64,000 nucleotides of DNA, taken from assembly GCA_041659205.1 (NCBI GenBank), contig JBAZYS010000001.1, positions 54,090 through 118,089 of the forward strand, in the 5' to 3' direction. The stretch comes from Minisyncoccota bacterium (GTDB lineage: Bacteria > Patescibacteriota > Minisyncoccia > Phycocordibacterales > UBA9973). Of this stretch, positions 1-64,000 are shown one piece after another. Position 1 is the first letter of the stretch, and each line of letters starts with the position of its first letter. The notes beneath the pieces were generated by a model, which searched no databases, had not been told where the DNA came from, and worked only from the letters and a program-made list of their open reading frames with translations. The translations under genes were made by a program, and so were the position numbers.

Positions 1-486
1 AATTATAGTGGTTTTCAAGCAAGGGTTGATATTAAAAATCTAGCAAGTGATATTGCTATAAAAGTTGTCGAGGCGCAGAAATCAGCTCTTGCTGGGGTAT
101 TGCCACCGTCTGGATTTAATTTTATCCCAACTTGGAAGCCAAGTTACGGAGTTTATTTTGATATAACTACACAAAGCCAATTTGTTTATTTTGTGGATTT
201 AAATAATTTTAATGGCTATGAACCATCTAATAATGAAACACTAGATACTATCTCAATCACAAAAAATAATACTATTTCTAGTCTGGAGGCTTGTTATGCA
301 GTTCCTTGTGTTCCGACTTCTCTTAATAATTTAGCAATATATTTTTCTAGACCAAATTCTGGTGCAGTTATAAACACTACTCCTGTAGTTCCTGCTCCGT
401 CTTATGTTCAAATTACTGCTCGTTCTCCTCAAGGGGCTTATTCTTTAATAAAACTTTATCCTTCAGGCAGAGTTGAGGTAAAATAA
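1..486 (+). CDS. 3' part of a hypothetical (pilin-cluster associated) protein; 5' end lies outside the window
   Basis: Frame 1 is open from nt 1 to the stop at 486 (the ORF track begins at an internal TTG). It is co-directional and contiguous with three prepilin-type genes. No catalytic motif was recognised. Confidence 0.4.
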   Translation, partial: NYSGFQARVDIKNLASDIAIKVVEAQKSALAGVLPPSGFNFIPTWKPSYGVYFDITTQSQFVYFVDLNNFNGYEPSNNETLDTISITKNNTISSLEACYAVPCVPTSLNNLAIYFSRPNSGAVINTTPVVPAPSYVQITARSPQGAYSLIKLYPSGRVEVK

Positions 487-490
487 TATT

Positions 491-1120
491 ATGAAAATAT
501 TCTTTATTAAAAAAAATATTAAGAATAAAAATGGATATACTCTGATAGAAACAATGATATCTATTTCACTTTTTTTAATTATTGTTATGGAGGGGATGGG
601 TGCACTTCTTAATGCAAATTTACTTCATCAGAAGTCACAAAATATGCGTTCAGTTGTGGATAATTTAAGTTTTGTAATGGAGGATATTTCTAGAAATTTA
701 AGAACAGGGTACAGTTATCATTGCATAACTGGAGCAGATGATTTAACTAATCTAGGAGTAAAAAGTGGTAATAGTTGTTGGGGTATAGCATTCGATTACC
801 AGGGTCACCAAGATGGACTTAATGACAAGTGGATATATGAGATTGTCTCGGAAAATAGAGGTGGAATTACCGTTTATTATATACGAAAGTCAATAAATAG
901 CGGAGCAACTTGGGTTCAACTAACTCCTGATGAAATTGCTATTAATACTACAGCATCTAGTTTTACAATAACTGGGGCGGAACCACCAAATGCTGATGGA
1001 ACAGGAGACCACCAACAGCCTTTTGTCACAATTAAATTAGTAGGTTCTATTACTTTAAAAAATATTGTCTCACCTTTTACTCTACAAACTTCTGTGTCAC
1101 AGAGAGTAGTAGATATTTAA
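491..1120 (+). CDS. type IV pilin-like minor (pseudo)pilin with prepilin N-terminal cleavage/methylation signal
   Basis: The N-terminus is KNKNG|YTLIETMISISLFLIIV, a class III signal (G-[FY]-T-L-[IV]-E followed by a hydrophobic helix). Confidence 0.7.
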   Translation: MKIFFIKKNIKNKNGYTLIETMISISLFLIIVMEGMGALLNANLLHQKSQNMRSVVDNLSFVMEDISRNLRTGYSYHCITGADDLTNLGVKSGNSCWGIAFDYQGHQDGLNDKWIYEIVSENRGGITVYYIRKSINSGATWVQLTPDEIAINTTASSFTITGAEPPNADGTGDHQQPFVTIKLVGSITLKNIVSPFTLQTSVSQRVVDI

Positions 1121-1126
1121 AATATA

Positions 1127-1570
1127 ATGAAAAAATTTCTTAAAAAACATAACAAAAAAAATAAAGGTTTTACGCTCGTAGAAACGCTTGTTTCTATCTC
1201 GATTTTTACGATGTCAATTCTTGGTTTGCTGTTTGTTCTTTCTAATGGAATTTCTGATACTGGCTATGCTAAAAAGAAATTGGCCGCTTCATACTTGGCT
1301 CAAGAGGGCATTGAGTATGTTAGAAATCAACGGGATAATGCTGTCCTATATAATGCGACAAGTCCACAGGCAGGATGGGATAGTTTTAAAACACCAAGAG
1401 CGATATCTCTGCCTGTTTCCAGTTCTGATTTTACTGGATTTACTCGAGATATCACAATAGCAGGAGTGAGTGTAGACGAGGTAAAAGTTACCTCGACGGT
1501 TACATGGACACAAGGTTCTGGTAGTTTTAATATAGTTTTTACTGAGGAGTTATATAATTGGGTAGAATAG
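1127..1570 (+). CDS. type IV pilin-like minor (pseudo)pilin
   Basis: The N-terminus KKNKG|FTLVETLVSISIFTMSILGLLFVL is a prepilin-type signal. The gene is immediately adjacent to the other pseudopilin genes. Confidence 0.7.
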   Translation: MKKFLKKHNKKNKGFTLVETLVSISIFTMSILGLLFVLSNGISDTGYAKKKLAASYLAQEGIEYVRNQRDNAVLYNATSPQAGWDSFKTPRAISLPVSSSDFTGFTRDITIAGVSVDEVKVTSTVTWTQGSGSFNIVFTEELYNWVE

Positions 1571-1571
1571 A

Positions 1572-4830
<3,259 letters not shown>

Positions 4831-4840
4831 AGAGTGTCTT

Positions 4841-4927
4841 GGAGGCGTCGCATAGCGGTCTAGTGCGCAGACCTGGAAAGTCTGTGTGGGGAAACCCACC
4901 GAGAGTTCGAATCTCTCCGCCTCCGCC
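4841..4927 (+). tRNA. tRNA-Ser (anticodon GGA), long variable arm
   Basis: The cloverleaf was folded by eye. The acceptor GGAGGCG/CGCCTCC and the anticodon stem CAGAC/GTCTG pair. The anticodon loop is CTGGAAA, giving anticodon GGA. The variable arm has a GTGGG/CCCAC stem. The T-arm is GAGAG-TTCGAAT-CTCTC. The discriminator is G and only CC of the CCA is encoded. Confidence 0.85.
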
Positions 4928-4933
4928 TTAAAA

Positions 4934-4961
4934 AGAAAAGCCCGAAAGGGCTTTTCTTTTT
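4934..4961 (+). terminator. rho-independent terminator after tRNA-Ser
   Basis: The hairpin aaaagccc-gaaa-gggctttt is followed by a T-run (ctttttg). Confidence 0.6.
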
Positions 4962-4995
4962 GCTGAGGCGAGCAAATAAACTGCTTTGTTTGCGT

Positions 4996-5097
4996 GAGAG
5001 ATTCGAAAGACTTTTCTGTAATTTGTTTACAAATTTAGAAAAGTACCTGGCTATGTAATAGCCGAAAAGTGTACTCACGGTCTCTCCGCCTCCGCCA
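4996..5097 (+). repeat. degenerate duplicate of the tRNA-Ser 3' half (T-arm-like plus acceptor 3' strand with CCA)
   Basis: gagagattcgaaagac (4996-5011) resembles the T-arm. tctctccgcctccgcc-a (5081-5097) is an exact copy of the tRNA 3' end (4912-4927). The two pieces are separated by about 70 nt containing an AT-rich hairpin. Confidence 0.45.
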
Positions 5098-5137
5098 GAG
5101 TTGAATTCTATATCTTTGAAGTAGGAAGTGTTATAAT

Positions 5138-6451
5138 ATGCTTATTCTTATGGACAAGATAAAGAGAAAATTTAATGTATTAAATTTTGTTTTATTTTTA
5201 TTTTTTATTTTAGCATTTGTTAATTTTTTCATAATACGTTCTTCTTTGGACAGTGAAAAAGAAACAAGTATTAATTTTATTTTATTAATTATAAACATAA
5301 TCGTTGTTGGTCTAGGTGCTTTTTTTAGTTTTCTATTTGCTAGAAAAATAGAAGAATCGAAAGTAAAAGATGAAGCTATCTTGGAAAGTGTTGGTGATGG
5401 ACTGATTGCTGTAGACAACAATAGAAAAATATTAGTCATAAACCAAGTAGCCATTGATATGCTTGGCTGGAATGGCAAGGATTTGGTCGGAAAAGAGGCG
5501 AGTCATCTCAATTTAGAAGATGAAAATGGTAAATTAGTACCATTTAACAAGCGCCCAACGGTCGTTGCTTTGGCGACTGGTAAAATTGTAAAGGTTATTT
5601 ATTTTTTTGTCCGTAAAGATAAAAGGAGATTTCCAATGGCGATAACCGCTACACCGATTAAACTCAACGGAAAAACAATTGGAGTAATTAAAATAATGCG
5701 AGATGTAACTTATGAAAAAGAAATTGATAAAGTAAAAACAGAATTTGTTTCAATAATTAGTCATCAGCTTCGAGGTCCACTTTCTTCGGTTAAATTATAT
5801 ACGGAAATGATATTAAACGGTGATACAGGAGAAGTCACCCCAAAACAAAGAAAATATCTCGACGAAATATATCATGATAATTTATGGATGATAGAAATGG
5901 TTAATACTCTTTTAGATGTTTCTCGTCTTGAATTAGGAATATTTAAAATTGAGCCAAAGCCGACGGATATTATCGCACTTACAGAGAGTGTTATCAAAGA
6001 ACAAGAATTTAAAATCAAGGATAAAAAACTTAAAGTTACTAAAAATTTTGATAAAAATATTTCAATTTTCTCGACTGACCCAAAGCTTCTTCACATGGTC
6101 CTGCAAAATTTACTTTCTAATGCGGTGGAATATACATCTTCAGAAAAAGAAATTGAATTTTCAGTTTCTTTAGATAATAAAAAATCTTTATATATTAAAA
6201 TAGCTGACCATGGTTATGGAATACCAAAAAAACAACAGAACCAGATATTCACTAAGCTTTTCAGGGCTGATAATGTTAAATATAAAGGAATCGATGGTAC
6301 TGGATTAGGTCTTTATATTGTAAAATCAATTGTGGAAAAGCTCAATGGAAAGATATGGTTTGAGTCGGAAGAAGATAAAGGGACTACTTTTTATATAACG
6401 CTTCCTTATTGTGACATTGAGGCAAAAAAGGAGCTTGGTCAAAATTGCTAG
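5138..6451 (+). CDS. sensor histidine kinase (2 TM, PAS, HisKA, HATPase_c)
   Basis: The H-box is SIISHQLRGPLSS and the G2-box is GIDGTGLGLYIVKSIVEKLNG. An N-box is present in NLLSNAVEYT. The N-terminus has hydrophobic helices. Confidence 0.85.
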   Translation: MLILMDKIKRKFNVLNFVLFLFFILAFVNFFIIRSSLDSEKETSINFILLIINIIVVGLGAFFSFLFARKIEESKVKDEAILESVGDGLIAVDNNRKILVINQVAIDMLGWNGKDLVGKEASHLNLEDENGKLVPFNKRPTVVALATGKIVKVIYFFVRKDKRRFPMAITATPIKLNGKTIGVIKIMRDVTYEKEIDKVKTEFVSIISHQLRGPLSSVKLYTEMILNGDTGEVTPKQRKYLDEIYHDNLWMIEMVNTLLDVSRLELGIFKIEPKPTDIIALTESVIKEQEFKIKDKKLKVTKNFDKNISIFSTDPKLLHMVLQNLLSNAVEYTSSEKEIEFSVSLDNKKSLYIKIADHGYGIPKKQQNQIFTKLFRADNVKYKGIDGTGLGLYIVKSIVEKLNGKIWFESEEDKGTTFYITLPYCDIEAKKELGQNC

Positions 6452-6483
6452 TATTTACTATTTATCTATATTATAATTAAAGA

Positions 6484-6891
6484 ATGGCTAATGAATTTAT
6501 TGCAAATAAAAAAATACTAGTTGTTGAAGCAATTGAGGATGATACCTTTCTTCGGGGGGTCATGGATGAAAAGCTTAAACTTGAAGGGTATAGCGTTCTT
6601 CAAGCAAGAGATGGGGAAGAGGGGTTGGAAATAGCACTCGCTAAGAAGCCTGACTTAGTTATCCTTGATATTGTTATGCCCAAGATGGACGGATTGACAG
6701 TAATGGAAAAGTTGCGTGCTCAAGGCGAATGGGGTAAAAATCTTCCAATTGTATTGTTTACGAACCTTAATGCCGACGATGAGAAGATAATCAAAGCAAT
6801 TGAAAACAATCAACCTACCTACTATTTAGTAAAATCAAACAATACTATCAATGATTTAATCGAAAAAATCAAAGAACGACTTTCTAAGTAA
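6484..6891 (+). CDS. stand-alone response regulator receiver (CheY-like REC domain)
   Basis: The motifs ILVVEAIEDD and LVILDIVMPKMDG (phospho-acceptor Asp) are present, with a conserved Lys near the C-terminus. There is no output domain. It lies directly downstream of the kinase. Confidence 0.85.
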   Translation: MANEFIANKKILVVEAIEDDTFLRGVMDEKLKLEGYSVLQARDGEEGLEIALAKKPDLVILDIVMPKMDGLTVMEKLRAQGEWGKNLPIVLFTNLNADDEKIIKAIENNQPTYYLVKSNNTINDLIEKIKERLSK

Positions 6892-7065
6892 TATTTACAT
6901 AATAAAAGTTACGCAATTTCAGCTTTAGGGTTAAAGGTGTAAAGGTAGTATAATTAAACAGTAAAGATATATAGAGGCTCCAGAAGTTCATGGTCTTTTT
7001 TTAGGGTCGTATATATTATTAACAATCTATTATTAAGTAATTATAAATAAATAATAACAAACTAT

Positions 7066-8328
7066 ATGAAAAATTTTAAAAAAAATGCAATTGTAATTAT
7101 GTTAGCATTTGCTTTAGTTATCGGTTTTAGCTCATTAAATACTGTCCAAGCGGCAACTGCACCTTCTCTTGGCCTAGCGGCAACTTACGGTATTCTTTCA
7201 AGTACTTATACTAATACTGTAGCAGGAACTACTGTTACTGGAGATATTGGATTTACCACAGGTCCAGCAGTTGCTCCCGTGGGAGTACATGCTAATTATG
7301 GTTCTGGCGCCCCTTTTGCTACTGCTGGAATAGATCAAGGTAGTGCTTTAGCTAATCTCAATAGCCAAGCTTGTACTTTCACCTTTGCTAACGGAGCAAT
7401 TGATCTTGCCACTGACGCTACACATGGTCCAATCGGAGTTTATACTCCCGGAGTTTACTGTACTGGAGCTCCCGGTGCTGCAACCATTGGAGCAGGCGGA
7501 ATTACCTTAAATGGCGCAGGAACATATATCTTTAGAATTAACGGTGCACTTACTTCTGTCGCTAATTCAGTAGTGACATTGGCTGGTGGTGCATCAGCTT
7601 GTGATGTATTTTGGACACCAACTTCAGCCACGACACTCGGCGCAAACTCTATATTTAAAGGAACGGATATTGATGCTTCGGGTATTACCGTTGGTAATAC
7701 TGTAAATTGGGTTGGAAGGGCTTTAGCTTTCGGCGGGACGGTCACAACCGATGTAGATAATATTTCTGTTCCATCTTGCTCAGTTCCTCCTCCAGTACCA
7801 CCTGTTCCTCCTTCAATGGCTACTCTTCATGTAATTAAACAAGTAGTGAACAATAGCGGTGGTACTGCTGTTGCATCCGCCTTTAATTTACATTTGAAAC
7901 TTTCAGGAACTGATGTTTCTGGAAGTCCTGCAGTTGGAACTGTGGCACCTGGAACTTCTTATACACTTGCTGCCGGTACATATACAGTAAGTGAAGACGC
8001 AAATAGTCTTCCTTATATACGAAGCTTTACTGGAGACTGTGATTCAAGTGGAAGCATTACGCTCGTAGGTGGTGATAACAAAACATGTACTCTTGTTAAT
8101 GATGACATAGAGCCAGCCGTAATCGTGCCACCAGTAGTTACACCACCAGTTGTAGCACCAGCAGTCATAACTCCAGTAGTTGTAACTCCTCCACCAGTTG
8201 TGCCCAAATTACCTAAAACTGGTTTTGCTCCTAAAGAAGAAAATTCTTCATGGAATATAATAATTTCAGCTGGAATTTTGGGAATGATATTTGCATTCTA
8301 TTTAGCTCGAAGAAAACAGACCAACTAG
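7066..8328 (+). CDS. LPXTG-anchored surface protein with N-terminal ice-binding-like (DUF3494-type) domain and Pro-rich stalk
   Basis: A signal peptide is followed by an N-terminal GILSSTYTNTVAGTTVTGDIGFTTGP region. Pro/Val-rich repeats follow, then a C-terminal LPKTG, a hydrophobic segment and the tail RRKQTN. Confidence 0.8.
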   Translation: MKNFKKNAIVIMLAFALVIGFSSLNTVQAATAPSLGLAATYGILSSTYTNTVAGTTVTGDIGFTTGPAVAPVGVHANYGSGAPFATAGIDQGSALANLNSQACTFTFANGAIDLATDATHGPIGVYTPGVYCTGAPGAATIGAGGITLNGAGTYIFRINGALTSVANSVVTLAGGASACDVFWTPTSATTLGANSIFKGTDIDASGITVGNTVNWVGRALAFGGTVTTDVDNISVPSCSVPPPVPPVPPSMATLHVIKQVVNNSGGTAVASAFNLHLKLSGTDVSGSPAVGTVAPGTSYTLAAGTYTVSEDANSLPYIRSFTGDCDSSGSITLVGGDNKTCTLVNDDIEPAVIVPPVVTPPVVAPAVITPVVVTPPPVVPKLPKTGFAPKEENSSWNIIISAGILGMIFAFYLARRKQTN

Positions 8329-8347
8329 TAAACGTTTTTAGAATTAT

Positions 8348-8962
8348 ATGAATTTATCTAAAATATCATCGAAATGGTTAGTAGTTATTATTGTAGGAAT
8401 TATATTTTCTGCTATAGTAATTTCATTTCTAACTTTTAGTCTACCAGTGAAGGATTCTTTTGCAGAAGCATCTTTTGTTAAAACACAGTCAGTTTTATCA
8501 GCGAAAGCAGATTTAGAATATTCATTTCGTTTGAAGATTCCAAAGATAAATGTAGATGCAACTGTAGAAAATTTAGGTCTTACTTTCGATGGTGCAATGG
8601 AGGTGCCGAAAGGTCCAGCTAACGCTGCTTGGTATAGTTTAGGAACTCCACCTGGGGACATAGGTAGTTCTGTTATCGACGGACACTCTGGGTGGAAAAA
8701 TGGTATACCGGCAGTATTTGATAATTTATATAAATTAAAAAAAGGAGACAAAATATACGTTCAAGACAAGAAAGGGATAGTTACGACTTTTGTTGTACGA
8801 GAGAGTCGCAAATATAATCCAAATGCAGACGCAACAGGAGTATTTACCTCGAGTGACGGTAAAGCACATTTGAATCTTATCACTTGTACGGGTCTATGGA
8901 ATAAAATTTGGAAAAGTCACTCAGAGAGACTTGTAGTTTTTGCTGATAAAGAGCTAAAATAG
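8348..8962 (+). CDS. sortase (transpeptidase)
   Basis: An N-terminal TM anchor is present. The catalytic His is in VIDGHSGW, the Cys in NLITCTG (TLxTC motif), and an Arg in HSERLVVF. It lies 20 nt downstream of the LPKTG protein gene. Confidence 0.8.
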   Translation: MNLSKISSKWLVVIIVGIIFSAIVISFLTFSLPVKDSFAEASFVKTQSVLSAKADLEYSFRLKIPKINVDATVENLGLTFDGAMEVPKGPANAAWYSLGTPPGDIGSSVIDGHSGWKNGIPAVFDNLYKLKKGDKIYVQDKKGIVTTFVVRESRKYNPNADATGVFTSSDGKAHLNLITCTGLWNKIWKSHSERLVVFADKELK

Positions 8963-8965
8963 TAG

Positions 8966-9715
8966 ATGAAAAAAATTGTCGTTCTCAATAAGAAAGAAGG
9001 TGAGACACCCCTTGAGGCGTTAAAGAATTTTCGTCTAAAACATAAAGAATATAAAGATGTAAAGATGACCTATGCAGGCAGGCTAGACCCAATGGCAAGT
9101 GGGGCACTCCTTATACTTCTCGGCGAAGAAACAAAAAATAAAGAAAAGTATTTAGCCTTAGAAAAAGAATATACTTTTGAAGTTCTTTTTGGTTTTGCGA
9201 CAGATACGTATGATACCTTGGGTAAAGTTATAGCTAGGCAAGATCTAGCAAAAGAAATAAGAAAAAATGAATTAAAGAAGGAAATAAAAAATAATATAAA
9301 AAGTTTTCTCGGAGAAAATAATCAAAAGTATCCAGTTTATTCTTCTAAAACAGTAAAAGGGAAACCTTTATTTATGTATGCTCGAGCTGGGGAGGAGGTA
9401 GAAATTCCTGATAGAAAGATTTTTATTAAAAAATTTAAATTAGAAAAAATAAGAGAAATAGATAATAAAAAATTATTTAAAAATGTTGAAAAAAGGATAA
9501 AAAAAGTAAAAGGTGATTTTAGGCAGGTTGAGATTATAAAAATTTGGAAAAAAGAATTACTGCTCCCAAACAAATTTTTTATAGGCAGTTTTAAAACAAA
9601 ATGTAGCAGTGGCACCTATGTGAGAGTGATTGCAAATTCTCTTGGAGAGAAAATGGATATTCCGGCCTTAGCTTTTTCTATAAAAAGGACAAAAATTGGT
9701 AAATATGTGATATAG
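8966..9715 (+). CDS. truB: tRNA pseudouridine(55) synthase TruB-like
   Basis: The catalytic motif is YAGRLDPMASGALLILLGEETK, with Asp in GRLDP. It carries a Lys-rich insertion. Confidence 0.7.
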   Translation: MKKIVVLNKKEGETPLEALKNFRLKHKEYKDVKMTYAGRLDPMASGALLILLGEETKNKEKYLALEKEYTFEVLFGFATDTYDTLGKVIARQDLAKEIRKNELKKEIKNNIKSFLGENNQKYPVYSSKTVKGKPLFMYARAGEEVEIPDRKIFIKKFKLEKIREIDNKKLFKNVEKRIKKVKGDFRQVEIIKIWKKELLLPNKFFIGSFKTKCSSGTYVRVIANSLGEKMDIPALAFSIKRTKIGKYVI

Positions 9716-9732
9716 TTAAAAAGCGAAATTAT

Positions 9733-10941
9733 ATGTTAAATATAGATAAAATAAGAGCAGATTTCAATATTTTAAGCTCAAAAGATCAAACGAAATCAAT
9801 CTATTTAGACAGTGCTTGTATGAGTTTAAAGCCTAAAGTCGTCATCGAGGTAATGAATGATTATTATCTTAATTATCCTGCTTGCGCTGGCAGAAGTTCT
9901 CATAAATTAGGTGACAAAGTTACAAAAAAAATAAAAGAAAGTAGGCAGATTATTTCAAAATTTATAAATGCAAATAGTGAAAATGAAATAATTTTTATAC
10001 GTAATACGACAGAAGGGATAAATTTGCTTGCAAATTCTCTAGGTTTAAAAAAGGGTGATGTTGTTTTGATCTCTGACAAAGAACATAACTCAAATTTAAT
10101 ACCATGGCTACTTTTACGAGATAGGGTAGGTATTATCGTAAAAATAATTCCTTCTAATGAGGACGGGAGTTTTAATTTGGATAATTTTAGTAAATTAATT
10201 TCTAGTGTGAAGTTAGTTTCAATAGTTCATACTTCGAACTTAGATGGAGGAACAAATCCCGCAAAAGAAATAATAGAAATTGCACATAAAAATAATGCTT
10301 TAGTATTTTTAGATGCAGCGCAGAGTATTCCTCATCAGAAAATCGATGTTAGGGATTTAGATGTTGATTTCTTGGCGTTTTCTGGACACAAAATGCTCGG
10401 GCCCACTGGAACTGGAGTTTTTTATGGTAAATATAAATTATTAGAAAAATTAGAACCCTTTATGGTGGGTGGAGATACGGTAGAATTTTCTACTTATGAT
10501 AGTTATAAAATGTTAGAAGCGCCAGATAAATTTGAAGCTGGGCTCCAGGATTATGCTGGAATTATTGGACTAGGGGAAGCAGTGAAATATCTAAGCAAAT
10601 TTAATTATGAAGACATAAAAGAACATGAACTAAAATTAAATACTTATATCACAGAAGAATTACAAAAAATTCCACAAATAAAAATTATTGGACCAAAAAG
10701 TGCAAGGGATCGTTCTGGAATTATTAATTTTTATATAGTCGATACTGATATGCATAAGTTCGCAATAATGCTCGACGAAATGGCAAATATTTCTATTCGT
10801 TCTGGACAGCACTGCGTACACTCTTATTTCAAGGATAAGAAGATTTATAATTCTGCTCGTGTTTCTTTTTATATATATAATACGATGGAAGATGCAGAAA
10901 CATTTATTACTAATTTAAATAAAATATTAAAAATATTATAA
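9733..10941 (+). CDS. sufS: cysteine desulfurase, class V aminotransferase (SufS/CsdA type)
   Basis: The PLP-Lys region is FLAFSGHKMLGPTGTGVFYG. The active-site Cys motif RSGQHCVHS is of the group II (SufS-like) type. Confidence 0.8.
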   Translation: MLNIDKIRADFNILSSKDQTKSIYLDSACMSLKPKVVIEVMNDYYLNYPACAGRSSHKLGDKVTKKIKESRQIISKFINANSENEIIFIRNTTEGINLLANSLGLKKGDVVLISDKEHNSNLIPWLLLRDRVGIIVKIIPSNEDGSFNLDNFSKLISSVKLVSIVHTSNLDGGTNPAKEIIEIAHKNNALVFLDAAQSIPHQKIDVRDLDVDFLAFSGHKMLGPTGTGVFYGKYKLLEKLEPFMVGGDTVEFSTYDSYKMLEAPDKFEAGLQDYAGIIGLGEAVKYLSKFNYEDIKEHELKLNTYITEELQKIPQIKIIGPKSARDRSGIINFYIVDTDMHKFAIMLDEMANISIRSGQHCVHSYFKDKKIYNSARVSFYIYNTMEDAETFITNLNKILKIL

Positions 10942-10945
10942 ATTT

Positions 10946-11884
10946 ATGGCTTGCCTACTCGCTTTAATTATATTCGGAATAATGGGAATATTTAGTGCTT
11001 CACATCGTGCTCTTGCGAAGGAAGCCTTCAGCTGTGTTTTTAAAAGAGTGACTTTTCGTCCATGTGATACTGGTTTTAAAGAAAAAATAAAAGGGAAAAT
11101 TTTATCAAAATTAATTGATCGGTCAGTTTTCTTGGCAAAAATGGTGAATAAACATTATGAAATATTGTCTTGGGTATTTTTCATTTTAATGTTGGGTAGT
11201 ACTGTGTGGGTTTTACAAGGTGGATATAATTTTTATGTTTATGGAAGCTGTAATGGACTCAATGCTAGTGGATTTTGTGCTTTTGATCCAAGTGGGGAAA
11301 ACAATAAAGTGACAGCATTAGGAGATAGCTCTACCTGTGGTACAGTCCAAAAGATAGAAAAAAATTTAACACTAAAAAACACAGACCTTTCTAGTTTTCC
11401 AATCCAAAAAAATGGAGGTGAAGACACTGTTGTTTTCGTCGGTTGTTATGCTTGCGATTACAGTCGGAAAGCTTACCCTGATATTCTAAAATTGATAAAA
11501 GATAAACAAGCAAACTTTATTTTCGCTCATTATCCTGCGAAGGGGGACACAACCTTTTTAGCAAATATCGGATATTGCGTTAATAAAGATTATCCCGAAA
11601 AATATTGGGACCTAAATAATTATTTATTTACCGCAGATAAAAATTTTGTCCTTAATAAAGAAAATGTAGATACAATTCTTACTAGTTTTAACCTTGATGT
11701 GAAAAAGGTAAATATTTGTGCTAATAGCTCAGAAACAAAAAAAGTTATAGATAATCAAATTATTGAGCTAAATAAAACGAATTTATATGGCACTCCTACT
11801 ATCTTCATAAATAATAAAGCTTTTGTGGGGCCAAAACCTTTAAGAGTTTATAAGAGTGCTATAAATAAATACATATTCTTCTAG
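10946..11884 (+). CDS. membrane-anchored DsbA-family thiol:disulfide oxidoreductase
   Basis: The N-terminal hydrophobic region carries two Cys pairs. The thioredoxin fold has CYAC (CxxC) and the cis-Pro motif GTPTIFINNK. Confidence 0.55.
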   Translation: MACLLALIIFGIMGIFSASHRALAKEAFSCVFKRVTFRPCDTGFKEKIKGKILSKLIDRSVFLAKMVNKHYEILSWVFFILMLGSTVWVLQGGYNFYVYGSCNGLNASGFCAFDPSGENNKVTALGDSSTCGTVQKIEKNLTLKNTDLSSFPIQKNGGEDTVVFVGCYACDYSRKAYPDILKLIKDKQANFIFAHYPAKGDTTFLANIGYCVNKDYPEKYWDLNNYLFTADKNFVLNKENVDTILTSFNLDVKKVNICANSSETKKVIDNQIIELNKTNLYGTPTIFINNKAFVGPKPLRVYKSAINKYIFF

Positions 11885-11894
11885 ATGCAAATGA

Positions 11895-12017
11895 ATCCCG
11901 TTAGAAGTCGCTCTGTTTATTAAGGTTAAGAAAAATGATATAATAGTTTATAGTTATATAGTCGTTATTATTAATTTAATCTACGGAAATCTAAAGATTT
12001 CCTACTTCTAACGGGAT
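11895..12017. repeat. 123-bp unit flanked by a perfect 14-bp inverted repeat (atcccgttagaagt / acttctaacgggat), with a nested palindrome ggaaatc-taaa-gatttcc
   Basis: The arms lie at 11895-11908 and 12004-12017. The right arm overlaps the ATG of the cupin gene. The AT-rich interior contains a TATAAT-like box. Confidence 0.5.
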
Positions 12018-12414
12018 GAAAGGATACAATGCAAATATAGAGAAAGATACAATAGAGAATACAAATTTTCGTAAAGTTTTATACACTGGAAAACACTGCC
12101 AACTAGTTTTGATGAGTTTGAAACCAAATGAAGAAATTGGTATGGAAGTTCATACTGACAATGACCAGTTTTTCCGTTTTGAAAAAGGGGAAGGGAAATG
12201 TATTATCGATGGGAATGAATATATTCTCACTGATGGTTCAGTGATTATTGTTCCATCTGGGGCAGAACATAATATCATTAATACTTCTAGCACAGATGAC
12301 CTGAAGCTTTATACTATCTATTCTCCAGCTCACCACAAAGATGGCATTGTGAGAGCTACAAAAGCCGAGGCTGAAACCGACGGTCCAGAGTTTGATGGTG
12401 TGACAACTGAGTAA
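12016..12414 (+). CDS. cupin-domain protein
   Basis: GMEVHTDNDQFF...VIIVPSGAEHNIIN is a two-His/Glu cupin-like conserved barrel pattern. Confidence 0.65.
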   Translation: MKGYNANIEKDTIENTNFRKVLYTGKHCQLVLMSLKPNEEIGMEVHTDNDQFFRFEKGEGKCIIDGNEYILTDGSVIIVPSGAEHNIINTSSTDDLKLYTIYSPAHHKDGIVRATKAEAETDGPEFDGVTTE

Positions 12415-12449
12415 AAGACAAAAACATAAAAAAGTAGTAAAATAGGGAA

Positions 12450-13373
12450 ATGATATTTTCGGCAATCGTAACGATAATAGGTCTTTCTCTTTTTGAGACT
12501 ATTTCTTCAGTAGATAATGCAATCATCAATGCAGAAGTTCTTTCTACGATGGGGGAGAAAGCCAGAAAATGGTTTTTAACCTGGGGTATACTTGTGGCTG
12601 TTTTTGTTGTCCGAGGACTCCTTCCCTTTATAATAATTTGGGCTTGTAATCCAACTCTTTCAATTTTCCAAATTTTATCTGCTGCTTGGTCTTCTGACCC
12701 ACTTGTTCAGGAGTCTATTCATAAATCGGCTCCCATTTTACTTGTGGCGGGTGGAGTATTTCTTTTGTTTTTATTTTTACATTGGCTATTTCTTGAAGAC
12801 AAGAAAATGGGGTTACCAAGAGCAGAAAAATTCTTTATGGCAAAAGGGGTTTGGTTTTATGCAGTTGTTTCAGTATTGCTTTCAGTGATATCCTGGTTTG
12901 CGCTAAAAGAAAATAATTTAATGGCTTTCGGAGCGGTGGTGGGTTCAAGTTTGTTTTTTATCACCCACGGTTTTAAGCAAAATGCAGAAGAGGAAGAAAG
13001 GAGGCTTCTAGGCAGCGCACGTTCAGATTTAAGTAAACTTTTTTTTCTAGAAATAATTGATACAACTTTTTCTATTGATGGGGTATTGGGTGCTTTTGCT
13101 TTCACGCTTTCCGTGCCACTTATTTTAATTGGGAATGGATTAGGTGCTCTTTTAGTGCGACAACTTACCATCAGTAACATAGAACGAATTAAAAAATATG
13201 TTTATTTAAAAAATGGCGCAATGTATTCTATCTTAGTTCTTGGAGTTATTATGATATTGCATAGTTTTGGTTTTAAGATTCCAGAATACCTTTCGCCACT
13301 TTCTACTTTTATAATAATTGGATTTTTCTTTTGGAAGTCCAAAATGCACATTAAACTTAATTTAATTAATTAA
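12450..13373 (+). CDS. TerC/DUF475-family integral membrane protein
   Basis: It is polytopic, with repeated S-x-D-N/G motifs (ISSVDNAIIN; FSIDGVLGAF). Confidence 0.55.
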   Translation: MIFSAIVTIIGLSLFETISSVDNAIINAEVLSTMGEKARKWFLTWGILVAVFVVRGLLPFIIIWACNPTLSIFQILSAAWSSDPLVQESIHKSAPILLVAGGVFLLFLFLHWLFLEDKKMGLPRAEKFFMAKGVWFYAVVSVLLSVISWFALKENNLMAFGAVVGSSLFFITHGFKQNAEEEERRLLGSARSDLSKLFFLEIIDTTFSIDGVLGAFAFTLSVPLILIGNGLGALLVRQLTISNIERIKKYVYLKNGAMYSILVLGVIMILHSFGFKIPEYLSPLSTFIIIGFFFWKSKMHIKLNLIN

Positions 13374-16372
13374 TGAAAGATCTAGAGAAAAACTTTGCAG
13401 AAGAATGTGGGAAGTTAAATAAAGCCCAAAAAGAAGCTGTGAGTATTGTAGATGGTCCAGTGATGGTGGTAGCGGGGCCAGGTACAGGGAAAACAAAAAT
13501 ATTAACACTCAATATAGCCAATATTTTAAATAAAACTGATGCAGCTCCTGAGAGTATTTTAGCACTTACTTATACTACGGCTGGTGTTATCTCTATGAGG
13601 GAAAGGCTCCTTGAAGTTATTGGAGACAGGGCTTACAGAGTAAATATCTATACTTTTCATGCATTTTGTGAGCACATCATAAAAGAGTTTTCTTTTTATT
13701 TTGAAGAACTTGAGGGTGCACGAGTTATCGGAGATTTGGAAAGAGTAGAAATAATTGAAACAATAATCAAAAAAAATAAATTTAAGAATTTGGTATCTTT
13801 TCATGATGAGTTTTCTTTTTTAAATAAAATAGTTGATGGAATGCTTGCAATAAAAAAGGAAGGAATTTCTCCTGAAGAGTTTATTTTAAGTTTACCTAAA
13901 TGGAAACACGACCTTCTCTCCGATGAAGATTTATATTATAAGAAAAACTTCGGTGAATATAAAAAAGGAGATATTAAGCCTGCTGAAGAAGAAAAGATAA
14001 ATAAAAAAATTAAAAAAGCGGAAGAGCTCGGAGAAATATTCACACTTTACCAAGACGAGATAAAGAAAAGGGGACTGTACGATTTTTCAGATATGATACT
14101 TTCTGTGAGAGAGGAGACTTCAAAAAATAAAGATTTAAAAGCAGATGTGCAGGAAAAATATCAATATATTCTTGTTGATGAACATCAGGATACTAATGAA
14201 GGGCAGAATACCTTAGTGGAGCTTTTAACTGATGCACCACACTTAAATCAAAAACCAAATTTATTTACTGTGGGAGATGAAAAACAGTCTATTTATCGGT
14301 TTCAAGGTGCAAGTGAAGAAACCTTTTCTCATTTCAAGAGTCTCTATAGAGATATTCATTTTGTTACTCTTATTGAGAATTATCGTTCGGCGCAGAATAT
14401 CCTGGATGCGGCTCATAGTCTCATCATTAAAACAAAAGGACTAGAGGAAAGTGCTCGTCTTCATTCAAATATTAAAGAAAATGAGAAAATAGATGTTCGT
14501 GAATTTTCCAATTATAAATTTGAGCTTTTGTGTGTAGCGCAAGAAATTAAAATTAAAATCAAAGAAGGAGTTCCTCCTAGTGAGATAGCCGTGCTTTATC
14601 GGGCAAATAAAAATGTCTCTGACATAAAGACGATTTTTGAATTTTTTAAGATACCTTATACAATCTTTTCAAAGGATAAAATCCTTGAGGATGCGAATAT
14701 TAGAAATCTAATTAATATTTTGAAAGTTATTCATAATTTAAATGATGATCATCATTTAGGAAAAGTTTTTTTTACTAAATTTTTGAATCTCGATGCTTAT
14801 GATTCAGTTCTTATTCTAGATAAGTATAGATCTTTCCATAAAGAAGAAAAAAAGCATCTTTTTGCCATTATTGAAGATAAAACACTATTAAAAGAAATAG
14901 GTGTTAAAAATTCAGAAGAATTTTTGATTTTAGCAAAAATTATCAAGGAACTAAAAATTGAATCAAATAATCAAACTTTTTCTGATTTCTTTAAAATTTT
15001 CTTGGATAAGATAGGGTATATAAAATATATGCTTTCTTCTAGCGATAGCCGTCTTCAGTTTATAAAACTAGACAAGCTTTTGGACGAAATAAAAAGACAG
15101 GAACAAACAAAAAAAGGATATTGCCTTACAGATTTTATTTATTTTGTTGACTCATTTGCTAAATATAATTTAGATATTAAGAGTACTGACCCTGAAATTG
15201 TTGAGGGAGTATCTTTAATGACTGCTCATGGCTCAAAAGGAAGAGAGTTTGAACAAGTATATATAATAAATGCTACTCGCAAGTCTTGGGAGTCTAGGCG
15301 GGGCGGGGGGAACAGTATTAGTCTGCCTATTTACCAATATGATGGTAATATCGAGGACGAGAGGCGTTTATTTTATGTTGCAATGACACGAGCAAAAAAA
15401 AGTTTGTTCATCTCTTTTGCTCGCACAGATAATGACGGTAAAGAGCATGAAGAATCAGAATTTGTGAAAGAGATTGATGCGTCCTTTAAAAAAGAAGAAA
15501 AAATGAATGAGTTTGAAGAAAAAAATATTGATAAATTAGCTGAATTTTTGAATTCTGAAAAACAAGTAGCCACTTTGTTTGAGGAAAAATATTTGCAGGA
15601 TCTTTTCTTCAAAAGGGGGCTCAATGTATCTGCTTTAAATAATTATTTAGATTGCCCACAAAAATATCTTTATAAAAGTCTTCTTCGAATTCCAGACTTA
15701 TATTCTCCAAGTCTAAAGTTTGGAAGTATTATAGATTATGCCTTGAATAATTTTTTTGAAAAATCTAAAAAGGAAACAAAGATTTTACCAAAATTTGTTC
15801 TTTTGGAAGAATTTGAAAAAGGGTTAAGAAAATATAATCTTCCTGAGGAAGATGAAGAAAAGTTCAGAAAAAGAGGAGGGGAAGCACTGAATGATTATTA
15901 CGATGAATATTCAAATAAATGGAATCCAGAAGTGGAAACACAATTTCATATTGAGAGAAATTTTGAACTAAATAATAAAAAAATTCTAAAGATTAGTGGT
16001 ACTTTAGATAAAGTGGAATATGTAGATGGTTTTTCTTCTCCCACTATAAATGTGATTGATCATAAGACCGGAAAATCTTTTTCAGAGAAAACAAAAGAAC
16101 AAAAAGCCAACTATGAAAGGCAACTTGAATTTTACACACTACTGCTTAAGGATTATGAAAAAAAAGATTTCAAAATCAATAAAAGTGTTCTTGATTTTGT
16201 GGAGAAAAATAAAAAAGGAGAATTTGAACAATATTTTCTTGATATTACAAAAGAACATCTAGATAAATTGCAGGAGGAGATAAACACCTGTGCAAATGAA
16301 GTCTTGTCTATGGAATTTCTTAAAAAAGGATGCAATAAAAAGGATTGTGAATGGTGCCATATTATAAATTAG
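13373..16372 (+). CDS. UvrD/PcrA-family helicase fused to a C-terminal PD-(D/E)XK RecB/Cas4-like nuclease with Cys cluster
   Basis: Walker A is VVAGPGTGKTKIL. The DExQ motif is ILVDEHQDTNEGQ. Motif VI is VAMTRAKKSL. The C-terminal part has VIDHKTGK, QLEFYTLLL (Q-x3-Y) and the Cys ligands C...GCNKKDCEWC. Confidence 0.8.
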   Translation: MKDLEKNFAEECGKLNKAQKEAVSIVDGPVMVVAGPGTGKTKILTLNIANILNKTDAAPESILALTYTTAGVISMRERLLEVIGDRAYRVNIYTFHAFCEHIIKEFSFYFEELEGARVIGDLERVEIIETIIKKNKFKNLVSFHDEFSFLNKIVDGMLAIKKEGISPEEFILSLPKWKHDLLSDEDLYYKKNFGEYKKGDIKPAEEEKINKKIKKAEELGEIFTLYQDEIKKRGLYDFSDMILSVREETSKNKDLKADVQEKYQYILVDEHQDTNEGQNTLVELLTDAPHLNQKPNLFTVGDEKQSIYRFQGASEETFSHFKSLYRDIHFVTLIENYRSAQNILDAAHSLIIKTKGLEESARLHSNIKENEKIDVREFSNYKFELLCVAQEIKIKIKEGVPPSEIAVLYRANKNVSDIKTIFEFFKIPYTIFSKDKILEDANIRNLINILKVIHNLNDDHHLGKVFFTKFLNLDAYDSVLILDKYRSFHKEEKKHLFAIIEDKTLLKEIGVKNSEEFLILAKIIKELKIESNNQTFSDFFKIFLDKIGYIKYMLSSSDSRLQFIKLDKLLDEIKRQEQTKKGYCLTDFIYFVDSFAKYNLDIKSTDPEIVEGVSLMTAHGSKGREFEQVYIINATRKSWESRRGGGNSISLPIYQYDGNIEDERRLFYVAMTRAKKSLFISFARTDNDGKEHEESEFVKEIDASFKKEEKMNEFEEKNIDKLAEFLNSEKQVATLFEEKYLQDLFFKRGLNVSALNNYLDCPQKYLYKSLLRIPDLYSPSLKFGSIIDYALNNFFEKSKKETKILPKFVLLEEFEKGLRKYNLPEEDEEKFRKRGGEALNDYYDEYSNKWNPEVETQFHIERNFELNNKKILKISGTLDKVEYVDGFSSPTINVIDHKTGKSFSEKTKEQKANYERQLEFYTLLLKDYEKKDFKINKSVLDFVEKNKKGEFEQYFLDITKEHLDKLQEEINTCANEVLSMEFLKKGCNKKDCEWCHIIN

Positions 16373-16440
16373 GATAGTAGGAAGAGCGAAAGTAATTTGT
16401 TATAATTTATTTGTTATTATAAGTTTAAAATAATATTTAT

Positions 16441-16701
16441 ATGCCATTTATAGAAATACACGGAAAAAAGGTACATGTCGAAGAAGGAAGTCATTCTGCG
16501 CAGCATGCAGTTGAATTTTTAACAAAGCATCATGAGGATGCGAAGGCTTTTTTTGCTGCTGCTCATCATGATCATTTAAACGGCGTAGCCCATTTTGAAA
16601 CTAATCGTCCATCAGGCTATCATGGGAGTACTGAGTTTACCTTAATTCACAATGGTGATGGTACATATAATCTAAGAAAAAAAGGGTATCATCTCCTCTA
16701 G
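16441..16701 (+). CDS. small His-rich hypothetical protein (possibly DUF2188-like)
   Basis: 86 aa. It is a paralogue of the next ORF, sharing IxIH...V(E)(F/Y)L...KA(F/Y)(F/Y)...EFTLI. Confidence 0.4.
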   Translation: MPFIEIHGKKVHVEEGSHSAQHAVEFLTKHHEDAKAFFAAAHHDHLNGVAHFETNRPSGYHGSTEFTLIHNGDGTYNLRKKGYHLL

Positions 16702-16821
16702 AACAAATTCGGTCCATTATCTAGCCAACCTAAATACAGGCCTAAAGAAAGGAAAATGACTAGCAAGGCAATTAAAATCCATAGATATTTCTGCATTAAT
16801 AGATTATAACAAATATTTTAT

Positions 16822-17058
16822 ATGTCCGACATTGTTATCCATAACATAAACGTATCATATGACGAAAGTCATGAAAGGGTAAGAAATTTTGTCGAATATC
16901 TACAAGGCGAAGACAGAAAAGATGAAATGAAGGCTTATTATGAAGAAGCCCGACGGAGTGAAAATGGGAAACTCCATTTGAGTGATAAGATGAATAATGA
17001 GTTTACTCTAATTTGCCAAGAAAATCATATTTGTTTTTTGAGATTGAGGGGAATGTAA
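16822..17058 (+). CDS. small hypothetical protein, paralogue of 16441..16701
   Basis: 78 aa. It shares the EFTLI(H/C) motif and collinear similarity with the upstream ORF. Confidence 0.4.
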   Translation: MSDIVIHNINVSYDESHERVRNFVEYLQGEDRKDEMKAYYEEARRSENGKLHLSDKMNNEFTLICQENHICFLRLRGM

Positions 17059-17080
17059 GAAAGTAAATAAACAATGTATT

Positions 17081-18223
17081 TTAACGGATTATTCCGTCGA
17101 AAACTTTTGTAGTTTCTTCTTCAATTTTTTTATGAATAGTATCTATTTCAGCTGATGTTAAAGTTCTGTCGAGTGAACGATAAGTTATTCGAAAAGCATA
17201 GCTTATTTTTCCAACGCCGAATTTTTCTGTATTTTCATATTTGTCTAGAAGTTTTACTTCTTCGGCTAAATCCGGAGCATTTTCTCTAACTAAATCGAAA
17301 TAATCGTTTGGGATAAATGTATTTGGAACAATAAAAGAAATATCGCGGATGATGGGCGGGTATTTACTAACTTCGACAAATTTTTTTCCAAGTTTTAGTT
17401 GTTTAATTACGCGTTCATCCTCTGACCAGAGTAAACGAATGTCAGGTAAGTCCATACTGATGATTGCTAGACGTTCTAGTCCGAAACCGAAAGCCCAGTT
17501 ACTCCATTCTTCTGGGTTGAGTCCAAGATTTTTTATGATTGTATCGGTCATGATTCCGCAACCGAGGACTTCTATCCATCTGCCAGCAATTTCAACTTCC
17601 ATTTCAAGAGATGGATCCGTATAAGGGAAAGTGTCTTTATTAAATCTATATTTTATGTCAGGCCCGAATACTGCTTTTGCAATATCAGCTAAAACTATTT
17701 GCAAATCTTCGATGCCGATAGTTTTTTTACTTTTTGGAATTAAAAATCCACCATCTATTTGATGGAAGACATTCATGTGGTTGCGGTCAATTTCATCTTT
17801 TCTATATACTTTTCCAAAAGAGAAAAATCCAACCGCTTCACCACGAGCCATTTTTTCTTTTACTTCAGGTTGATTTAAATAGTAATACCACATCACCGTT
17901 GTATGTGGGCGTAAGATATTTGTGTCATCAATAAAATAGGTATCAGAATGTGAACGAGCTGGATGATCCGGTGCAAAATTATATAAATCAAAAGTTACAT
18001 CCACTGGGACTATCTCAGGACTTTTTACGGTATCAAAATCTTTAAAGTCTGGTTGAGATAAAATTCTATGAACTATTTCGTAAATAGGGGAAGCAGGATT
18101 GCGGGATAGGTCGGGCATAGATAGATAGCGCTTCATTCGAAGGGCTTCGGTATCAGTCCTATTTTCTAGCTTAGTAAGTAATTCCTTTTCTCCTGGTAAT
18201 TTAATATCGTAATTGTTACTCAT
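17081..18223 (-). CDS. pheS: phenylalanyl-tRNA synthetase, monomeric type: PheS catalytic core fused to a C-terminal FDX-ACB anticodon-binding domain
   Basis: Class II motifs are HPARSHSDTYF, MNVFHQIDG and AFGFGLERLAI. The C-terminal YPPIIRDISFIV...SYAFRITYRSLDRTLTSAEID resembles the FDX-ACB domain of PheT or mitochondrial PheRS. No pheT is adjacent. Confidence 0.8.
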   Translation of the reverse strand: MSNNYDIKLPGEKELLTKLENRTDTEALRMKRYLSMPDLSRNPASPIYEIVHRILSQPDFKDFDTVKSPEIVPVDVTFDLYNFAPDHPARSHSDTYFIDDTNILRPHTTVMWYYYLNQPEVKEKMARGEAVGFFSFGKVYRKDEIDRNHMNVFHQIDGGFLIPKSKKTIGIEDLQIVLADIAKAVFGPDIKYRFNKDTFPYTDPSLEMEVEIAGRWIEVLGCGIMTDTIIKNLGLNPEEWSNWAFGFGLERLAIISMDLPDIRLLWSEDERVIKQLKLGKKFVEVSKYPPIIRDISFIVPNTFIPNDYFDLVRENAPDLAEEVKLLDKYENTEKFGVGKISYAFRITYRSLDRTLTSAEIDTIHKKIEEETTKVFDGIIR

Positions 18224-18300
18224 TGACTAAATATAAAGAAAAACAGCTTAAAAGTAAAGGTTTTTATGTGAAAAAAGGGCTGGTATTTAATATTATTTTT

Positions 18301-18309
18301 TGCTATAAT
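18301..18309 (+). promoter_or_regulatory. extended -10 promoter element (TGcTATAAT) upstream of gyrB, followed by a GC-rich palindromic leader
   Basis: tgctataat lies at 18301-18309. The leader contains the palindromes ctgtcagtagacag (18312-18325) and gattctgcagaatc (18357-18370), which ends 3 nt before the ATG. Confidence 0.35.
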
Positions 18310-18373
18310 TACTGTCAGTAGACAGCGTCGCGCCTCAATGGACAATTGCGTGACGTGATTCTGCAGAATCAAT

Positions 18374-20434
18374 ATGGCAAAAGAGAAAGCAAAAGAGGAG
18401 ACTTCAAAAGGGCATCATTATGATGCCTCTGACATTTCTGTCCTAGAGGGGCTAGAACCCGTCAGGCGCCGTCCCGGTATGTATATTGGTACAACTGGCC
18501 CTGAAGGATTACATCACCTGGTATGGGAGATTTTCGACAATTCACGTGATGAAGCGATGGGTGGTTTTTGTAATGATATTGAAATAGTCCTTCTCCCTAA
18601 TAATCGTATTCGGGTAGCAGACAATGGCCGAGGTATACCTGTAGATATTCATAAAAAGACGAAAGTTTCTGCTCTGGAAACCGTTATGACCACACTTCAC
18701 GCTGGAGGAAAATTCGGAGGAGAAGGGTATAAAGTTTCCGGAGGTCTTCATGGAGTTGGAGCATCTGTGGTAAATGCGCTCTCTATTTATTGTAAAGCAG
18801 AAGTCCATAAGGATGGTGCAAAATATGTTCAAGAATATTCTCAAGGAAAGAAAAAGTCTGCAGTTAAAAAAGTTGGTAATTCAAAACTTCACGGTACAGT
18901 TATTACTTTTGAGCCCGATGAAGCAATTTTCGGTAAAATTGTTTTTGATTTAAACACAGTAGTTAACCATATTCGTCAGCAAGCATATCTTGTAAAAGAA
19001 TTAAAAATTTTAATTATTGACGCCCGTGAGGCTGAAGGGAAAGTAGATGCAAGTGATGTATTTTATTTTAGAGAGCTTGGATTAGAACTACCTTCCGTTG
19101 CTTTTTATTTCGAGGGTGGGCTTGTTTCTCTTGTAAAATATTACAACAAATTTCAGAAACCAATTCAAAGTAATATTTTTTATGTTGAAAAAGAATTGGA
19201 TAATGTCGGCGTTGAGATAGCCTTACAATATGTAGATGATATTACCGATAGAATTTTTCCTTTTGCGAACAATATTTATACTGGAGAAGGTGGAACCCAT
19301 GTGACTGGTTTTAAAACAGCTCTTACTCGAACCCTCAATACTTACTGTAAAAAGAATGAAATGATGAAAGAGTCTGAAGGTGGATTTACGGGAGACGATG
19401 TTTTGGAAGGTTTGACTGCAGTTATTTCCGTGAAACTTCGAGAAATACAGTTTGAAGGACAGACGAAAGCAAAACTAGGAAGTATGGAAGCTCAGGGTGC
19501 TGTGGCGACAGTTTTCGGAGAAGCTTTTGCTGCTTTCTTAGAGGAAAATCCTGACGAAGCGAAAGGGATAATAAATAAATCAATCCTTGCCCTCAAGGCA
19601 CGTAAGGCAGCGAAAGCAGCAAAAGATTCTGTGCTCCGTAAGGGTGCCTTAGAAGGAATGACTCTTCCGGGTAAGCTTGCAGACTGTCAAAGTAAAAATG
19701 CTTCTGAGTCGGAGCTATTCCTCGTGGAGGGAGATTCCGCAGGAGGTTCAGCAAAACAAGGACGAGATAGGCGTACACAGGCAATACTTCCACTTCGTGG
19801 AAAAATTCTAAATGTGGAACGCGCACGTATAGATAAAATGCTTGCTTCAAAAGAAGTTAAATCTCTCATTATTGCGATGGGTACTTCTATTGGAGATACT
19901 TTTGATTTAGATAAAATGCGTTACCATAAAATAATCATTGCGACAGATGCTGACGTGGACGGTTCACATATTCGAACCTTACTCCTTACCCTTTTCTTTA
20001 GATATTTCAGACAAGTCGTTGAGGCAGGATATATTTATATTGCTCAGCCACCACTTTATAAAATAAAAAAAGGCAAAGAAATTTTTTATGCATATACCGA
20101 TGATGAAAAAGTAAAAATTATTGGTAAGAATGCTGATGCAAGTGATATAGAGGAAGTAGTAGAAGGGGAAGAGTCGCAAGAAGAGGAGACACCAGAAGAA
20201 GTGACAAAAAAATCAAACAAAATTCATATTCAACGCTTTAAAGGTCTCGGAGAAATGAACCCAGAAGAACTCTGGGAAACTACTATGGATCCACAACATC
20301 GTATATTAAAGAGAGTAGATATTTCTGATGCAGAAGAAGCTAATAAAATCTTCGATATTCTCATGGGCTCCGAAGTCCCTCCTCGTAAATCATTCATCCA
20401 ATCTAATGCAAAATTAGCAGAGATTGATATCTAA
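18374..20434 (+). CDS. gyrB: DNA gyrase / topoisomerase IV subunit B (type IIA topoisomerase ATPase subunit)
   Basis: The GHKL ATPase N-terminus is present. TOPRIM is EGDSAGGSAKQGRDRRTQAILPLRGKILNVE. The C-terminal IQRFKGLGEM motif is present. Confidence 0.9.
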   Translation: MAKEKAKEETSKGHHYDASDISVLEGLEPVRRRPGMYIGTTGPEGLHHLVWEIFDNSRDEAMGGFCNDIEIVLLPNNRIRVADNGRGIPVDIHKKTKVSALETVMTTLHAGGKFGGEGYKVSGGLHGVGASVVNALSIYCKAEVHKDGAKYVQEYSQGKKKSAVKKVGNSKLHGTVITFEPDEAIFGKIVFDLNTVVNHIRQQAYLVKELKILIIDAREAEGKVDASDVFYFRELGLELPSVAFYFEGGLVSLVKYYNKFQKPIQSNIFYVEKELDNVGVEIALQYVDDITDRIFPFANNIYTGEGGTHVTGFKTALTRTLNTYCKKNEMMKESEGGFTGDDVLEGLTAVISVKLREIQFEGQTKAKLGSMEAQGAVATVFGEAFAAFLEENPDEAKGIINKSILALKARKAAKAAKDSVLRKGALEGMTLPGKLADCQSKNASESELFLVEGDSAGGSAKQGRDRRTQAILPLRGKILNVERARIDKMLASKEVKSLIIAMGTSIGDTFDLDKMRYHKIIIATDADVDGSHIRTLLLTLFFRYFRQVVEAGYIYIAQPPLYKIKKGKEIFYAYTDDEKVKIIGKNADASDIEEVVEGEESQEEETPEEVTKKSNKIHIQRFKGLGEMNPEELWETTMDPQHRILKRVDISDAEEANKIFDILMGSEVPPRKSFIQSNAKLAEIDI

Positions 20435-20892
20435 TGGAATTTAGTGAAATAACAAAAAAATATTGGAAAGAAGAAGACTGGCAAGATTTAGAAAAAGCAG
20501 AAAAAATTTCTGACTTATATGTAATTGCAGAGAGGATTTTTGGTCGTATGAATAAACCATTTATCCAAGTTTGTGGTCCAATTGGCACTGGAGGACTTGG
20601 TTCGGTGGAGGCTAATTTAGATGCTTTTAATGAGGTGATAAAAGATTTACTAAATCAGGGTTTAAATGTATTTGATCAGATGCCTTTTGAGGGGCCAATC
20701 CAGAAGCTTAAAAAGAAGTTAGCAATAAATGGCGAATATTTAGATAGCATTTTAACTGATTTTTATTTACCCATTTTCGAATCTGGAATGGTTTCAGCCT
20801 TTTATTTTATGCCTAATTGGCAAACATCTTTTGGGTCAAAATGGGAACATGAAGAAGCCAAAAAACTCGGTATAAAAATAGTTTACCTTTAA
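20434..20892 (+). CDS. hypothetical protein, nucleoside 2-deoxyribosyltransferase-like fold (DUF4406/DUF1937-like)
   Basis: The motif is FIQVCGPIGTGGLGS. Its ATG overlaps the gyrB stop by 1 nt. Confidence 0.4.
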   Translation: MEFSEITKKYWKEEDWQDLEKAEKISDLYVIAERIFGRMNKPFIQVCGPIGTGGLGSVEANLDAFNEVIKDLLNQGLNVFDQMPFEGPIQKLKKKLAINGEYLDSILTDFYLPIFESGMVSAFYFMPNWQTSFGSKWEHEEAKKLGIKIVYL

Positions 20893-20894
20893 TT

Positions 20895-29543: not shown

Positions 29544-31525
29544 AATAAAACGTAATCTATCGTCTTTCTTTCTAAGTTTACTTCTTTTACTTTTATTTTT
29601 ACTTTATCACCTAGGCGATACCTCTTTTTCTTTTTCTGTCCGACGAGTTCTAATTTTTTTTCATTGAAAATATAAAAATCGCCACTCATATCTCGTACTC
29701 GCACGAGTCCTTCACATTTTGTTTCCAACTCCTCGACATACATACCCCATTCGGTCATTCCGCTGATTACTCCTTCGAAACTTTTCCCTATCCGCTTTGA
29801 CATATATTCTACTTGTTTGTATTTTATGGAAGCTCTTTCTGCATCTGAGGCACGTTTTTCTTGATCAGAAGAAACCAATGCAATCTTTTCATATTCCTGT
29901 AGTTCACTTATAAAATTTTCCTTTTTAACTTTATTACCCAAGAGATATTTTGTTAGAAGTCTATGGATAATGATGTCTGGATAACGTCTAATCGGGGAAG
30001 TGAAGTGCGTATAGTAAGCAAAAGCAAGCCCATAATGGCCGATATTTTTTGTAGAGTATATTGCTTTCGCCATTGAACGAATAACTGCTCTATTTACAGC
30101 GTCTGACTCATTTTTACCCTCTAAACTTAGAAGTAATTTATTTATTTCGTAAGTTGGTATCATTCCATCTTGGAGAGAAATTTTGTGGCCCAAGCTTCTT
30201 AAGAAAAACGCCAGGTCAGCCATTTTTTCTTTACTTGGGAGGTCATGGACTCTGTAGATAGACACGCTGTCGCCTTTTTCTCCTGTTTTATGGTTTTTAA
30301 AGTCTTTAATATTTTTTGGGGACAAAACTTCAGCTACTTTTTTGTTAGCTAACAACATAAACTCTTCAATTAATCTATTTGAATCACCACGTTCCTTTTT
30401 TATTACTTTGACTGGCACTCCACTTGCATCAAGCACAAATTTTACTTCTGCTTGTTCGAGAGAAATTGCACCTTTTTCAAATCTTTCCTTTGTTAGTTTT
30501 TTTGCTAAATTATTTAAAATAGAAAGTTCTTTGTGAAGTGGGGCATTTGAATTTTTAATTGCATCTTCGGCTCCTTCATAAGTAAATCTTTTTTGTGAAT
30601 GGATTACAGTACGTCCAAACCATTCAGACTTAACTTTTGCGTTTTTGTCGATAATAAAAACGGCGCTCATTGTGAGGCGGTCCTTGTCGGGGACTAAAGA
30701 GCATAAATCATTTGAAAGAATTTCTGGAAGCATTGGTATAGTTCTATCTACTAAGTAAACGGAAGTTCCTCGGCCACGGGCCTCAATGTCTAAAGCACTG
30801 TCTACCTTTACATAATAAGAAACATCAGCAATATGAATCCCAATTTCATATTCGTCAGAGTTTATTTCTTTAAAAGAAATTGCATCATCGAAATCTTTCG
30901 CATCTGAGGGGTCAATCGTAAATGTTAAGGTTTTTCTAAAGTCTCGACGTCCTACATAGTCAGATTCTTTAATTCCATTTTGTTTTATTTTCCTTGCTTC
31001 AATTTCTACTTTATTAGGAAGTTCTGAATCGAAACCTTTTTCTATCGCAATTGCATGCATTTCGGTGTCGTTGTCACCGGGTTTTCCCAAAACTTTTATT
31101 ATTTTACCAATTGGAGCCTTACTTGGATCTTTCCAAGAAATTATTTCTACGAAAACTTTTTGTCCAACTTTGGCATTATTTAAATCTTCTTTTGGAATTA
31201 AAATATCAGTATACATCTTTGTATCGTCTGGTTTAAAGAAGAATAATTTATTTTCTGTTTCCAGTATTCCCGCAAAGCGAGTTTTTGCCCGCGAAATTAT
31301 TTTTGATACTTCGGCACTTATTCGTCCACGTACTGTGGGTCCTTTGTGATGGATAACTATTTCGACAAGGTCCCCGTGGAGGGCGGTATTTAAGTGCTTG
31401 AAATCAATTTCAATGTCTTCCTCGTGACTGAGAGCTTTGACATATCCAGTGCCCTTTGAAGAGATAGAAATAATCCCTTGTAATTTGTTTAATTGTTCTT
31501 TTGTTTTGTGGTTAATTTTGTTCAT
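29540..31525 (-). CDS. rnr: ribonuclease R (RNB family 3'-5' exoribonuclease)
   Basis: N-terminal cold-shock/OB domains are present. The RNB motif is DPSDAKDFDDAISF. A C-terminal S1 domain is present. Confidence 0.88.
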   Translation of the reverse strand: MNKINHKTKEQLNKLQGIISISSKGTGYVKALSHEEDIEIDFKHLNTALHGDLVEIVIHHKGPTVRGRISAEVSKIISRAKTRFAGILETENKLFFFKPDDTKMYTDILIPKEDLNNAKVGQKVFVEIISWKDPSKAPIGKIIKVLGKPGDNDTEMHAIAIEKGFDSELPNKVEIEARKIKQNGIKESDYVGRRDFRKTLTFTIDPSDAKDFDDAISFKEINSDEYEIGIHIADVSYYVKVDSALDIEARGRGTSVYLVDRTIPMLPEILSNDLCSLVPDKDRLTMSAVFIIDKNAKVKSEWFGRTVIHSQKRFTYEGAEDAIKNSNAPLHKELSILNNLAKKLTKERFEKGAISLEQAEVKFVLDASGVPVKVIKKERGDSNRLIEEFMLLANKKVAEVLSPKNIKDFKNHKTGEKGDSVSIYRVHDLPSKEKMADLAFFLRSLGHKISLQDGMIPTYEINKLLLSLEGKNESDAVNRAVIRSMAKAIYSTKNIGHYGLAFAYYTHFTSPIRRYPDIIIHRLLTKYLLGNKVKKENFISELQEYEKIALVSSDQEKRASDAERASIKYKQVEYMSKRIGKSFEGVISGMTEWGMYVEELETKCEGLVRVRDMSGDFYIFNEKKLELVGQKKKKRYRLGDKVKIKVKEVNLERKTIDYVLL

Positions 31526-31592
31526 TATTCTATGTAATATAGCATATAAATGGGATATAGGTAAAAAAAATAGTTGAGGTATAATATATATT

Positions 31593-32975
31593 ATGAAAAA
31601 TATAAAAATGTTTTTTCTTATTTTAATAGTTTTGTTTGGGATAGGGCATTCTGTTGCTTTTGCGGCAGATCCGACTATTTCCTCAATAAGTCCTACGACT
31701 GCACATGTAGGAGATACAGTTACCTTAACAGGGACAAATTTTGGTGTGAATACTATTGTTGAATTCTTTAAAAATTACACCGATGGTACAACTGGGTTTG
31801 TGGGTGTTGGTGTCCCGCTTCCAGGAAATACTTCAACTAGTTATGCACTTACTGTTCCTCCTGGGATAAAAGGCTTAGCCACTATTCGTATTAGAAATAT
31901 GTATTCAGATATTGTAAGCAATACCATTACTTTAAATGTATTACCCATAAGTCCCGTTATTGAATATGTCGGTTCAGGTGTTGCTTATCAGGTTCCACAA
32001 AACACTGCACGTCCTGATTTAACGGAGCTATTTTTACATGGTCAGAATATTGATTCTGATTCCGTTATCGTAATTGATAATCAGATAAATGTGAATTGGG
32101 TTTATTGCACTAAAAATTTTGTAAACGATACTTGTTTTTATGTACCTTCGAGTGTTAGTGCTGGGTCGCACTCAATGCATATTAAACAAAAAGATTCCGG
32201 CCTTACTAGCAATACTGTATCTTTGACTGTTATAGATAAACCAATTATTTCTTACATTTCAAAATATCTTACGGTTGGGGCGGCAATTCAAGCTTGTGGC
32301 ATAGGATTTGATTCGAAATCTGTTGCAGTCTTTGACGGGGTGACAGAAGGTGCGCTTTTGACTCCTGGGGTGACAGTTTGTGCTAATTTTAGTATTCCTG
32401 CAACATTGAGTGCTGGCTCTCATTCGTTTCAGATTAAACAAACTGATACGAATGCATTGAGTAATTTACTCACTATTACAGTTGCTGGTGCTGTCGCTGG
32501 GACACCTCCTCCTGTTGTTCCTCCAAAATCTGATCCAATAATCAAATCTCCTCCAATTACTCCTCCAGCAGAGTGTCTCGGTGGTCCCACTGCTTGGGGA
32601 TGTAATACTCCTCCCACCACCCCTCCAATCCTTGGTTGCTCCGGTGGAAACATCTTCAACACCCAAACGGGTTTACCCTGCGTAAATAATGTAGGCAATG
32701 ACAATCAGTCTCCATCAAACTTTCCTTCACAAAGTTCAGGATCTTCGACTTACGACTTCGGTGATAAAACACTCCGTAACGGAAGCAGGGGGGAAGCAGT
32801 TAGAGAATTACAAAGATATTTAAATGATAAATTAAATCTTGGTTTAGTATTAGATGGAAAACTAGGACCAAAAACAATTGCTGTAATCAAGATGTGGCAA
32901 TCTGATCATGGCTTAGTCGCTGATGGACTCATCGGTAAGATGACTAAAGCGCAGATGCTGGCGGAGGTGAATTAG
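31593..32975 (+). CDS. secreted IPT/TIG-repeat protein with C-terminal Cys-loop plus peptidoglycan-binding (PG_binding_1-like) module; paralogue 1 of 4
   Basis: Signal peptide. IPT-like repeats include ISSISPTTAHVGDTVTLTGTNFG. A Pro-rich linker follows. The C-terminus is LGCSGGNIFNTQTGLPCVNNVGNDNQ...RNGSRGEAVRELQRYLN...DGKLGPKTIAVIKMWQ...GLVADGLIGKMT. Confidence 0.75.
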   Translation: MKNIKMFFLILIVLFGIGHSVAFAADPTISSISPTTAHVGDTVTLTGTNFGVNTIVEFFKNYTDGTTGFVGVGVPLPGNTSTSYALTVPPGIKGLATIRIRNMYSDIVSNTITLNVLPISPVIEYVGSGVAYQVPQNTARPDLTELFLHGQNIDSDSVIVIDNQINVNWVYCTKNFVNDTCFYVPSSVSAGSHSMHIKQKDSGLTSNTVSLTVIDKPIISYISKYLTVGAAIQACGIGFDSKSVAVFDGVTEGALLTPGVTVCANFSIPATLSAGSHSFQIKQTDTNALSNLLTITVAGAVAGTPPPVVPPKSDPIIKSPPITPPAECLGGPTAWGCNTPPTTPPILGCSGGNIFNTQTGLPCVNNVGNDNQSPSNFPSQSSGSSTYDFGDKTLRNGSRGEAVRELQRYLNDKLNLGLVLDGKLGPKTIAVIKMWQSDHGLVADGLIGKMTKAQMLAEVN

Positions 32976-33059
32976 ATTTAAGAAACTACAAAAGCCACTC
33001 CAGGAGAGTGGTTTTTGTTTGTGATATAATATTTATATTAGTAATTAATATTAAATTTT

Positions 33060-34982
33060 ATGAAAAAGTTAAAAGTATTTCTTTTTGTGTTAGTTGTTGT
33101 ATTAGGAGGTTTCAGTTCCGCTTTTGCAGTGACTACACCTGCTCCTGTGGTAACTATTTTGCTTCAAGACCAGCATTACAAACTTGGTTCTGGAAATTAT
33201 ATACCATCAGAATGGCTCTCTACTTTGAGTGTTCCTCAAGACCAAGACCCTGGCCGTATAATGATTAAAGGGTCTGCAACAAATGCTACTAGCTGTACTT
33301 TTGTAGGAAATGATTGGTCTGAAATTAATTCTTCTTATGTTAATAAAGTAATTTCAAATTTTCCCGGTGAAGAATTTTTGGCGATGATGGTATCAAAATT
33401 TGGAGTAGCAAATGGTGGGATGTCGAAGATTGGAACATACACTTTCTCGGTTACTTGTACAGGGCCTGGGGGGACAGGAACAGATAGAGTTACGCTAAAT
33501 ATTGTACCTCCAAATCCAAACTTTCCTTCGGCAAAACTTACAGCTTCAAAATATGCGGTTAAAGATGGAGAATCTGTCACTTTATCTTGGACTTCAGCAA
33601 ATGCAAATTCATGTTCAGGTTCTGGAAGGTGGACTATCGCAGGCGGCCCACCATATAATTCAGGTGGACCATCAGGAATTCAAATTGTAGGTCCACTTTC
33701 TAGTTCTGATTCTCCTTTTGATTTTGGTATTGATTGTTGGGGGAGTGATGGACAGGGAAATACATTAGTTAGTCCACGAAGTATTATTCTTGTGACCGCT
33801 ACTTCCGATGCACCAGTTATAACAAGCATAGATACTTCTACTCCATCTATAGGAGATACTGTTATTGTGAAAGGATCAAATTTTGATTCAAACACTATGG
33901 TTATTTTTGACAATGGGGATACTAGAGCCACTCCAACAATTATTTCTTCAACTTCTCTTAGCTTCGTTGTTCCATCTCATACCGGTTCAGGATTTAGTTA
34001 TGCTTTTAATGTTGGTACTCACAAACTTCAACTTAATAACAATGGATCATTAAGTAACTCAATTTCATTTGAAGTTGTTCCAGTTTTACAAAATACTCAT
34101 CTTACTATTGTTGAACCAGGAGGGTATAGAACTTGGAAAATTGGTAGTACTCAAATATTTAAATGGAAAACAGAAAGAGTTCCAGCTACAGCTACTGGAT
34201 ATATTAGTTTTGCGAGTGCGGGATATGGTGGGGAGGCGGTAATAAATAAAAAAATTGCAGATAATATTCCTAATACAGGGAGCTTCACATGGACTTCTGT
34301 TGGTAGGGCCGCAGACGGTTCTTCTATCCCAGCAAGTATATATCCTTATGGATTTACTGTAGTTATGAATGTTCCAGATATTGGACAGAAGGTGAGTGAT
34401 TACAAGGATCGTACTATTATTTTAAGTGAAACAGCTGGAGAAGTTTCTCCAACTCCAACTCCAACTCCAGCTCCTATACCTCTTCCTGCCCAGTGTCTGG
34501 GTGGGCCTGGAGCAACGAACAATTGTCCTGTTACAACTGGTCAATTTTGTGGGGGGATAGCAGGCATTCAATGTACTACTGGATATTCTTGTAAGCTTGA
34601 TGGTTCATATCCAGACGCAGGAGGAACTTGTATAAAAAATGTTTCTCCTAATCCAGTCTTGGGCTGCTCCGGTGGAAACATTTTCAACACTCAAACGGGA
34701 TTACCCTGCGTAAATAATGTTGGAAATGATAACCAACCTTCAGGAACACCACGTTCTTATAATTTTGGTGATAAAACACTCCGAAGTGGAAGTAGAGGAG
34801 ATGCAGTTGTAGAGTTGCAAAGATTCCTGAATGATAAATTAAATCTTGGTTTAGTATTAGACGGCAAGCTTGGACCAAAAACAATTGCTGTAATCAAGAT
34901 GTGGCAAGCTGATCATGGCTTAGTCGCTGATGGACTCATTGGTAGAATGACTAAAGCACAGATGCTGGCGGAGGTGAATTAA
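33060..34982 (+). CDS. secreted surface protein with C-terminal Cys-loop plus peptidoglycan-binding module; paralogue 2 of 4
   Basis: Signal peptide, IPT-like repeats and a PTPTPTP linker. The C-terminal module DNA is about 90-95% identical to 32635-32975. Confidence 0.75.
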   Translation: MKKLKVFLFVLVVVLGGFSSAFAVTTPAPVVTILLQDQHYKLGSGNYIPSEWLSTLSVPQDQDPGRIMIKGSATNATSCTFVGNDWSEINSSYVNKVISNFPGEEFLAMMVSKFGVANGGMSKIGTYTFSVTCTGPGGTGTDRVTLNIVPPNPNFPSAKLTASKYAVKDGESVTLSWTSANANSCSGSGRWTIAGGPPYNSGGPSGIQIVGPLSSSDSPFDFGIDCWGSDGQGNTLVSPRSIILVTATSDAPVITSIDTSTPSIGDTVIVKGSNFDSNTMVIFDNGDTRATPTIISSTSLSFVVPSHTGSGFSYAFNVGTHKLQLNNNGSLSNSISFEVVPVLQNTHLTIVEPGGYRTWKIGSTQIFKWKTERVPATATGYISFASAGYGGEAVINKKIADNIPNTGSFTWTSVGRAADGSSIPASIYPYGFTVVMNVPDIGQKVSDYKDRTIILSETAGEVSPTPTPTPAPIPLPAQCLGGPGATNNCPVTTGQFCGGIAGIQCTTGYSCKLDGSYPDAGGTCIKNVSPNPVLGCSGGNIFNTQTGLPCVNNVGNDNQPSGTPRSYNFGDKTLRSGSRGDAVVELQRFLNDKLNLGLVLDGKLGPKTIAVIKMWQADHGLVADGLIGRMTKAQMLAEVN

Positions 34983-34992
34983 ATTAATATTA

Positions 34993-35023
34993 AAAAGCGC
35001 TGCCCGAAGGCGGCGCTTTTTTT
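34993..35023 (+). terminator. rho-independent terminator
   Basis: aaaagcgctgcc-cgaa-ggcggcgcttttttt. Confidence 0.65.
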
Positions 35024-35392
35024 GTGGGATGGCTCAAGCGACTAGCCTGAGAGGAGACTGAGAAAGGAGACAGCGTCCTTTCTTGGCAGAACGAGGGATG
35101 CTCATCCTGAGGTCATGAAGACGTATCCTTCGCCTGCGAGTATTGTACCGCTCCTTACCCGACTGCCTTTTCATTTGGTTTCTCCCAAAGAAAATTGTTG
35201 AGAAGGTGAACATTCCACCGCAATGGTGAAACATTCGCAAGAAGGACTTATTCACTTTTGAGTATACTCCCATTGGGATAAAAATTGCAATTGAATACAA
35301 TTTTATTAATTTAGGTTATAATTAATGTATTAGTAATAGCGCCACGCTTTAATGGACTTTGCGCGGCATAATTTCGCAAAATTAATTATTTT

Positions 35393-38206
35393 ATGAAAAA
35401 TATTAGAATGTCGTTTCTTGTTTTGTCTGTTTTGTTTGGAATAGGGTATGTGTTTACACCTATTGCGAATGCCCAAAGTGTTGATATTCTAGGTTGCGCA
35501 AACGGAAATATTTTCAACACCCAAACTGGTTTGCTTTGTAATAACAATCAAATATCTGGAACACCTTCGTCTTATGATTTCGGTACAGTGACACTTCGTA
35601 ACGGAAGTAGGGGAGAAGCGGTGAAAGAACTTCAGAGATTTCTAAATGATAAAGAAGGACTCGGTTTAGTGATAGATGGAAAGCTCGGACCAAAAACTAT
35701 TGCTGTAATAAAAAAATGGCAAGCTGATCATGGTTTAGTTGCTGATGGGCTAGTGGGCAAGATGACAAAAGCTGAAATGAATAATGAGGCTTTAGCATTG
35801 AGTACAAACAATAGCTTATCAAATACTAATGCTAATGCTAATAATACCAATACAAATAATAATAATGTCATTAATCCTTTACCGAATCCAATACCAATAG
35901 TTACAGTTGATACTACGGCAATCCCCGTTGGAACTGGAATTAATGCTACACCGAATTTAGTAAGTATTTGGGATCGCCCCTTAGATCATGTATATGATTA
36001 TAACGGTGATCGTAACTACGACATTACCAAAGATCGTGGCTATTCAACTGTAACTTTCAAAGGAGATATTACATTAAGTTCTGCTGTGAGTGGAGGATTT
36101 TTTGAAGTTTCTTCCATAAAGCTTGTGGCTCCTAGTGGTGATGCAGGGACTTGTCTTGCTACAAATTTTTCTACTAGTTTTAATGGACAGAAAGTAGACC
36201 CAAAATATTCTGGTGGGTTAGTTCCTTCTCAGAAAGTCACTTCACTTAAATGTTATTTTGATTTTAATCAAATAGTGCGAGCCTCATCTACTGGTATAAA
36301 TGGAAATAGTATTTTTTCTCTTGATTTAGTAGTTCAAAATGTCACTGCTGGTATTAATACGCGTATTCCTAAAGCTGTTACTGCTCAGGCATTTAGTGTT
36401 TCTCATGTAAAAAGTATTTGTTCTGGTACAGATACGAAGTTTCTAACTGCTGGCGGAGGTGGTATGTTCGGAGGGGCTCCTCGAGATCCATATGCTGATG
36501 AATGTTATTTAAATTCTGATGCACCAAACAGAATAGCAGTTTATGCTTTTGGTGCGAATGAAATAAAAAAAGTAACTATCAATGATCTTCCTTGTACTAA
36601 TTTTGCAGTTCATAATTCTGCATCAAGTTCCAATAGTTCAGTCTTGCTTTGTGATGCACCTGCAATACCAAAGGGTTCAAAAATTATTATTGCCGCTGAA
36701 ACTACTAGTGGATATAAGAGTTCTGCAACTTACTTAGAAGAAGCGATAACTTCAATGCATTCAAATGCATATTTAAATGTCGTAGGTAGTTATGTAGAAT
36801 ATGCCGCATCTTGGGCTAAAATTGCGCTTGACCCTACTAAAAAAACATTGACAGACCTTGCTTTAAAGTCAGGCACAGCTGATATAAATGCTACTACTTG
36901 GAATGCTTTTTCTAGATCCTTGTCTGGTTCTTATGTAGATGCGGGTACGGTTTACAGTGAGATAACTGGAAGTAAAATTCAACCAGGGGCACGTGTATAT
37001 TACGTCATGCGCTCAGGACCACTCCTCATGTATTATCCAGAGCAAAAAGATGGAGTAGCAGGACTTACTCGCCTTGGTTCAGTTATGGGGCAGAAATTAT
37101 CTGATGGTAGTTTCCGTTTACCAGACTTAGAGAGAGATATTGCAATTGCTGCCAATAATCATCATGAGCGCACTGTTGTAACTGGAGATATCACAGATAA
37201 AATTAATACAATTGATGGGATAGTTTTTAATCCTGATGGTAGTTATGGAGTGGTGAAGGATGTGTATCGCTTACATTATGTATATAAATGTAGTGCGGCA
37301 TCCTGTAGTCCTGTCGAAGATGCAGTATCAGGGACGACACTACCTTCAAACACAATTGGTATTACAACACCGAAAGCAGGATCTAGTGTTTATCGGGATC
37401 AGCTTACTCTTATTACAAGAGGTACTGGTGCCCAGCCAGCAAATGGACGTTTAGATATATATCTTGATGGAACTTTAATTCATTCAATTCCTGAAGGCGT
37501 TAGTTTTGCTAATGGTAGTTTTGGAAATATGAATACGGCTACTTTAACTCCAGGCTCCCATACAGTAAAAGTAAATTGGCTCGACTTAGATTTGACAGGA
37601 GATAAAGTAGTTGCAACTGATTCTGTCTCATTTGTGAAGAAAACATTAGATGAACTTAAGGCAGCAGTTAGTTTTACGATTAAACCTACAACAAATTTTT
37701 CTAGTCCATTCTTTTATCGTTGGTGTGACGGTAGTGGGTGGAATTTTAATGAGCCTGTTTATCTTATGCCTACACAAGACACTATAAATGTTCAATTTAA
37801 CGATGCTAACGTTGAAACTGGACTTAGTATTACTGCACAAATAAATAATAAAGATTTAGGTTCAGCCTTAGTATCAACTGAACCAGTAAAGTTAGTCACT
37901 TATCCTACGGTAATTGGAAAAAGTTCAGGAATATTAGGTAAAATTAATTTAATTATTGTAGATTCTTCCGGTAGAACAATTATGGATGCAAGTGGAAGTT
38001 CTCCATATGTCGTTACTCAAATAACACCCACTGACTGGGACCAGGCAGGTATTTCTACCGATAGTTGTGGACCAGTAAGCTATTCAACAAATCCACCTAC
38101 CCCATATCTAAACAGTAGCGGTAATGCTTGTTTTATAACACCAGCAAAAGAAATAGAATTATTTTCTAGTACAAAAACTCCTCAACAGTTTTGTGCTACA
38201 ATTTAG
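35393..38206 (+). CDS. large secreted surface protein with the Cys-loop plus peptidoglycan-binding module at the N-terminus; paralogue 3 of 4
   Basis: A signal peptide is followed directly by ILGCANGNIFNTQTGLLCNNNQ...RNGSRGEAVKELQRFLN...DGKLGPKTIAVIKKWQ. An Asn-rich low-complexity linker follows, then about 750 aa of unknown beta-rich domains. Confidence 0.75.
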   Translation: MKNIRMSFLVLSVLFGIGYVFTPIANAQSVDILGCANGNIFNTQTGLLCNNNQISGTPSSYDFGTVTLRNGSRGEAVKELQRFLNDKEGLGLVIDGKLGPKTIAVIKKWQADHGLVADGLVGKMTKAEMNNEALALSTNNSLSNTNANANNTNTNNNNVINPLPNPIPIVTVDTTAIPVGTGINATPNLVSIWDRPLDHVYDYNGDRNYDITKDRGYSTVTFKGDITLSSAVSGGFFEVSSIKLVAPSGDAGTCLATNFSTSFNGQKVDPKYSGGLVPSQKVTSLKCYFDFNQIVRASSTGINGNSIFSLDLVVQNVTAGINTRIPKAVTAQAFSVSHVKSICSGTDTKFLTAGGGGMFGGAPRDPYADECYLNSDAPNRIAVYAFGANEIKKVTINDLPCTNFAVHNSASSSNSSVLLCDAPAIPKGSKIIIAAETTSGYKSSATYLEEAITSMHSNAYLNVVGSYVEYAASWAKIALDPTKKTLTDLALKSGTADINATTWNAFSRSLSGSYVDAGTVYSEITGSKIQPGARVYYVMRSGPLLMYYPEQKDGVAGLTRLGSVMGQKLSDGSFRLPDLERDIAIAANNHHERTVVTGDITDKINTIDGIVFNPDGSYGVVKDVYRLHYVYKCSAASCSPVEDAVSGTTLPSNTIGITTPKAGSSVYRDQLTLITRGTGAQPANGRLDIYLDGTLIHSIPEGVSFANGSFGNMNTATLTPGSHTVKVNWLDLDLTGDKVVATDSVSFVKKTLDELKAAVSFTIKPTTNFSSPFFYRWCDGSGWNFNEPVYLMPTQDTINVQFNDANVETGLSITAQINNKDLGSALVSTEPVKLVTYPTVIGKSSGILGKINLIIVDSSGRTIMDASGSSPYVVTQITPTDWDQAGISTDSCGPVSYSTNPPTPYLNSSGNACFITPAKEIELFSSTKTPQQFCATI

Positions 38207-38264
38207 TATTATTAGTTAATCCCAGAAGTAGAGCGAAACCCACTTTTGGACAAGAAAATAAATT

Positions 38265-40442
38265 ATGAAAATATTTAAAGCATCGTTTCTACTTATCTTG
38301 TTTGCAGTCATTGTATTAGGTGGTTTTGGGGTGGTAAAAAGTGCCGATGCAAGTACTTTTTCTTTGTCGAGGACATCAATAAATTTGCAGTATGACCCTC
38401 AGGGAGGGAACACTAGTGCTAACAATGCCTCACAAACTATTGGTCTGACAAATACTACAGCTTCAGATGTTACATATAGTATAAATATGCAAACAGTCTC
38501 AGATCCTTTCGCTGGCAAAATTAATCTTCTCGTTAAATATAACGCGAGGTCTGCGACAACAGGGAATTGGATCGTAGCTAGTGCTACCGACCATGCAGAT
38601 ATGGTGATACCCTCCCAACAATTAATTCTTTCACCTGGGGAAACCGTTTATTTAAGTGTTTGGGGTGGAATTGGTAACACAAATCTATTGCTTTCTCCGA
38701 CGGCATTGCAACTTGTTTCAAATATTATATTTACTGGCAATTTCTCTGATTCGCCAGTAGCTATTCCTGTGATTTGGACCAAACTCCCATATATTACTCC
38801 TACACCCACTCCGACACCAACACCCTCAACAACAACACCTACTCTTTACTCTACCGAACCAAGTCCAGGAAGATTTATTCCAGGGCAAACTATAAAAGTA
38901 TACGCACTCGGCCTTCGTTCTTCTGCGATGAATTCACTTTATATTGATGGTAAAGGTTTTAATAATATGCAATCTTGGAATCCTACTGGAACAAACTCTG
39001 GTGTACCAAATTCTTATGAAACCCTTGTTGCACTTCCTCTTGATTTATCTGCAGGAGCACATATACTTCAAATGGAGACGAGCGACGTTGTAGAAAATTT
39101 TGGAAAAGTTTTAAGTAATTCTCTTCCATTAAATATATTTCGCACTCGCGCAGAGGCAGAAAATCCAGAAGACCCAACTGTCACTTATGTAAATCCAGCA
39201 TCTGCAAAGCCAGGTGATACGGTGACGGTATACGGTACAAATTTTCACAGTGATTCGTATGTGATGCTTGATCCATATTTAGATAGTTACTCTCGGGCAC
39301 AAATGGGAACCAGGGCTACTACCGTAACCCAGACACCGACTTCAATTAGCTTTATCGTTCCTACAAAAATAACAGCTGGTAGTATGTACCCACTTATTTA
39401 CAATTTACATAGAGTGACGGTATTTCCTTCAAAAAACAAACAAGCAACAACTGTTGCATACAATGGTAGTTTATTAAATCGCTATACAATACCGAACAAT
39501 GGAGGAGAATATAGTAATGGATACTTTAATATTGTAAGTGCGGTGACATCAAGTACTCCACAAGCACCAGTCATTACTTCTATTAGTTCTTCATCAATTC
39601 CACAAGGTGGCAGTGGTTCGCGAGACAATGCTCCTGCATCTGGTGCCACTGTAACGATTACTGGATCTGGATTTTCTTCAACCTCAGCTATTGTTGTTGA
39701 CGATGACTCTAACCAATATATTCCCGACGGAATGGCTGGTGTTACTTCCACGGGATTTCCAGTTGTTTCATGGACGACTACATCAATTACATTTAGGGTG
39801 CCGTCAAATATTGCAGTAGGGCAACATTCGATCCAAGTTGGTAGTTGTGGAAATCATGGCAGTCCTTGTGGTGCTTTCCTTAGTAATCCTATTTTAGTAA
39901 CTATCACACCAAGAGGCACTGCAATGGGTAGCACTCCAGGGTACGCGACTTCAAATTTTACACCTATACCTCCACTCACTTGTACCCTCCCACAAACACT
40001 TGTAAATGGCGTTTGTACAACTCCAAGTCAAACACCTCCACCTACCTGCACATTCCCAAAAACATTAGTGAATAATGTTTGTACAAATCCGACTTCAACT
40101 TCAACACCTCTCCCAATCCTAGGCTGTTCGGCAGGTAACATATTCAACACTCAAACAGGTTTACCTTGCGTAAATAATGTTGGTAATGACAACCAATCTT
40201 CAGGAACACCAGCTCCTTACAACTTCGGCACTTCTACACTTCGAAATGGGAGCAGGGGAGAAGCAGTCATGGAATTACAGAGATTTCTAAATGATAAATT
40301 AAATCTTGGTCTAGCAGTAGATGGGAAATTAGGACCACTTACAATCGCCGTTGTGAAGGAGTGGCAAACAGAGCATGGCTTGGTCGCTGATGGTCTAATT
40401 GGTAAAATGACTAAAGCACAGATGCTGGCGGAAGTTGAATAA
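38265..40442 (+). CDS. secreted surface protein with C-terminal Cys-loop plus peptidoglycan-binding module; paralogue 4 of 4
   Basis: Signal peptide, a PTPTPTPTP linker, IPT-like segments and the internal repeat TCT[LF]P[QK]TLVN[GN]VCT. The C-terminus is ILGCSAGNIFNTQTGLPCVNNVGNDNQ followed by the PG-binding motifs. Confidence 0.75.
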   Translation: MKIFKASFLLILFAVIVLGGFGVVKSADASTFSLSRTSINLQYDPQGGNTSANNASQTIGLTNTTASDVTYSINMQTVSDPFAGKINLLVKYNARSATTGNWIVASATDHADMVIPSQQLILSPGETVYLSVWGGIGNTNLLLSPTALQLVSNIIFTGNFSDSPVAIPVIWTKLPYITPTPTPTPTPSTTTPTLYSTEPSPGRFIPGQTIKVYALGLRSSAMNSLYIDGKGFNNMQSWNPTGTNSGVPNSYETLVALPLDLSAGAHILQMETSDVVENFGKVLSNSLPLNIFRTRAEAENPEDPTVTYVNPASAKPGDTVTVYGTNFHSDSYVMLDPYLDSYSRAQMGTRATTVTQTPTSISFIVPTKITAGSMYPLIYNLHRVTVFPSKNKQATTVAYNGSLLNRYTIPNNGGEYSNGYFNIVSAVTSSTPQAPVITSISSSSIPQGGSGSRDNAPASGATVTITGSGFSSTSAIVVDDDSNQYIPDGMAGVTSTGFPVVSWTTTSITFRVPSNIAVGQHSIQVGSCGNHGSPCGAFLSNPILVTITPRGTAMGSTPGYATSNFTPIPPLTCTLPQTLVNGVCTTPSQTPPPTCTFPKTLVNNVCTNPTSTSTPLPILGCSAGNIFNTQTGLPCVNNVGNDNQSSGTPAPYNFGTSTLRNGSRGEAVMELQRFLNDKLNLGLAVDGKLGPLTIAVVKEWQTEHGLVADGLIGKMTKAQMLAEVE

Positions 40443-40507
40443 AACCCCTAAAAGGTTTAGTATATTTTAGGAGTCGAGAGGTTATTTTTTATTAAAAAAT
40501 TAATTTT

Positions 40508-40738
40508 ATGAAAATGTCAAAAGTTGTTAAAATATCTGTTTTAATGTTAGTTGTCGTGCTTGGTTCAAGTTACCTCTTTACTAATGTTGCATTCGCTAAG
40601 AAAAGATATGCTTCTCAAGCTTCTCAAAGACCTGTTTGTGAATATATGCGACCACCAGCTGGTTGTATTTGGGTAGGAATGAAGCCATTTCCAAAATGTA
40701 ATGCTGCACACTTAGAATGTGGCTTACCAACAATCTAA
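40508..40738 (+). CDS. small secreted Cys-rich peptide (hypothetical)
   Basis: 76 aa with a signal peptide (ISVLMLVVVLGSSYLFTNVAFA). The mature part has 4 Cys (CEY...GCIW...CNAAHLEC). Confidence 0.45.
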   Translation: MKMSKVVKISVLMLVVVLGSSYLFTNVAFAKKRYASQASQRPVCEYMRPPAGCIWVGMKPFPKCNAAHLECGLPTI

Positions 40739-40777
40739 ACAATTTGCCTTTTTTGAAAATTATGTTAAGCTACTGTT

Positions 40778-41086
40778 ATGTTAAAAATAAGACTTCAGAG
40801 AATAGGAAGGAAAAATGATCCAGCATTTCGGGCTGTTTTGACTGATTCGAAAAATAGCACCAAAAGTGGAAAGTTTTTAGAAATACTCGGTACTTATAAT
40901 CCTAAAGCAGGGGAGAAGAATTTACTTGCTGATAGAATTAAGTATTGGATTTCTAAGGGAGCAAAATGCTCAGACACGATGCACAATTTTTTAGTGCACG
41001 ATAAAATTATCACTGGCAAAAAAGTAAATGTATTGCCTAAAAAGAAGCCAACTGTAAAGAGAAAGGAATTGAAAGCGAAGAAGTAG
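40778..41086 (+). CDS. rpsP: ribosomal protein bS16
   Basis: MLKIRLQRIGRKNDPAFRAVLTDS plus a Lys-rich tail. Confidence 0.9.
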   Translation: MLKIRLQRIGRKNDPAFRAVLTDSKNSTKSGKFLEILGTYNPKAGEKNLLADRIKYWISKGAKCSDTMHNFLVHDKIITGKKVNVLPKKKPTVKRKELKAKK

Positions 41087-41090
41087 AAAA

Positions 41091-41110
41091 GACCTGCCTG
41101 CCGGCAGGCA
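41091..41110. repeat. perfect 20-bp GC palindrome cctgcctgccggcaggcagg, intergenic, 5 nt after the rpsP stop
   Basis: Same family as 20971 and 23134. No T-run follows, so it is not a classic terminator. Confidence 0.7.
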
Positions 41111-41212
41111 GGGTTGAAAGCTAAAAAATAATTTTGTATAATTGTTGAAGCAGTCATTCGGTCGTATACTGCAAAGGAAGTTCTAAATTAAAATTTTAAT
41201 TCTGAAAACATT

Positions 41213-41560
41213 ATGATAGAAGAAGCTGATAAGGTATTTCTTGAATACGTAGTAAAGGCACTTGTAGACAATCCAAACGATGTAAAGATTGAGAGAACGT
41301 TAGATGAAATGGGAGTTCTTATAACTCTTACGGTAAATCCTCTTGATATGGGTAAAATTATTGGAAGAATGGGTAATACTGCAAAGGCTATCCGAACATT
41401 ACTCCGCATCATTGGAATGAAGAATAACGCTCGCGTTAATCTAAAAATCAATGAGCCAGAAGGAAGTGTCCGACCCGAGAGAGTGGAACGTCCAGCTATG
41501 AGCACTACACCAACAATGAAAACCGTTGATGAAGCAATGGATGAATTGAAAGGAATATAA
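41213..41560 (+). CDS. KH-domain RNA-binding protein (YlqC/UPF0109-like)
   Basis: The KH motif is GKIIGRMGNTAKAIRTLL. Its position between rpsP and trmD is typical. Confidence 0.8.
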   Translation: MIEEADKVFLEYVVKALVDNPNDVKIERTLDEMGVLITLTVNPLDMGKIIGRMGNTAKAIRTLLRIIGMKNNARVNLKINEPEGSVRPERVERPAMSTTPTMKTVDEAMDELKGI

Positions 41561-41575
41561 TAAAATTAAGTTTTT

Positions 41576-41614
41576 AAAAACACCCTAAGCGAAAGTTTAG
41601 GGTGTTTTTCTTTT
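41576..41614 (+). terminator. rho-independent terminator
   Basis: aaaaacaccctaa-gcgaaagt-ttagggtgtttttctttt. Confidence 0.7.
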
Positions 41615-41725
41615 GTTGACAAAATAGCTTTTTTGTTATATTACTAATTTAGAGATATGCTCCTTGCCATCGTGGTAGCTCAGTTCGAGCCGGAGGAATA
41701 TCTTTTAAACGAAGGAGAGACCAAA

Positions 41726-41935
41726 ATGAATATCTGGGAACACAAAAGCGTAGGGGTTGGTACTGGCCCAAAAGAGCCGTGCCCCGGGAAAAGGGAGGAC
41801 TGCCACCTGCACAAGGAATCTTGGGATTTCAAGAACCGTTGGACCCCCAGGTTCAAGTTCGCCCTTTCTGCGTTGGTGGTGGTCTTTCTCGCCACATACA
41901 CGTTTTGGCCTTTCATTTCGAAGGCCTTCCGGTAG
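41726..41935 (+). CDS. candidate small membrane protein (70 aa) inside a GC-rich island
   Basis: A strong SD (gaaggagag) lies 7 nt upstream of the ATG. The peptide is MNIWEHKSVGVGTGPKEPCPGKREDCHLHK...FALSALVVVFLATYTFWPF, with a C-terminal TM helix. Its GC content is far above the genome background. It is followed by a 12-bp-stem hairpin. Confidence 0.35.
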   Translation: MNIWEHKSVGVGTGPKEPCPGKREDCHLHKESWDFKNRWTPRFKFALSALVVVFLATYTFWPFISKAFR

Positions 41936-41955
41936 ATTCTACCGGCCGCTCTATC

Positions 41956-41992
41956 ATGGCCAGCTTAACCCCCAGGGGACTAAGCTGGCCAT
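41956..41992 (+). terminator. strong hairpin (atggccagctta / taagctggccat, 12-bp stem) followed by an AT-rich tract; terminator-like
   Basis: The two arms are perfect reverse complements. The loop acccccagggga is itself palindromic. Confidence 0.45.
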
Positions 41993-42035
41993 TTAATTTT
42001 AAATAACTAATATTTGTGCTATAAATACAAAATAA

Positions 42036-42740
42036 ATGCGTTTCCACATAATTACAATTTTCCCAGAAATGTTTGATTCTTATTTAAAAGAGTCGATAAT
42101 TGGCCGTGCGATAAAAGACAAAAAGATTTCTATAAAATTTTATAATCCGATGAGTTTTTGTAAGCCTAAAGAGCGTGTGGACGGCAGACCATATGGAGGG
42201 GGCCCTGGAATGGTTTTAAAGCCAGAATTTTTTCTTAAAGCAATTAGTAAAGCTTTGACGCAGTGTTCTCGCTCGGGATCTCCTGCTATGCAAACTCGAC
42301 CACTCTCAAAAACACTACGCCATAGTTTAAAAGTAAAGATAATAATTTTTTCCCCATCAGGAAAAAAGTTTGATACAGCTTATGCGAAAAAATCTGCTCA
42401 AAAATATACAGATATTATTTTAATTTCAGGACGCTATGAAGGCATCGACGCTCGAGTTCAGAAAATATTAAAAGCAGAAGAGATATCAATAGGGGATTAT
42501 ATTTTGACTGGAGGAGAACTTCCAGCTATGATAATGGTCGATTCTATTTCTAGGCAAATCCCAGGGGTTTTGGGTAAATATGAGTCCCTAGAGGAAGAAC
42601 GAGTTTCCACGAGTGAAGTATATACTCGTCCAGAAGTTCTAAAATATAAGGCTAAAAACTATAGAGTCCCCAAGGTTTTGCTCTCGGGGCATAGAGCAAA
42701 GATAGATGAATGGAAGAATGGGAGGAATAAAAAAGACTAA
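42036..42740 (+). CDS. trmD: tRNA (guanine37-N1)-methyltransferase
   Basis: MRFHIITIFPEMF...GRPYGGGPGMVL...ISGRYEGIDARV. It contains an about 20-aa GC-rich insertion (TQCSRSGSPAMQTRPLSKTLRHS). Confidence 0.9.
   Translation: MRFHIITIFPEMFDSYLKESIIGRAIKDKKISIKFYNPMSFCKPKERVDGRPYGGGPGMVLKPEFFLKAISKALTQCSRSGSPAMQTRPLSKTLRHSLKVKIIIFSPSGKKFDTAYAKKSAQKYTDIILISGRYEGIDARVQKILKAEEISIGDYILTGGELPAMIMVDSISRQIPGVLGKYESLEEERVSTSEVYTRPEVLKYKAKNYRVPKVLLSGHRAKIDEWKNGRNKKD
42272..42306. repeat. GC-rich ~35-nt repeat element, copy 2 of 3, inside trmD, in a different reading frame from copies 1 and 3
   Basis: tcgggatctcctgctatgcaaactcgaccactctc aligned against ligA 3423-3457 and tgt 62161-62195. Confidence 0.7.
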
Positions 42741-42966
42741 ACCCAATAATATTTGACAAAAAGACTAAAATAGAGTAGGCTACTCTAGATTCATTGATTG
42801 AGTATCGGATGCAATCTCCGTTTGATTATTAGCTTTATAAGCGTTAATTAATAAGTGTCCGAGGTGGTTAATAAGAACTAAAAAGAAGTAAGAGAAAAGC
42901 AATCTTTCATCTGTTTTTCTTTTGTTTTTGTTTATTTTTTGTTGCTATTCTTAGGAATCAATCAGT

Positions 42967-45900
42967 ATGCATAAAGAGACAAATGAGGCAAAGCGTCCAA
43001 AGAAGTATTTTAGCAGGTATAAAAAACCTTTAGTCGAATTTCCAAATTTGATTGAAGCTCAAGTAAAGAGTTTCAAATGGCTCGTTGAAACGGGCATCGG
43101 AGAAGTCTTCAAAGAATTCTCTCCAATCATAGATTACTCTGGAAAAAAGTTTCAACTAGAGTTCACTTCATTTTCTTTAAGTGAGTCTAAAATTGATGAA
43201 AATAATTCTAAAATAAATAAACTTTCCTACCAAGGATTGTTAAAAGCGCGTGTAAAATTAACTAATAAAATTTTAGGAACTGTTAAGGAACAAGAAATTT
43301 TCATGTCAGAGCTTCCACTTATGACTGCTCACGGAACTTTCATTATTAACGGTGTAGAACGCGTTATCGTTCCTCAGCTTGCACGAAGTTTCGGAGTTTT
43401 CTTTACTGAATCAGAAACTAAGGGTACAAGGTATTTCGGTGCAAAGATTATCCCAGCTCGTGGAGTATGGATTGAAATAGAGTCAGAATCAGATGGAGGA
43501 ATTTACATAAGAATAGATAAAAAGAGAAAGTTCCCAGCTACCGCACTTCTTCGTGCAATGGGTTATGAGACGAATGAGGCTATTTTGAAAGCATTTTCTG
43601 GTAATGAAGTAGCGCAAGAAGCGATAAAGATTTCTCTAGCGAAAGACGGAGTGAAAAGTTTGAATGATTCTTATATTGAGATATATAAGCGTCTTCGAGA
43701 TGGAGATATGGCAACTGCAGATAATGCGAAAGAATTTATTAATTCCTTATTCACTGCTGAACGTTATGACCTCTCTCCCGTAGGACGATTTAGATTTAAT
43801 CAACGATTTGATAAATCTATGGAAGAGGACGAAATGGCACGCCGAATAATCTCTAAAGAAGATTTGGCCACTGTTATTTCTCATATTATTGCTTTAAACA
43901 ATACACCGCTTGCAAAAGCAGATGATATAGACCACTTGGGTCAGAGACGTGTGCGTTTTGTTGGAGAAATTCTTCAGCAAAAAGTTCGTACTGGTATGAT
44001 GCAAATAAAGAGAAACATTCAAGATCGTATGTCTATTATAGATGTTGATACTGCAATGCCTATTGCTATCATTAACCAGAGACCACTGCAAGCTCGTATT
44101 AAAGAATTTTTCACCACAAACCAGCTTTCACAATTTATGGCACAGGAAAATGTGCTTTGCGAAATGGAACACTTGCGTACTCTCTCAGCTCTTGGGCCCG
44201 GAGGTCTTACTCGTGAACGCGCTGGCCTAGAAGTTCGTGACGTGCATCCTTCCCACTACGGAAGAGTTTGTCCGATTCATACTCCTGAAGGTCCAAACAT
44301 TGGACTTATTCTGCACCTTTCAACTTATGCAAAAATAAATGATTTCGGAATTATTGAAACTCCTTATGTTAAAGTTAAACATGGGAAAATAACTGGAGAG
44401 ATAGTTTACCTAAATGCTCTTGAAGAAGAGAAATATAACATTGCACATGCTGGTATTCCTTATGACGAGGATGGAAAAATAACAAAAGATAAAGTAGAAG
44501 CGAGAATTAAAACAGAACCAGGTATGGTTTCTAAAGAAGAAGTTGATTATATTGATGTTGCTCCGAACCAAGCTTTCTCTATTGCTACTTCGATGGTTCC
44601 ATTTCTGGAACATAACAATGCAAACCGTGCACTCATGGGAAGTAACATGCAGAAACAAGCTGTTCCTTGCGTCTTGCCAGAGAAGCCTCTCGTAGCGACC
44701 GGTGTAGAAGAATTAGCTGCTAGAGATTCAGGTAGACTAGTTATCGCAGAGGCAGATGGTGTTGTAACTTACTTAGATGCCAAAAAAATAACTGTTAAAG
44801 GTAAAGACGAAAAACATGATAAAACATACACCTTAATTAATTTCTTGAGAAATAACAACTTTGCTGTTTTTCATCAACGTCCTTTAGTAAATGTTGGAGA
44901 TAAGATAAAAAAAGGTGACGTACTTGCAGATACAAGTAGTACTGTAGACGGACAGATTTCAATCGGCCAGAATATTTTCGTGGCGTTTTTGTCATGGTCT
45001 GGTTCAACTTACGAAGATGCGATAATTATTTCTGAACGTCTTGTGAAAAAGAGTAAATTTACATCAGTGTATGTTGAAGAATTCACTTGTGCCGTTCGTG
45101 ACACAAAGCTTGGGCCCGAAATTACTACTCGTGATATTCCAAACGTTGGAGAGCTTAAACTAAAAGATTTGGATGAAGACGGTATTGTTCGTATCGGTGC
45201 AGAAGTAAGAGAAAACGATATTTTAGTTGGTAAAATTACTCCAAAAGGGGAGACAGAACTTACTCCAGAAGAGAGACTCCTTCGTTCTATCTTTGCGGAG
45301 AAGGCACGTGACGTAAAAGATACTTCTCTCCGTATGGAACACGGAAAGCGTGGACGTATCATTGGAGTAAAGATTTTCTCTCGTGATTTAGGACATACTC
45401 TCGAAGCTGGAATAATTAAAAAGATTGTTATTGAAGTTGCCCAGATTAGAAATATTTCTGTCGGTGATAAGCTTTCAGGAAGACATGGAAACAAAGGAGT
45501 TATTTCAATGATTCTCCCTGAAGAAGATATGCCTTATATGGCAGACGGTACACCCGTAGACGTGATTCTTTCACCACTCGGTGTTCCTTCTCGTATGAAC
45601 TTGGGACAAATTCTAGAAATACACTTAGGAATGGCCGCAAATAGTCTAGGTTATCAAGCAATAGTTCCTCCATTCCTCGGAGCAAAACATGATGAAATTA
45701 AAGAAGAATTAGTAAAAGCAGGATTACCAGAAAATGGTAAATTAAAACTTTTTGACGGACGAACAGGTGAAGCTTTCCAGCAGGATGTAGCAGTCGGATA
45801 TATGTATATGCTTAAACTGCACCACATGGTAGAAGACAAGATTCACATGCGTTCAGTTGGTCCTTACTCTCTAATTACTCAGCAACCTTTGGGCGGAAAG

Positions 45901-46155
45901 GCTCAAGGTGGAGGACAGAGATTCGGAGAAATGGAAGTCTGGGCACTTGAAGGTTATGGTGCCGCTTATACTCTTCGTGAAATGCTCACTATTAAGTCTG
46001 ACGATATCTTAGGTAGATCAGCAGCCTTTGATTCTATTATTAAAAATGAAACCATTAGACCACCAAATTCTCCTGCATCATTTAATGTTCTGTTGAATTA
46101 TTTGCGAGGCCTTGCAATGGATGTCGATTTAAAAAAATCCGGAAATAACGAGTAA
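42967..46155 (+). CDS. rpoB: DNA-directed RNA polymerase subunit beta
   Basis: Conserved RpoB blocks are present (GPGGLTRERAG, NMQRQAVP-like, MVPFLEHNNANRALMGSNMQ, and others). Confidence 0.97.
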   Translation: MHKETNEAKRPKKYFSRYKKPLVEFPNLIEAQVKSFKWLVETGIGEVFKEFSPIIDYSGKKFQLEFTSFSLSESKIDENNSKINKLSYQGLLKARVKLTNKILGTVKEQEIFMSELPLMTAHGTFIINGVERVIVPQLARSFGVFFTESETKGTRYFGAKIIPARGVWIEIESESDGGIYIRIDKKRKFPATALLRAMGYETNEAILKAFSGNEVAQEAIKISLAKDGVKSLNDSYIEIYKRLRDGDMATADNAKEFINSLFTAERYDLSPVGRFRFNQRFDKSMEEDEMARRIISKEDLATVISHIIALNNTPLAKADDIDHLGQRRVRFVGEILQQKVRTGMMQIKRNIQDRMSIIDVDTAMPIAIINQRPLQARIKEFFTTNQLSQFMAQENVLCEMEHLRTLSALGPGGLTRERAGLEVRDVHPSHYGRVCPIHTPEGPNIGLILHLSTYAKINDFGIIETPYVKVKHGKITGEIVYLNALEEEKYNIAHAGIPYDEDGKITKDKVEARIKTEPGMVSKEEVDYIDVAPNQAFSIATSMVPFLEHNNANRALMGSNMQKQAVPCVLPEKPLVATGVEELAARDSGRLVIAEADGVVTYLDAKKITVKGKDEKHDKTYTLINFLRNNNFAVFHQRPLVNVGDKIKKGDVLADTSSTVDGQISIGQNIFVAFLSWSGSTYEDAIIISERLVKKSKFTSVYVEEFTCAVRDTKLGPEITTRDIPNVGELKLKDLDEDGIVRIGAEVRENDILVGKITPKGETELTPEERLLRSIFAEKARDVKDTSLRMEHGKRGRIIGVKIFSRDLGHTLEAGIIKKIVIEVAQIRNISVGDKLSGRHGNKGVISMILPEEDMPYMADGTPVDVILSPLGVPSRMNLGQILEIHLGMAANSLGYQAIVPPFLGAKHDEIKEELVKAGLPENGKLKLFDGRTGEAFQQDVAVGYMYMLKLHHMVEDKIHMRSVGPYSLITQQPLGGKAQGGGQRFGEMEVWALEGYGAAYTLREMLTIKSDDILGRSAAFDSIIKNETIRPPNSPASFNVLLNYLRGLAMDVDLKKSGNNE

Positions 46156-46173
46156 TAACAATAAATCAAAAAT

Positions 46174-49100
46174 ATGAAAACATTAAATACAACTGAATTT
46201 GATCAAATTGCACTACGTCTCGCATCTCCGGAGCAAATAAAGGAATGGTCTTTTGGAGAAGTTACAAAACCAGAAACGATAAACTATCGTACTGGTAGGT
46301 CTGAAAGAGGAGGTCTCTTCGATGAGAAAATATTCGGTCCTGAAAAAGACTATGAATGTTACTGTGGAAAATATCGTCGTATTCGTTATAAAGATATTAT
46401 CTGTGAAAAATGTGGAGTGGAAGTTACTCGTTCTATCGTTCGCCGAGAACGCATGGGCCACATTGAGCTTTCCACCCCCGTATCCCATATTTGGTTTTTG
46501 CGTGGGGTTCCTTCTAGAATGAGTATTCTTTTAAATATATCTGTCTCAGATCTTGAGAAGGTTATTTACTTTGCTGGTTATATTATTACAAAGGTTCATG
46601 AAGAAGAAAAAGAAAGTATTTTATCGAACCTTGATAAAGAATATAAAACTAAATTAAAAAATTCAGCAGATGATGATACTCGCGAGAAATTGAAAACTTT
46701 ACTTTCTATCACTAAAAAAGAAATAGGTGAAATCTATGAAGGAAAAGTATTAAATGAAATTTCTTTCCATCATTATTCTTTGAAATATGGTACTTGTTTT
46801 GAAGCGAATATTGGAGCCGAAGCTATTTACTCTATTTTCAAGAATCTTGATTTGAACAAACTAAAACTTCTTACAGAAAAGATGCTTGAAAAAGTGAGTG
46901 TTGCAGAAAAAGAGAAATTACAAAAAAGACTTTCTCTTATTCGTGCAATGAATTATGCCGGTATTCGTCCAGAATGGATGTTCTTGACTGTTATTCCAGT
47001 TATTCCACCAGTCTTGCGTCCGATGGTTGCTCTAGATGGGGGACGCCATGCCACCTCTGATTTGAACGACCTTTATCGTCGTGTCATAAATAGAAATAAT
47101 CGTTTGAAAAAATTAAAAGAAATCAATGCTCCAGACGTTATTCTAAGAAATGAAAAAAGAATTATTCAGGAAGCAGTCGATGCTCTTATTGATAACTCAA
47201 TTGCAAAACAAAATGATTCTGCTGCGATGAGTCAGTCTCAGAAGCGTCCGCTTAAATCACTTTCAGATAACTTAAAATCTAAACAAGGTCTTTTCCGCCA
47301 AAACTTACTTGGTAAGCGTGTGGATTATTCTGGACGTTCAGTTATTGTGGTTGGTCCTGAGCTTAAACTAAATCAATGTGGATTACCAAAACACATGGCT
47401 TTGGAACTTTTCCGCCCATTCGTAATTTCAAAGATTTTACAGGCAGAACTTGCTTTTAACATCCGCGGGGCAAATAAATTGATAGAAGAACGTCCTCCTG
47501 AAGTTTGGGCAATATTGGAAGAAGTTATTCAAGGCAAATATGTTCTGTTAAACCGTGCACCTACCTTGCACCGTCTAGGTATTCAAGCTTTCAATCCTAT
47601 TTTGATTGAAGGAAATGCTATCCAAGTTCATCCTCTTGTTTGTCAGGCTTTCAACGCTGACTTCGATGGAGACCAGATGGCTGTATATGTTCCTTTGCTT
47701 GATGAAGCACAATGGGAGGCAAAAGAATTGATGGCCTCAAATAAAAATTTACTTAAACCACAAAATGGAGATCCAATCGTGCATCCTCGTATGGACATGG
47801 TGCTCGGAAGTTATTGGATAACTAAATTAGTAGACGGGGAAGTAGGAGAAGGTAAATATTTTTCCAGTCCTAATACTGCTATCACAGCTTGTGATTACGG
47901 AATCATAAGTCTTCGTGCAAAAATCAAAGTTCTCGCAACTGATACCCATAAATATAAAAAATTTGGTGGAGAACTTTTTGAAACTACTGTTGGAAAACTT
48001 CTTTTCAATAGTATCTTGCCGAACGATTTTTCTTATGTGAATGATGAAATGACTCAAGACAGATTGTCAGCTCTTTTAGATGAGCTTATCGTTCATTCTG
48101 GAGTAGATAACACTCCTGCAATTCTAGACAAGATTAAAGCTTTCGGATTTAAGTATTCTACTATTTCTGGTACTACTTGGGGACTAGATAACGTTAAAGT
48201 TCCTGAGGAAAAGAAAAAAATTATTGAAGAAGGTAAAAAATTAGAAGAAGATACAGTTGCTCAATGGAGTGAAGGTCTTCTCTCTCTTGATGAAAGATAT
48301 CAGAAAATTATTGAAATTTGGACACAGGTTAAGAAAAATTTGGAAAAGGTTTTGCCTCAAACTCTTGATAAAAAAGGTTCTACCTATGACTTATTTACTT
48401 CTAAGGCTAGAGGTACGATGTCATCCTTAATGCAGATGACAGGAATGATCGGTCTTATTCAAAACAACCAAGGTAAAATTCTAGAATTTCCAATTATTCC
48501 TTGTTACCAAGAAGGACTTTCTCCGATTGAATATTTCGTTATTACCCACGGTGCTCGTAAGGGTGCATCGGATACCGCACTTAACACAGCGAAAGCTGGA
48601 TATTTGACCCGAAGACTTGTGGATGTTGCTCAAGATGTCGTCATTACCGAAGAAGATTGTGGTACGAAAGAAGGTAAAATGGTTAGTCGAGAAAATATTT
48701 CCGGAATTGAAATTCCTCTTTCTAAGAATATTCGCGGACGAGTTTTGGCAGGTGACTTAAAAGATAAGGATGGTAATGTAGTTTACAAGAGAGGTTTCTT
48801 AATCACTAAAGAAGAAGCTCACAACATTGAAGGAGCAGGTTTTACCGAAGTATTTGTTCGTTCTCCTTTAACTTGTAAGACTGTTCATGGTCTTTGTGTG
48901 ATGTGTTATGGTCTTGATTTAGGTAGGAATCATTTGGTGGAAGAAGGCGAAGCTGTTGGAATCATCGCGGCTCAAGCTATCGGTGAACCAGGTACTCAGC
49001 TTACGCTTCGAACATTCCACGCTGGAGGTGTCGCAGGAACAGATATCACGACAGGTCTTCCACGTGTTGAAGAAATTTTCGAAAGAAGAATTCCCAAGAA

Positions 49101-49785
49101 TCCTGCTATAATTTCTGAGACTGATGGAGAAGTGATTTCTATTACATCAAAAGATGGGAAAGAAAAAATAATTAAAGTATTGTCAGATAGTAAGGTTGAC
49201 GGTAAGGCAAATGAAATGGAATACCTTGTGGCATTTCGAAGAACTCCAATCGTTAAAGTTGGTGATTCTGTAAAGATGGGTCAATTGCTAACTGATGGAT
49301 CAGCCGATATTGCTGAAATGTTTAAACTAGGGAACAAAGAACTTGTTGAAGAATATATCATTGAAGAAATAAACAAAGTTTACGAACTTCAGAGTGCTTC
49401 TATTTCCAGAAAACACACAGAAATAATTATTCGTCAGATGTTTTCTCGAAGAAAAATAAAAGATGCTGGAGAAACTAATTTTTCCGCAGGTGATATTGTA
49501 GAAAATACTGCTTTTATTGAAGAAAATATGAGAGTCAAAGAGATAGATGGAAAAGAAGCAAAAGCAGAAATCGTTGTGCTTGGTATTACCGAGGTCTCAC
49601 TTCGAACTAAGAGTTGGTTGTCCGCTGCATCGTTCCAAAACACGAACCGTGTTCTTATTGAAAACGCTATTAAAGGTGGAGTAGATAGTCTCCGAGGACT
49701 AAAAGAAAATGTTATTATCGGACGATTAATTCCAGCAGGAACTGGTTTTAAAAACAAGTTTGTTAAAACGTCGGAAGAAAAATAA
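46174..49785 (+). CDS. rpoC: DNA-directed RNA polymerase subunit beta'
   Basis: A zinc finger (CYCGKYRRIRYKDIICEKCGV), the motif NADFDGDQMAV and the trigger-loop region are present. Confidence 0.97.
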   Translation: MKTLNTTEFDQIALRLASPEQIKEWSFGEVTKPETINYRTGRSERGGLFDEKIFGPEKDYECYCGKYRRIRYKDIICEKCGVEVTRSIVRRERMGHIELSTPVSHIWFLRGVPSRMSILLNISVSDLEKVIYFAGYIITKVHEEEKESILSNLDKEYKTKLKNSADDDTREKLKTLLSITKKEIGEIYEGKVLNEISFHHYSLKYGTCFEANIGAEAIYSIFKNLDLNKLKLLTEKMLEKVSVAEKEKLQKRLSLIRAMNYAGIRPEWMFLTVIPVIPPVLRPMVALDGGRHATSDLNDLYRRVINRNNRLKKLKEINAPDVILRNEKRIIQEAVDALIDNSIAKQNDSAAMSQSQKRPLKSLSDNLKSKQGLFRQNLLGKRVDYSGRSVIVVGPELKLNQCGLPKHMALELFRPFVISKILQAELAFNIRGANKLIEERPPEVWAILEEVIQGKYVLLNRAPTLHRLGIQAFNPILIEGNAIQVHPLVCQAFNADFDGDQMAVYVPLLDEAQWEAKELMASNKNLLKPQNGDPIVHPRMDMVLGSYWITKLVDGEVGEGKYFSSPNTAITACDYGIISLRAKIKVLATDTHKYKKFGGELFETTVGKLLFNSILPNDFSYVNDEMTQDRLSALLDELIVHSGVDNTPAILDKIKAFGFKYSTISGTTWGLDNVKVPEEKKKIIEEGKKLEEDTVAQWSEGLLSLDERYQKIIEIWTQVKKNLEKVLPQTLDKKGSTYDLFTSKARGTMSSLMQMTGMIGLIQNNQGKILEFPIIPCYQEGLSPIEYFVITHGARKGASDTALNTAKAGYLTRRLVDVAQDVVITEEDCGTKEGKMVSRENISGIEIPLSKNIRGRVLAGDLKDKDGNVVYKRGFLITKEEAHNIEGAGFTEVFVRSPLTCKTVHGLCVMCYGLDLGRNHLVEEGEAVGIIAAQAIGEPGTQLTLRTFHAGGVAGTDITTGLPRVEEIFERRIPKNPAIISETDGEVISITSKDGKEKIIKVLSDSKVDGKANEMEYLVAFRRTPIVKVGDSVKMGQLLTDGSADIAEMFKLGNKELVEEYIIEEINKVYELQSASISRKHTEIIIRQMFSRRKIKDAGETNFSAGDIVENTAFIEENMRVKEIDGKEAKAEIVVLGITEVSLRTKSWLSAASFQNTNRVLIENAIKGGVDSLRGLKENVIIGRLIPAGTGFKNKFVKTSEEK

Positions 49786-49793
49786 TATAATTT

Positions 49794-51527
49794 ATGAACT
49801 CTCCAGTTCAAAAAATTAAGGAGAGGCTCTCAATTGAAGAAGTAGTCTCTTCTTATATAAAGCTAGACCACGTAGGCACGAACCTGAAAGCTAGGTGTCC
49901 CTTTCATAATGAAAAAACTCCTTCATTCTTTATTTCTCCTGACCGAGGCACATACTATTGCTTCGGTTGCGGAGTAAAAGGGGATATTTTTTCTTTTGTG
50001 GAAGAGTTTGAGGGTCTAGATTTTAGGGGAGCACTTAAATTACTTGCTGGTAGAGCGGGAATTGTTTTGGAGACCTATAACCCAAAAGATCAAAAAAATC
50101 AGAGTGAAAAAGAAAGGTTGTTTGAGATTATGGAAGTCGCTACTTCTTATTTTTGCGCTAATTTAGCAACAAATAATGAAGCTCTTGCATATCTTAAATC
50201 TAGAGGTCTAGAAGCAAAAACAATAAAAGATTTTAGGATTGGTTTTGCTCTACTTGATTGGCGTAAGCTTTTTGATTTTCTGAAGTCTAAAAATTTTTCT
50301 GATAAAGAAATAGAAACTGCCGGACTGGCAAAAGCTCCAGAAGACAAGAGCAAAGCCATGTATGATCGTTTTCGTGGGAGAATAATGTTTCCTATTTCTG
50401 ATTCGAGTGGGAGGGTCATCGCTTTTTCTGGAAGAATATTTGTGGACGATGGAAAGTCTGCTAAATATTTGAATAGTCCAGAAACTCCTATTTTCAGCAA
50501 ATCTTCTGTTCTTTTTGGTATTGATAAAGCGAAAGAGACAATTCGGAAAAATAATTTTTCTATACTTGTTGAGGGTCAAATGGATTTAATTTTATCTCAC
50601 CAAGCTGGTTTTAAAAATACCGTAGCTTCATCTGGGACAGCGATGGCTGACTCAATATTGTCAAAAGAAAATATTATAAATAATCTTGGACTTATTACTA
50701 GATTGTCAAAAAATATTGTTCTCGCTTATGATGCTGATAAAGCAGGAATTAATGCTTCCAATCGTTTTACGAAGATTGCTTTGTCTTTAGGAATGGATGT
50801 AAAAGTTGCAGAGATGCCAGAAGGTATGGACCCTGCAGATTTGATTTCAAAAGTTGGTCTGGATGCTTGGCGAGAGGCGATTAGAAACTCCAAGCATTTT
50901 ATAGAGTTTATGCTTACAAGAATCTTGAAAGATACAAAAAGTGATACACGGAAAGCAGGTAGAGTTATAAAAGAGCGTTTGCTTCCTTTCGTGAATGACT
51001 TGGAGAGTTCGATAGAGAAATCACATTTTATTACATTGATAAGCAATAAATCTGGTATAGCGGAAGGTGCCTTAATGGAAGATTTAAAAAAAGTTGAAGT
51101 CGAGTTAAAAAATGAGAAAGAAGAGACAAAAATTGCTATTGAGAATGTTGAGAAAAACTTAAGGAAAGACCCAATAGAGAGGAGACTTTTGGGGATAGCT
51201 TTTTGGCAAGAGAACCTAGAAAATAAGAAAATAAATCCTGCACTAATTTTTGAAAAACTGGAGAAAGCAAAAGAAAAATATAATGATATAAAAGAAGATT
51301 TGATTTATGAAGTAGAAGAATTTTATTCGAATGATGAGAATTTAGAAAAAGATGTAAATGAAATGCTGCTCAGCATAGAAGAAGAATATTTAAACGAAGA
51401 GCTAACAAAACACATGATAGAGTTACAAAATTTAAAGGGCAAAGAAGAAGAAATAGAAATTTTTAAAAAAATAAATGAGATAAATAAAAGAAAAGAAGAT
51501 ATTAAAAATGGTCGTTTAAAGAAATAA
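49794..51527 (+). CDS. dnaG: DNA primase
   Basis: A CHC2 zinc finger ([11 protein letters not shown]...CFGCG) is present. TOPRIM is [10 protein letters not shown]. The start lies 8 nt after the rpoC stop. Confidence 0.9.
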
Positions 51528-51540
51528 GTACATAAACAAC

Positions 51541-52767
51541 ATGAAGAAAAAATCAAAAAATAAAAAAGTAGCGAAGAAAATTGTAAAAAAGGTTAAGAAG
51601 GCTCCTAAAAAAGCAAAGGCCACAAAGGTAAAAAAAGTTAAAAAAATAGTAAAGAAGGTTGCGAAAAAGATAAAAATAATAAAATTATCTCCTAAGCAGA
51701 AAAAAACTGAAAAATTAGATATTCTCGCTAATAATATTATCGAAAAAGGTAGAAAGCGTGGTTTTATTACTTATGATGAGATTTTAAAAACTTTCCCTGA
51801 TATTGAAAACAATATCTTATTTTTAGATGAGCTCTATGAGAAATTTGCAGTGGCTGGTATTGATGTGCTTGAAGGTGGAAATTTGCTTAACTTAGATATT
51901 GATTTAAATGATAAAGATTTGAATAAGGGGTCTATGCATGACTCTATTCAGATGTATTTGAAAGAAATAGGGCAGTACCCGCTTATTCATGCGAGTGATG
52001 AAAAGGACCTTGCAAAACGCATTGAACATGGAGATTTAGAAGCGAAGAATTTACTCGCACGAGCAAACTTACGTTTGGTTGTTTCTATCGCAAAAAAATA
52101 TGTAGGTAGAAGTGCAAACTTGACTCTTCTTGATTTGATTCAAGAGGGGAATTTGGGTTTATTTAAAGCTGTCGAAAAGTTTGATTGGACTAAAGGATAT
52201 AAATTTTCTACTTATGCTACTTGGTGGATTCGTCAATCTATCACTCGTGCCTTAGCTGACCAGTCTAGAACAATCCGCATTCCAGTTCACATGGTGGAGA
52301 CTATCTCAAAATACAAGCAGACCCACCGCAGATTGAGCCAGGATTTGGGCCGTGAGCCTCTAGCAGAAGAGATTGCGACGGAAATGGGTATTCCTGTCGA
52401 AAAGATTCATGTAATTGAAAACATCAGCCAGGAGACTGTATCCCTCGAACAACCTGTCGGAGACGACGATGATAAATCAACCTTAGAAAACTTTATTCCT
52501 GATGATAAAATTTTACGTCCAGACCAAGAGTCTTCTCGCAGAATTCTTTCTGATCAGATTCGAGAAGTTTTAGACGAACTTAATTCTAAAGAACGCAGAA
52601 TTCTTGAGATGCGCTATGGTTTACTCGATGGTATCCAGCACACGCTTGAGAGAGTAGGGGAAGAGTTCGGGGTTACTCGTGAACGTATTCGTCAGATTGA
52701 AGCAAAGGTTCATGAAAAGCTTCGTCAGCACGAAAAAATAGCAAGATTAAAGAATTACTTTGACTAA
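51541..52767 (+). CDS. rpoD: RNA polymerase primary sigma factor with Lys-rich N-terminal extension
   Basis: Region 2 is [35 protein letters not shown]. Region 4 is [20 protein letters not shown]. Confidence 0.9.
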
Positions 52768-52770
52768 ATA

Positions 52771-52803
52771 AAAAAAACCCCCGCAATCAGCGGGGTTTTT
52801 TTA
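52771..52803. terminator. bidirectional rho-independent terminator between rpoD (+) and the dsbA-like gene (-)
   Basis: aaaaaaacccccgc-aatca-gcggggttttttt. A-run and T-run on both sides. Confidence 0.8.
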
Positions 52804-52814
52804 TTTAAAATATA

Positions 52815-53597
52815 TTATTTTAATGCAGCGTCAATTTTTATTTTTACTGAACTAAGTGGTTCTGCACCATCTATGGTAGCTACAACTTTACCATTTTTTA
52901 AAATGAATCCTTTTGGTGTTCCAGTTACTCCAGCGCTAGTCCCTTCTTTCTTTGAATCAATAATTGTTTGTACATATTTATTACTATCTAAACATTTATC
53001 AAAACTCAAGGTATCTAAATTTAGTGTCTTTGCGAAAGATTTTAATTTAGGTCTAGCAAACCCACCTTCATTTTCTCCATTTTGGTGAGAGTAGAGATAG
53101 TCATGAAATTCCCAAAATTTTCCTTGATCTCCAGCACATCTTGCAGCATTTGCGGCATTGATAGATTCATCTGCTTCAGCGACGTATGGTTTAACAAATT
53201 CTCCTAAAAATGTAAAATCTCTATAAACAAATAAGACATCTCCTTTTTCTACATATTTCATAATTTCAGGTATAGAGGGAGCCCAATTAGGATTATTACT
53301 TTTTAAGTAGTCCATTACAGGTTTCATTGCAGGGGAGTTAAGTTCTAGCCCAGTAACTGCTCCGCAAAAAGGGCATTGAAAATCCTCATACATGACGATA
53401 GTAAGTTTTGCATTTGGGTCTCCAATAGTATTATCTCCTTTACCAACAGGGGCTACTGTCGTTGTATTTGCGGCTGCATTTACTTTCGCCTCTTCTTTTG
53501 TTGGTGCTTTAGCATCTTTTAATAATATAGCTCCAGCAATAAGGACTCCCACGATAAGTATTGCCCCAGCTATTTGTTTTTGATCATTATTTTGCAT
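52815..53597 (-). CDS. DsbA-family thiol:disulfide oxidoreductase (membrane-anchored, BdbD-like)
   Basis: N-terminal TM. CxxC is FQCPFC. The cis-Pro motif is TGTPKGFI. Confidence 0.8.
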   Translation of the reverse strand: MQNNDQKQIAGAILIVGVLIAGAILLKDAKAPTKEEAKVNAAANTTTVAPVGKGDNTIGDPNAKLTIVMYEDFQCPFCGAVTGLELNSPAMKPVMDYLKSNNPNWAPSIPEIMKYVEKGDVLFVYRDFTFLGEFVKPYVAEADESINAANAARCAGDQGKFWEFHDYLYSHQNGENEGGFARPKLKSFAKTLNLDTLSFDKCLDSNKYVQTIIDSKKEGTSAGVTGTPKGFILKNGKVVATIDGAEPLSSVKIKIDAALK

Positions 53598-53728
53598 ATT
53601 TTTATTGTTAATATTTGTAATACGCTATTGTAGCATATTTTTTGGTTATGCTATAATAGTGGTATTAATATAAAGGTCATTATTATTAGCTAATTATCCT
53701 ACTTAAAAGTGGGATGAAGTAAAAAATT

Positions 53729-54022
53729 ATGTGTAAAATGTGTAATGGAAAGTGTGGTGGTGGTTGCGTAGTATCATGTGTAAGTAAAACTTTAGTAATT
53801 ATTGGGGGAGTAAATTGGGGTTTGGTTGGAGTTGGAATGCTTTTAAATACTCCTCTAAATGTTGTTAATATGCTTTTGGGTTCTTGGCCAACAGTTGAGG
53901 CTGTTGTTTATGTACTTGTAGGCGTTGCAGCTGTAATGAAAATTTTTGGTTGCAAATGTGCAAAATGCAAGGAAGCTTGTGCAACTTGTGCTACAGGTGA
54001 AAAAGCCGAAGTAAAGATGTAA
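53729..54022 (+). CDS. DUF378-like small membrane protein with Cys-rich termini
   Basis: The core is GVNWGLVGVGML. The N-terminus is MCKMCNGKCGGGC. The C-terminus is CKCAKCKEACATCA. Confidence 0.55.
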   Translation: MCKMCNGKCGGGCVVSCVSKTLVIIGGVNWGLVGVGMLLNTPLNVVNMLLGSWPTVEAVVYVLVGVAAVMKIFGCKCAKCKEACATCATGEKAEVKM

Positions 54023-54043
54023 TATATTTCGTTTTTTTTCATT

Positions 54044-54070
54044 AAAAACCCCCTTTTTAGGGGGTTTTTA
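54044..54070 (+). terminator. rho-independent terminator
   Basis: aaaaaccccct-tttt-agggggttttta. Confidence 0.75.
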
Positions 54071-54107
54071 TGTACATTTGAGCGATAAAATGTTATACTA
54101 TTGATAT

Positions 54108-55352
54108 ATGGCTGCAGCTTTTAATGCTATATTTTATATATTGATTTTCTTATCTGTATACGTGCAGGTGTTTTTTTTCGTTACTTTTATTGAAAATAGA
54201 AAAAAAATAGTCACTAGAGATGGGAAAATTAAGCTTGGATATTATCCATCTGTGACTATTGCTATTCCATGTTGGAATGAAGAAAGTACAGTGGAGAGAA
54301 CAGTGCATTCAGTTTTGAATTTATCTTATCCTAAAGATAAGCTTAAAATATTTCTCGTAGATGATGGTTCCACTGATGGCACAATGAATGTTATAAGTAA
54401 ATTTGCAGGTTATCCTAACGTAAAGGTCCTACACAAAGAAAATGGCGGGAAATACACTGCCCTTAATTTAGTTCTTCAAAATTTAGAGACAGAATTTTTT
54501 GGTGGACTAGATGCAGATTCATTTGCAGACCCTGAATCACTTGTTCGAATTATGAGTTATTTTGAGAAAGACATAAACATTATGGCTGTCGCTCCTTCTG
54601 TAATAGTAGATAGTCCAAAAAACTTTGTTCAAGGTGCTCAGAAGGCTGAATATGGTATGGGTGTATATTTTAAGAAAATGCTTTGTTTTTTAAGCGCAAT
54701 CAACGTTACTCCAGGACCGATGACAATTTTTAGGAAAAAAGTTTTTGATGATTTAGGTCCTTATCAACATGGTCACAATACAGAAGATATGGAAATTGCA
54801 TATAGGATGCAGAAAAATGGTTATATAATAGAGCATTGCAATGATGCTTATGTTTATACGAATACTCCAGGAACCATTAGAAAGCTTTATAGGCAAAGAA
54901 TTAGATGGATCTATGGTTTTATAAATAATACGATTGATTATAAGAACATCATCCTTAAGAAAAAATACGGTAATTTTTCTATTTTTACATTGCCGATGGG
55001 TATTATTTCTATTTTCTCTGTGAGCTATCTTTTTGGTCGGATAGTATATAATTTTTTAGATTTTATATATTCAAAAATTATTCAGTTTGAAGTTACTGGT
55101 TTTAGTTTTAATTTACATAAAATGAATTTTGATCCATTTTTTATCAATACTCAATTTTTTATATTTTTAGTTTTTTCTATCTATATTTTGGTTGTTTTTT
55201 CGATGGTTTTCGGACGAAAAATGACGGAAGGGAAATGGGGCTTATCCTTAGATATGCTTTATTTTATTCCCGTGTTTAGTATTGTCGCTCCATTTTGGCT
55301 ACTTAAAGCCGTTTATAATACTCTATTAAATAGAAAGCCTTCTTGGAGATAA
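54108..55352 (+). CDS. processive family-2 glycosyltransferase (NodC/chitin- or hyaluronan-synthase-like), integral membrane
   Basis: DDGSTDGT is present. DxD is in GGLDADSF. Q-x-x-R-W is QRIRW. Multiple C-terminal TM helices. Confidence 0.8.
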   Translation: MAAAFNAIFYILIFLSVYVQVFFFVTFIENRKKIVTRDGKIKLGYYPSVTIAIPCWNEESTVERTVHSVLNLSYPKDKLKIFLVDDGSTDGTMNVISKFAGYPNVKVLHKENGGKYTALNLVLQNLETEFFGGLDADSFADPESLVRIMSYFEKDINIMAVAPSVIVDSPKNFVQGAQKAEYGMGVYFKKMLCFLSAINVTPGPMTIFRKKVFDDLGPYQHGHNTEDMEIAYRMQKNGYIIEHCNDAYVYTNTPGTIRKLYRQRIRWIYGFINNTIDYKNIILKKKYGNFSIFTLPMGIISIFSVSYLFGRIVYNFLDFIYSKIIQFEVTGFSFNLHKMNFDPFFINTQFFIFLVFSIYILVVFSMVFGRKMTEGKWGLSLDMLYFIPVFSIVAPFWLLKAVYNTLLNRKPSWR

Positions 55353-55356
55353 ATAT

Positions 55357-56043
55357 ATGGATAATAAAATTGATTGGAAAAAATATTTGATTGTTTTGCT
55401 CATTACTACCGGTCTTTTTTTTACGGCTATTTATTTAAGTAATTATTTTGGTAATAAGAAAATTAATCAACTTAAAACAATCCAAGATAAAATAGCGATT
55501 GATATTCTTTCTTCAGAAACACAGTTTTCTTTACTTTCTGAACTTTCTTGTAAAAATATTTCTGATTCTGTTTTTTCAAGTGAGCTTGGAGAACTTGGTA
55601 ATAAGCTAGCTTGGAGTCAAGAAAATTTAGGAGCAACAGAAGAGGTGTCGTATTTAAGAAAATACTATTCTCTTTTACAGATCAAAGATTACTTATTAGC
55701 TAAAAAAATTTCCGCTCGTTGTGGGGTGAAGTCTTCTTTTATTCTTTATTTCTATACGACAGCAGCAAACTGTAGTGAGTGTGAGAATGAAAGCTTGGTT
55801 TTATCAACCCTACGTGCAGAGTATCCAGAACTTCGAGTTTACTCTTTTGATTACAGTACGGACCTTTCTGCTATAACTTCGATGCTTCAAATATATAAAA
55901 TTAAAGATACAGCACTTCCTGCAATGGTGATTGATGACAATGTGCTCACTGGTTTTCATTCCATAGAAGACCTCGAGGCACGCGTGAAAGACTCCTTCAA
56001 GCTCCAAGGGATAAAATCCCCAGTAGAAAAAACAACAAAATAG
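55357..56043 (+). CDS. membrane-anchored thioredoxin-like protein (hypothetical)
   Basis: N-terminal TM. CxxC is ANCSEC. A later ALPAMVID segment is thioredoxin-like. Confidence 0.45.
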   Translation: MDNKIDWKKYLIVLLITTGLFFTAIYLSNYFGNKKINQLKTIQDKIAIDILSSETQFSLLSELSCKNISDSVFSSELGELGNKLAWSQENLGATEEVSYLRKYYSLLQIKDYLLAKKISARCGVKSSFILYFYTTAANCSECENESLVLSTLRAEYPELRVYSFDYSTDLSAITSMLQIYKIKDTALPAMVIDDNVLTGFHSIEDLEARVKDSFKLQGIKSPVEKTTK

Positions 56044-56083
56044 CCTGTAAAATTAGGTATTATTTTTTGTTTTAAAATTTCTG

Positions 56084-56096
56084 GAGCCGCCTCTCG
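56084..56096. repeat. duplicate of the tRNA-Thr 3' end (gagccgcctctcg; extended similarity about 23 nt) lying 24 nt beyond the tRNA
   Basis: 56084-56106 is ctggagccgcctctcgttttgaacc. The tRNA 3' region at 56120-56142 is gagccgcctctcggattcgaacc. Confidence 0.5.
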
Positions 56097-56120
56097 TTTT
56101 GAACCTATATTAACCTGTTG

Positions 56121-56193
56121 AGCCGCCTCTCGGATTCGAACCGAGGACCTTCACTTTACAAAAGTGTTGCTCTACCAACTGAGCTAAGGCGGC
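56121..56193 (-). tRNA. tRNA-Thr (anticodon TGT)
   Basis: The reverse complement folds as follows. The acceptor is GCCGCCT/AGGCGGC. The D-arm is GCTC-AGTTGGTA-GAGC. The anticodon loop is TTTGTAA. The T-arm is CTCGG-TTCGAAT-CCGAG. One A-A mismatch closes the anticodon stem. Confidence 0.85.
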
Positions 56194-56217
56194 ATAATTA
56201 TTTAATTTTCAACTTTT

Positions 56218-56628
56218 TTATAAACCCTCTTCCTCCTCTTTTATTCTGTGCTTTATTTCTCTAATCTTGTATTTGTATTCCGAAATCATTTTTAAAAACT
56301 TACTTACTTCTCTTTTACTTTCAATCTCGTCATGTGATTTCTTGTTGCTCATGTTGCTGATTTTATTTTTTGCTTCCTGATATTTATTCTTTATGAGGTT
56401 TGAAGATCTAATATAAAATCTAATCGTATTTACTAAACCGGCATAACTATGTTTTCTTAAATTTTTAATGGCAGCCCGCTTTAATTCCTCTAAGTATTGA
56501 ACTTTCAAAAAAGTTTCAGCACTATCGCTATAGGGCATTTCTCCATTTTGCAGCAGAAGCAACTTTCTTCCTATCATGAAAGTTATTCCAAGGAGTGATC
56601 CAAAAAACAAAATTAATAAGAAATACAT
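56218..56628 (-). CDS. hypothetical membrane-anchored coiled-coil protein
   Basis: N-terminal TM. The Lys/Glu-rich helical remainder has no recognised motif. Confidence 0.4.
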   Translation of the reverse strand: MYFLLILFFGSLLGITFMIGRKLLLLQNGEMPYSDSAETFLKVQYLEELKRAAIKNLRKHSYAGLVNTIRFYIRSSNLIKNKYQEAKNKISNMSNKKSHDEIESKREVSKFLKMISEYKYKIREIKHRIKEEEEGL

Positions 56629-56643
56629 AATTTTTTATTTAAT

Positions 56644-57420
56644 TTATATCGAATAACGTTTTACTTCTTTTATCTTCGCTTTATTGTTTTCTAAAAGCTT
56701 GCCCACGGTTTCCTCTCCTTTGATAAATATTTGGTCAATTAATGTCTTTTCCTTGAAATAAGTAGCCATTTTCCCTATGAGCATTTTTTCTTTTATCTCA
56801 GCAGGTTTGTCTATGGCAGCTACTTCTTTTTCAAAGATTTCTTGCATTGTTTTTCTGGTATCATCTGTAATTTCTGCATCGGTGATGTATTCAGGTTTCA
56901 TTGCAGTTATGTGCATAGCTATGTCTCTGGCAAGCTCACCTGTGCCACCCTCTAGGGAAACAATGATACCTACTTTATTATTGTGAACGTAGCTACCTAA
57001 AACATCGCCAGATACTTCATATATATCACCTAATTGAATGTTTTCTCCAGTTTTTTGGATAATAGCATCTATCATTTCTTTTGATTCTACCTTCATTTTT
57101 TCTATACCATCAGCGAAAGCCTTTTGCGTAAGTTTTGACAGAAGGGTAGTGAAGTCTTCATTTTTAGCAACGAAATCAGTTTCACAGAGTAGACCTACTA
57201 AGACAGCTTTATTATTTTCATTTTTTATTGCAACCGAGCCGCTGTTTAAAGAGCGATCTGCTTTTTTTAGGGCAATATCAGAACTTGTCTTTTTTAGGAT
57301 AGCCAAAGCTTTATCCATATTACCCTCAGCCTCTTCAAGGGCACGTTTACATTGCATTACAGAAATACCCGTTGCATCTCGGAGCTCTTTTACTTGCTCT
57401 GTAGTGATTTGAATTGACAT
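56644..57420 (-). CDS. tsf: elongation factor Ts
   Basis: The N-terminal UBA-like region is VKELRDATGISVMQCKRALEEAEGNMDKALAILKK. Confidence 0.9.
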   Translation of the reverse strand: MSIQITTEQVKELRDATGISVMQCKRALEEAEGNMDKALAILKKTSSDIALKKADRSLNSGSVAIKNENNKAVLVGLLCETDFVAKNEDFTTLLSKLTQKAFADGIEKMKVESKEMIDAIIQKTGENIQLGDIYEVSGDVLGSYVHNNKVGIIVSLEGGTGELARDIAMHITAMKPEYITDAEITDDTRKTMQEIFEKEVAAIDKPAEIKEKMLIGKMATYFKEKTLIDQIFIKGEETVGKLLENNKAKIKEVKRYSI

Positions 57421-57425
57421 AAATA

Positions 57426-58184
57426 TTATTTCTTTTCAGGTGTGGAGCTTTGACCTTCTTTATAAGCATCCATAATAGCAGTAGTAAAATATTTAATAGA
57501 AGGGATTCCGGAATCGTTTCCAACAATAGGGTAATCAAGTCCTTTTATGTTTGAATCAGAGTTTATCAAGGAAACAACAGGGATACCAGACTTTCTGGCT
57601 TCAGTTGCGGCAATGTGTTCAGCCTTTGCATCTATGATAAAGAGTGCATCTGGGGCTTTTTTAAGACCAAGTAAACCAGTGTAGTAACGTGCTAATTTTT
57701 CCATCTTTTTGGCCATAACTACACGCTCTTTTTTGGTATATTTATCAAGACCACCACCAACACTGTCTTTTTGATAATTTTCAAGTTCGGTTATTCTCTT
57801 TTTTATTTCTGTGAAATTTGAGAGTGTTCCACCAATCCATCTCTCTATAACATAAGGCATGTTTAGAGATTCAGCGATATTTTTCACAACAACCTTTGCC
57901 TCAGGCTTTGTTCCAACGAAAAGAACAACCTTGTTTTGAGCTCCTAGGTTTTTGATGAAAAGGGTAGCTTCATCCAGCATTTCGCTTGTTTTTTCAAGGT
58001 TAATAATATCTCCCTTGTTTTTAGTAGCGTATATGTACTTTGAAACAGAAGGGTGTCTTCTGGTTTTACTGTAGCCGTAGTGTGCTCCTGCTTTGAACAT
58101 TTTCTCTACTGCTGTATCAATTTCCTTCTTATTTTCTACTTTTTGCATATGAATTAATATAACAGAAAGCTCGTCTTTTTGCAA
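57426..58184 (-). CDS. rpsB: ribosomal protein uS2
   Basis: GAHYGYSKTRRHPSVSKYIY and VLFVGTKPEA are present. It lies upstream of tsf in the canonical rpsB-tsf order. Confidence 0.9.
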   Translation of the reverse strand: MQKDELSVILIHMQKVENKKEIDTAVEKMFKAGAHYGYSKTRRHPSVSKYIYATKNKGDIINLEKTSEMLDEATLFIKNLGAQNKVVLFVGTKPEAKVVVKNIAESLNMPYVIERWIGGTLSNFTEIKKRITELENYQKDSVGGGLDKYTKKERVVMAKKMEKLARYYTGLLGLKKAPDALFIIDAKAEHIAATEARKSGIPVVSLINSDSNIKGLDYPIVGNDSGIPSIKYFTTAIMDAYKEGQSSTPEKK

Positions 58185-58243
58185 ATTTTCATCTCTTTTA
58201 GCAGGAGAGTTTATCTTTGACCTAAAGACTTTTTTCGGGTAGT

Positions 58244-59509
58244 ATGAAGAATATGAGACAATCTAAACTTTTTACTAAAACGAAGAAGGAGGCTCCAGCC
58301 GATGAAGTGTCAAAGAACGCCGAATTATTAATTCGCGGTGGCTTTGTTCATAAGGAAATGGCCGGTGTCTATAGCTATTTACCACTCGGTCTTCGGGTCT
58401 TAAGAAAAATAGAAAATATAATTCGAGAGGAGATGAATTCCGTTGGAGGGCAAGAAGTTTTGATGTCTTCTTTCCAGCCTAAAGAAAATTGGGAAAAAAC
58501 AGGTAGATGGGAAGGGATGGATGACCTGTATAAAGTTGGAGATTCTTCTGATAGATTTGTTGCCCTTGGTCCTACTCATGAAGAAATAGTGGTCCCTATC
58601 TTGAAAAATTATGTTTCTTCCTATAAGGATTTTCCTGTAGCTGTTTATCAAATTCAAAATAAATTTAGAATGGAACTTCGAGCGAAGTCTGGGATGCTTC
58701 GAGGTAGGGAATTTATTATGAAAGACATGTATTCTTTTCATACTTCCCAGGAAGATTTAGAAAAATTTTATGAAAACATGAAGGGTGTTTATAAAAATAT
58801 TTTTTCTAGAGCTGGTATTGGGCATCTTACGTATTTGACTTTTGCTTCTGGCGGAACATTTTCAAAATACTCACATGAATTTCAAACTGTAACGGGAGCA
58901 GGTGAGGACACTATTTATCTTGATGAAAATAGTGCAATTGCTGTAAATAAAGAAGTTTACAATGATGAGGTGTTGCAAAGTTTGGGTCTTGATAAGGCAA
59001 AATTAAAAGAAACAAAAGCTATCGAAGTTGGTAATATTTTTGATTTAAAAACTAAATATTCACAACCTTTTGATTTAACCTTTACTGATGAAAAAGGAGA
59101 AAAACATGTTATTTTAATGGGTTGTTATGGAATAGGCCTTGGTAGGCTTATGGGCACTGTCGTAGAGGCTTTAGCTGACGATAAGGGGATAGTTTGGCCT
59201 CAGTCTGTGGCTCCTTTTACTCTGCACTTGCTTGCTCTCGGAGATGATGAGACTGTTACAGCAGAAGCGAACAAAGTTTATGAAAGTTTAGTGAAAGCTG
59301 GAGTGGAAGTTTTGTTTGATGACCGTGCTGGAATGTCGGCTGGAGAAAAATTCTCTGATGCAGATTTACTCGGAATGCCTTTTCGAGCTGTTGTGTCTGC
59401 AAGGAGTTTGAAAGAAAATGGTATTGAATTAAAAAAGCGTACAGAAGAAAAAGGAAAAATTGTAACTCTCGATGAATTATTAAAAATACTTAATGAAAAG
59501 AGTGCTTAA
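58244..59509 (+). CDS. proS: prolyl-tRNA synthetase (short form without editing insertion)
   Basis: The N-terminus ELLIRGGFVHKEMAGVYSYLPLGLRVLRKIENIIREEMN is the ProRS class II motif 1 region. A C-terminal anticodon-binding domain is present. Confidence 0.88.
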   Translation: MKNMRQSKLFTKTKKEAPADEVSKNAELLIRGGFVHKEMAGVYSYLPLGLRVLRKIENIIREEMNSVGGQEVLMSSFQPKENWEKTGRWEGMDDLYKVGDSSDRFVALGPTHEEIVVPILKNYVSSYKDFPVAVYQIQNKFRMELRAKSGMLRGREFIMKDMYSFHTSQEDLEKFYENMKGVYKNIFSRAGIGHLTYLTFASGGTFSKYSHEFQTVTGAGEDTIYLDENSAIAVNKEVYNDEVLQSLGLDKAKLKETKAIEVGNIFDLKTKYSQPFDLTFTDEKGEKHVILMGCYGIGLGRLMGTVVEALADDKGIVWPQSVAPFTLHLLALGDDETVTAEANKVYESLVKAGVEVLFDDRAGMSAGEKFSDADLLGMPFRAVVSARSLKENGIELKKRTEEKGKIVTLDELLKILNEKSA

Positions 59510-59512
59510 AAT

Positions 59513-60559
59513 ATGTTTGAAAAATTTTACAAATTAATTAGCAATGACATTGGTATAGACTTAGGTACTAGTAATACTTTGGTGTATTTAAAAGGCCATG
59601 GGATTGTAATTAATGAACCGTCCGTCGTTGCAGTTAATATTAAAACAAATCAAATCTTGGCTGTCGGTGCACAAGCTAAGGAAATGCTTGGACGAACGCC
59701 AGGGCACATCAGGGCAATTCGTCCTCTTGTCGATGGTGTTATTTCTGATTTTGAAGTGACCGAAGAAATGCTTTCATATTTAATAAATAAAGCAGACAAA
59801 ATATCAAAAAAGTTAGCACGACCAAGAGTGCTCATTGGGGTGCCTTCAGGTACAACAAATGTTGAATCACGAGCTGTGTATGATGCTGCACGCAGTGCAG
59901 GAGCTAGAGAAGTGTTTCTAGTAGAAGAACCAATGTCTGCGGCTATTGGGGTGAGGCTTCCAATTAAAGATCCTGTTGGTTCTATGATTATAGATATCGG
60001 TGGAGGTACTACTGATATTGCAGTTATTTCTTTGGGGGGAATTGTAAAATCTAAAAATTTAAAAATTGCTGGAGATAGATTGAACAATGACATCATTACT
60101 TATATGCGTGATGAGTTTAAAATATTAATCGGAGAGCGAACTGCGGAAATGGTAAAGATTGCTATCGGCTCTGTATCTCCTGGAGAATATATGGAAACAG
60201 AAGTTCACGGTAGAGATTTGCTCACTGGTCTTCCTCGGGAGGTGGTGGTGACAGACTCTGATATTCGTGAAGCTCTTTCCCTATCAATTAAGGGACTAGT
60301 CGAAGGAGTAAAAGATATGCTAGAAACTACTCCGCCCGAGATTTTGTCTGACATAATGCACCGCGGGATTACTCTCTCCGGTGGGGGAGCATTAATTCCG
60401 GGGCTTGATCAACTTTTACAGCGAGTTCTCAAGATTCCAGTTTACGTTGTAGAAGATCCACTTTCAGCCGTCGCTCGTGGTACAGGTGTAATATTAGATA
60501 ATATTGCACTTTATAAAGATGTTTTGATTGGGAATCAAGATGAGTTACCTCCTAGATAA
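59513..60559 (+). CDS. mreB: rod shape-determining protein MreB
   Basis: IGIDLGTSNTLVY...DIGGGTTDIAV is the actin-like ATPase. Confidence 0.9.
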   Translation: MFEKFYKLISNDIGIDLGTSNTLVYLKGHGIVINEPSVVAVNIKTNQILAVGAQAKEMLGRTPGHIRAIRPLVDGVISDFEVTEEMLSYLINKADKISKKLARPRVLIGVPSGTTNVESRAVYDAARSAGAREVFLVEEPMSAAIGVRLPIKDPVGSMIIDIGGGTTDIAVISLGGIVKSKNLKIAGDRLNNDIITYMRDEFKILIGERTAEMVKIAIGSVSPGEYMETEVHGRDLLTGLPREVVVTDSDIREALSLSIKGLVEGVKDMLETTPPEILSDIMHRGITLSGGGALIPGLDQLLQRVLKIPVYVVEDPLSAVARGTGVILDNIALYKDVLIGNQDELPPR

Positions 60560-61355
60560 AAAAATAAAAAGAAAAAAATCTTTAAACATCGCTTTGGCCG
60601 TTGTGCTTTTTGTTATTTTATTTTATTTCCGATCAGGGATTTTTGATGGATTTTCCAGTGCAACTCAAGCTATTTTTCGACCTGTATTAATTTTAGGGTC
60701 CGGTATTGGAGGAAATTTAGGTGATATTGTTTCGTACTTTATTTCCAAAGAATCAATTTACAATGACAATCAAACTTTGAAAATCCAAATAAGTGCCGAA
60801 GAGGCAAGAATGGCTAATTATGATTCAATAGTAAAGGAAAACGAAAGTTTGAAAGAAATTTTAGGAAGAAAAAAAGAAAAAGTCACAATGGTATTGTCTG
60901 CTATTTTAGCAAAACCAAACCAAAGTGCTTATGATACTTTATTGATTGATGCTGGAATAAATGAAGGGATAAAAATAGGGGACACTGTTTTTGCAAAAGG
61001 CGATGTACCAATTGGAAGGGTAGATATTGTTTATGGAAATTCTTCGAAAGTCGTATTGTTTTCAAGTGCGGAAGAAAAGACTCAAGCTTCTATTGCTGGA
61101 AAACCTGACCGCGCAGGCGGGGATACTTTTATGGAATTAGTTGGTCGAGGTGGTGGAAATTTTGAAATGATTTTACCTAGAGATTTTATTTTACAAAAAG
61201 GAGATCAAGTAGTTTTACCAGGTATTAATTCTTACTTATTAGCTGTCGCGGAAACAGTAATTTCTGACCCACGTGAACCTTTTATTAAAGCATTATTGCG
61301 TAGTCCGGTAAACGTGCAGGAGCTTAAGTTTGTACAAATAGAAATTCAGAAGTAA
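60540..61355 (+). CDS. mreC: rod shape-determining protein MreC
   Basis: N-terminal TM, a coiled coil (NQTLKIQISAEEARMANYDSIVKENESLKE), and a C-terminal beta domain with GDTVFAKGD / KGDQVVLPG. The ATG at 60540 overlaps the mreB 3' end. The ORF track's earlier TTG start is less likely. Confidence 0.75.
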   Translation: MSYLLDKKIKRKKSLNIALAVVLFVILFYFRSGIFDGFSSATQAIFRPVLILGSGIGGNLGDIVSYFISKESIYNDNQTLKIQISAEEARMANYDSIVKENESLKEILGRKKEKVTMVLSAILAKPNQSAYDTLLIDAGINEGIKIGDTVFAKGDVPIGRVDIVYGNSSKVVLFSSAEEKTQASIAGKPDRAGGDTFMELVGRGGGNFEMILPRDFILQKGDQVVLPGINSYLLAVAETVISDPREPFIKALLRSPVNVQELKFVQIEIQK

Positions 61356-61495
61356 TTATTAAAATGCACACATAAAATTCTGTTGAATTTTTGCTCTGCT
61401 CGTCGCTCAAGAAAATAATAAATAGAATACTATTTTTATTTTCTAAGCTCCTGCGCAAGGCATTTAAATAACTACTTCTGAATTTTCTATAAATT

Positions 61496-63010
61496 ATGGA
61501 ATTTAAAATTGAGAAAAAATTAAAAAATAGTTTAGGGCGAGTGGGGGTATTGAGTACTCCGCATGGAGATATTTTGACTCCGGCTTTTGTTGCTGTGGGG
61601 ACAAAAGCAACCATAAAGTCTTTGAATCCTGAGCAGGTGCGTGACGCTGGCACACAAGTTGTGCTTGGTAATACTTATCATTTATATTTACAACCAGGCG
61701 ATGAGATAGTACACGATGCAGGAGGCATCGGTAAATTTATGAATTGGCGGCGAAGCGATGGCGGTATTGCGCCCACTATGACGGATAGTGGAGGCTTTCA
61801 AGTTTTTTCGCTTGGTGTTGCTTATGGAAAAGATATATCAAAGATTACAAAAATTACTGATCCATCGCTTCTAATTCCTGAACGCTTTGATGACAGCGAT
61901 GCCCCTCGTTTGGCCAAAATTGGGCAGGACGGTGTTTCTTTCAAATCACATTTGGATGGTTCTATTCATTACATCACCCCTGAAAAATCAATCCAAATTC
62001 AACATAATTTAGGTGCAGATATAATTTTTGCTTTTGATGAATGTACAAGTCCGACAGAAGATTTGAAATATCAAGGAGAAGCACTTGAGCGGACACATAG
62101 GTGGGCGGAAAGGAGTTTAGCTGAACATCAAAAATTATTAATTCAGAAACAGAAGCATTCTCAGGATCTCCTGCTTCGCAACGTCGACCGTTCGCCTGCT
62201 TCTATTTCTGATACAAAAACAGAAGAATATTTTTTAGAGGGTCTCTCGCAGAGCGACGGCTCGAGAGTGAGCGCTCTGCCAGCAGACAGAGACAGCGACC
62301 CTATAAACAATGATTCTTCTGTTTTTACTCCAGCTTTATTTGGCATTGTGCAGGGCGGGAGAGAAGAATCTTTACGTAAACAATCTGCAAAAATTATTTC
62401 AGAAATAAATGTTGATGGAAAATATTTTGACGGTTTTGGTATTGGGGGGTCTTTTGCGAAGGAAGATATGTCTACAGCGGTGAGGTGGGTTAATGAAATT
62501 CTGCCAGAAGAAAAACCACGGCACTTGCTCGGCATTGGAGAGCCAGAGGATTTATTTATGGGAATAGAAAATGGAGTGGATCTTTTTGATTGTGTTTTAC
62601 CGACACGGCTTGGAAGGAATGGAACTATTTATACTAAAAAAGGAAAAATAATAATTACCAATGCAAAATTCAGAAATGACTTTGGTCCCATCGAAGATGA
62701 TTGCGGATGTTATGTGTGTTCTGCACCAGAAGCTTTTTTTTCGGGGTCGCTGTCTGTGTCTGCTGACACAGCGCTGCCTTTCGGCTCGTCAGTCTGCGAG
62801 ACACCCCACAAAAAAACTTCTGGTGCCTCACGATATTCCCGCGCATACATCGCTCACCTTTTTCATGGTAAAGAAATGCTGGCGGGAACATTAGCATCAA
62901 TTCACAACCTCCATTTCATCGTAAATTTAGTTAAAAAGATTCGGCAATCTATTATAGAAGATAATTTCTTCGAATTTAAAGAGGAATTCTTGACGGGATA
63001 TTTGAAGTAA
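61496..63010 (+). CDS. tgt: queuine tRNA-ribosyltransferase with two large GC-rich in-frame insertions
   Basis: VLGNTYHLYLQPG, IFAFDECTSP, FGIVQGG and LLGIGEPEDL are present. The Zn site is CGCYVC...RYSRAYIAHLFH. At 504 aa it is well above the about 375-aa size I expect for Tgt. Confidence 0.88.
   Translation: MEFKIEKKLKNSLGRVGVLSTPHGDILTPAFVAVGTKATIKSLNPEQVRDAGTQVVLGNTYHLYLQPGDEIVHDAGGIGKFMNWRRSDGGIAPTMTDSGGFQVFSLGVAYGKDISKITKITDPSLLIPERFDDSDAPRLAKIGQDGVSFKSHLDGSIHYITPEKSIQIQHNLGADIIFAFDECTSPTEDLKYQGEALERTHRWAERSLAEHQKLLIQKQKHSQDLLLRNVDRSPASISDTKTEEYFLEGLSQSDGSRVSALPADRDSDPINNDSSVFTPALFGIVQGGREESLRKQSAKIISEINVDGKYFDGFGIGGSFAKEDMSTAVRWVNEILPEEKPRHLLGIGEPEDLFMGIENGVDLFDCVLPTRLGRNGTIYTKKGKIIITNAKFRNDFGPIEDDCGCYVCSAPEAFFSGSLSVSADTALPFGSSVCETPHKKTSGASRYSRAYIAHLFHGKEMLAGTLASIHNLHFIVNLVKKIRQSIIEDNFFEFKEEFLTGYLK
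62161..62195. repeat. GC-rich ~35-nt repeat element, copy 3 of 3, the 5' part of an about 175-nt insertion in tgt
   Basis: tcaggatctcctgcttcgcaacgtcgaccgttcgc. Its translation [12 protein letters not shown] parallels [12 protein letters not shown] in ligA. Confidence 0.8.
62721..62828. repeat. second GC-rich in-frame insertion in tgt, about 108 nt, containing the hairpin ctgtgtc-tgctga-cacag
   Basis: It lies between the CGCYVC and RYSRAY zinc-site elements and encodes SAPEAFFSGSLSVSADTALPFGSSVCETPHKKTSGAS. Confidence 0.65.
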
Positions 63011-63102
63011 ATTTGGGGTACTTCAATTGGGGGATTGTGTTATTTTTTGATATAATTAATAAAATTAAGGATATTATTAATTATTATTTTTTAACGAAAT
63101 AA

Positions 63103-64000
63103 ATGAAAAATATACACAAAATAGGGCATGCCTCAATACAATTCATTATTGGAGTTTTTGCGATAATTCTCGTAGGTATGAGTGGTATTTTTTTATATGG
63201 TAAATTTATTCAAGCGTCCCCTTTTAATTTTGTTCAGTCTTCATGGTCAGGTGGTATTACGGGAAATACAGCAGTTCATCCAACTAATCAAACTGGTTGG
63301 ACAGAGTACGATCAAAATTCTAGTGTCACAGCTGGAGCCACCATTACCCTTCCTTCAGTTGCGAAAACTTTTACAGATGATGGCACAATAATTATTCCTG
63401 GGGGGATAACACCGACTGGTGGAGGATTTTCGAATGGAACGCTTACAGATACGACTATGTCAGGCACACTTGTGAATGCAAAAATAAAACTTACACCGAC
63501 ATATCTTGTTGGTTCTAAAACAGATTTCCCTTTTTCTTTTTTGGATAATAGTGTTGTTTTTGACAGTGTTACTAATTCTGCGTGGGTCGCTTATAAGCCC
63601 TGTACCCCTTGTGGGGGAGTTAGTAAAGTGGATGTTACTACTGGTGGTAAAACTGATTATAGTTTTGGTTTTGGTAATGGTGTAGGTGGTCTTGCTTTTG
63701 ATAATGTTACGAATTCAATTTGGGCAACTAAACCTTCTAGCAATACAATAAAAAAAGTAAATATAACAGACGGTAGTATTGTGGGTACTTATACGGTTGG
63801 TAATGGACCACGTGGTGTTGCTTTTGATAATATTACTAACTCTGTATGGGTTGTAAATAGTACTGATGTCACCGTCAGTAAAGTAGATGTTACTACTGGG
63901 AGTATTACTGGTACTTATGCAGTAGGTAGTTCTATATCAGATATTGTTTTTGATAGCGTCACGCATTCAGTTTGGGTGACAAATTATGATTCTATTTCTG
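63103..64000 (+). CDS. 5' part of a membrane-anchored YVTN-family beta-propeller repeat protein (3' end outside window)
   Basis: The frame is open from the ATG at 63103 to the window end. N-terminal TM. The motif [AV]FD.[VI]TNS.WV.N...V.KV[DN]VTTG recurs about every 40 aa. Confidence 0.6.
   Translation, partial: MKNIHKIGHASIQFIIGVFAIILVGMSGIFLYGKFIQASPFNFVQSSWSGGITGNTAVHPTNQTGWTEYDQNSSVTAGATITLPSVAKTFTDDGTIIIPGGITPTGGGFSNGTLTDTTMSGTLVNAKIKLTPTYLVGSKTDFPFSFLDNSVVFDSVTNSAWVAYKPCTPCGGVSKVDVTTGGKTDYSFGFGNGVGGLAFDNVTNSIWATKPSSNTIKKVNITDGSIVGTYTVGNGPRGVAFDNITNSVWVVNSTDVTVSKVDVTTGSITGTYAVGSSISDIVFDSVTHSVWVTNYDSIS

Follow-up and report, generated by a model that had tools for sequence, protein, structure and literature searches.

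A base-paired module with arms matched to the preceding tRNA gene is a probable miniature mobile element of CPR bacteria

Introduction

Why is the end of a tRNA gene written twice, a short way apart on the same strand? In the window, by which we mean the whole 64-kb stretch of DNA analysed here, the last 16 nt of an intact tRNA-Ser(GGA) gene recur downstream of it, ahead of a histidine kinase gene. The original prediction regarded the stretch from 4996 to 5097 as a degenerate, split copy of the 3′ half of this tRNA and offered two origins for it: the scar of a lost island, or a split or permuted tRNA. The window is placed, from its ligase, in Candidatus Nomurabacteria/Paceibacterota, within the CPR (Patescibacteria), bacteria with tiny genomes for which few mobile-element mechanisms have been described.

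Here we find that the repeated tRNA end belongs to a conserved base-paired module whose arms are tuned to the preceding tRNA, and which stacks in arrays and brackets cargo. We think it probable, if well short of certain, that 4928-5096 is a non-autonomous miniature mobile element of a kind that sits behind tRNA genes in CPR bacteria.

Results

The tRNA end recurs exactly, with complementary copies in between

TCTCTCCGCCTCCGCC, the last 16 nt of tRNA-Ser(GGA) (4912-4927), has an exact second copy at 5081-5096 that is followed by A5097, as originally predicted, and the copy finishes in a CCA-like end, GCCA, at 5094-5097. With up to two mismatches allowed, these are the only two matches in the 64 kb; shuffled sequence yields 0.00, and the chance expectation of such an exact repeat is 0. 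The sequence is identical to that of the window's element in an independent assembly (Logan SRR18595301, L182), so it is no assembly artefact; an exact look-up of the response regulator whose gene accompanies the kinase in the window returned the same strain only.

The second piece of the predicted split copy, GAGAGATTCGAAAGAC, is found where it was said to be, at 4996-5011, but does not repeat the T arm in direct orientation. It looks like a T arm only because TTCGAA is palindromic; the part at 4996-5007 (GAGAGATTCGAA) is the reverse complement, at 12 of 12 positions, of the T-loop and the 3′ strand of the T-stem (4906-4917). A further complement had been overlooked: 4962-4970 (GCTGAGGCG) is a 9-nt complement of the 3′ strand of the acceptor stem together with G73 and C74, in which T4964 is a mismatch to the family consensus, GCGGAGGCG. 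The feature begins at 4928, directly after the tRNA, and not at 4996 as predicted (Table 1). The 169 nt contain no ORF, and the hairpin at their left end was not flagged by a consensus terminator scan.

Table 1 Features of the element and its surroundings, in window coordinates
Feature	Coordinates	Strand	Evidence or remark
ligA, NAD-dependent DNA ligase	2641-4830		gene upstream of tRNA-Ser(GGA)
tRNA-Ser(GGA), intact, target gene	4841-4927	+	ARAGORN; Rfam RF00005 at 4841-4925, 55.6 bits
Direct repeat copy (1): T60, T-stem 3′ strand, acceptor 3′ strand, G73, C74, C75	4912-4927	+	exact repeat
Whole inserted element, 169 nt	4928-5096	+	repeat start-to-start spacing 169; orthologs L185, L183
Terminator-like hairpin, left-end module: A-tract, GCCC-GAAA-GGGC, T-tract	4930-4961	+	14-nt arms, 100% complementary
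Segment (2), inverted copy of acceptor 3′ strand + G73 + C74; 5′ strand of P1	4962-4970	+	fold
P2 hairpin, 9 bp, CUGC loop	4972-4993	+	fold, covariation
Segment (2′), inverted copy of T-loop + T-stem 3′ strand; 5′ strand of P3	4996-5007	+	12/12 complement
P4 hairpin: base ACUUUUC/GAAAAGU conserved, tip variable	5010-5044	+	fold, covariation
P5 hairpin, GGCUAU-GUA-AUAGCC	5048-5064	+	fold, covariation; 3 of 4 modelled pairs covary
P6 mini-hairpin, GUG-UACU-CAC, 'long' subtype only	5069-5078	+	fold
Direct repeat copy (3): 3′ strands of P3 and P1, right boundary of the element	5081-5096	+	exact repeat; A5097 next
PAS/HisKA histidine kinase	5138-6451	+	Pfam; host gene outside the element, conserved right flank

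The second copy bounds inserted DNA

Loci syntenic with the window were found through kinase orthologues of 74-75% identity. In L185, which has the same order of ligA, tRNA-Ser and kinase, the tRNA end runs directly into the conserved promoter region of the kinase, and both the insert and the second copy are absent. In L183 the tRNA is followed by a 49-nt filler (3381-3429) containing a hairpin, GTCCC..GGGAC, and then by TCTCTCCGCCTCCGCC; this filler could be the product of a deletion or a mini-unit of another type. Sequence related to it is also located after the element of L156. L186 carries a different type of unit at the syntenic site. The tRNA-Ser site is a dynamic hotspot, and the 169 nt of the window are one of its fillings. 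The predicted att-type duplication stands to this extent, that the second copy of the tRNA end bounds inserted DNA. A conserved structured element had been set against an insertion as the alternative; the segment is structured and conserved, and an insertion is nevertheless seen.

A second comparison is provided by L059 and L061, which are about 99% identical around tRNA-Ser. L061 carries exactly 148 extra nt, the left hairpin module included; a 23-nt repeat of the tRNA end, CGAATCTCTCCGCCTCCGCAAAT, marks their limits. We have little doubt that 4928-5096 is a mobile insertion belonging to a conserved family.

Among ligA-linked tRNA-Ser(GGA) loci from GTDB genomes, the same downstream feature is present in L061 only (1 of 54). 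These 54 come from 80 Nomurabacteria/Paceibacteria genomes (L001-L080), in which ligA adjoins tRNA-Ser(GGA) with the tRNA on either strand, suggesting repeated local inversion.

The element belongs to a family in metagenomes

We searched metagenomes with the 19-mer GRGATTCGAAAGACTTTTC and obtained 95 stretches, of which the majority are true homologues. From a seed alignment of 19 sequences we derived a consensus structure and from it a covariance model, R1. The model matches the window once (4962-5095, 152 bits, E 1e-38) and the ligA loci, 719 kb in all, also once; the metagenome loci give 112 matches. The distinct matches number 98. Taxonomy is known for the window, L061 and the ligA loci, and most of the metagenome contigs are unclassified. 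Divergent unit types, ending in ...TTCGAACTTTGT..ACACCGCC, precede some elements (upstream of the R1 matches in L156, L110 and L147, and at 1-28 of L186); model R1 misses them, so the family is wider than counted.

Searches of existing collections gave nothing comparable. Rfam 15, applied to 4700-5300 at E ≤10, returned the tRNA and noise, with nothing credible in 4960-5100. Four scans of IMG/VR with conserved blocks gave 0 true matches, the six 17-mer matches being chance occurrences in coding DNA, and BLAST against phage and plasmid collections gave no match to the element. A description of the element family was not found in a limited search of the literature. This is apparently a large, undescribed family in CPR bacteria.

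The arms match the neighbouring tRNA

A tRNA gene lies on the same strand, at most 400 nt upstream, in 80 of the 98 distinct matches. The tRNA genes that the elements follow represent 17 anticodon species, five of them Ser, along with Arg, Val, Pro, Gln, Leu, Ile, Cys and His; in L141, all four of the four tRNA genes have an element. Segment (2′) tracks the T-loop of its own tRNA, such that TTCGATT is matched by AATCGAA, TTCAAGT by ACTTGAA and TTCGAGT by ACTCGAA, and its exact matches have a median length of 12 nt with the cognate tRNA and 8 nt with non-cognate tRNAs. The start of segment (2) likewise varies with the tRNA: it is GC with G73 tRNAs, GT with A73 tRNAs, and TGGC where CCA is encoded. 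G·U pairs of the tRNA are mostly not carried over: in 14 of 15 such cases the element is Watson-Crick complementary to the 3′ strand. It follows from these matches that segments (2) and (2′), which P2 separates, together repeat the last ~21 nt of the tRNA gene in inverted orientation. Between the arms, the sequence need not change with the tRNA; a 45-nt core is identical between Ser-, Pro- and Arg-specific arms at different loci.

We made two further observations on the tRNA genes themselves. In the CPR loci L001-L175, the tRNA genes examined mostly encode N73 and C74 and diverge from there, with no C75-A76 (for example, at 4925-4929 of the window), and a minority encode the full CCA. ARAGORN also reports a tRNA-Ser with anticodon ACT at 2565-2651 of L111 and in L098, L114, L121, L126, L145, L153, L166 and L168, usually close to tRNA-Ser(GCT) on the same or the opposite strand; a Ser tRNA with A34 is unusual for bacteria.

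The fold is conserved and its mismatches suggest pairing at the DNA level

In the predicted fold, P1 pairs 4962-4970 with 5087-5095 and P3 pairs 4996-5003 with 5079-5086, with P4, P5 and P6 enclosed within P3; these last three are the hairpins that had been expected between the two pieces. Folded as RNA, 4960-5100 reaches -49.1 kcal/mol (z = -5.8). Folded as single-stranded DNA, both strands behave alike, with z values of -6.05 and -6.87.

Covariation supports this structure. The seed alignment has compensatory double changes in 18 of 34 pairs. Across the 98 distinct sequences, aligned by fitting to the model so that the counts lean towards the structure, standard pairs fill 95.3% of pair cells, compared with 41-51% when partners are slid, and both sides change in 30 of the 34 pairs. 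In the same model-fitted alignment of 98 distinct copies, all nine pairs of P2 covary and 98.5% are paired. The loops and junctions CUGC, GAAAG and UACC are strongly conserved.

A strong RNA-style fold, extensive covariation in P2, P3 and P5 and conserved loop and junction sequences are what a functional small RNA gene would show. Such a gene would make a mimic of the acceptor/T-arm minihelix, by read-through or from a start of its own; the product might be bound by tRNA-binding enzymes or toxins as a decoy or substrate, or might regulate the adjacent tRNA, and the insertion polymorphism would be gene gain and loss only. The unit from (2) to (3) would also be followed by a terminator, in the integrated and in a circular form alike. 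We consider an RNA gene unlikely, given the kind of mismatches that the stems tolerate. G·U mildly exceeds A·C in the stems of the element, at 77:48 (P2 18:6, P3 23:14, P1 31:23), whereas true RNAs from the same loci, the acceptor and T stems of 95 tRNAs, give 39:2. This difference argues for pairing at the level of DNA over pairing at the level of RNA, although neutral decay of inactive copies of an RNA gene could be another source of the ratio.

Several other features stand against an RNA gene. The arms are perfectly complementary even at positions where the tRNA has G·U. No promoter-like site was found on the + strand ahead of the element, and a hairpin with a T-tract stands directly upstream, between the tRNA and segment (2). 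There is no match to an Rfam family, and the truncated, stacked and mosaic copies resemble mobile DNA. The synthetases of some of the target tRNAs read the anticodon, and the element has none.

The inverted repeat also extends past the tRNA end. When segment (2) and the 5 nt upstream of it are compared with the two direct copies, copy (1) with its 3′ flank is the better match in 19 cases and copy (3) with its flank in 3, with 13 equal. This preference indicates that the inverted repeat does not stop at segment (2) but takes in the base of the hairpin, which is what joining the two ends of the element in a circle would give. These indirect signs favour pairing at the DNA level and an excised intermediate.

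Units stack, exchange modules and bracket cargo

Tandem, nested or truncated units occur at many loci, and the left hairpin module differs among copies at one site. L130 and L171 have flanks that are 99% identical, and yet their hairpin modules, P4 modules and 3′ tails are different. In L106, L133 and L164, two copies 2.7 kb apart flank an N6_N4 DNA methylase and an MvaI/BcnI endonuclease; ORFs of unknown function lie between other pairs of elements. The cargo is positioned between a copy of the tRNA end and the next hairpin and segment (2), for example in L111 and L106. An ORF in L110 (3917-4540) starts inside the 3′ end of an element (3802-3935) and matches the ART-PolyVal ADP-ribosyltransferase. 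ART-PolyVal occurs in polyvalent proteins of mobile elements, and this ORF is possibly cargo.

No recombinase is linked to the element. Pfam searches of 136 representatives of neighbouring ORF families showed no recurrent recombinase, transposase or RT among the 25 most frequent families, and clustering of the neighbouring genes gave housekeeping families and one restriction-modification system only. When all ORFs of all loci were searched with phmmer, using an approximate E. coli XerC sequence as the query, there was one Xer-like match, 3.8 kb from an element. The integrase genes that the original prediction proposed to look for were found close by neither here nor in related loci, and Pfam found no recombinase among 20 proteins of the window. 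Other genes of the window include two pilin-like proteins with N-terminal methylation motifs upstream of ligA (491-1570), a surface protein with Ice_binding and SpaA_2 domains followed by a sortase (7066-8962), and a single ORF that joins a NusB domain to a NUDIX hydrolase domain (23075-24025).

These data bear on the proposal that the segment is the degraded scar of a larger island or prophage, one that carried an integrase, had integrated into tRNA-Ser and has since been lost by deletion. Islands of this kind have a direct repeat of the tRNA 3′ end as their hallmark (PMC4383910; 10.1101/2020.12.28.424599), and some related copies do bracket cargo. The 169 nt, however, are a complete conserved module, matched by the covariance model over its full length, and this module of ~110-170 nt, whole and with one architecture, occurs 112 times; the difference between L059 and L061 is exactly one such module. 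One and the same structured remnant behind 17 different tRNAs is not what independent deletions would produce. Fragments of an integrase were found neither in the loci nor among neighbouring ORFs, and the phage, plasmid and IMG/VR collections are without matches. The scar is thus largely refuted, and we hold it to be very improbable.

A decayed tandem duplicate of tRNA-Ser, whether a pseudo-tRNA or the split or permuted tRNA first suggested, is hardly credible and can be taken as refuted: the segment does adjoin the tRNA on the same strand and has its 3′ end in common, but ARAGORN (which reports only 4841-4927 and 56120-56193 in the window) and Rfam detect neither a tRNA nor a tmRNA there, the 5′ segments complement the tRNA's 3′ strand, including N73-C74, and are not copies of its 5′ strand, and one internal core is found beside Ser, Pro and Arg tRNAs.

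Other candidates were considered and set aside. A tRNA-Sec, a tmRNA-like RNA or an H/ACA-like guide does not fit, there being no anticodon loop or ORF and the element holding its own 'target'. For the remnant of a retron or group II intron, an RT is absent and the sizes and ends are unfitting. A MITE derived from a DDE transposon is contradicted by the left end, which is an A-tract hairpin, by the inverted segment (2), which is internal and not terminal, and by the lack of a fixed-length duplication, the repeat being 16-23 nt and equal to tRNA sequence. A staggered duplication of the Casposon or CRISPR kind was dropped as not needed.

Discussion

A folded DNA that may be mobilised in trans

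The miniature mobile element that we take 4928-5096 to be would consist of a terminator-like hairpin, the inverted segments (2) and (2′), a core of P4 and P5 with or without P6, and the direct copy (3) at its right end. We propose that it moves as a small excised DNA, probably circular and probably single-stranded. In this excised form the lone copy of the tRNA end would pair with (2) and (2′) and so mimic the 3′ end of a tRNA gene, in a duplex capped by the hairpin on one side and by P4 and P5 on the other, with P2 protruding. Recombination of this fold with the 3′ end of a tRNA gene would be the work of a trans-acting enzyme whose gene lies elsewhere in the genome; candidates are a tyrosine recombinase, as at integron attC and CTX-phage attP sites, or an HUH transposase, as in IS200/IS605. 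The expected product is an intact tRNA followed by hairpin, (2), P2, (2′), core and (3), which is the arrangement observed, and the hairpin with its T-tract would halt transcription of the tRNA ahead of the antisense segment. In the loci searched we found no excised form, no enzyme and no autonomous parent element, so this mechanism is deduced from the anatomy. We regard a folded DNA mobilised in trans as plausible, though we stop just short of calling it probable.

To our knowledge, the known recombinases do not account for arms fitted to 17 different tRNAs. One may go further and suppose that CPR bacteria have a programmable system of cassette integration, in which a conserved core of ~60 nt and its hairpins carry exchangeable sense and antisense arms that name the tRNA 3′ end to be targeted; this seems to us possible but doubtful. 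The target would then be set by pairing in folded DNA or RNA and not by a protein, a step about which we are equally hesitant. By analogy, and just as speculatively, the logic could be like that of integrons or bridge RNAs, with every tRNA gene a docking site and the candidate enzyme encoded elsewhere.

The element is very small, has no recombinase, makes tRNA genes into docking sites, and moves between near-identical strains. If the arms do define the target, it would amount to a compact integration module that can be retargeted, and would also account for gene gain beside tRNAs without integrases borne on islands. The covariance model and the rule for the arms let annotators recognise units that current tRNA and Rfam tools overlook.

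Comparison with known systems

One close parallel is with the islands that target tRNA genes (Islander, tycheposons, and lambdoid and P4-type integrase elements with T-loop sublocation). Like these, the element adjoins a tRNA gene at its 3′ end and leaves it intact, with a displaced partial copy of the tRNA 3′ end at its far end (4912-4927 and 5081-5096) and a block of identity that reaches from the T loop to just beyond the end of the tRNA. Its units likewise stack, separated by partial tRNA copies, and their presence varies among close relatives. In contrast to the islands, the element is only 110-170 nt long and has no integrase of its own, its neighbours in the window being ligA and the kinase, where the islands encode tRNA-specific integrases. 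It also carries the att core a further time in inverted orientation, paired with the direct copy. tRNA-targeting islands have the direct repeat of the tRNA 3′ end and an intact tRNA (PMC4383910). In the tycheposons of Prochlorococcus each tRNA has its own integrase (10.1101/2020.12.28.424599), whereas here one closely related family serves 17 tRNA species.

The order of the parts is that of integron cassettes. An attC site is defined by its fold, and the sequence there runs from core to cargo, inverse core, variable terminal structure and core again; cassettes have no recombinase, stack in arrays, and include very short 'empty' ones. The element matches this order, has folding inverted repeats with covarying P1 and P3, forms arrays and lacks a recombinase. 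It differs in having no RYYYAAC/GTTRRRY core, its ends being GCGGAGGCG ... CGCCTCCGC or tRNA-specific equivalents, and intI is found neither in the tested ORFs of the window nor near related copies. In place of attI there would be any of many dispersed tRNA genes; pairing involves a core of ~21 nt that is identical to the target, and an extra hairpin, P2, interrupts one strand.

In CTX-phi, attP(+) is made of two inverted segments of folded single-stranded DNA that mimic chromosomal dif for XerCD, a host enzyme acting in trans. The concept is alike, but the element targets a tRNA gene end where CTX-phi targets dif, it comes without a phage genome, and its single-strandedness is a deduction only.

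The miniature derivatives of IS200/IS605 elements (PATEs) are small, structured and non-autonomous, with subterminal hairpins, insertion just 3′ of a target, an internal guide that pairs with this target, precise excision and a target-like cleavage sequence at the right end. The element has hairpins at its left end (4930-4961) and near its right end (P5, P6), and is inserted directly after the tRNA, but its repeat is 16-23 nt long. Known guides and targets in IS200/IS605 are 4-5 nt, whereas the guide-like pairing of the element is ~21 nt; TnpA or TnpB families do not recur among the neighbouring ORFs, and there is no Rfam match of the omega-RNA type.

Finally, the element recalls tRNA-like structures (the tmRNA domain, viral TLS, mascRNA) in having acceptor-like and T-stem-like helices made from tRNA sequence and a CCA-like end. 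It lacks a D arm and an anticodon arm, the T loop is not kept as a loop, and its wobble statistics are unlike those of RNA; its 5′ strand pairs with N73-C74, and thus there is no free NCCA end. We class the element as a variant of tRNA-targeting mobile DNA that falls outside the families of the islands, integrons, CTX-phi and IS200/IS605.

What the first reader, a model, noticed from the sequence alone, without database searches (positions are those of the whole stretch)
17081..18223. Monomeric, mitochondrial-like PheRS (PheS core plus FDX-ACB domain) with no adjacent pheT
The 380-aa protein has the PheS class II motifs. It ends with a domain resembling the ferredoxin-fold anticodon-binding (FDX-ACB) domain (YPPIIRDISFIV...SYAFRITYRSLDRTLTSAEIDTIHKKIEE). 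That domain normally forms the C-terminus of bacterial PheT and of the single-chain mitochondrial PheRS. The canonical pheST operon partner is absent from the neighbourhood. A single-chain PheRS in a bacterium is uncommon, and it would lack the PheT editing domain.
Basis: partly seen in the sequence, partly recalled or inferred. Interest (0 to 1): 0.6.

Follow-up and report, generated by a model that had tools for sequence, protein, structure and literature searches.

The report
Single-chain phenylalanyl-tRNA synthetase in Paceibacteria
This CPR bacterium, like dozens of related species examined and probably hundreds more, encodes a 380-residue one-piece phenylalanyl-tRNA synthetase built like the mitochondrial enzyme, apparently in place of the textbook two-subunit bacterial enzyme and without its proofreading domain.

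Summary
The ORF at 17081-18223 (-) encodes 380 aa with a PheS class II core (Pfam E 6e-52) fused to an FDX-ACB anticodon-binding domain (E 1.9e-20). Its AlphaFold model (pLDDT 94) superposes full-length on human mitochondrial PheRS (TM 0.80). The 64-kb window holds no pheT and no second pheS. The organism is a Candidatus Paceibacterota (CPR) bacterium. The gene is widespread rather than an oddity. All 80 species genomes inspected carry an intact orthologue, a pattern scan flagged at least 546 candidate species, and 5,830 protein clusters score E<=1e-100. Core catalytic and Phe-pocket residues are invariant in 81/81 sequences, gyrB is adjacent in 65/66 loci, and dN/dS (0.04-0.07) equals that of GyrB. 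Published Parcubacteria tables list pheS but not pheT as a core gene, with one FDX-ACB domain per genome. A Paceibacteria genome with canonical pheST has no single-chain gene. The most likely reading is that this is the sole, editing-free housekeeping PheRS, but that is inferred because this genome's remainder was not searchable. On an NJ tree with modest support the CPR clade sits in a bacterial branch beside, not inside, the organelle/giant-virus group. I found no paper describing this, and every NCBI name shown is 'hypothetical protein'.

The parts
17081..18223 (-). Complete gene for the 380-aa single-chain PheRS (stop codon at 17081-17083)
   Evidence: ORF listing. An identical protein, P0001, is named 'hypothetical protein WC847_00345, Candidatus Paceibacterota bacterium' by NCBI. 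AlphaFold2 model: pLDDT 94.3, pTM 0.89.
18107..18223 (-). N-terminal helical region (residues 1-39), running into the bacterial-branch signature R-M-K-R-Y-L-S-M-P-D-L-S-R (residues 29-41)
   Evidence: Helices at residues 12-21 and 25-35 in the model. The motif is shared with P0121, P0124, P0125, P0126 and P0127 and is absent from eukaryote/virus members, which have NLHxxxxHP[LI] instead. Its function is not tested.
17399..18106 (-). PheS-type class II catalytic core (residues 40-275)
   Evidence: Pfam PF01409, E 6e-52. Matches E. coli PheS residues 108-327 at 33% identity. Superposes on canonical PheS cores with rmsd about 2.2-2.7 A.
17753..17815 (-). Motif 2 (residues 137-157: GKVYRKDEIDRNHMNVFHQID), for ATP binding and the Phe alpha-amino group
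   Evidence: R141, D143, H149, F153, H154 and Q155 are invariant in 81/81 Paceibacteria orthologues and align with E. coli VYRND..H..FHQME.
17618..17629 (-). Phe-pocket wall F199-P200-Y201-T202
   Evidence: Aligns with E. coli F248-P-F250-T251. F199, P200 and T202 are invariant in 81/81; Y201 is Tyr in 79 and Phe in 2. Tyr at this position is specific to the CPR sequences in the family alignment.
17471..17497 (-). Motif 3 with the specificity alanine (residues 243-251: WAFGFGLER)
   Evidence: A244 aligns with E. coli A294. A244, G246, G248 and R251 are invariant in 81/81.
17369..17398 (-). Inter-domain linker (residues 276-285) following the family-wide PDIRLLWS segment
   Evidence: D261, I262 and R263 are invariant and W266 nearly invariant across the whole family. 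pLDDT dips to 87 in this block. Proposing it as the hinge for domain swinging is an inference from 3CMQ versus 3TUP.
17084..17368 (-). FDX-ACB (ferredoxin-fold anticodon-binding) domain, residues 286-380
   Evidence: Pfam PF03147 over the full model, E 1.9e-20. Matches the C-terminus of TIGR00472 pheT_bact, positions 690-797. D294, S296, D327, S341 and R380 are invariant in 81/81 orthologues; R313 and E321 in 80/81.
18224..18373 (.). 150-bp divergent intergenic region shared with gyrB (18374-20434, +); presumed promoter region
   Evidence: Sequence read. Promoter-like matches are at chance level (8 found versus 6.1 +/- 2.7 expected), so no specific promoter is claimed. No Rfam leader or T-box was found. 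gyrB adjacency is conserved in 65 of the 66 related loci in which gyrB is present.

Best explanation
The gene encodes the housekeeping phenylalanyl-tRNA synthetase of this Paceibacteria (CPR) bacterium. It is a single polypeptide in which a PheS-type class II catalytic core is fused to the FDX-ACB anticodon-binding domain that canonical bacteria carry at the end of PheT. Proposed mechanism follows. Shown by sequence and model: the core holds the full Phe/ATP site (motif 2 R141/H149/F153/Q155, pocket F199/Y201/T202/A244, motif 3 R251), and the C-terminal domain is a complete FDX-ACB fold packed against the core as in the closed form of human mitochondrial PheRS. Inferred by analogy with that enzyme: Phe is activated to Phe-AMP; the FDX-ACB domain swings out on a hinge after the PDIRLLWS segment to read the GAA anticodon of tRNAPhe; Phe is transferred to A76; and the protein works without any beta subunit, probably as a monomer. 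Because the B3/B4 editing domain is absent, Tyr- or m-Tyr-tRNAPhe cannot be hydrolysed in cis, so accuracy rests on the synthetic site alone. In this lineage the single-chain gene has replaced pheS-pheT rather than being added to it.
For: Architecture and fold: (TM 0.80, rmsd 3.0 A to 3CMQ over the full length). Active site: core catalytic and Phe-pocket residues are invariant in 81/81 species-level orthologues, including A244 (= E. coli A294) and T202 (= E. coli T251). Housekeeping behaviour: dN/dS is 0.04-0.07 with synonymous sites near saturation, equal to GyrB (0.04-0.06) and tighter than ThrRS (0.10-0.18). All 80 species-representative genomes inspected have an intact orthologue of median 380 aa at 61-91% identity, and gyrB is adjacent in 65/66 loci. 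5,830 protein clusters score E<=1e-100, and all 120 listed have both domains. Replacement rather than addition: no PheT and no second PheS in the window or in 1.36 Mb from 86 related loci. In the published ortholog table of 17 Parcubacteria genomes, pheS is in 16 and pheT is missing from the list of genes found in >=13 genomes; pheS lies 0-2 genes from gyrB as in the window; and FDX-ACB occurs once per genome, including the complete RAAC4 genome (PMC4508563 Tables S1/S2). Conversely, the Paceibacteria MAG PMX_810_sub has an adjacent canonical pheT+pheS pair and exactly one PF03147 and one PF01409, so no single-chain gene (PMC9600506 supplement). Link to tRNA: in 8 related loci a stand-alone tRNA_bind protein (PheT-B2/Trbp111-like) is encoded 53-116 bp upstream on the same strand (664 bp in one locus). 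A monomeric enzyme of this architecture is fully active in mitochondria (PMC3275996).
Against: The rest of this genome (the contig is 239 kb; only 64 kb was available) could not be searched, so a pheST operon elsewhere is not excluded directly. The 1.36-Mb negative sample is weak: about 2 pheT would be expected if there were one per ~0.7-Mb genome at random, giving P about 0.13. No tRNAPhe gene was seen in the window or the loci, so the cognate tRNA was not examined. The protein falls below the curated cut-offs of TIGR00469 pheS_mito (240.5 vs 258.35) and canonical pheS (153.9 vs 237.45), and it scores almost as well against NF051887 'PheS-related mystery ligase SrmL' (235 vs 300), a family whose function NCBI regards as unknown. 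Some Paceibacteria keep canonical pheST, so the replacement is not class-wide. No biochemical data exist.
Confidence: 0.8

Rival explanations
1. It is an accessory paralogue (an 'SrmL-like mystery ligase') that coexists with a canonical PheS/PheT encoded elsewhere in the genome and does something other than bulk tRNAPhe charging, for example acting as an inhibitor-resistant spare or charging a different acceptor.
For: It scores 235 bits against NF051887 SrmL, nearly the same as against pheS_mito. Its nearest non-CPR bacterial relative (Oligoflexia, P0124) scores best against SrmL and sits in an ordinary chromosome of a lineage expected to have pheST. The whole genome was not searchable.
Against: It is below the SrmL cut-off (235 vs 300). 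It is conserved like GyrB and present in every one of the 80 tiny Paceibacteria species genomes inspected, with fixed synteny. Published tables show one FDX-ACB and mostly one tRNA-synt_2d domain per Parcubacteria genome and no core pheT. The one genome with canonical pheST has no single-chain gene. All Phe-specific pocket residues are retained.
Confidence: 0.1
2. It is a recently acquired foreign gene, transferred from a eukaryote, a giant virus or a huge phage, rather than a long-standing bacterial gene.
For: Relatives at 32-42% identity are encoded on 44 IMG/VR viral contigs, many of 200-536 kb and some labelled GVMAG, and on a 340-kb phage-like contig. The best PDB and NCBIfam matches are the mitochondrial enzyme.
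Against: GC content is like the surroundings. Synteny with gyrB is kept in 65/66 loci across lineages only 61-91% identical. In 200 NJ bootstraps the CPR clade was never nested within the eukaryote/virus group (0%) and it grouped with code-25 CPR homologues (67%) and Oligoflexia (62%). A shared bacterial N-terminal motif is absent from the eukaryote/virus members. Single-protein scans did not find the CPR clade on viral contigs.
Confidence: 0.04
3. It is the housekeeping PheRS but is not self-sufficient. It works only with a separately encoded partner, such as a stand-alone tRNA_bind/B2-like protein or a trans-editing factor, or only as a homo-oligomer.
For: A ~140-aa tRNA_bind protein lies immediately upstream in 8 of 86 related loci. 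Class II synthetases are normally oligomeric.
Against: No tRNA_bind gene or editing-factor domain was found in this 64-kb window. The upstream ORF is seen in about 9% of loci. The human enzyme of the same architecture is active as a monomer (PMC3275996).
Confidence: 0.06

Closest known systems
Mitochondrial/organellar single-chain PheRS (human FARS2, yeast MSF1; 'PheRS-M'; NCBIfam TIGR00469; PDB 3CMQ, 3TUP)
   Same: Same two-module chain (alpha-type catalytic module plus beta-type B8/FDX-ACB domain), no editing domain, same motif 2/3 and pocket residues including Thr at the E. coli T251 position. The model superposes full-length on the closed form (TM 0.80) (PMC3275996).
   Different: Only 32-38% identical. 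Encoded on a bacterial chromosome with no transit peptide. It has a distinct N-terminal helical region (RMKRYLSMPDLSR rather than NLHxxxxHPL), lacks the insertion that splits eukaryotic matches into two stretches, and has FPYT instead of FPFT and D157 instead of Glu. It scores below the TIGR00469 cut-off (240.5 vs 258.35). On the NJ tree it forms a branch beside, not within, the eukaryote/virus group.
NCBIfam NF051887 'PheS-related mystery ligase SrmL'
   Same: The 349-position profile aligns end to end with residues 51-369, that is, across both the core and the C-terminal domain (235 bits). Bacterial relatives such as Oligoflexia P0124 score best against it.
   Different: The score is below the curated cut-off of 300, and none of the 11 family members tested here reached it. 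SrmL's function is stated by its name to be unknown, and no paper on it was found. Here the gene behaves as a core gene that replaces pheST.
Canonical bacterial (alpha-beta)2 PheRS (PheS TIGR00468 + PheT TIGR00472)
   Same: The catalytic core is homologous to PheS (33% identity to E. coli over residues 108-327), and the C-terminal domain is homologous to PheT's last domain.
   Different: No N-terminal coiled-coil domain (PF02912) and none of PheT's B1-B7 domains (B2 tRNA_bind, B3/B4 editing, B5, catalytic-like module). No adjacent pheT. 380 aa in place of 327 + 795 aa in E. coli.
Single-chain PheRS genes of giant viruses and huge phages (IMG/VR contigs L011-L054; 340-kb contig L005)
   Same: Same PheS-core + FDX-ACB architecture at a compact size of 340-360 aa.
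   Different: 32-42% identical. They carry the eukaryote-type N-terminus and cluster with the eukaryotic group. The member tested (P0133) passes the pheS_mito cut-off with 308 bits.
Editing-deficient PheRS of Mycoplasma and of mitochondria (from my own knowledge of the work of Ibba and colleagues; PMC3553970 appeared in the searches but was not read here)
   Same: Loss of PheRS proofreading in organisms or compartments with reduced genomes.
   Different: As I recall, Mycoplasma keeps the alpha-beta enzyme with a degenerate editing site, whereas here the whole beta subunit apart from its last domain is gone.

Membership tests
Single-chain (mitochondrial-type) PheRS, PheRS-M / TIGR00469 | PheS-type class II catalytic core with motifs 1-3 and the Phe pocket | tested here: met
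   PF01409 E 6e-52. R141, H149, Q155, F199, T202, A244 and R251 are present and invariant in 81/81 orthologues.
Single-chain (mitochondrial-type) PheRS, PheRS-M / TIGR00469 | FDX-ACB (B8) anticodon-binding domain fused C-terminally in the same chain, with no other beta-subunit domains | tested here: met
   PF03147 over the full model at residues 286-380. No other Pfam domain was found. The pheT_bact profile matches only at positions 690-797.
Single-chain (mitochondrial-type) PheRS, PheRS-M / TIGR00469 | Full-length structural correspondence to solved mitochondrial PheRS | tested here: met
   Foldseek top hits are 3CMQ, 5MGU and 5MGH: TMq 0.80-0.81, rmsd 3.0-3.4 A, E 1e-34. The model has pLDDT 94.3.
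Single-chain (mitochondrial-type) PheRS, PheRS-M / TIGR00469 | Score at or above the curated equivalog cut-off of TIGR00469 (258.35 bits) | tested here: not met
   240.5 bits. The 61%-identical relative P0121 does pass, with 264.3 bits.
Single-chain (mitochondrial-type) PheRS, PheRS-M / TIGR00469 | Falls within the eukaryotic organellar clade (TIGR00469 models yeast MSF1 and its eukaryotic orthologues; this description is from my own knowledge) | tested here: not met
   It is a bacterial chromosomal gene. In the NJ tree the CPR clade was nested within the eukaryote/virus group in 0% of 200 bootstraps.
Single-chain (mitochondrial-type) PheRS, PheRS-M / TIGR00469 | Monomeric quaternary state and Phe-tRNAPhe synthesis without a beta subunit | not testable with these tools
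   Needs purified protein.
NF051887 PheS-related mystery ligase SrmL | Score at or above the curated cut-off (300 bits) | tested here: not met
   235 bits.
NF051887 PheS-related mystery ligase SrmL | Coexistence with a canonical PheS/PheT in the same genome (implied by the 'mystery' label; the family description was not available) | tested here: inconclusive
   No pheST in the window or in 1.36 Mb of related loci. Published tables argue against coexistence in Parcubacteria. This genome was not fully searchable.
Canonical bacterial PheS (TIGR00468) | Score at or above the cut-off (237.45 bits), an N-terminal coiled-coil domain, and a partner pheT | tested here: not met
   153.9 bits. No PF02912 hit. 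No pheT in the window.
Canonical bacterial PheT (TIGR00472) | B1-B7 domains including the B3/B4 editing domain and B5 | tested here: not met
   64.3 bits versus a cut-off of 402.65; only the last ~108 profile positions match.

The most novel reading that the evidence does not exclude
The one-chain PheS-core + FDX-ACB architecture is an old bacterial invention. It is present in several CPR classes (Paceibacteria and the UGA=Gly Gracilibacteria/Absconditabacteria) and in Oligoflexia. On this reading the mitochondrial PheRS of all eukaryotes, and the giant-virus copies, descend from such a bacterial single-chain ancestor rather than from a fusion of alpha and beta pieces made in the early eukaryote. 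That would revise the textbook 'three forms of PheRS' and give a concrete donor-type lineage for FARS2.
Probability: 0.3. Interest if true: 0.8.

Novelty: new member of a known kind. Interest (0 to 1): 0.62.

Why it matters
Reviews describe three PheRS forms and call the mitochondrial enzyme the only monomeric class II catalytic module (PMC3275996). The AARS Online and Douglas et al. classifications treat 'PheRS-M' as mitochondrial-like, and the passages I read do not mention bacteria. Here the same architecture appears as the conserved, apparently sole PheRS of a large free-standing bacterial radiation. Four consequences follow.

1. Translation in many CPR bacteria would run without PheRS proofreading against Tyr and m-Tyr. 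This is a testable prediction about mistranslation in ultra-small cells.
2. It is a clear case of genome streamlining, with 380 aa replacing roughly 1,100 aa.
3. It supplies bacterial sister sequences for asking where the mitochondrial enzyme came from.
4. It has practical effects on annotation. Every NCBI name shown for this family is 'hypothetical protein', and the protein scores below the TIGR00468/TIGR00472 cut-offs. As I recall, those two models are also used as phylogenomic marker genes, in which case pheS and pheT would be scored as missing in these genomes.

Tried and rejected
- **Locating the window's own contig.** The identical protein P0001 is not indexed by contig, so the other ~175 kb of the contig and the rest of the genome could not be read.
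- **Finding a CPR PheT seed.** I could not obtain a CPR PheT sequence for a direct phyletic profile.
- **Closing the RAAC4 argument.** I searched with the Paceibacter (L086) protein hoping to see a named RAAC4 entry. None appeared among the 120 listed hits.
- **Nelson & Stegen Table S2 'pheT' column.** It is really the FDX-ACB Pfam domain, so on its own it cannot separate single-chain from canonical. It is used only for copy number.
- **Viral scans with single proteins.** These found nothing. Only the alignment-based scan worked.
- **Regulatory elements.** Rfam found no T-box or leader upstream. Promoter-like matches in the 150-bp intergenic region are at chance level.
- **tRNAPhe.** None was found in the window or in 86 loci, so identity elements could not be examined.
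- **Literature.** Ten searches found no paper on bacterial or CPR single-chain PheRS, none on 'SrmL', and no statement that PheRS-M occurs in bacteria.
- **Rejected idea: recent transfer from eukaryotes.** See the rival explanations.
- **Rejected idea: a small, tight clade.** The 50%-identity clustering at first suggested this, but the genome scan overturned it.
Full report
**1. The observation**

The ORF at 17081..18223 on the minus strand (ATG start, 380 aa) is real. Pfam assigns residues 40-275 to the PheS-type class II core (PF01409, E 6e-52) and residues 286-380 to the complete FDX-ACB domain (PF03147, profile 1-94 of 94, E 1.9e-20). By sequence, the closest solved structures are human mitochondrial PheRS chains (E about 4e-60). 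Canonical PheS chains cover only the core, and PheT chains only the last ~90 residues. An AlphaFold2 model built on a 37-sequence alignment is very confident (mean pLDDT 94.3, pTM 0.89). It superposes over its whole length on the closed form of human mitochondrial PheRS (3CMQ: TM 0.80, rmsd 3.0 A). The tRNA-bound open form matches less well globally (3TUP: TM 0.59), and canonical PheS chains match only the core.

The window holds no pheT and no second pheS. Six-frame tblastn and phmmer with E. coli PheT and PheS (taken from locus L001) give nothing better than E=2.3 for PheT, and the only PheS hit is this gene. Pfam scans of the other ORFs confirm this.

**2. The organism and the neighbourhood**

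An identical protein is deposited as 'hypothetical protein WC847_00345 [Candidatus Paceibacterota bacterium]' on a 239-kb contig. NCBI now files that name under the phylum Minisyncoccota, which is CPR/Patescibacteria. The window has about 35% GC throughout and carries ordinary housekeeping genes. The neighbours are an AddA-like helicase-nuclease, then two small unannotated ORFs, then the PheRS gene (-), then gyrB (+) across a 150-bp divergent spacer, then a DUF4406 protein, then thrS (-). Rfam finds only two tRNAs (Ser, Thr) and no leader or T-box. Promoter-like matches in the spacer are at chance level.

**3. How widespread it is**

The first protein search returned hundreds of two-domain homologues at 77-91% identity. 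The exhaustive search of 50%-identity representatives at first suggested a tight clade. One representative stood at 61%, then came a drop to 41-45%, and only 242 clusters reached E<=1e-30.

The scan of one genome per GTDB species corrected that impression. That count rests on a motif-2 pattern plus tblastn at E<=1e-3, so it could include some canonical PheS. The best 80 loci are all Parcubacteria-type lineages at 59-91% identity by best segment: Nomura-, Zambryski-, Yanofsky-, Doudna- and Giovannonibacteria, Spechtbacterales, Paceibacter and Minisyncoccia. Many carry the generic TPA label 'uncultured Candidatus Saccharibacteria'. A second protein search, using the Paceibacter orthologue as query, found 5,830 clusters (at 90% identity) with E<=1e-100. 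Canonical PheS cannot reach that score. All 120 listed hits have both domains, and every NCBI name shown is 'hypothetical protein'.

**4. It behaves as a core gene**

- All 80 species-level orthologues are intact, with a median length of 380 aa.
- 80 of 380 alignment columns are invariant.
- gyrB is adjacent in 65 of the 66 loci that contain it, and thrS is within 8 kb in 36 of 41.
- Between the window and two syntenic relatives (L002, L003), the gene has dN/dS of 0.04-0.07 with synonymous sites near saturation. GyrB has 0.04-0.06, ThrRS 0.10-0.18 and TruB 0.12-0.15.

**5. The active site**

Alignment with E. coli PheS identifies the following residues.

| Element | Window residues | E. coli equivalent |
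|---|---|---|
| Motif 2 | R141, D143, H149, F153, H154, Q155, D157 | VYRND..H..FHQME |
| Pocket wall | F199-P200-Y201-T202 | F248-P-F250-T251 |
| Specificity alanine | A244 | A294 |
| Motif 3 | G246, G248, R251 | GxGxER |

All are invariant in 81/81 sequences except Y201 (79 Tyr, 2 Phe) and D157 (70 Asp, 11 Gly). FPYT and Asp157 distinguish the CPR sequences from the FPFT and Glu of the eukaryotic enzymes. In the FDX-ACB domain, D294, S296, D327, S341 and the C-terminal R380 are invariant, and R313 and E321 are nearly so. Several of these are also (nearly) invariant across the whole family, eukaryotes included. This is the signature of an active, Phe-specific enzyme that reads an anticodon. 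The chemistry itself is inferred, not shown.

**6. Is it the only PheRS?**

This could not be tested on this genome. The indirect evidence points one way.

(a) 1.36 Mb from 86 related CPR loci plus the window contain no PheT and no second PheS-like region. This is weak evidence: about 2 pheT would be expected by chance if each genome had one.

(b) Nelson & Stegen's ortholog table for 17 Parcubacteria genomes lists every gene found in at least 13 of them. pheS (COG0016) is in 16, several other aaRS are listed, and pheT is not in the table. Their pheS lies 0-2 genes from gyrB in seven genomes, the same synteny as here. Their Pfam table shows FDX-ACB exactly once per genome (16 hits in 16 genomes, including the complete RAAC4 genome) and tRNA-synt_2d once in 15 of 17 (PMC4508563). 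That paper never discusses PheRS.

(c) The converse case also holds. The Paceibacteria MAG PMX_810_sub (family UBA5738, 0.8 Mb, 90.7% complete) has an adjacent canonical pheT (B3/4, CLM, B5, FDX-ACB) and pheS (with PF02912). Its annotation table holds exactly one PF03147 and one PF01409, so it has no single-chain gene (PMC9600506).

(d) CPR in general do have PheRS beta subunits, often lacking the B2 domain (PMC5370408).

Mutual exclusion of the two systems within one class is what displacement of one functional equivalent by another looks like. I put the probability of sole-PheRS status at about 0.8.

**7. Family structure and origin**

Relatives outside Paceibacteria fall into two groups.

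The first is a bacterial branch that shares the N-terminal motif R[IM]K[RK]xLxxPDL[ST]R. It holds the Paceibacteria clade with P0121 (100% bootstrap). Next come P0125 and P0127, joining at 67%. P0127 has 13 in-frame TGA codons that mostly fall at Gly-dominated columns, including the invariant motif-3 Gly. It therefore comes from a UGA=Gly (code 25) Gracilibacteria/Absconditabacteria-type genome. An Oligoflexia protein, P0124, joins at 62%.

The second is a eukaryote/virus group with the motif NLHxxxxHP[LI]. It is monophyletic in 69% of bootstraps. It contains organellar enzymes (for example a fern protein scoring 384 bits on pheS_mito) and compact 340-360-aa proteins. IMG/VR scanning shows 44 viral contigs with such genes. 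Many are 200-536 kb, one is 1.47 Mb, and several are labelled GVMAG. One 340-kb contig looks like a huge phage.

The CPR clade was never nested inside the eukaryote/virus group (0 of 200 bootstraps). There are caveats. The tree is neighbour-joining on 338 columns, it has a single outgroup (E. coli PheS), and support for the deep nodes is moderate. Even so, recent acquisition from eukaryotes or viruses is unlikely. It remains open whether the organellar enzyme descends from a bacterial single-chain ancestor.

**8. Comparison with known families**

Functionally and structurally the protein is a single-chain PheRS of the type known from mitochondria. [quoted passage not shown]

By the curated NCBIfam criteria it belongs to none of the named families:

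| NCBIfam model | Score (bits) | Cut-off (bits) |
|---|---|---|
| pheS_mito (TIGR00469) | 240.5 | 258.35 |
| SrmL (NF051887) | 235 | 300 |
| pheS (TIGR00468) | 153.9 | 237.45 |

This presumably explains the 'hypothetical protein' label. I file it as a new, bacterial, housekeeping member of the known single-chain PheRS kind, and not as a member of the eukaryotic equivalog or of SrmL.

**9. Extra clue from relatives**

In 8 of the 86 related loci (Doudnabacteria and others), a ~140-aa stand-alone tRNA_bind protein (PF01588, E 3.8e-16) is encoded on the same strand upstream of the single-chain gene. It is homologous to PheT's B2 domain and to Trbp111. The gap is 53-116 bp in seven loci and 664 bp in one. 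This ties the single-chain gene to tRNA handling in those lineages. It may be a free-standing remnant or helper. The window itself has no such gene.

**10. Verdict**

The surprise is one of scale: this is the standard PheRS of a large part of the Paceibacteria, apparently without proofreading, rather than a one-off. I found no description of it in the searchable literature (ten searches). Absence from that library does not prove that it is unpublished. The main untested step is the whole-genome absence of pheST in this organism.

Noticed in passing
L005 (ENA contig GROS21-1...scaffold_19, 340,874 bp), gene at 10001-11047; IMG/VR loci L011-L054: Compact (340-360 aa) single-chain PheS-core + FDX-ACB genes occur on 44 IMG/VR viral contigs. 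Many are 200-536 kb, one is 1.47 Mb, and several are labelled GVMAG. One also lies on a 340-kb contig that looks like a huge phage (PhageMetallopep, PcfJ, SNF2 helicase, dozens of ORFs without Pfam hits). The member tested (P0133) passes the pheS_mito cut-off with 308 bits.
   Followed up: partly
L008 9463-10833 (Logan SRR2107213 contig; also L009): The homologue P0127 has 13 in-frame TGA codons, most of them at Gly-dominated alignment columns and one at the invariant motif-3 Gly. It therefore belongs to a UGA=Gly (code 25) Gracilibacteria/Absconditabacteria-type genome and was deposited with Trp at those sites. It lies next to an F-type ATP synthase operon.
   Followed up: yes
L108 9480-9896; also L075, L096, L117, L122, L124, L132, L133: A ~140-aa stand-alone tRNA_bind (PF01588; PheT-B2/Trbp111-like) ORF lies 53-116 bp upstream of the single-chain PheRS gene on the same strand (664 bp in L122). 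This is seen in 8 of 86 related CPR loci and not in the window.
   Followed up: partly
window 58244-59509 (+): A probable ProRS of only 421 aa (class II core tRNA-synt_2b plus HGTP_anticodon). From general knowledge this is too short to hold the bacterial INS editing insertion, so it would be a second synthetase in this window without a cis-editing domain. The amino-acid assignment rests on the N-terminal sequence and was not tested with a family model.
   Followed up: no
window 13373-16372 (+): The AddA-like UvrD helicase + PD-(D/E)XK nuclease next to the PheRS gene is only 31-41% identical between genomes whose GyrB is 91-95% identical (dN/dS about 0.4). It is either evolving extremely fast or has been replaced by non-orthologous copies at a fixed position.
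   Followed up: no
window 16441-16701 (+) and 16822-17058 (+): Two small ORFs (86 and 78 aa; the first is His-rich) with no Pfam hits sit between the helicase and the PheRS gene. In relatives L002 and L003 that gap is only about 120 bp, so they are an insertion in this genome.
   Followed up: no
window 23075-24025 (+): NusB fused to a C-terminal NUDIX domain in one 316-aa protein. The fusion is conserved in relatives L002 and L003.
   Followed up: no
window 27597-29543 (-): One 648-aa protein combines a D-Ala-D-Ala carboxypeptidase (Peptidase_S11) domain with a PGA_cap capsule-synthesis domain.
   Followed up: no
window 20895-22670 (-): The ThrRS is 591 aa and starts directly at the editing-domain His motif (LRHTLAHL). 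No TGS domain is listed for the orthologues in L002 and L003. It also diverges much faster than the PheRS (66-69% versus 83-89% identity between the same genomes).
   Followed up: partly
window 61496-63010 (+): A queuine tRNA-ribosyltransferase (TGT) of 504 aa matches its Pfam model in four separate stretches, which suggests large insertions.
   Followed up: no
window 7066-8962 and 31593-40442 (+): Surface and secreted gene clusters. An Ice_binding-like + SpaA_2 protein is followed by a sortase. Four large signal-peptide proteins each end or begin with a PG_binding_1 domain. Pilin-like N_methyl proteins lie at 491-1120 and 27023-27577.
   Followed up: no
L055, L058, L059, L061, L062 and many other loci: Many GTDB species-representative records that carry this Paceibacteria-type gene, with the same synteny, are titled 'uncultured Candidatus Saccharibacteria bacterium' (TPA assemblies). 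These titles look like generic or wrong taxonomic labels.
   Followed up: no

Follow-up and report, generated by a model that had tools for sequence, protein, structure and literature searches.

A lineage-specific cluster of predicted exported proteins sharing a Cys-loop and PG_binding_1 module in a Candidatus Nomurabacteria genome

We analyzed a 64-kb stretch of DNA (the window) from a genome of Candidatus Nomurabacteria (Patescibacteria/Paceibacteria), an ultra-small uncultured bacterium, and found that it carries a lineage-specific cluster of 9.2 kb. The cluster consists of four paralogy-linked genes (g1 to g4) and one small extra gene, all with predicted exported products. We consider it fairly probable that g1 to g4 encode surface proteins held non-covalently on the cell wall, with a wall-binding tag that has been exchanged among old paralogs and with g3 as a chimera. 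Judged from the sequences, they probably serve as adhesins or envelope components. Since Patescibacteria metagenomes commonly contain clusters of secreted proteins that carry this module at one terminus or the other, the finding is real yet fairly ordinary.

Layout and insertion site

The first-pass annotation had described a tandem array of four consecutive genes for proteins of 460, 640, 937 and 725 aa, and plus-strand open reading frames of these lengths lie at exactly the coordinates in Table 1. The genes are indeed consecutive, but the array is interrupted: g1 and g2 each end in an intrinsic terminator, and there is a noncoding gap of 370 bp between g2 and g3. A TGnTATAAT box lies between the terminator-like hairpin of g1 and g2, upstream of the latter. 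The inverted repeat of this hairpin is also listed on the minus strand. Several sRNA models hit the hairpin after g2 with their terminator portions, and the noncoding stretch that follows this hairpin folds better than shuffled sequence (z = −2.3 on the plus strand and −3.2 on the minus strand), with no family found in an Rfam search. Since g3 and g4 are only 58 bp apart, with no terminator between them, they are probably cotranscribed.

The cluster occupies the junction between the RNase R gene and rpsP. In about 60 related genomes, rpsP directly adjoins the RNase R gene, the junction being empty or holding one small gene, and the small secreted genes found there differ among relatives. The array is not present at this site in the closest genomes found (RNase R 79 to 80% identical). 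The small fifth gene has a start region like that of g2, lacks the module and is also recovered by gene calling on an independent assembly. We considered and rejected the possibility that the genes are targets of a diversity-generating retroelement, as there was no template/variable repeat pair in the 64-kb window and no reverse transcriptase in the ten neighboring open reading frames scanned.

Table 1. Features of the cluster and its borders (window coordinates)
Feature	Start	End	Strand	Description
RNase R gene	29540	31525	−	Left border of insertion, divergent from g1; Pfam RNB/CSD2/S1
g1, 460 aa	31593	32975	+	Predicted signal peptide aa 1-24, AFA↓A; from ORF and profile searches
g1 module	32628	32972	+	Cys loop 32637-32681 (CSGGNIFNTQTGLPC), Ser/Asn spacer, PG_binding_1 32787-32957; PF01471 43.7 bits, E 3.2e-11
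3′ tract of g1 module	32865	32972	+	Almost identical to g2 34872-34979; holds longest exact shared run, 36 nt
Intrinsic terminator-like hairpin after g1	32996	33016	+	CCACTC-CAGGA-GAGTGG, then TTTTTGTTTG; read from sequence
g2, 640 aa	33060	34982	+	Predicted signal peptide aa 1-23; NCBI MFA5840726.1
g2 module	34656	34979	+	Cys loop 34665-34709, PG_binding_1 34794-34964; PF01471 38.5 bits
Strong bidirectional intrinsic terminator hairpin	34990	35022	.	GCGCTGCC-CGAA-GGCGGCGC, A and T runs on flanks; directly after g2
Noncoding stretch, relatively GC-rich	35023	35260	.	Divides array into g1-g2 and g3-g4
g3, 937 aa	35393	38206	+	Predicted signal peptide aa 1-27, N-terminal module, Asn-rich low-complexity linker aa ~135-170; NCBI MFA5840727.1
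g3 module, N-terminal position	35486	35794	+	Cys loop 35495-35539, PG_binding_1 35609-35779; PF01471 42.1 bits
g3 passenger region, 803 aa	35795	38203	+	No detectable homolog
g4, 725 aa	38265	40442	+	Predicted signal peptide aa 1-29; NCBI MFA5840728.1
g4 module	40116	40439	+	Cys loop 40125-40169, PG_binding_1 40254-40424; PF01471 40.7 bits
Small fifth gene, 76 aa	40508	40738	+	Predicted signal peptide VAFA↓KK and basic 46-aa tail, 4 Cys; NCBI MFA5840729.1
rpsP (ribosomal protein S16)	40778	41086	+	Right border of insertion; 82-92% identical to rpsP adjoining RNase R in relatives

The shared module and the displayed regions

The signal peptides proposed earlier for the four proteins were borne out: each has a K-rich, hydrophobic and AXA-like N terminus that is its sole hydrophobic stretch, and hydrophobic 19-mers of the cluster proteins are N-terminal only. 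Read from the sequences, the type I Sec features (a positive N region, a hydrophobic core of 10 to 16 residues, a small-x-small cleavage motif and no lipobox Cys) are all present, with predicted cleavage at AFA↓A, AFA↓V, ANA↓Q, ADA↓S and AFA↓K. Each protein would be exported by Sec and then lose its signal peptide at the AXA site. The Cys count is even in all five proteins (8, 12, 14, 8 and 4). Sortase (LPXTG) anchoring was rejected, as no protein ends in an LPXTG-like motif trailed by a hydrophobic segment and then a basic tail; a single IPNTG occurs within g2 (aa 403), but no hydrophobic segment comes after it.

All four proteins carry one copy of the module, as had been claimed (tblastn E = 1e-47 to 1e-77), and tblastn found no further copies in the window. 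The module spans about 105 aa: a 15-residue Cys loop (consensus CxxGxxF[NS]xxTGxxC) comes first, then a spacer and finally PG_binding_1, with Pfam E values of 1e-9 to 3e-11. Its noted resemblance to this domain is strong: PF01471 scores 38.5 to 43.7 bits in all four proteins against a gathering cutoff of 23, each match spanning profile positions 1 to 57 of 57. The module forms the C terminus of g1, g2 and g4; in g3 it lies directly after the signal peptide (aa 32 to 134), again as described in the first-pass annotation. Our definition of it, drawn from 112 metagenomic open reading frames and not from a curated family, asks for a protein with a signal peptide in which at least one CxxGxxF[SN]xxTGxxC loop precedes PG_binding_1 by no more than about 60 residues. 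All four window proteins fit this definition; the combination has no curated model and no solved structure. In the metagenome loci, the Cys loop occurs in 100 of the 112 distinct module open reading frames versus 2 of 1,790 others, and the two Cys and the central Gly do not vary across the module alignment. The solved structures closest to the module profile are the peptidoglycan-binding domains of 1LBU (the Streptomyces albus Zn D-Ala-D-Ala carboxypeptidase; E = 5e-11), SleB (6TCI/4FET) and 3BKH (the phiKZ gp144 lytic transglycosylase), and all PDB and phage matches are wall hydrolases.

IPT/TIG-like repeats had been assigned to the variable parts of the array, an assignment that holds for g1 (three units), g2 (one) and g4 (two strong and one marginal) and fails for g3, which has no match in Pfam or in our own-profile search. 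In g1, three predicted TIG-like beta-sandwich units (aa 26 to 118, 146 to 215 and 215 to 298) are followed by a Pro-rich linker, which contains a single small Cys loop, and then the C-terminal module. In g2, about 225 beta-rich aa with no family match precede a TIG unit (aa 250 to 341), a 130-aa segment with no family match, a Pro/Thr linker that holds three additional pairs of Cys, and the module. The g4 signal peptide is followed by a beta-rich N-terminal domain of about 150 aa, a (TP)n linker, two to three TIG-like units (aa 206 to 292, which is marginal, 302 to 388 and 433 to 549), two 22-aa Cys-loop repeats (DNA 39968 to 40099) and the module. The Pro/Thr linkers of the earlier description are present. 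Against the Pfam TIG cutoff (PF01833; 20.9 bits), g2 aa 252 to 337 score 36.7 bits and a segment of g4 (aa 457 to 533) scores 21.5 bits, and the best g1 unit (20.1 bits) falls just under it. The own-profile search recovers the three g1 units and scores units at 85 to 112 bits versus 8 bits for the best shuffled decoy. The folds of the variable parts are predictions from weak or moderate sequence profiles.

As we picture it, the tag of about 105 aa (a 15-residue disulfide loop, a short spacer and the PG_binding_1 three-helix bundle) would hold non-covalently to peptidoglycan, and the wall in question is most likely the producer's own. The window encodes a D-Ala-D-Ala carboxypeptidase, from which we infer that the cell makes peptidoglycan. 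The remainder of each protein would be displayed outward on the Pro/Thr linkers, stiffened by small disulfide loops, as a string of Ig-like TIG beta-sandwiches in g1, g2 and g4 and as an 800-aa orphan region in g3. Its likely role would be in cell-cell or cell-substrate contact or in an envelope layer. This agrees with the wall-anchored surface-protein family suggested at first, as the proteins are predicted to be secreted and have a wall-binding module with no sortase signal, membrane anchor or detectable catalytic domain.

Paralogy, exchange of module DNA and the origin of g3

Outside the module, the proteins had been called divergent. This is true of g3, but g1, g2 and g4 are collinear paralogs with 35 to 37% identity over 430 to 530 columns, and the silent divergence of their variable regions (0.57 to 0.61) is saturated (saturation expectation, 0.58). 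They would be old duplicates. Near-identical module DNA, also claimed, is confined to two short tracts of g1/g2: the reported high-identity stretches exist, with offsets of 2 to 3 nt (91% over 66 nt and 94.6% over 92 nt), but the whole g1/g2 module is 82 to 83% identical in DNA and 87% in protein, with 69% identity at third codon positions and a dS of about 0.67. All other module pairs are 69 to 78% identical in DNA, with a dS of 1 or more.

Recent gene conversion, which had been deduced from 90 to 95% identity, is not upheld for the g1/g2 module as a whole, since its nucleotide identity (83%) is not above its protein identity (87%), which was the refuting condition set along with the claim. 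The silent sites of the module are nevertheless far less diverged than those of the variable regions: at codons for identical amino acids, silent differences between g1 and g2 amount to 0.29 in the module versus 0.60 in the variable region (P = 6e-5 by Fisher's test). This supports an older concerted evolution of the g1/g2 module together with a younger tract of roughly 100 nt. The 3′ tract of the g1 module is likely to be this younger conversion tract, with 2 silent differences in 30 over the last 36 codons versus 24 in 60 upstream (P = 0.001 by Fisher's test, post hoc, for a region picked after inspection of the data). The window modules are also at least as similar to one another (80 to 91% in the core) as to any external module (76 to 80%), whereas 53 of 55 external within-locus module pairs show the reverse, being less alike than they are to external modules. 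Taken at the level of silent sites, exchange between the copies after duplication has happened and appears mostly not recent; it is clear only for g1/g2, weaker for g4 and undetectable for g3/g4. Site-specific codon or mRNA constraints, instead of exchange, could partly account for the low silent divergence of the module.

With g1, g2 and g4, g3 has only the signal peptide and the module in common. Its passenger region retrieved only itself in a homolog search among 5.8e9 proteins and in an exhaustive HMMER scan of 1.84e9 (1.84 billion) representative proteins, and it had no match among PDB sequences. Weak Ig-like hints at whole-protein aa 654 to 731 (Big_7 and TcfC E-set) were both under cutoff, and AlphaFold2 gave a pLDDT of 32 for the passenger. 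The g3 start and the g1 start region are 81% identical in DNA, and the match takes in 11 nt before the ATG. The g3 module scores 151 to 157 bits against its three genomic siblings (71 to 76% identity) versus 137 bits or less against any external module, and its best external relatives are modules of the C-terminal type. Where a locus of other Patescibacteria has both N-terminal and C-terminal copies of PG_binding_1, these are only 36 to 48% identical. Domain shuffling, as claimed earlier, is a reasonable reading for g3, its module being closest to those of its genomic siblings: the gene would have arisen in the present lineage when a start and signal peptide resembling those of g1, along with a tag of the sibling type, were joined to an unrelated passenger.

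Alternative readings and known systems

In a study of three Paceibacteria, secreted proteins with peptidoglycan-binding domains, and others with Ig-like folds, are among the most expressed signal-peptide genes, and a host-attachment role was proposed for them (Kuroda et al. 2024, PMC10936435); this also speaks for the preferred reading given above. The tag could instead bind the peptidoglycan of a bacterial host while the other end stays on the epibiont, making the proteins determinants of host attachment or host range. This would suit the obligate episymbiosis of all cultivated Patescibacteria (PMC12206443), the high expression of such proteins during parasitism (PMC10936435), the very fast evolution of the passengers (every 90% protein cluster is a singleton and g3 is an orphan) and a lineage-specific cluster at a junction where relatives carry differing small secreted genes, as expected of host-interaction genes. 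We regard it as unlikely, however: the proteins have no second anchor on the producer (membrane segment, lipobox, sortase signal or pilin-like N terminus), a conserved tag with a variable passenger is a better fit to an anchor facing in and a variable end facing out, and the hosts reported in PMC10936435 are archaea, which lack murein. A self-assembling S-layer or envelope lattice, in which at least one protein, especially g3, is a subunit tethered to peptidoglycan through the module, seems to us distinctly unlikely. A terminal wall-binding domain on a large acidic body rich in Ser, Thr, Asn and Gly (pI 5.6 to 5.8; 36 to 40% STNG) is typical of such subunits, proteins of 1,100 to 1,300 aa with N-terminal PG_binding_1 recur beside C-terminal-module proteins in many metagenome loci, and bacterial S-layer proteins can use peptidoglycan-binding anchors, S-layers being reported as prevalent in Patescibacteria (bioRxiv 10.1101/2024.05.28.596244; PMC13293708). 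Yet a single lattice would not need four different paralogs, of which one is unique to the present genome, and Pfam, NCBIfam and PDB sequence searches linked the proteins neither to known S-layer proteins nor to SLH or CWB2 anchors.

In its classical setting, PG_binding_1 is the accessory domain of a wall hydrolase, and it is found most often on such enzymes, which counts against a nonenzymatic reading. The module might target an unrecognized catalytic domain to the cell's own wall for growth or to a host wall for attack. The hydrolase nature of its PDB and phage matches, the best partial NCBIfam matches (SleB and peptidoglycan hydrolases), the JGI name of g3 ([quoted passage not shown]) and its uncharacterized 803-aa passenger all point that way, and no family was matched by roughly half of g2, by aa 1 to 180 of g4 or by the entire g3 passenger, which leaves room for such a domain. 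The NCBIfam hydrolase models, however, cover the peptidoglycan-binding stretch only (13 to 38 bits versus cutoffs of 136 to 500), and Pfam, NCBIfam, PADLOC and PDB sequence searches found no catalytic domain in g1 to g4. Ten module-bearing proteins of other Patescibacteria likewise have no enzyme domain (0 of 10), their passengers being Ig-like, PKD, fn3, He_PIG, Big or of no known family, and the recognizable passenger units here are Ig-like beta-sandwiches. We therefore hold wall-remodeling or lytic activity to be very improbable and retain wall-tethered surface proteins as the preferred reading.

A broader proposal, tentative and doubtful, is that the CxxGxxF[SN]xxTGxxC loop plus PG_binding_1 is an envelope anchor specific to Patescibacteria, homogenized by exchange, with the outer surface or S-layer as its cargo and the rnr/rpsP junction as a recurrent landing site for anchor-bearing genes. 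If so, the S-layer or outer contact surface of these ultra-small episymbionts would be built of the anchored proteins, orphans such as g3 included. In the present genome, paralog exchange would keep the anchor uniform while the displayed parts diverge beyond recognition, the pattern expected from an arms race with hosts or phages.

By description, the secreted proteins of Ca. Yanofskyibacterium and Minisyncoccus belong to the same class, with signal peptides, PG_binding-type domains and Ig-like/PKD folds; the available portion of that report calls them "extracellular enzymes," whereas g1 to g4 have no detectable enzyme domain, and it does not describe a Cys loop, tandem clusters, two tag orientations or paralog exchange (Kuroda et al., mBio 2024, PMC10936435). 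With wall hydrolases (1LBU, SleB 4FET/6TCI, 3BKH and phage endolysins), the module has a homologous domain of about 60 aa (module profile E = 5e-11 to 1e-5; 42 to 47% identity to the endolysin domains), but these enzymes pair PG_binding_1 with a catalytic domain, none of which was found in g1 to g4, and do not match the Cys loop of the module or its YNFG..TL+NGS lead-in. Compared with IPT/TIG repeats (PF01833), units of g2 and g4 pass the Pfam cutoff and the others are related by the own-profile search; all are very divergent, and the label fits three of the four proteins, not g3. Monoderm bacteria anchor proteins to the wall non-covalently through LysM, SH3b, CWB2, SLH, GW and choline-binding modules. 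These classic anchors are tandem repeats, in contrast to the single copy of PG_binding_1 after a 15-residue disulfide loop predicted for g1 to g4. Monoderm wall-bound proteins combine a Sec signal, a conserved terminal wall module and a variable displayed part, often of Ig-like repeats, and form multigene families in which the module is kept similar among paralogs, and g1 to g4 appear to follow the same logic.

Four predicted secreted proteins and their shared module

The four open reading frames of the first-pass annotation were recovered at exactly the coordinates it gave, all on the plus strand. In g1 to g4, each N terminus runs from a Lys-rich segment through a hydrophobic stretch to an AXA motif (AFA/A, AFA/V, ANA/Q, and ADA/S, respectively), and reading the protein sequences revealed no hydrophobic stretch beyond this segment. 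An LPXTG-type C terminus is absent from all four proteins. The number of cysteines is even in each (8, 12, 14, and 8), as expected of oxidized extracytoplasmic proteins.

The window holds exactly four copies of the module (tblastn with the g1 module; E values of 1e-47 to 1e-77). Each consists of a 15-residue loop, C-[SA]-[GAN]-G-N-I-F-N-T-Q-T-G-L-[PL]-C; a low-complexity spacer that varies in length; and a lead-in, Y-[DN]-F-G-x-x-T-L-R-x-G-S-R-G, followed by a complete PG_binding_1 domain. The likeness to PG_binding_1 noticed at first pass is borne out by Pfam, where all four copies score 38.5 to 43.7 bits against a cutoff of 23 and cover profile positions 1 to 57 of 57. The module is C terminal in g1, g2, and g4 and lies directly behind the signal peptide in g3, again as described. 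With signal peptide segments and PG_binding_1 predicted in all four proteins, the earlier reading of a secreted, wall-binding family appears to be right.

Features of the cluster (window coordinates)
Feature	Position	Strand	Remarks
g1	31593-32975	+	460 aa
g1 module	32628-32972	+	
Hairpin after g1	32996-33016		terminator-like
g2	33060-34982	+	640 aa
g2 module	34656-34979	+	
Terminator after g2	34990-35022		strong, bidirectional
Noncoding stretch	35023-35260		240 nt, relatively GC rich; between g2 terminator and g3 promoter region
g3	35393-38206	+	937 aa
g3 module	35486-35794	+	aa 32-134
g4	38265-40442	+	725 aa
Cys-loop repeats in g4 linker	39968-40099		two repeats of 22 aa
g4 module	40116-40439	+	
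orf76	40508-40738	+	76 aa; signal peptide and basic 46-aa tail with four Cys

The start region of orf76, the small gene behind g4, is similar to that of g2, and the gene is called both in an independent assembly and by NCBI. No family matches its product, which stands as a singleton cluster. The gene could encode a small secreted partner, or it could be what remains of a fifth gene of the cluster. An independent Logan assembly (run SRR18595301) agrees with window positions 34955 to 40772 at 100% identity, and the sequence of g3, g4, and orf76 is therefore not an assembly artifact. The left end of this k-mer-based contig from the same sample (L081) corresponds to position 34955, near the 3′ terminus of the g2 module and inside the part that has exact runs of 27 to 36 nt in common with g1 and g4. 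The break at this exact repeat suggests that the repeated module is an assembly hazard. An exact database lookup found g2 to g4 and no record of g1, perhaps because of a different start call.

Divergence and probable exchange among the paralogs

The module DNA had been described as near identical, and recent gene conversion had been proposed. Once shifted by 2 to 3 nt, the two tracts singled out for g1 and g2 are indeed 91% and 94.6% identical (over 66 and 92 nt, respectively), but the whole g1/g2 module is only 82 to 83% identical at the DNA level, with a third-position identity of 69%, a dS of 0.67, and a dN/dS of 0.13. All other module pairs show 69 to 78% DNA identity and a dS of 1 or more. 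Recent conversion was to be recognized by a nucleotide identity above that of the protein; the protein identity of the g1/g2 module is 87%, which the nucleotide identity does not exceed, and the claim of recency fails.

For a comparison at silent sites, we took the codons that encode the same amino acid in both genes of a pair, calculated the fraction that differ silently, and compared variable part and module by Fisher's test. In the variable parts of g1, g2, and g4, the fractions are those expected if codons were chosen independently (0.58 to 0.60), indicating that these genes are old. Within the g1/g2 module, 2 of 30 codons differ silently in the last 36 codons, versus 24 of 60 upstream (P = 0.001, post hoc), and the longest run free of silent differences has a permutation P value of 0.018. 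We read these values as suggesting that the g1/g2 module was homogenized well after the genes diverged and has changed substantially since, with a 3′ tract of ~100 nt (32865 to 32972 and 34872 to 34979) probably exchanged more recently. The exchange signal for the other pairs is weak or absent. Some exchange between copies, as originally proposed, is thus supported for the g1/g2 module by its lower silent fraction.

Fractions of silently differing codons in gene pairs
Pair	Variable part	Module	Fisher P
g1/g2	0.60	0.29	6e-5
g2/g4	0.61	0.43	0.012
g1/g4	0.57	0.43	0.09
g1/g3	not aligned	0.43	
g2/g3	not aligned	0.49	
g3/g4	not aligned	0.56	

The remainder of the proteins had been called divergent, which holds for g3, where only the module and the start region are shared with the others, but is too simple for g1, g2, and g4, which are collinear paralogs with 35 to 37% identity (g1 residues 26 to 459 and g4 residues 303 to 724, 36%; g1 residues 105 to 460 and g2 residues 229 to 640, 37%; g2 residues 176 to 639 and g4 residues 237 to 724, 35%). 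Similarly, the IPT repeats ascribed to all four proteins are found in three. The Pfam TIG family exceeds its cutoff in g2 (36.7 bits) and in a segment of g4 (21.5 bits) and lies slightly under it in g1 (20.1 bits). Our own TIG-like profile, built from the window's units and controlled with 400 shuffled decoys (best decoy, 8 bits), detected three units in g1 (residues 26 to 118, 146 to 215, and 215 to 298; 85 to 112 bits), one in g2 (residues 250 to 341), two in g4 (residues 302 to 388 and 433 to 549) along with a marginal third (residues 206 to 292; 9 bits), and none in g3. The remaining segments gave only subthreshold Ig-like hints (Big_13, Big_2, fn3_5, and PKD). The Pro/Thr linkers are present as reported and carry additional small Cys loops. 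The g4 variable part matched only itself in a word-indexed search that scored 8,000 candidates and missed even g2, which is present in the collection. AlphaFold2 models of g4 (aligned with g1 and g2) and g3 (single sequence) reached a pLDDT of only about 32 and are meaningless.

The start region of g3 is 81% identical to that of g1 at the DNA level in a 65-nt stretch that takes in 11 nt ahead of the ATG. The remaining 803 residues matched only themselves among 5.8 billion proteins and when 1.84 billion representatives were scanned exhaustively with HMMER, and they had no match in the PDB. By the exhaustive scan, the g3 passenger (the part outside the module) is solidly an orphan at the sequence level. 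The best external relatives of the N-terminal g3 module are modules of the C-terminal type, which supports shuffling of g3 as an event within this lineage and, for this gene, the domain shuffling inferred at first pass. Plausibly, a g1-like start with its signal peptide was joined to a sibling module and then fused, via an Asn-rich linker (residues ~135 to 170), to an unrelated reading frame.

Genomic setting and transcription units

The 9.2-kb cluster lies between genes for ThrRS, NusB, RNase III, SMC, a pilin-like protein, a PBP5/CapA fusion, and RNase R upstream and rpsP, KhpA, trmD, and rpoB downstream. By its neighbors, the cluster belongs to a genome of Candidatus Nomurabacteria/Paceibacteria; RNase R is 79 to 80% identical to the best match in 80 genomes. 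In ~60 related genomes, rpsP lies directly beside the RNase R gene (rnr) and divergent from it. We inspected this junction in loci L001 to L080, immediately upstream of the RNase R match (locus coordinates of about 8500 to 10000). The gap is 50 to 100 bp in most relatives and 0.4 to 3.5 kb in some; the longer gaps usually contain a single unrelated gene, which in many cases encodes a small secreted protein or a lipoprotein (for example, L007 9441-9848, L011 8909-9868, L020 8711-9775, L021 700-1584, and L032 8712-9857). Neither the module nor relatives of g1 to g4 occur within 10 kb of the junction in these ~60 relatives, and the cluster thus fills a variable site in a lineage-specific manner. 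The pattern is that of a hot spot for exported proteins specific to individual lineages.

We found no support for a mobile-element origin of the insertion: its borders lack integrases, transposases, and tRNAs, housekeeping genes flank it, and the GC content of the cluster (0.37 to 0.40) is just slightly above that of its neighbors. Variation driven by a diversity-generating retroelement or by repeats was discarded, the only repeats in the window being the modules, the signal peptide regions, and a 66-nt duplication in g4. PADLOC returned zero matches to defense systems, and a role of the cluster in defense was rejected.

Just upstream of the cluster are genes for a type IV pilin-like protein with an N_methyl motif (27023-27577, plus strand) and a D-Ala-D-Ala carboxypeptidase (Peptidase_S11) fused to CapA/PGA_cap (27597-29543, minus strand); several relatives match the CapA half only, so the fusion is not universal. 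At the far end of the window, an open reading frame (63103-64000, plus strand) that continues beyond it encodes a hydrophobic N-terminal segment and 42-residue (126-nt) repeats with the motif G.AFD.VTNS.WV. These appear to resemble YVTN/NHL-type beta-propeller repeats, and the product is likely another surface protein. Inverted repeats of 94 nt (62224-62317 and 62728-62821; 76% complementary, 410 nt apart) lie in or near the open reading frame at 61496-63010.

From its predicted signals, the cluster probably comprises three transcription units: g1, g2, and g3-g4-orf76. The last is preceded by 370 bp of noncoding DNA, and the 58-bp gap between g3 and g4 is free of terminators. The GC-rich part of the noncoding DNA is more stably folded than its shuffled versions (z = -2.3 on the plus strand and -3.2 on the minus strand), matches no Rfam family, and has nothing similar in 160 fetched loci by BLAST; it may encode an unannotated small RNA. 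On the minus strand, a sigma-70-like box runs from 35290 to 35261, and the bidirectional terminator after g2 lies downstream of it.

Related proteins and a model for the cluster

Module-bearing secreted proteins are very common in Patescibacteria. A search with the module alone returned numerous proteins, from small to large, of Paceibacterota, Nomurabacteria, and the "Patescibacteria group." We fetched 79 metagenome loci with the module alignment and scanned them with an HMM from our alignment of module sequences (A2). One module-bearing signal peptide gene was present in 47 loci (many of these being short contigs), two in 23, three in 8, and four in 1, all on the same strand within a locus. 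Among complete genes, the module is C terminal in 71 and right behind the signal peptide in 27. The loop consensus CxxGxxFSxxTGxxC, in one to seven copies, occurs in 100 of 112 distinct module genes versus 2 of 1,790 other open reading frames of the same loci. The passengers of ten sampled external proteins were Ig-like, PKD, fn3, He_PIG, Big, CarboxypepD_reg, or nothing known.

The PG-binding cores of neighboring genes in external loci are 36 to 79% identical to each other and 80 to 94% identical to their best match elsewhere, the mutual value being the lower in 53 of 55 pairs. The four cores of the window show 80 to 91% mutual identity and only 76 to 80% identity to the best external sequence, a pattern that sets the window apart. 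Thirteen external loci (L086, L089, L093, L103, L109, L119, L132, L136, L147, L148, L150, L151, and L157) have a protein of 1,100 to 1,300 residues with an N-terminal PG_binding_1 domain (start, MSKLLKSKFLLG...) and, a few kilobases downstream, a protein of ~300 residues with a C-terminal Cys-loop module (start, MIKKLKIGLL...). In L093 and L151, a 1,700-residue protein with a C-terminal module comes next; it is also found in L090, where the large N-terminal-module protein was not seen. This recurrent set appears to be an envelope gene cluster conserved among Patescibacteria.

The best-supported model, which we hold to be reasonably probable, is that the four proteins would leave the cell via Sec and be held noncovalently on peptidoglycan by the composite tag, with Ig-like or orphan passengers facing outwards for contact or envelope functions. 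The similarity of the tag would be upheld by purifying selection (dN/dS, 0.05 to 0.17) and occasional exchange. That the tag instead binds the wall of a host seems unlikely to us. Less likely again is that the products are S-layer subunits. Least probable of all, and in our judgment very doubtful, is that they are unrecognized wall enzymes: none of the ten sampled external proteins has an enzyme domain.

The observation made at first pass is thus largely real and its interpretation partly right, with the DNA identity, the recency of conversion, and the occurrence of IPT repeats in all four proteins overstated. Little is known about the molecular surface of Patescibacteria (CPR), although it governs host attachment; the cluster is a clean example of an apparently common solution, a conserved PG-binding tag with very fast-evolving Ig-like or orphan passengers. 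Of interest to specialists are the uncurated Cys loop, the orphan g3 passenger, and the variable junction. Three points could be useful to them: the almost invariable coupling of the loop to PG_binding_1 in these bacteria, the exchange of the tag among paralogs otherwise saturated with silent change, and the placement of the cluster within a housekeeping junction that bears unrelated small secreted genes in relatives. Current views are not overturned; the cluster yields candidates for surface-proteome, binding, and localization work.

The Cys loop has no match in Pfam, NCBIfam, or any solved structure found. Our literature searches on the loop or such arrays turned up only Kuroda et al. and general S-layer work. 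Both the PDB matches of the module profile and 157 phage records (mostly endolysins) cover the helical domain only. The solved PG-binding domains matched are those of the Streptomyces albus Zn D-Ala-D-Ala carboxypeptidase (1LBU; E = 5e-11), endolysin 7RUM, SleB (6TCI and 4FET), and phiKZ gp144 (3BKH). In three Paceibacteria, Kuroda et al. (PMC10936435) found that the most highly expressed signal peptide genes include some for secreted PG-binding-domain proteins and some for proteins with Ig-like folds, and they suggested a role in host attachment. This kind of protein is therefore already on record, and the cluster represents a widespread, poorly characterized, and already known kind of patescibacterial surface-protein cluster.

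Follow-up and report, generated by a model that had tools for sequence, protein, structure and literature searches.

A GC-rich non-coding island between two surface-protein genes of a Paceibacterota bacterium, possibly a lineage-specific insert

Why should a block of GC-rich, apparently non-coding DNA sit between two surface-protein genes of a bacterium with an AT-rich and compact genome? The question is raised by a 64-kb stretch of DNA (hereafter the window; 35.8% GC) from a 239-kb contig of an uncultured Candidatus Paceibacterota bacterium, a member of the Candidate Phyla Radiation (CPR). On one side of the island is the terminator of a peptidoglycan-binding surface-protein gene, on the other the promoter of the following such gene, which starts at position 35393. 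An earlier note on this locus offered three candidate interpretations: a structured non-coding RNA, a decayed remnant of acquired DNA, or a regulatory leader of the 35393 gene. We tentatively favour, with slightly less than even confidence, the view that the island is a non-coding insert specific to this Nomurabacteria-like Paceibacterota lineage, foreign in base composition and placed in a hypervariable cluster of surface-protein genes.

The gene neighborhood is as follows. Four co-directional genes for secreted proteins start at 31593, 33060, 35393 and 38265, and the product of each contains a PG_binding_1 domain. This domain directly follows the signal peptide in the product of the 35393 gene and is C-terminal in its three neighbours. 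The gene of RNase R lies upstream of the run on the opposite strand, while a small ORF, rpsP, a KH-domain gene, a small GC-rich ORF and trmD occupy its 3´ side. The domain scan took in every large ORF at 17081-42036 and left out several ORFs at 54108-63010; trmD, rpoB and rpoC, at 42036-49785, were identified by synteny with two related contigs (L003 and L006), which places rpoB and rpoC after trmD. No response regulator was seen beside the surface-protein cluster among the scanned ORFs. An SD-like motif is present upstream of only 6 of 39 window genes, so that the organism dispenses with Shine-Dalgarno sequences for the most part. The small GC-rich ORF at 41726 is an exception, and an ORF of 46 codons in the island, which we reject as a gene (see below), has a similar motif (GGAGA[G/A]ACCAAA(A)TGAA).

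The small ORF before trmD belongs to a conserved unit of its own, found between the KH-domain gene and trmD in the window (41600-42000) and on the minus strand of two relatives (2030-2440 in L003, 1040-1460 in L004). Its parts come in constant order: a promoter beginning TTGACA, a leader of about 52 nt predicted as a three-way junction with CUCCUU, a strong SD, the small ORF and a terminator. The ORF encodes 66-69 aa, contains Cys and His and is of tail-anchored membrane type; its GC3 is 0.70 in the window versus about 0.2-0.3 in other genes. The unit matched nothing in Pfam or Rfam, and the gene caller skipped the ORF on L004. We considered homology of the island to this other GC-rich region and rejected it, as the local alignment was not significant and was equalled by 8% of shuffles.

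The compositional shift that drew attention to the locus is real. GC content is 0.56 in 35000-35099 and at least 0.44 until about 35250, against a window mean of 0.358 (sd 0.07, 100-nt windows). Ordinary spacers have 26-30% GC, and tRNAs of this genome have 0.53-0.61. Within the window 22 stretches reach a GC content of at least 0.52, nearly all of them inside genes; outside long ORFs there are only the island, the tRNA at 4841-4927 and the small-ORF region at 41711-41990. The extent of about 300 nt that had been proposed holds in part. The sequence is GC-rich to about 35256, but the last 80 nt or so (35257-35335) have 26-38% GC (0.26-0.29 just after the island) and constitute the AT-rich promoter region of the 35393 gene.

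The short repeats reported earlier had mixed fates. A near direct repeat is indeed present, GGTGAACATTC at 35205-35215 and GGTGAAACATTCGC at 35225-35238, and its arms double as the arms of a predicted 12-bp hairpin; three of its pairs are not Watson-Crick and become G-U only when the minus strand is read. The proposed hairpin ggatg-ct-catcc would have a loop of 2 nt and cannot form as drawn; its bases belong to larger alternative helices. The 11-mer GGGATGCTCAT does recur in the window, at 23026-23036 and not at 23021-23031. This copy is a chance match, since two or more matches were obtained in 13 of 100 shuffles.

The terminator that precedes the island was confirmed by RNAfold pair probabilities of 0.97-1.0, although a simple terminator scan has no entry for it. 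Read on the minus strand it is GCGCCGCC-UUCG-GGCAGCGC followed by U5. It ends the gene at 33060-34982 and could also be the end of a minus-strand transcript. Symmetric terminators with an A-tract and a T-tract are the norm between co-directional genes here. The features of the locus are collected in the table.

Table. Features of the island and its borders (z, folding z-score; MFE, minimum free energy)
Feature	Position	Strand	Details
Bidirectional intrinsic terminator	34992-35023		A5, stem GCGCTGCC / GGCGGCGC, loop CGAA, T7
GC-rich non-coding island proper, no relative found	35024-35256		about 49-50% GC, peak 56%
Three further predicted hairpins	35033-35109	-	35087-35109, 35061-35083, 35033-35051; folding prediction
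Arg-rich ORF of 46 codons, C-terminal part of the 88-aa ORF	35034-35174	-	SD-like GGGAG 7 nt before ATG; judged no gene
Unpaired CU-rich stretch	35052-35060	-	CAGUCUCCU; folding prediction
Predicted three-way-junction domain	35125-35247	-	closing helix GUCCUUC/GAAGGAU; hairpins 35208-35236, 35153-35206, 35136-35151
Predicted 12-bp hairpin	35208-35236	-	GAAUGUUUCACC-AUUGC-GGUGGAAUGUUC, probability 0.99; three G-U pairs, A-C mismatches on plus strand
Promoter-like site	35261-35290	-	TTGCAA-18 nt-TATACT, 9/12 matches
35393 gene promoter, bounding the island on the right	35287-35322	+	-10 TATAAT at 35317-35322
5´ leader of the 35393 gene	35338-35392	+	hairpins 35341-35347/35361-35367 and 35369-35374/35379-35384
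Predicted fold with terminator	35256 to 34990	-	z -4.45; MFE -94.3 kcal/mol, identical to centroid
Predicted fold without terminator	35024-35256	-	z -2.9
Predicted fold without terminator	35024-35256	+	z -2.0
Random 233-nt windows of the genome		both	z mean -0.55, sd 1.31; 4.7% at -3 or below

The island is not translated. The earlier note saw no credible ORF in it, and we agree: the plus-strand frames are full of stops, and the sole long ORF, an Arg-rich frame of 88 aa on the minus strand (35034-35300), does not behave like a gene in its statistics. In its C-terminal part, the ORF of 46 codons, GC content by codon position is flat (0.52/0.52/0.54), while host genes have about 0.46/0.45/0.21 and strong periodicity is seen even in the small conserved ORF at 41726-41935, GC-rich as it is (0.46/0.45/0.70). 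None of the 11 Arg codons of the 46-codon ORF is AGA, which makes up 33% in window genes, and its codon log-likelihood per codon is -0.44, compared with +0.26 +/- 0.06 for genes. A Pfam search of the ORF gave no match, phmmer with the 88-aa frame gave 0 matches among 1.84 billion representative proteins, and a word-index search of the frame against 5.8 billion proteins found nothing, not even the frame itself. Because that last collection contains the flanking proteins from NCBI, JGI and Logan, the ORF was called by none of these three pipelines. In an independent Logan assembly (L001) the gene caller placed no gene at the island. An assembly of the organism also exists in SRR18595301. Two more specific identities were rejected. 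Ribosomal protein L34, which an ORF that begins MKR and has RMS...GR might recall, was ruled out by Pfam, and a decayed copy of a neighbouring gene was dismissed after a blastx comparison with every ORF of the window and of L003 (L004 and L005 not included) returned only the self-match. The idea of a decayed pseudogene finds no support either, as the open minus-strand frame is similar to no protein searched.

How do relatives arrange the same locus? The proteins flanking the island, of 937 and 640 aa, have only peptidoglycan-binding-domain matches and no orthologues, and RNase R was therefore used to locate relatives. The RNase R of the source genome is nearest to those of Nomurabacteria-type genomes. 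The closest relative, L003, is a contig of 318 kb with RNase R 84% identical and the same gene order as the window: RNase R, surface-protein genes, small ORF, rpsP, KH-domain gene, small ORF, trmD and rpoB. It carries four PG_binding_1 genes, whose spacers of 75-88 nt consist of a terminator hairpin and a TGnTATAAT promoter only, with no island. The same holds for the junction of the preceding surface-protein pair in the window (32976-33059), 84 nt of terminator and promoter. The island thus represents an extra 230-260 nt or so. Four cluster genes are present in the window (31593-40442) and four in L003 (3685-9932), without clear orthology between them, and the whole cluster is absent at this position in L004 (RNase R 84% identical), L006 and L008 (about 80%). 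The region is therefore hypervariable. L003 also has a gene for an IS200/IS605-type Y1 transposase (12681-13343), close to RNase R but on its other side, away from the surface-protein cluster, and with no counterpart in the window; mobile elements are thus active near this locus in the lineage.

No homologue of the island was found in the related genomes or databases searched, and with none there is neither conservation nor covariation to speak for a functional RNA. The window self-search found no sequence similar to the island, which is single-copy in the 64-kb window together with 97 kb of related loci, and a covariance model built on the minus-strand fold recovered only itself in these 161 kb. 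Blastn against phage and plasmid records gave only AT-rich or terminator matches of 27-35 nt. Exact 19-21-mers of the island had two chance matches of 20-25 nt, in JGI metagenome contigs of about 60% GC, and none in viral contigs of IMG/VR. Degenerate-pattern scans with the 88-aa frame found nothing in JGI metagenomes and IMG/VR, and one match in GTDB species genomes (Nitrospinaceae, 43% over 30 aa), which we take as spurious. Exact-pattern scans reach close relatives only, and the two big DNA collections do not contain the source contig itself.

On its right-hand side the island gives way to a promoter that is easily recognized. The block at 35287-35322 is 89% identical over 27-28 nt to the L003 spacers before a surface-protein gene and before a small ORF, and aligns both with the TATAAT boxes of those spacers and with the region upstream of gyrB in the window. 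Since this TATAAT promoter lies downstream of the island, the island is outside the transcription unit of the 35393 gene and is not its leader. The real leader has a paralogue in the leader of gyrB (18324-18373). Positions 35304-35386 are 72% identical over 85 nt to 18291-18373 upstream of gyrB, and the 20-nt pattern AGCGYCRCGCYTYAATGGAC occurs only in these two upstream regions. The two hairpins are predicted for both leader copies, between which three pairs have changed in a compensatory way while the loop AATGGAC is kept. The shared leader has no Rfam match. The region upstream of gyrB is different in L006, a more distant relative.

Structured RNA was sought with the covariance models of Rfam 15. 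At gathering thresholds over the whole window they detected two tRNAs only, and no family matched the island. At E up to 10 over 34800-35500, a few matches touched the island, all of them far under gathering scores and mostly resting on the terminator hairpin; partial matches of the terminator region were only to the terminator parts of unrelated sRNAs. Among the families without a match are RNase P RNA, SRP RNA, 6S RNA, tmRNA, riboswitches, introns and OLE, ROOL, GOLLD, raiA and HEARO. ARAGORN likewise reported tRNA-Ser at 4841 and tRNA-Thr at 56120 but no tRNA or tmRNA at the island. Measured by the lack of conservation, which the earlier note had itself named as a refutation, its structured-RNA interpretation is currently unsupported.

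The predicted fold itself deserves a closer look. Its signal is modest, in the top 5% or so of genome windows, and at most suggestive. The minimum-free-energy structure of the three-way-junction domain equals the centroid, with helix probabilities of 0.73-0.99 in this single-sequence prediction. Three predicted minus-strand helices (35208-35236, 35087-35109 and 35033-35051) contain G-U pairs in places where the plus strand would have A-C mismatches, and one plus-strand helix (35092-35101 / 35123-35132) has the opposite pattern. Because the plus strand is also predicted to fold into a closed domain, of 195 nt with an 8-bp closing helix, the strand is ambiguous. Promoter-like sites occur in the region at chance frequency (three found, 2.9 expected), and the minus-strand site at 35290-35261 is accordingly weak evidence.

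Several explanations compete with the insert, and three of them we judge to be improbable in different degrees. In one of them the island would act in cis on the 35393 gene, either as an upstream control region or as a long leader, transcribed when RNA polymerase reads through the terminator. The direct repeats GGTGAACATTC / GGTGAAACATTC, 20 nt apart from start to start and about 95-125 nt upstream of the predicted start, could then be binding sites of a protein; their spacing of approximately two helical turns, the position directly upstream of the gene and the closed plus-strand domain would all suit such a role. Like riboswitches and ribosomal or T-box leaders (Rfam cis-regulatory families), the island is structured GC-rich sequence upstream of a gene. 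Unlike them, it is placed ahead of the promoter and behind a terminator, and has no Rfam family and no expression platform. No terminator or sequestering hairpin is tied to the start codon, similar genes in the window and in L003 manage with spacers of 75-88 nt, and no response regulator was seen beside the cluster among the scanned ORFs. The regulatory-leader proposal of the earlier note thus fails against the strong terminator in front of the island and the conserved TATAAT promoter with its leader of about 64 nt behind it, and cis-regulation in general seems unlikely to us. Production of a small, very basic protein of 46 aa from the minus strand (35174-35034) is more unlikely still. The frame stays open over the whole island, the SD-like GGGAG stands 7 nt before the ATG (notable, as such motifs are rare in this genome), and 41726-41935 offers the example of another SD-led small ORF which is GC-rich yet conserved. 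That conserved ORF shows the codon periodicity of real genes, whereas the island ORF is flat, has a negative codon log-likelihood and neither Pfam match, homologue nor gene call, and its start codon falls within a predicted stem.

Mobile or switchable DNA, be it a MITE or IS remnant, an invertible promoter, a DGR template repeat or a TIGR-type guide array, is what we consider least likely of all, to the point of being scarcely tenable. Its main attraction is a perfect 10-nt inverted repeat, TAAATTAATA / TATTAATTTA (34980-34989 / 35304-35313), whose arms are 314 nt apart and bracket terminator and island beside a surface-protein gene. CPR genomes are rich in DGRs. TIGR arrays, too, occur in CPR genomes (PMC12045711). 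Yet the inverted repeat consists of A and T only, its left arm runs into the stop codon of the gene before it, and it is one of 14 such pairs within 551 nt; it is probably a product of chance in AT-rich spacers. A MITE or IS remnant was rejected because the island occurs once in the 64 kb of the window plus 97 kb of related loci and has this AT-only repeat alone at its ends. An invertible promoter was rejected on the weakness of the inverted repeats, the lack of a recombinase among the scanned ORFs (54108-63010 not included) and the identical orientation in L001, and a DGR template repeat on the lack of a variable-repeat partner in the window self-search and of a reverse transcriptase among the same ORFs. 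The TIGR arrays of CPR bacteria and phages are, like the island, non-coding, rich in hairpins and closed by an intrinsic terminator (PMC12045711). Such an array is built of tandem units of about 36 nt with two alternating repeats, or of regular box C/D stem-loops, beside a Tas gene with a Nop domain (PMC12045711). The island, by contrast, has no 36-nt or other tandem period, no alternating repeats of 8-12 nt, hairpins at irregular spacing of 19-40 nt and no Tas gene or Nop domain among the scanned ORFs, both flanks included, so this candidate was dropped as well. A check by eye for parS sites and DnaA boxes revealed nothing in their support.

A more serious competitor, although we think it on balance improbable, is a stand-alone sRNA gene on the minus strand. 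Its transcript of about 265 nt would start near 35254 from the promoter-like site, which stands back to back with the 35393 promoter, and end near 34992 at the shared terminator. It would consist of the predicted three-way junction, four hairpins and the unpaired CU-rich stretch, and would serve either as a trans-acting RNA or as a regulator of the surface-protein cluster beside it. Klein, Misulovin and Eddy reportedly sought sRNA genes as GC-rich islands in AT-rich genomes in 2002. The island resembles orphan Rho-independently terminated sRNA genes in being GC-rich and non-coding in an AT-rich genome, in its length and in having a promoter-like site, a strong terminator and predicted stable hairpins. 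Its GC content is like that of tRNAs and not like that of spacers, and the spacers of this compact genome are otherwise shorter than 90 nt. The z-score is lower on the minus strand than on the plus strand, above all with the terminator included, the minimum-free-energy fold with terminator equals the centroid, and the G-U pairs of the three helices, the UUCG loop with its U5 and the distance of the promoter-like site all fit a minus-strand transcript. Because GC-rich composition has been kept in an AT-biased compact genome and no protein similarity accompanies it, the sRNA stays a live alternative. What separates the island from known orphan sRNA genes is the lack of conservation, covariation and an Rfam family, its absence from the syntenic L003, a fold that rises only modestly above the background of random windows of the same genome, and the ambiguity of strand. 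The promoter match is moreover of a kind expected by chance, and symmetric terminators are usual between co-directional genes. We regard it as a doubtful but admissible proposal that a private, independently transcribed and structured sRNA of about 265 nt, divergent from the surface-protein gene, tunes the peptidoglycan-binding cluster. Possible means are, for example, the unpaired CU-rich stretch or, alternatively, transcription that interferes with the back-to-back promoter.

The lineage-specific insert, by comparison, is the reading to which the absence of the island from the L003 spacers and from the junction at 32976-33059 points most directly. It agrees with a GC island that is real and non-coding, matches no Rfam family, tRNA or tmRNA and has no relative in the collections searched. 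Like other lineage-specific inserts or recombination scars in hypervariable surface-protein loci, the island occupies a variable cluster, is absent from syntenic relatives and deviates in composition. It differs from typical ones in that no donor, flanking target duplication or mobile-element gene was identified and in that its GC-rich composition has not decayed. Of the three earlier interpretations a remnant of acquired DNA fits best, given the foreign composition and the absence from syntenic relatives; no donor and no protein similarity were found. With no donor found, "acquired" is a conclusion from composition and absence alone. A random fragment of a foreign gene normally shows protein similarity, and useless GC-rich DNA in an AT-biased compact genome is expected to be rare and short-lived. 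The better-than-shuffled folding with its preference for the minus strand, the three helices with minus-strand-only G-U pairs and the bracketing of that strand by promoter-like site and terminator also count against a mere insert. A comparable cluster, finally, is present in only one relative, L003, and its genes are not clear one-to-one orthologues of those in the window.

We suggest that a lineage-specific insert of this sort would have come in by recombination or acquisition, in the very events that reshuffle the surface-protein cluster. The 35393 gene would itself be a mosaic, with its N-terminal PG_binding_1 domain and a gyrB-like promoter and leader, either copied from that gene or common to both. 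The island would then have no conserved function and, if transcribed at all, may yield a private minus-strand RNA that ends at the shared terminator.

Taken together, the meaning of the island depends on which of the two leading explanations is true. If it is merely an insert, it illustrates fast turnover of the surface-protein cluster between RNase R and rpsP in episymbiotic bacteria and is otherwise ordinary. To our knowledge, almost no regulatory sRNAs have been described in CPR bacteria, and a literature search found none. Were the island transcribed into a discrete RNA, the Candidate Phyla Radiation would gain one of its very few candidates for a regulatory sRNA, next to genes likely to be involved in the cell surface or in contact with the host.

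Follow-up and report, generated by a model that had tools for sequence, protein, structure and literature searches.

A candidate orphan small membrane-protein cassette between the KH-protein gene and trmD in Nomurabacteria-type Patescibacteria

In most of the characterised small membrane proteins the helix is located at or near the N-terminus, and the YqjD-type proteins are tail-anchored, with a hydrophilic N-terminus before the C-terminal anchor. Type I toxins of the Hok, TisB, Ibs, Ldr and AapA type are shorter than the protein described here and almost wholly hydrophobic. In the ZAS factors the signature H-x3-C-x2-C lies within a helical anti-sigma domain of approximately 80-90 aa. As to the genomic context considered below, the canonical order of the operon is rpsP-(KH/ylqC)-rimM-trmD-rplS.

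The GC-rich island reported here lies between a KH-protein gene and trmD within a stretch of 64 kb (the window, that is the whole of the DNA analysed), and the explanation that accounts best for it overall, and which we regard as likely, is that of an orphan small membrane-protein cassette. The predicted product is similar to AcrZ, MgtS, MgrB, CydX and KdpF (all below 100 aa) in its size, in the single helix and in having a unit of its own, as well as in the lineage-restricted spread and in being devoid of an enzymatic domain. With a hydrophilic N-terminus and an anchor at the C-terminal end, it would reproduce the layout of the tail-anchored E. coli proteins ElaB, YqjD and YgaM, although no sequence similarity to the small membrane or tail-anchored families can be detected (Pfam, NCBIfam, PDB) and the H/C/C/H set of the island protein is not a feature of the AcrZ- or YqjD-type families. 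With the type I toxins (Hok, TisB, Ibs, Ldr, Zor, AapA) the locus shares a hydrophobic helix, a long leader, an independent terminator and a potential sequestration of the Shine-Dalgarno (SD) sequence, but the island protein is longer and carries a 44-residue polar domain, and no antisense RNA, no duplication and no conserved long-range mRNA fold is evident. Zinc-binding anti-sigma (ZAS) factors and other membrane-tethered Cys/His mini-domains likewise place a Cys/His cluster in the cytoplasm, N-terminal to a transmembrane helix, as is predicted here; the island protein differs from them in its spacing (H-x12-C-x6-C-x2-H in about 30 residues), in the absence of an adjacent sigma-factor gene and in the absence of a Pfam match.

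Among genomic rather than protein systems, the closest are the ORFan genes of hotspot islets, which are alike in atypical composition, narrow distribution, intact housekeeping neighbours and varied cargo at the same junction of relatives; the island differs from them in that no integrase, border repeat or att-like boundary is seen at it. With respect to the canonical operon, rpsP, a KhpA-type KH gene and trmD are in the expected order here, whereas rimM is absent from this position across the sampled Nomurabacteria, and trmD, which has a promoter-like box of its own, precedes rpoB. The island does not stand in for rimM but forms a unit by itself. Most likely it is an ordinary lineage-specific small membrane protein or ORFan islet, which overturns no current understanding.

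Layout of the locus and the KH|trmD junction

The elements of the locus, in window coordinates, are as follows.

40778-41086: rpsP, upstream of the KH gene in the local order
41213-41560: KhpA-type KH protein gene (PF13083, E=4.8e-20, Pfam)
41576-41609, + strand: intrinsic terminator of the rpsP-KH unit, a 15-pair hairpin and a T-run (terminator scan)
41606-41632, + strand: promoter-like site read from the sequence, TTGACA (41606-41611), 15-nt spacer, TGtTATATT
41640-41995, + strand: the island (GC-rich cassette), between the KH terminator and trmD
41640-41725, + strand: predicted 5' untranslated leader of ~85 nt, conserved core at 41660-41703
41711-41719, + strand: SD-like GAAGGAGAG, 6-nt spacer to the ATG at 41726
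41726-41935, + strand: predicted gene for the 69-aa protein MNIWEHKSVGVGTGPKEPCPGKREDCHLHKESWDFKNRWTPRFKFALSALVVVFLATYTFWPFISKAFR, stop codon at 41933-41935, homologue P0003 in L050
41929-41945, + strand: palindrome ccggtagattctaccgg, spanning the stop codon
41956-41999, + strand: terminator-like hairpin, 12-bp outer stem ATGGCCAGCTTA/TAAGCTGGCCAT, inner CCCC/GGGG, then ATTTAATTTT
42017-42035, + strand: promoter-like box of trmD, TGcTATAAA, 10 nt before the trmD ATG
42036-42740: trmD, ATG at 42036
from 42967: rpoB, downstream of trmD

A preliminary description of this DNA had pointed to a GC-rich segment between the terminator of the KH gene and trmD, and the composition bears this out. The GC content of 41640-41995 is 0.52 against 0.36, and nowhere else in the 64 kb (mean 0.358) is a run of 300 nt as rich: in 300-nt windows the highest values of the whole stretch, 0.52 and 0.51, fall at 41650 and 41700. 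At a resolution of 100 nt, GC reaches 0.49-0.58 over 41700-41999 vs. 0.23-0.38 in the flanks, and in the long ORFs of the window every 207-nt piece is at or below 0.48. All three forward frames (ORFs at 41657-41935, 41757-41996 and 41779-42006) and one reverse frame (41680-41916) are open, as stated in the preliminary description, where this was ascribed to an artefact of high GC. That the other forward frames are open is indeed largely a matter of composition, but it is also mildly unusual, both off-frames being stop-free in 2.8% of synonymous resamplings in which the protein and a GC3 of 0.68 were held fixed. The phase pattern of the substitutions discussed below gives no support to the other forward frames, and the reverse ORF is disrupted in the related locus L050.

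This related locus comes from scanning GTDB genomes, one for each species, with TrmD as the anchor, which yielded 80 loci, to which JGI metagenome contigs added 80 more; by their TrmD matches the window falls among Candidatus Nomurabacteria / Paceibacterota (Patescibacteria) MAGs. Within the 160 loci, searched by nhmmer and tblastn with both the island and the peptide, a single homologous island is found (L050:3594-3964), located in JBAZXO010000001, a Paceibacterota/Nomurabacteria groundwater MAG whose TrmD and KH proteins are 84% and 96% identical to those of the window. The L050 island occupies exactly the same position, has the same architecture and encodes a protein of 66 aa (P0003). The metagenome scan did not pick up the contig of the window itself, and its best match, L081, has a TrmD identity of 86% and just 54 nt upstream.

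Searches for homologues of both the peptide and the island DNA, suggested as a check in the preliminary description, were thus run and found L050 alone, with the ORF in frame. On the protein side, a word-indexed search of 5.8 billion protein clusters returned only the window protein, a two-sequence profile search returned the window protein and P0003 and no others, and an exhaustive phmmer search of 1.84 billion representatives gave the same two as genuine matches; three further phmmer matches (P0002, P0004 and P0005) are long repetitive proteins aligned via many short stretches and were discarded. No relatives beyond L050 occur among about 15 billion proteins, the family libraries (Pfam, PHROGs, PADLOC, NCBIfam, PDB) hold no match to the 69-aa protein, phages and plasmids (tblastn, blastn) gave nothing or noise at E=0.9, and viral contigs scanned with the peptide profile gave no match. 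A 19-mer of the leader has one viral match, with no similarity beyond the pattern, and this was put down to chance. No paralogues or extra copies of the island are present in the 64-kb window. The cassette is therefore restricted, in these collections, to two related genomes.

The boundaries of the cassette are marked upstream by the rpsP-KH terminator, which together with the 3' end of KH is 90% identical in L050, and downstream by the box preceding trmD, in a region 93% identical in L050. In the island-free relatives the terminator is likewise placed directly 3' of KH, and it is followed right away by a similar -10-like box and then by the trmD ATG. Considering the 75 related loci that have KH and trmD on one contig, KH adjoins trmD in 45 (gap of 2-130 nt), and 390-3500 nt of mutually unrelated cargo are inserted in the remaining 30. 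The types of cargo comprise a HicA toxin (in L002), a PD-(D/E)XK nuclease (PDDEXK_3), an NYN domain protein, an isolated TSCPD domain (an ORF in L067), several small transmembrane peptides, Cys-rich small proteins and lipoproteins. The KH|trmD junction behaves as an insertion hotspot, of which the island is one cargo, and it represents a recurrent site of accessory-gene insertion in the clade.

The absence of rimM from this junction, noted in the preliminary description, is correct, but the statement that rimM normally sits there fails for this clade. The gene is absent from the junction in every relative examined, no RimM is found among the ten largest cargo ORFs scanned from the relatives, and neither the 69-aa protein nor P0003 contains a RimM or PRC-barrel domain (Pfam). 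Since KH adjoins trmD in the majority of the loci just described and the scanned cargo ORFs are not RimM, rimM is not to be expected at this position in the clade.

Coding sequence and predicted protein

The ORF at 41726-41935 is very probably a protein-coding gene. The nucleotide identity between the window and L050 is 56-60% over the ORF, with an open frame in each copy and indels of 3, 3 and 21 nt. A frame-agnostic DNA alignment counts 19/56, 17/56 and 32/55 differing sites in the three codon phases (chi-square p=0.005), and a protein-guided alignment counts 20, 18 and 37, these coding statistics being those of one pairwise comparison of two sequences, with a p of about 0.005-0.013 for the third-position excess. 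The pN of 0.31 compares with a pS of 0.78, which is saturated, and the dN of about 0.4 indicates fast evolution. When shuffled with matched composition, the window sequence stays free of in-frame stops in 4.8% of cases and that of L050 in 1.2%. As judged from the two sequences, these patterns show an ORF that evolves as a coding sequence under purifying selection.

As for the extent of the gene, the automatic call (P0001) is a protein of 92 aa starting at the ATG at 41657. The 69-aa model is better, because this ATG is AGT in L050 and the frames of the window and L050 differ in that region, so that the gene model is corrected to 69 aa; the same AGT argues that the leader is non-coding. In the preliminary description the peptide had been given 70 aa: its length is 69, whereas its two Cys, its several His and its C-terminal hydrophobic helix are as described.

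The 69-aa protein contains two Cys (C19 and C26) and three His, and consists of a hydrophilic N-terminal part of ~44 aa followed by a hydrophobic stretch at ~45-64. The hydropathy maxima are 2.2 at residues 43-57 in the window and 2.5 at residues 50-64 in L050, with the first 40 residues hydrophilic. The window protein is 45-49% identical to P0003, 30 of the 61 aligned residues being in common. Invariant in both are W4, H6-K7-S8, G12, G14, C19-P20-G21-K22, C26, H29, K36-N37 and T40-P41, together with a C-terminal block, L50-V51-V52-x-F54-x-A56-x-Y58. AF2, run on the two-row alignment, predicts a helix at residues 41-68 with a pLDDT of 70-87 over the block (mean pLDDT 59), and residues 1-36 have a pLDDT below 50. 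The positive charges before and after the helix are +4 and +2 in the window and +3 and +1 in L050.

The layout of a tail anchor, namely a hydrophobic C-terminal helix and no signal peptide, is thus present in the 69-aa protein, and in L050 the hydrophobic stretch is short, 13-17 residues. On balance we favour, with some reserve, a tail-anchored single-pass membrane protein with its N-terminus in the cytoplasm, the latter orientation being suggested by the lack of a signal peptide and by the more positive charge ahead of the helix. H6, C19, C26 and H29 (H-x12-C-x6-C-x2-H) could tentatively be assigned to the binding of a metal, e.g., zinc; given the low pLDDT of the N-terminal 36 residues, the metal-binding knob is conjecture from these four positions, and the Cys/His N-terminal part has no match in PDB or Pfam.

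According to the explanation that we prefer, a monocistronic cassette composed of a promoter, a conserved leader of ~85 nt, an SD, a gene of 69 codons and an intrinsic terminator would have been inserted between the KH-gene terminator and the promoter of trmD, a recurrent site of accessory cargo in Nomurabacteria-type Patescibacteria. The basic N-terminal part of ~44 residues would remain in the cytoplasm and the last ~20 residues would anchor the protein in the membrane, while H6/C19/C26/H29 might hold a metal ion and thereby make this part fold into a small knob at the surface of the membrane. The product would be an accessory or regulatory subunit and not an enzyme. The foreign codons and the SD-type initiation suggest that the cassette may have been acquired from outside the lineage, or that its coding body may have been exchanged. 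If this explanation is true, the many small proteins of Patescibacteria that lack annotation are joined by one more, an uncharacterised membrane protein of restricted lineage.

Transcription signals, leader and RNA folding

From the sequence we infer a promoter at 41606-41632 and a transcription start near 41640. The -10 element is of the extended type, with TATATT at 41627-41632, and the whole site is 85% identical in L050, in which the TG is replaced by TA; it is missing from the consensus scan because the spacer is of 15 nt. The leader core (41660-41703) contains an anti-SD-like CUCCUU, two small hairpins and GGAGGAA, and 39 of its 44 nucleotides (89%) are identical in L050, with a P of about 2e-6 against an identity of 55%. 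The leader is better conserved than the protein downstream of it, and the conservation of its core equals that of the adjoining promoter and terminator DNA; in the neighbouring genes 44-54% of the synonymous sites differ between the window and L050. A small Y-shaped fold is common to both copies, in which a two-sequence alifold of the window and L050 finds no compensatory changes, nor is there any excess folding stability (z = -0.4 in the window and +0.1 in L050).

The 20 nt around the SD are 25% identical in L050 and include a 10-nt indel; nevertheless SD and ATG are both kept, L050 having GAGGAG 6 nt ahead of its own ATG, and a GGAG-type motif stands 6-8 nt upstream of an ATG in the two copies. 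It is this retention in L050 that gives weight to the SD. The conserved leader probably controls expression, possibly by pairing of CUCCUU with GGAGGAA or with the true SD. That the leader constitutes a translational switch is doubtful, and amounts to speculation in view of the lack of covariation (two sequences) and of excess stability.

At the 3' end, a palindrome and a hairpin had been described. The former is present one base away from the position reported for it (41928-41944), is not conserved in L050 and is therefore probably incidental. The 12-bp outer stem of the hairpin at 41956-41992 is confirmed; in L050 the T-rich tail is retained, as are the outermost 8 bp of the stem, while the interior has diverged and one change affects both sides of the stem; the 3' UTR with the terminator is 59% identical between the two loci. 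A tRNA remnant or an attC-like element, considered by eye for the leader hairpin (GCUCAGUUCGAGC) and the terminator (GCTTAAC), was discarded: ARAGORN and Rfam are negative, the right arm is unmatched and no integrase lies in the vicinity.

In principle, a small protein with a hydrophobic helix, preceded by a long conserved leader whose anti-SD-like CUCCUU could pair with the SD, might be a type I toxin-like membrane peptide, the translation of which would be blocked by the structured leader or by an antisense RNA. A HicA gene is located at the same junction in L002, showing that toxin-antitoxin cargo lands there, and a promoter-like site (a weak 9/12 match, the only one on the reverse strand) is present at 42025-41996. 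We consider this unlikely, since PADLOC, Pfam, PHROG and NCBIfam give no match, the 44-residue hydrophilic Cys/His N-terminus followed by a C-terminal anchor is unlike Hok, TisB, Ibs, Ldr and AapA, L050 has kept neither the reverse ORF nor the other reverse-strand features, the window holds no extra copies and the leader has no significant structure. Accordingly, of the acquired toxin-like or regulatory membrane peptide put forward in the preliminary description, the coding capacity and the membrane helix have held up and a foreign origin is plausible (GC3, SD, hotspot), but the toxin-like character finds no support.

Still less probable is a structured non-coding or dual-function RNA, in which the ORF would be fortuitous or secondary and the high GC would reflect RNA structure. 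GC-rich islands of AT-rich genomes are often RNA genes, a promoter and a terminator delimit the island as a unit of its own, every forward frame is open, and it is the untranslated leader, not the ORF, that is the most conserved part; in addition, folding of the + strand over the entire island gives z=-3.2. However, the reverse strand folds similarly (z=-2.8), and the signal is gone when the terminator and the palindrome are removed, leaving z values of -1.4 (window) and -0.9 (L050) for the ORF body in addition to those given above for the leader. At E<=1, Rfam over 41000-42600 yields four sub-threshold matches only, on two terminators, and at the gathering threshold it finds two tRNAs elsewhere in the whole window; L050 is negative in Rfam as well, ARAGORN finds no tmRNA, and no tRNA lies in the island. 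The pairing predicted between the SD region and the 3' end of the ORF involves the 21-nt stretch that is deleted in L050. The ncRNA with a fortuitous ORF proposed earlier thus receives no backing from Rfam or from the folding of ORF and leader, which is unremarkable, and the body of the island is just 56-60% identical in L050, yet has kept the frame and shows the third-position excess.

Finally, decaying junk, left over from a foreign insert or from a gene that was lost (e.g., rimM), would agree with the very narrow distribution in two genomes, with the fast divergence and with a hotspot that collects fragments (e.g., the isolated TSCPD domain ORF), but is the least probable of these explanations, because promoter, leader core, SD, ATG, frame and terminator stem have been kept although so many synonymous sites of the neighbours differ, pN is lower than pS, no similarity to RimM or any Pfam family exists, and the relatives have no rimM at the junction from which to decay.

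Composition, SD usage and possible foreign origin

The examination of codon usage and GC3 that had been suggested for the small membrane-protein gene sets it apart from the host genes. GC at the three codon positions is 0.46/0.43/0.68 in the ORF and 0.48/0.30/0.48 in that of L050, vs. 0.47/0.36/0.25 in the long ORFs of the window, with an overall GC of 0.536 in the ORF vs. 0.363 in the host. The mean log codon probability is -4.44, compared with -3.82 +/- 0.12 for host genes in frame. The pS of the ORF (0.78) is also higher than that of S16, KH, TrmD and a neighbouring 76-aa secreted protein (0.44-0.56), which may result either from a compositional shift or from a divergent allele having taken the place of the coding body.

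The initiation signals are likewise atypical. A weak SD-like 4-mer is found upstream of 5 of the 40 ORFs of at least 150 aa, and in many of these ORFs a TATAAT-like box stands within a few bases upstream of the ATG; as the host genome hardly uses SD, a leader of ~85 nt with a canonical SD is out of the ordinary. No literature specific to SD or leaderless usage in Patescibacteria was found. The SD before the ATG at 41726, first described with a 7-nt spacer, is present with a spacer of 6 nt, but it counts for less as evidence than its qualification as excellent suggests, given that AGGAG-N4-9-ATG occurs in the window at the frequency expected by chance (11 observed vs. 10.5) and that most host genes have no SD. 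Since the host genes are without SD, the motif may not be read at all.

Whether the cassette is of foreign origin is, in our estimate, evenly balanced. No donor and no other homologue exists in any collection searched, which leaves such an origin unproven, and a GC-rich donor is not clearly indicated, because GC1 and GC2 of the ORF are close to the host values. A more ambitious combination, namely a translationally regulated foreign gene, in a genome that otherwise starts translation with no SD and mostly with no leader, in which the conserved leader core of ~45 nt (CUCCUU...GGAGGAA) would act as a new RNA switch gating an SD-dependent gene, with the junction as a dedicated, integrase-independent landing site, appears improbable. 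In the more ordinary setting of an orphan small membrane-protein cassette, an SD-led gene with a long leader, surrounded by SD-less and leaderless-looking genes, would provide a natural probe of the response of the ribosome to the SD.

The junction between the KH gene and trmD

The stretch between the KhpA-type KH gene (41213-41560) and trmD (from 42036) is a hotspot. In 30 of the 75 related genomes that have both genes on one contig, unrelated cargo of 390-3500 nt, often GC-rich, lies between them, and the types found include HicA, PDDEXK_3, NYN, TSCPD, small TM peptides and Cys-rich small proteins. Neither an integrase nor repeats were seen at this junction in the related loci (L001-L080). 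Examples of the junction, by TrmD-anchored locus, are:

L002:2685-4001
L006:3496-4001
L054:3216-4001
L067:2657-4001
L023:3596-4001

RimM, the gene of which had been expected at this position in the preliminary description, was not found among the mid-sized ORFs checked in the window, including two ORFs with prepilin-type N-terminal methylation domains and one class F sortase-like ORF (491-1117, 27062-27574 and 8348-8959 for the three together).

Divergence of the small ORF of the island

Comparison of the small ORF (41726-41935) with its counterpart in L050 (L050:3704-3904), the only one of 160 related loci with a homologous island, gave a saturated synonymous divergence (pS 0.78), which exceeds that of each of the four neighbouring genes (0.44-0.56), and the GC3 of the two copies is strongly unlike (0.68 in the window vs. 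0.48 in L050). On sequence comparison, the high pS and the GC3 gap could reflect either a drift in composition or the exchange of the coding body for that of a divergent allele.

Genes and elements upstream of the island

38265-40442, + strand: gene for a 725-aa predicted surface protein
40508-40738, + strand: gene for a 76-aa protein, immediately 5' of rpsP (counterpart L050:2386-2634)
41093-41112, between rpsP and the KH gene: perfect GC-rich palindrome CCTGCCTGCCGGCAGGCAGG

Features of the predicted surface protein are a signal peptide, a TPTPTP linker and, at the C-terminus, a peptidoglycan-binding-like repeat; its gene is only about 60-70% identical to L050 at the nucleotide level, vs. 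83-93% for the adjacent ribosomal genes. The 76-aa protein, for which no Pfam family was found, has a signal-peptide-like N-terminus and four Cys; its gene keeps its position in L050 and evolves fast (dN 0.49, dN/dS 0.48). The palindrome scores as a minus-strand terminator, with the T-run on the minus-strand side.

Translation initiation signals in the window

An SD-like 4-mer, even a weak one, precedes only 5 of 40 long ORFs, so that the genome's own genes almost never carry an SD, and AGGAG-N4-9-ATG occurs across the window at chance level. Many genes have a TATAAT-like box 6-14 nt upstream of the ATG, which suggests that leaderless or near-leaderless mRNAs are widespread in the host genome. 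Examples of box plus ATG are:

42017-42036 (trmD)
27040-27062
31571-31593
54086-54108

GGAGG is over-represented in the window (95 matches vs. 63 ± 6.7 in dinucleotide shuffles) and clusters at 32505-32626 on the minus strand.
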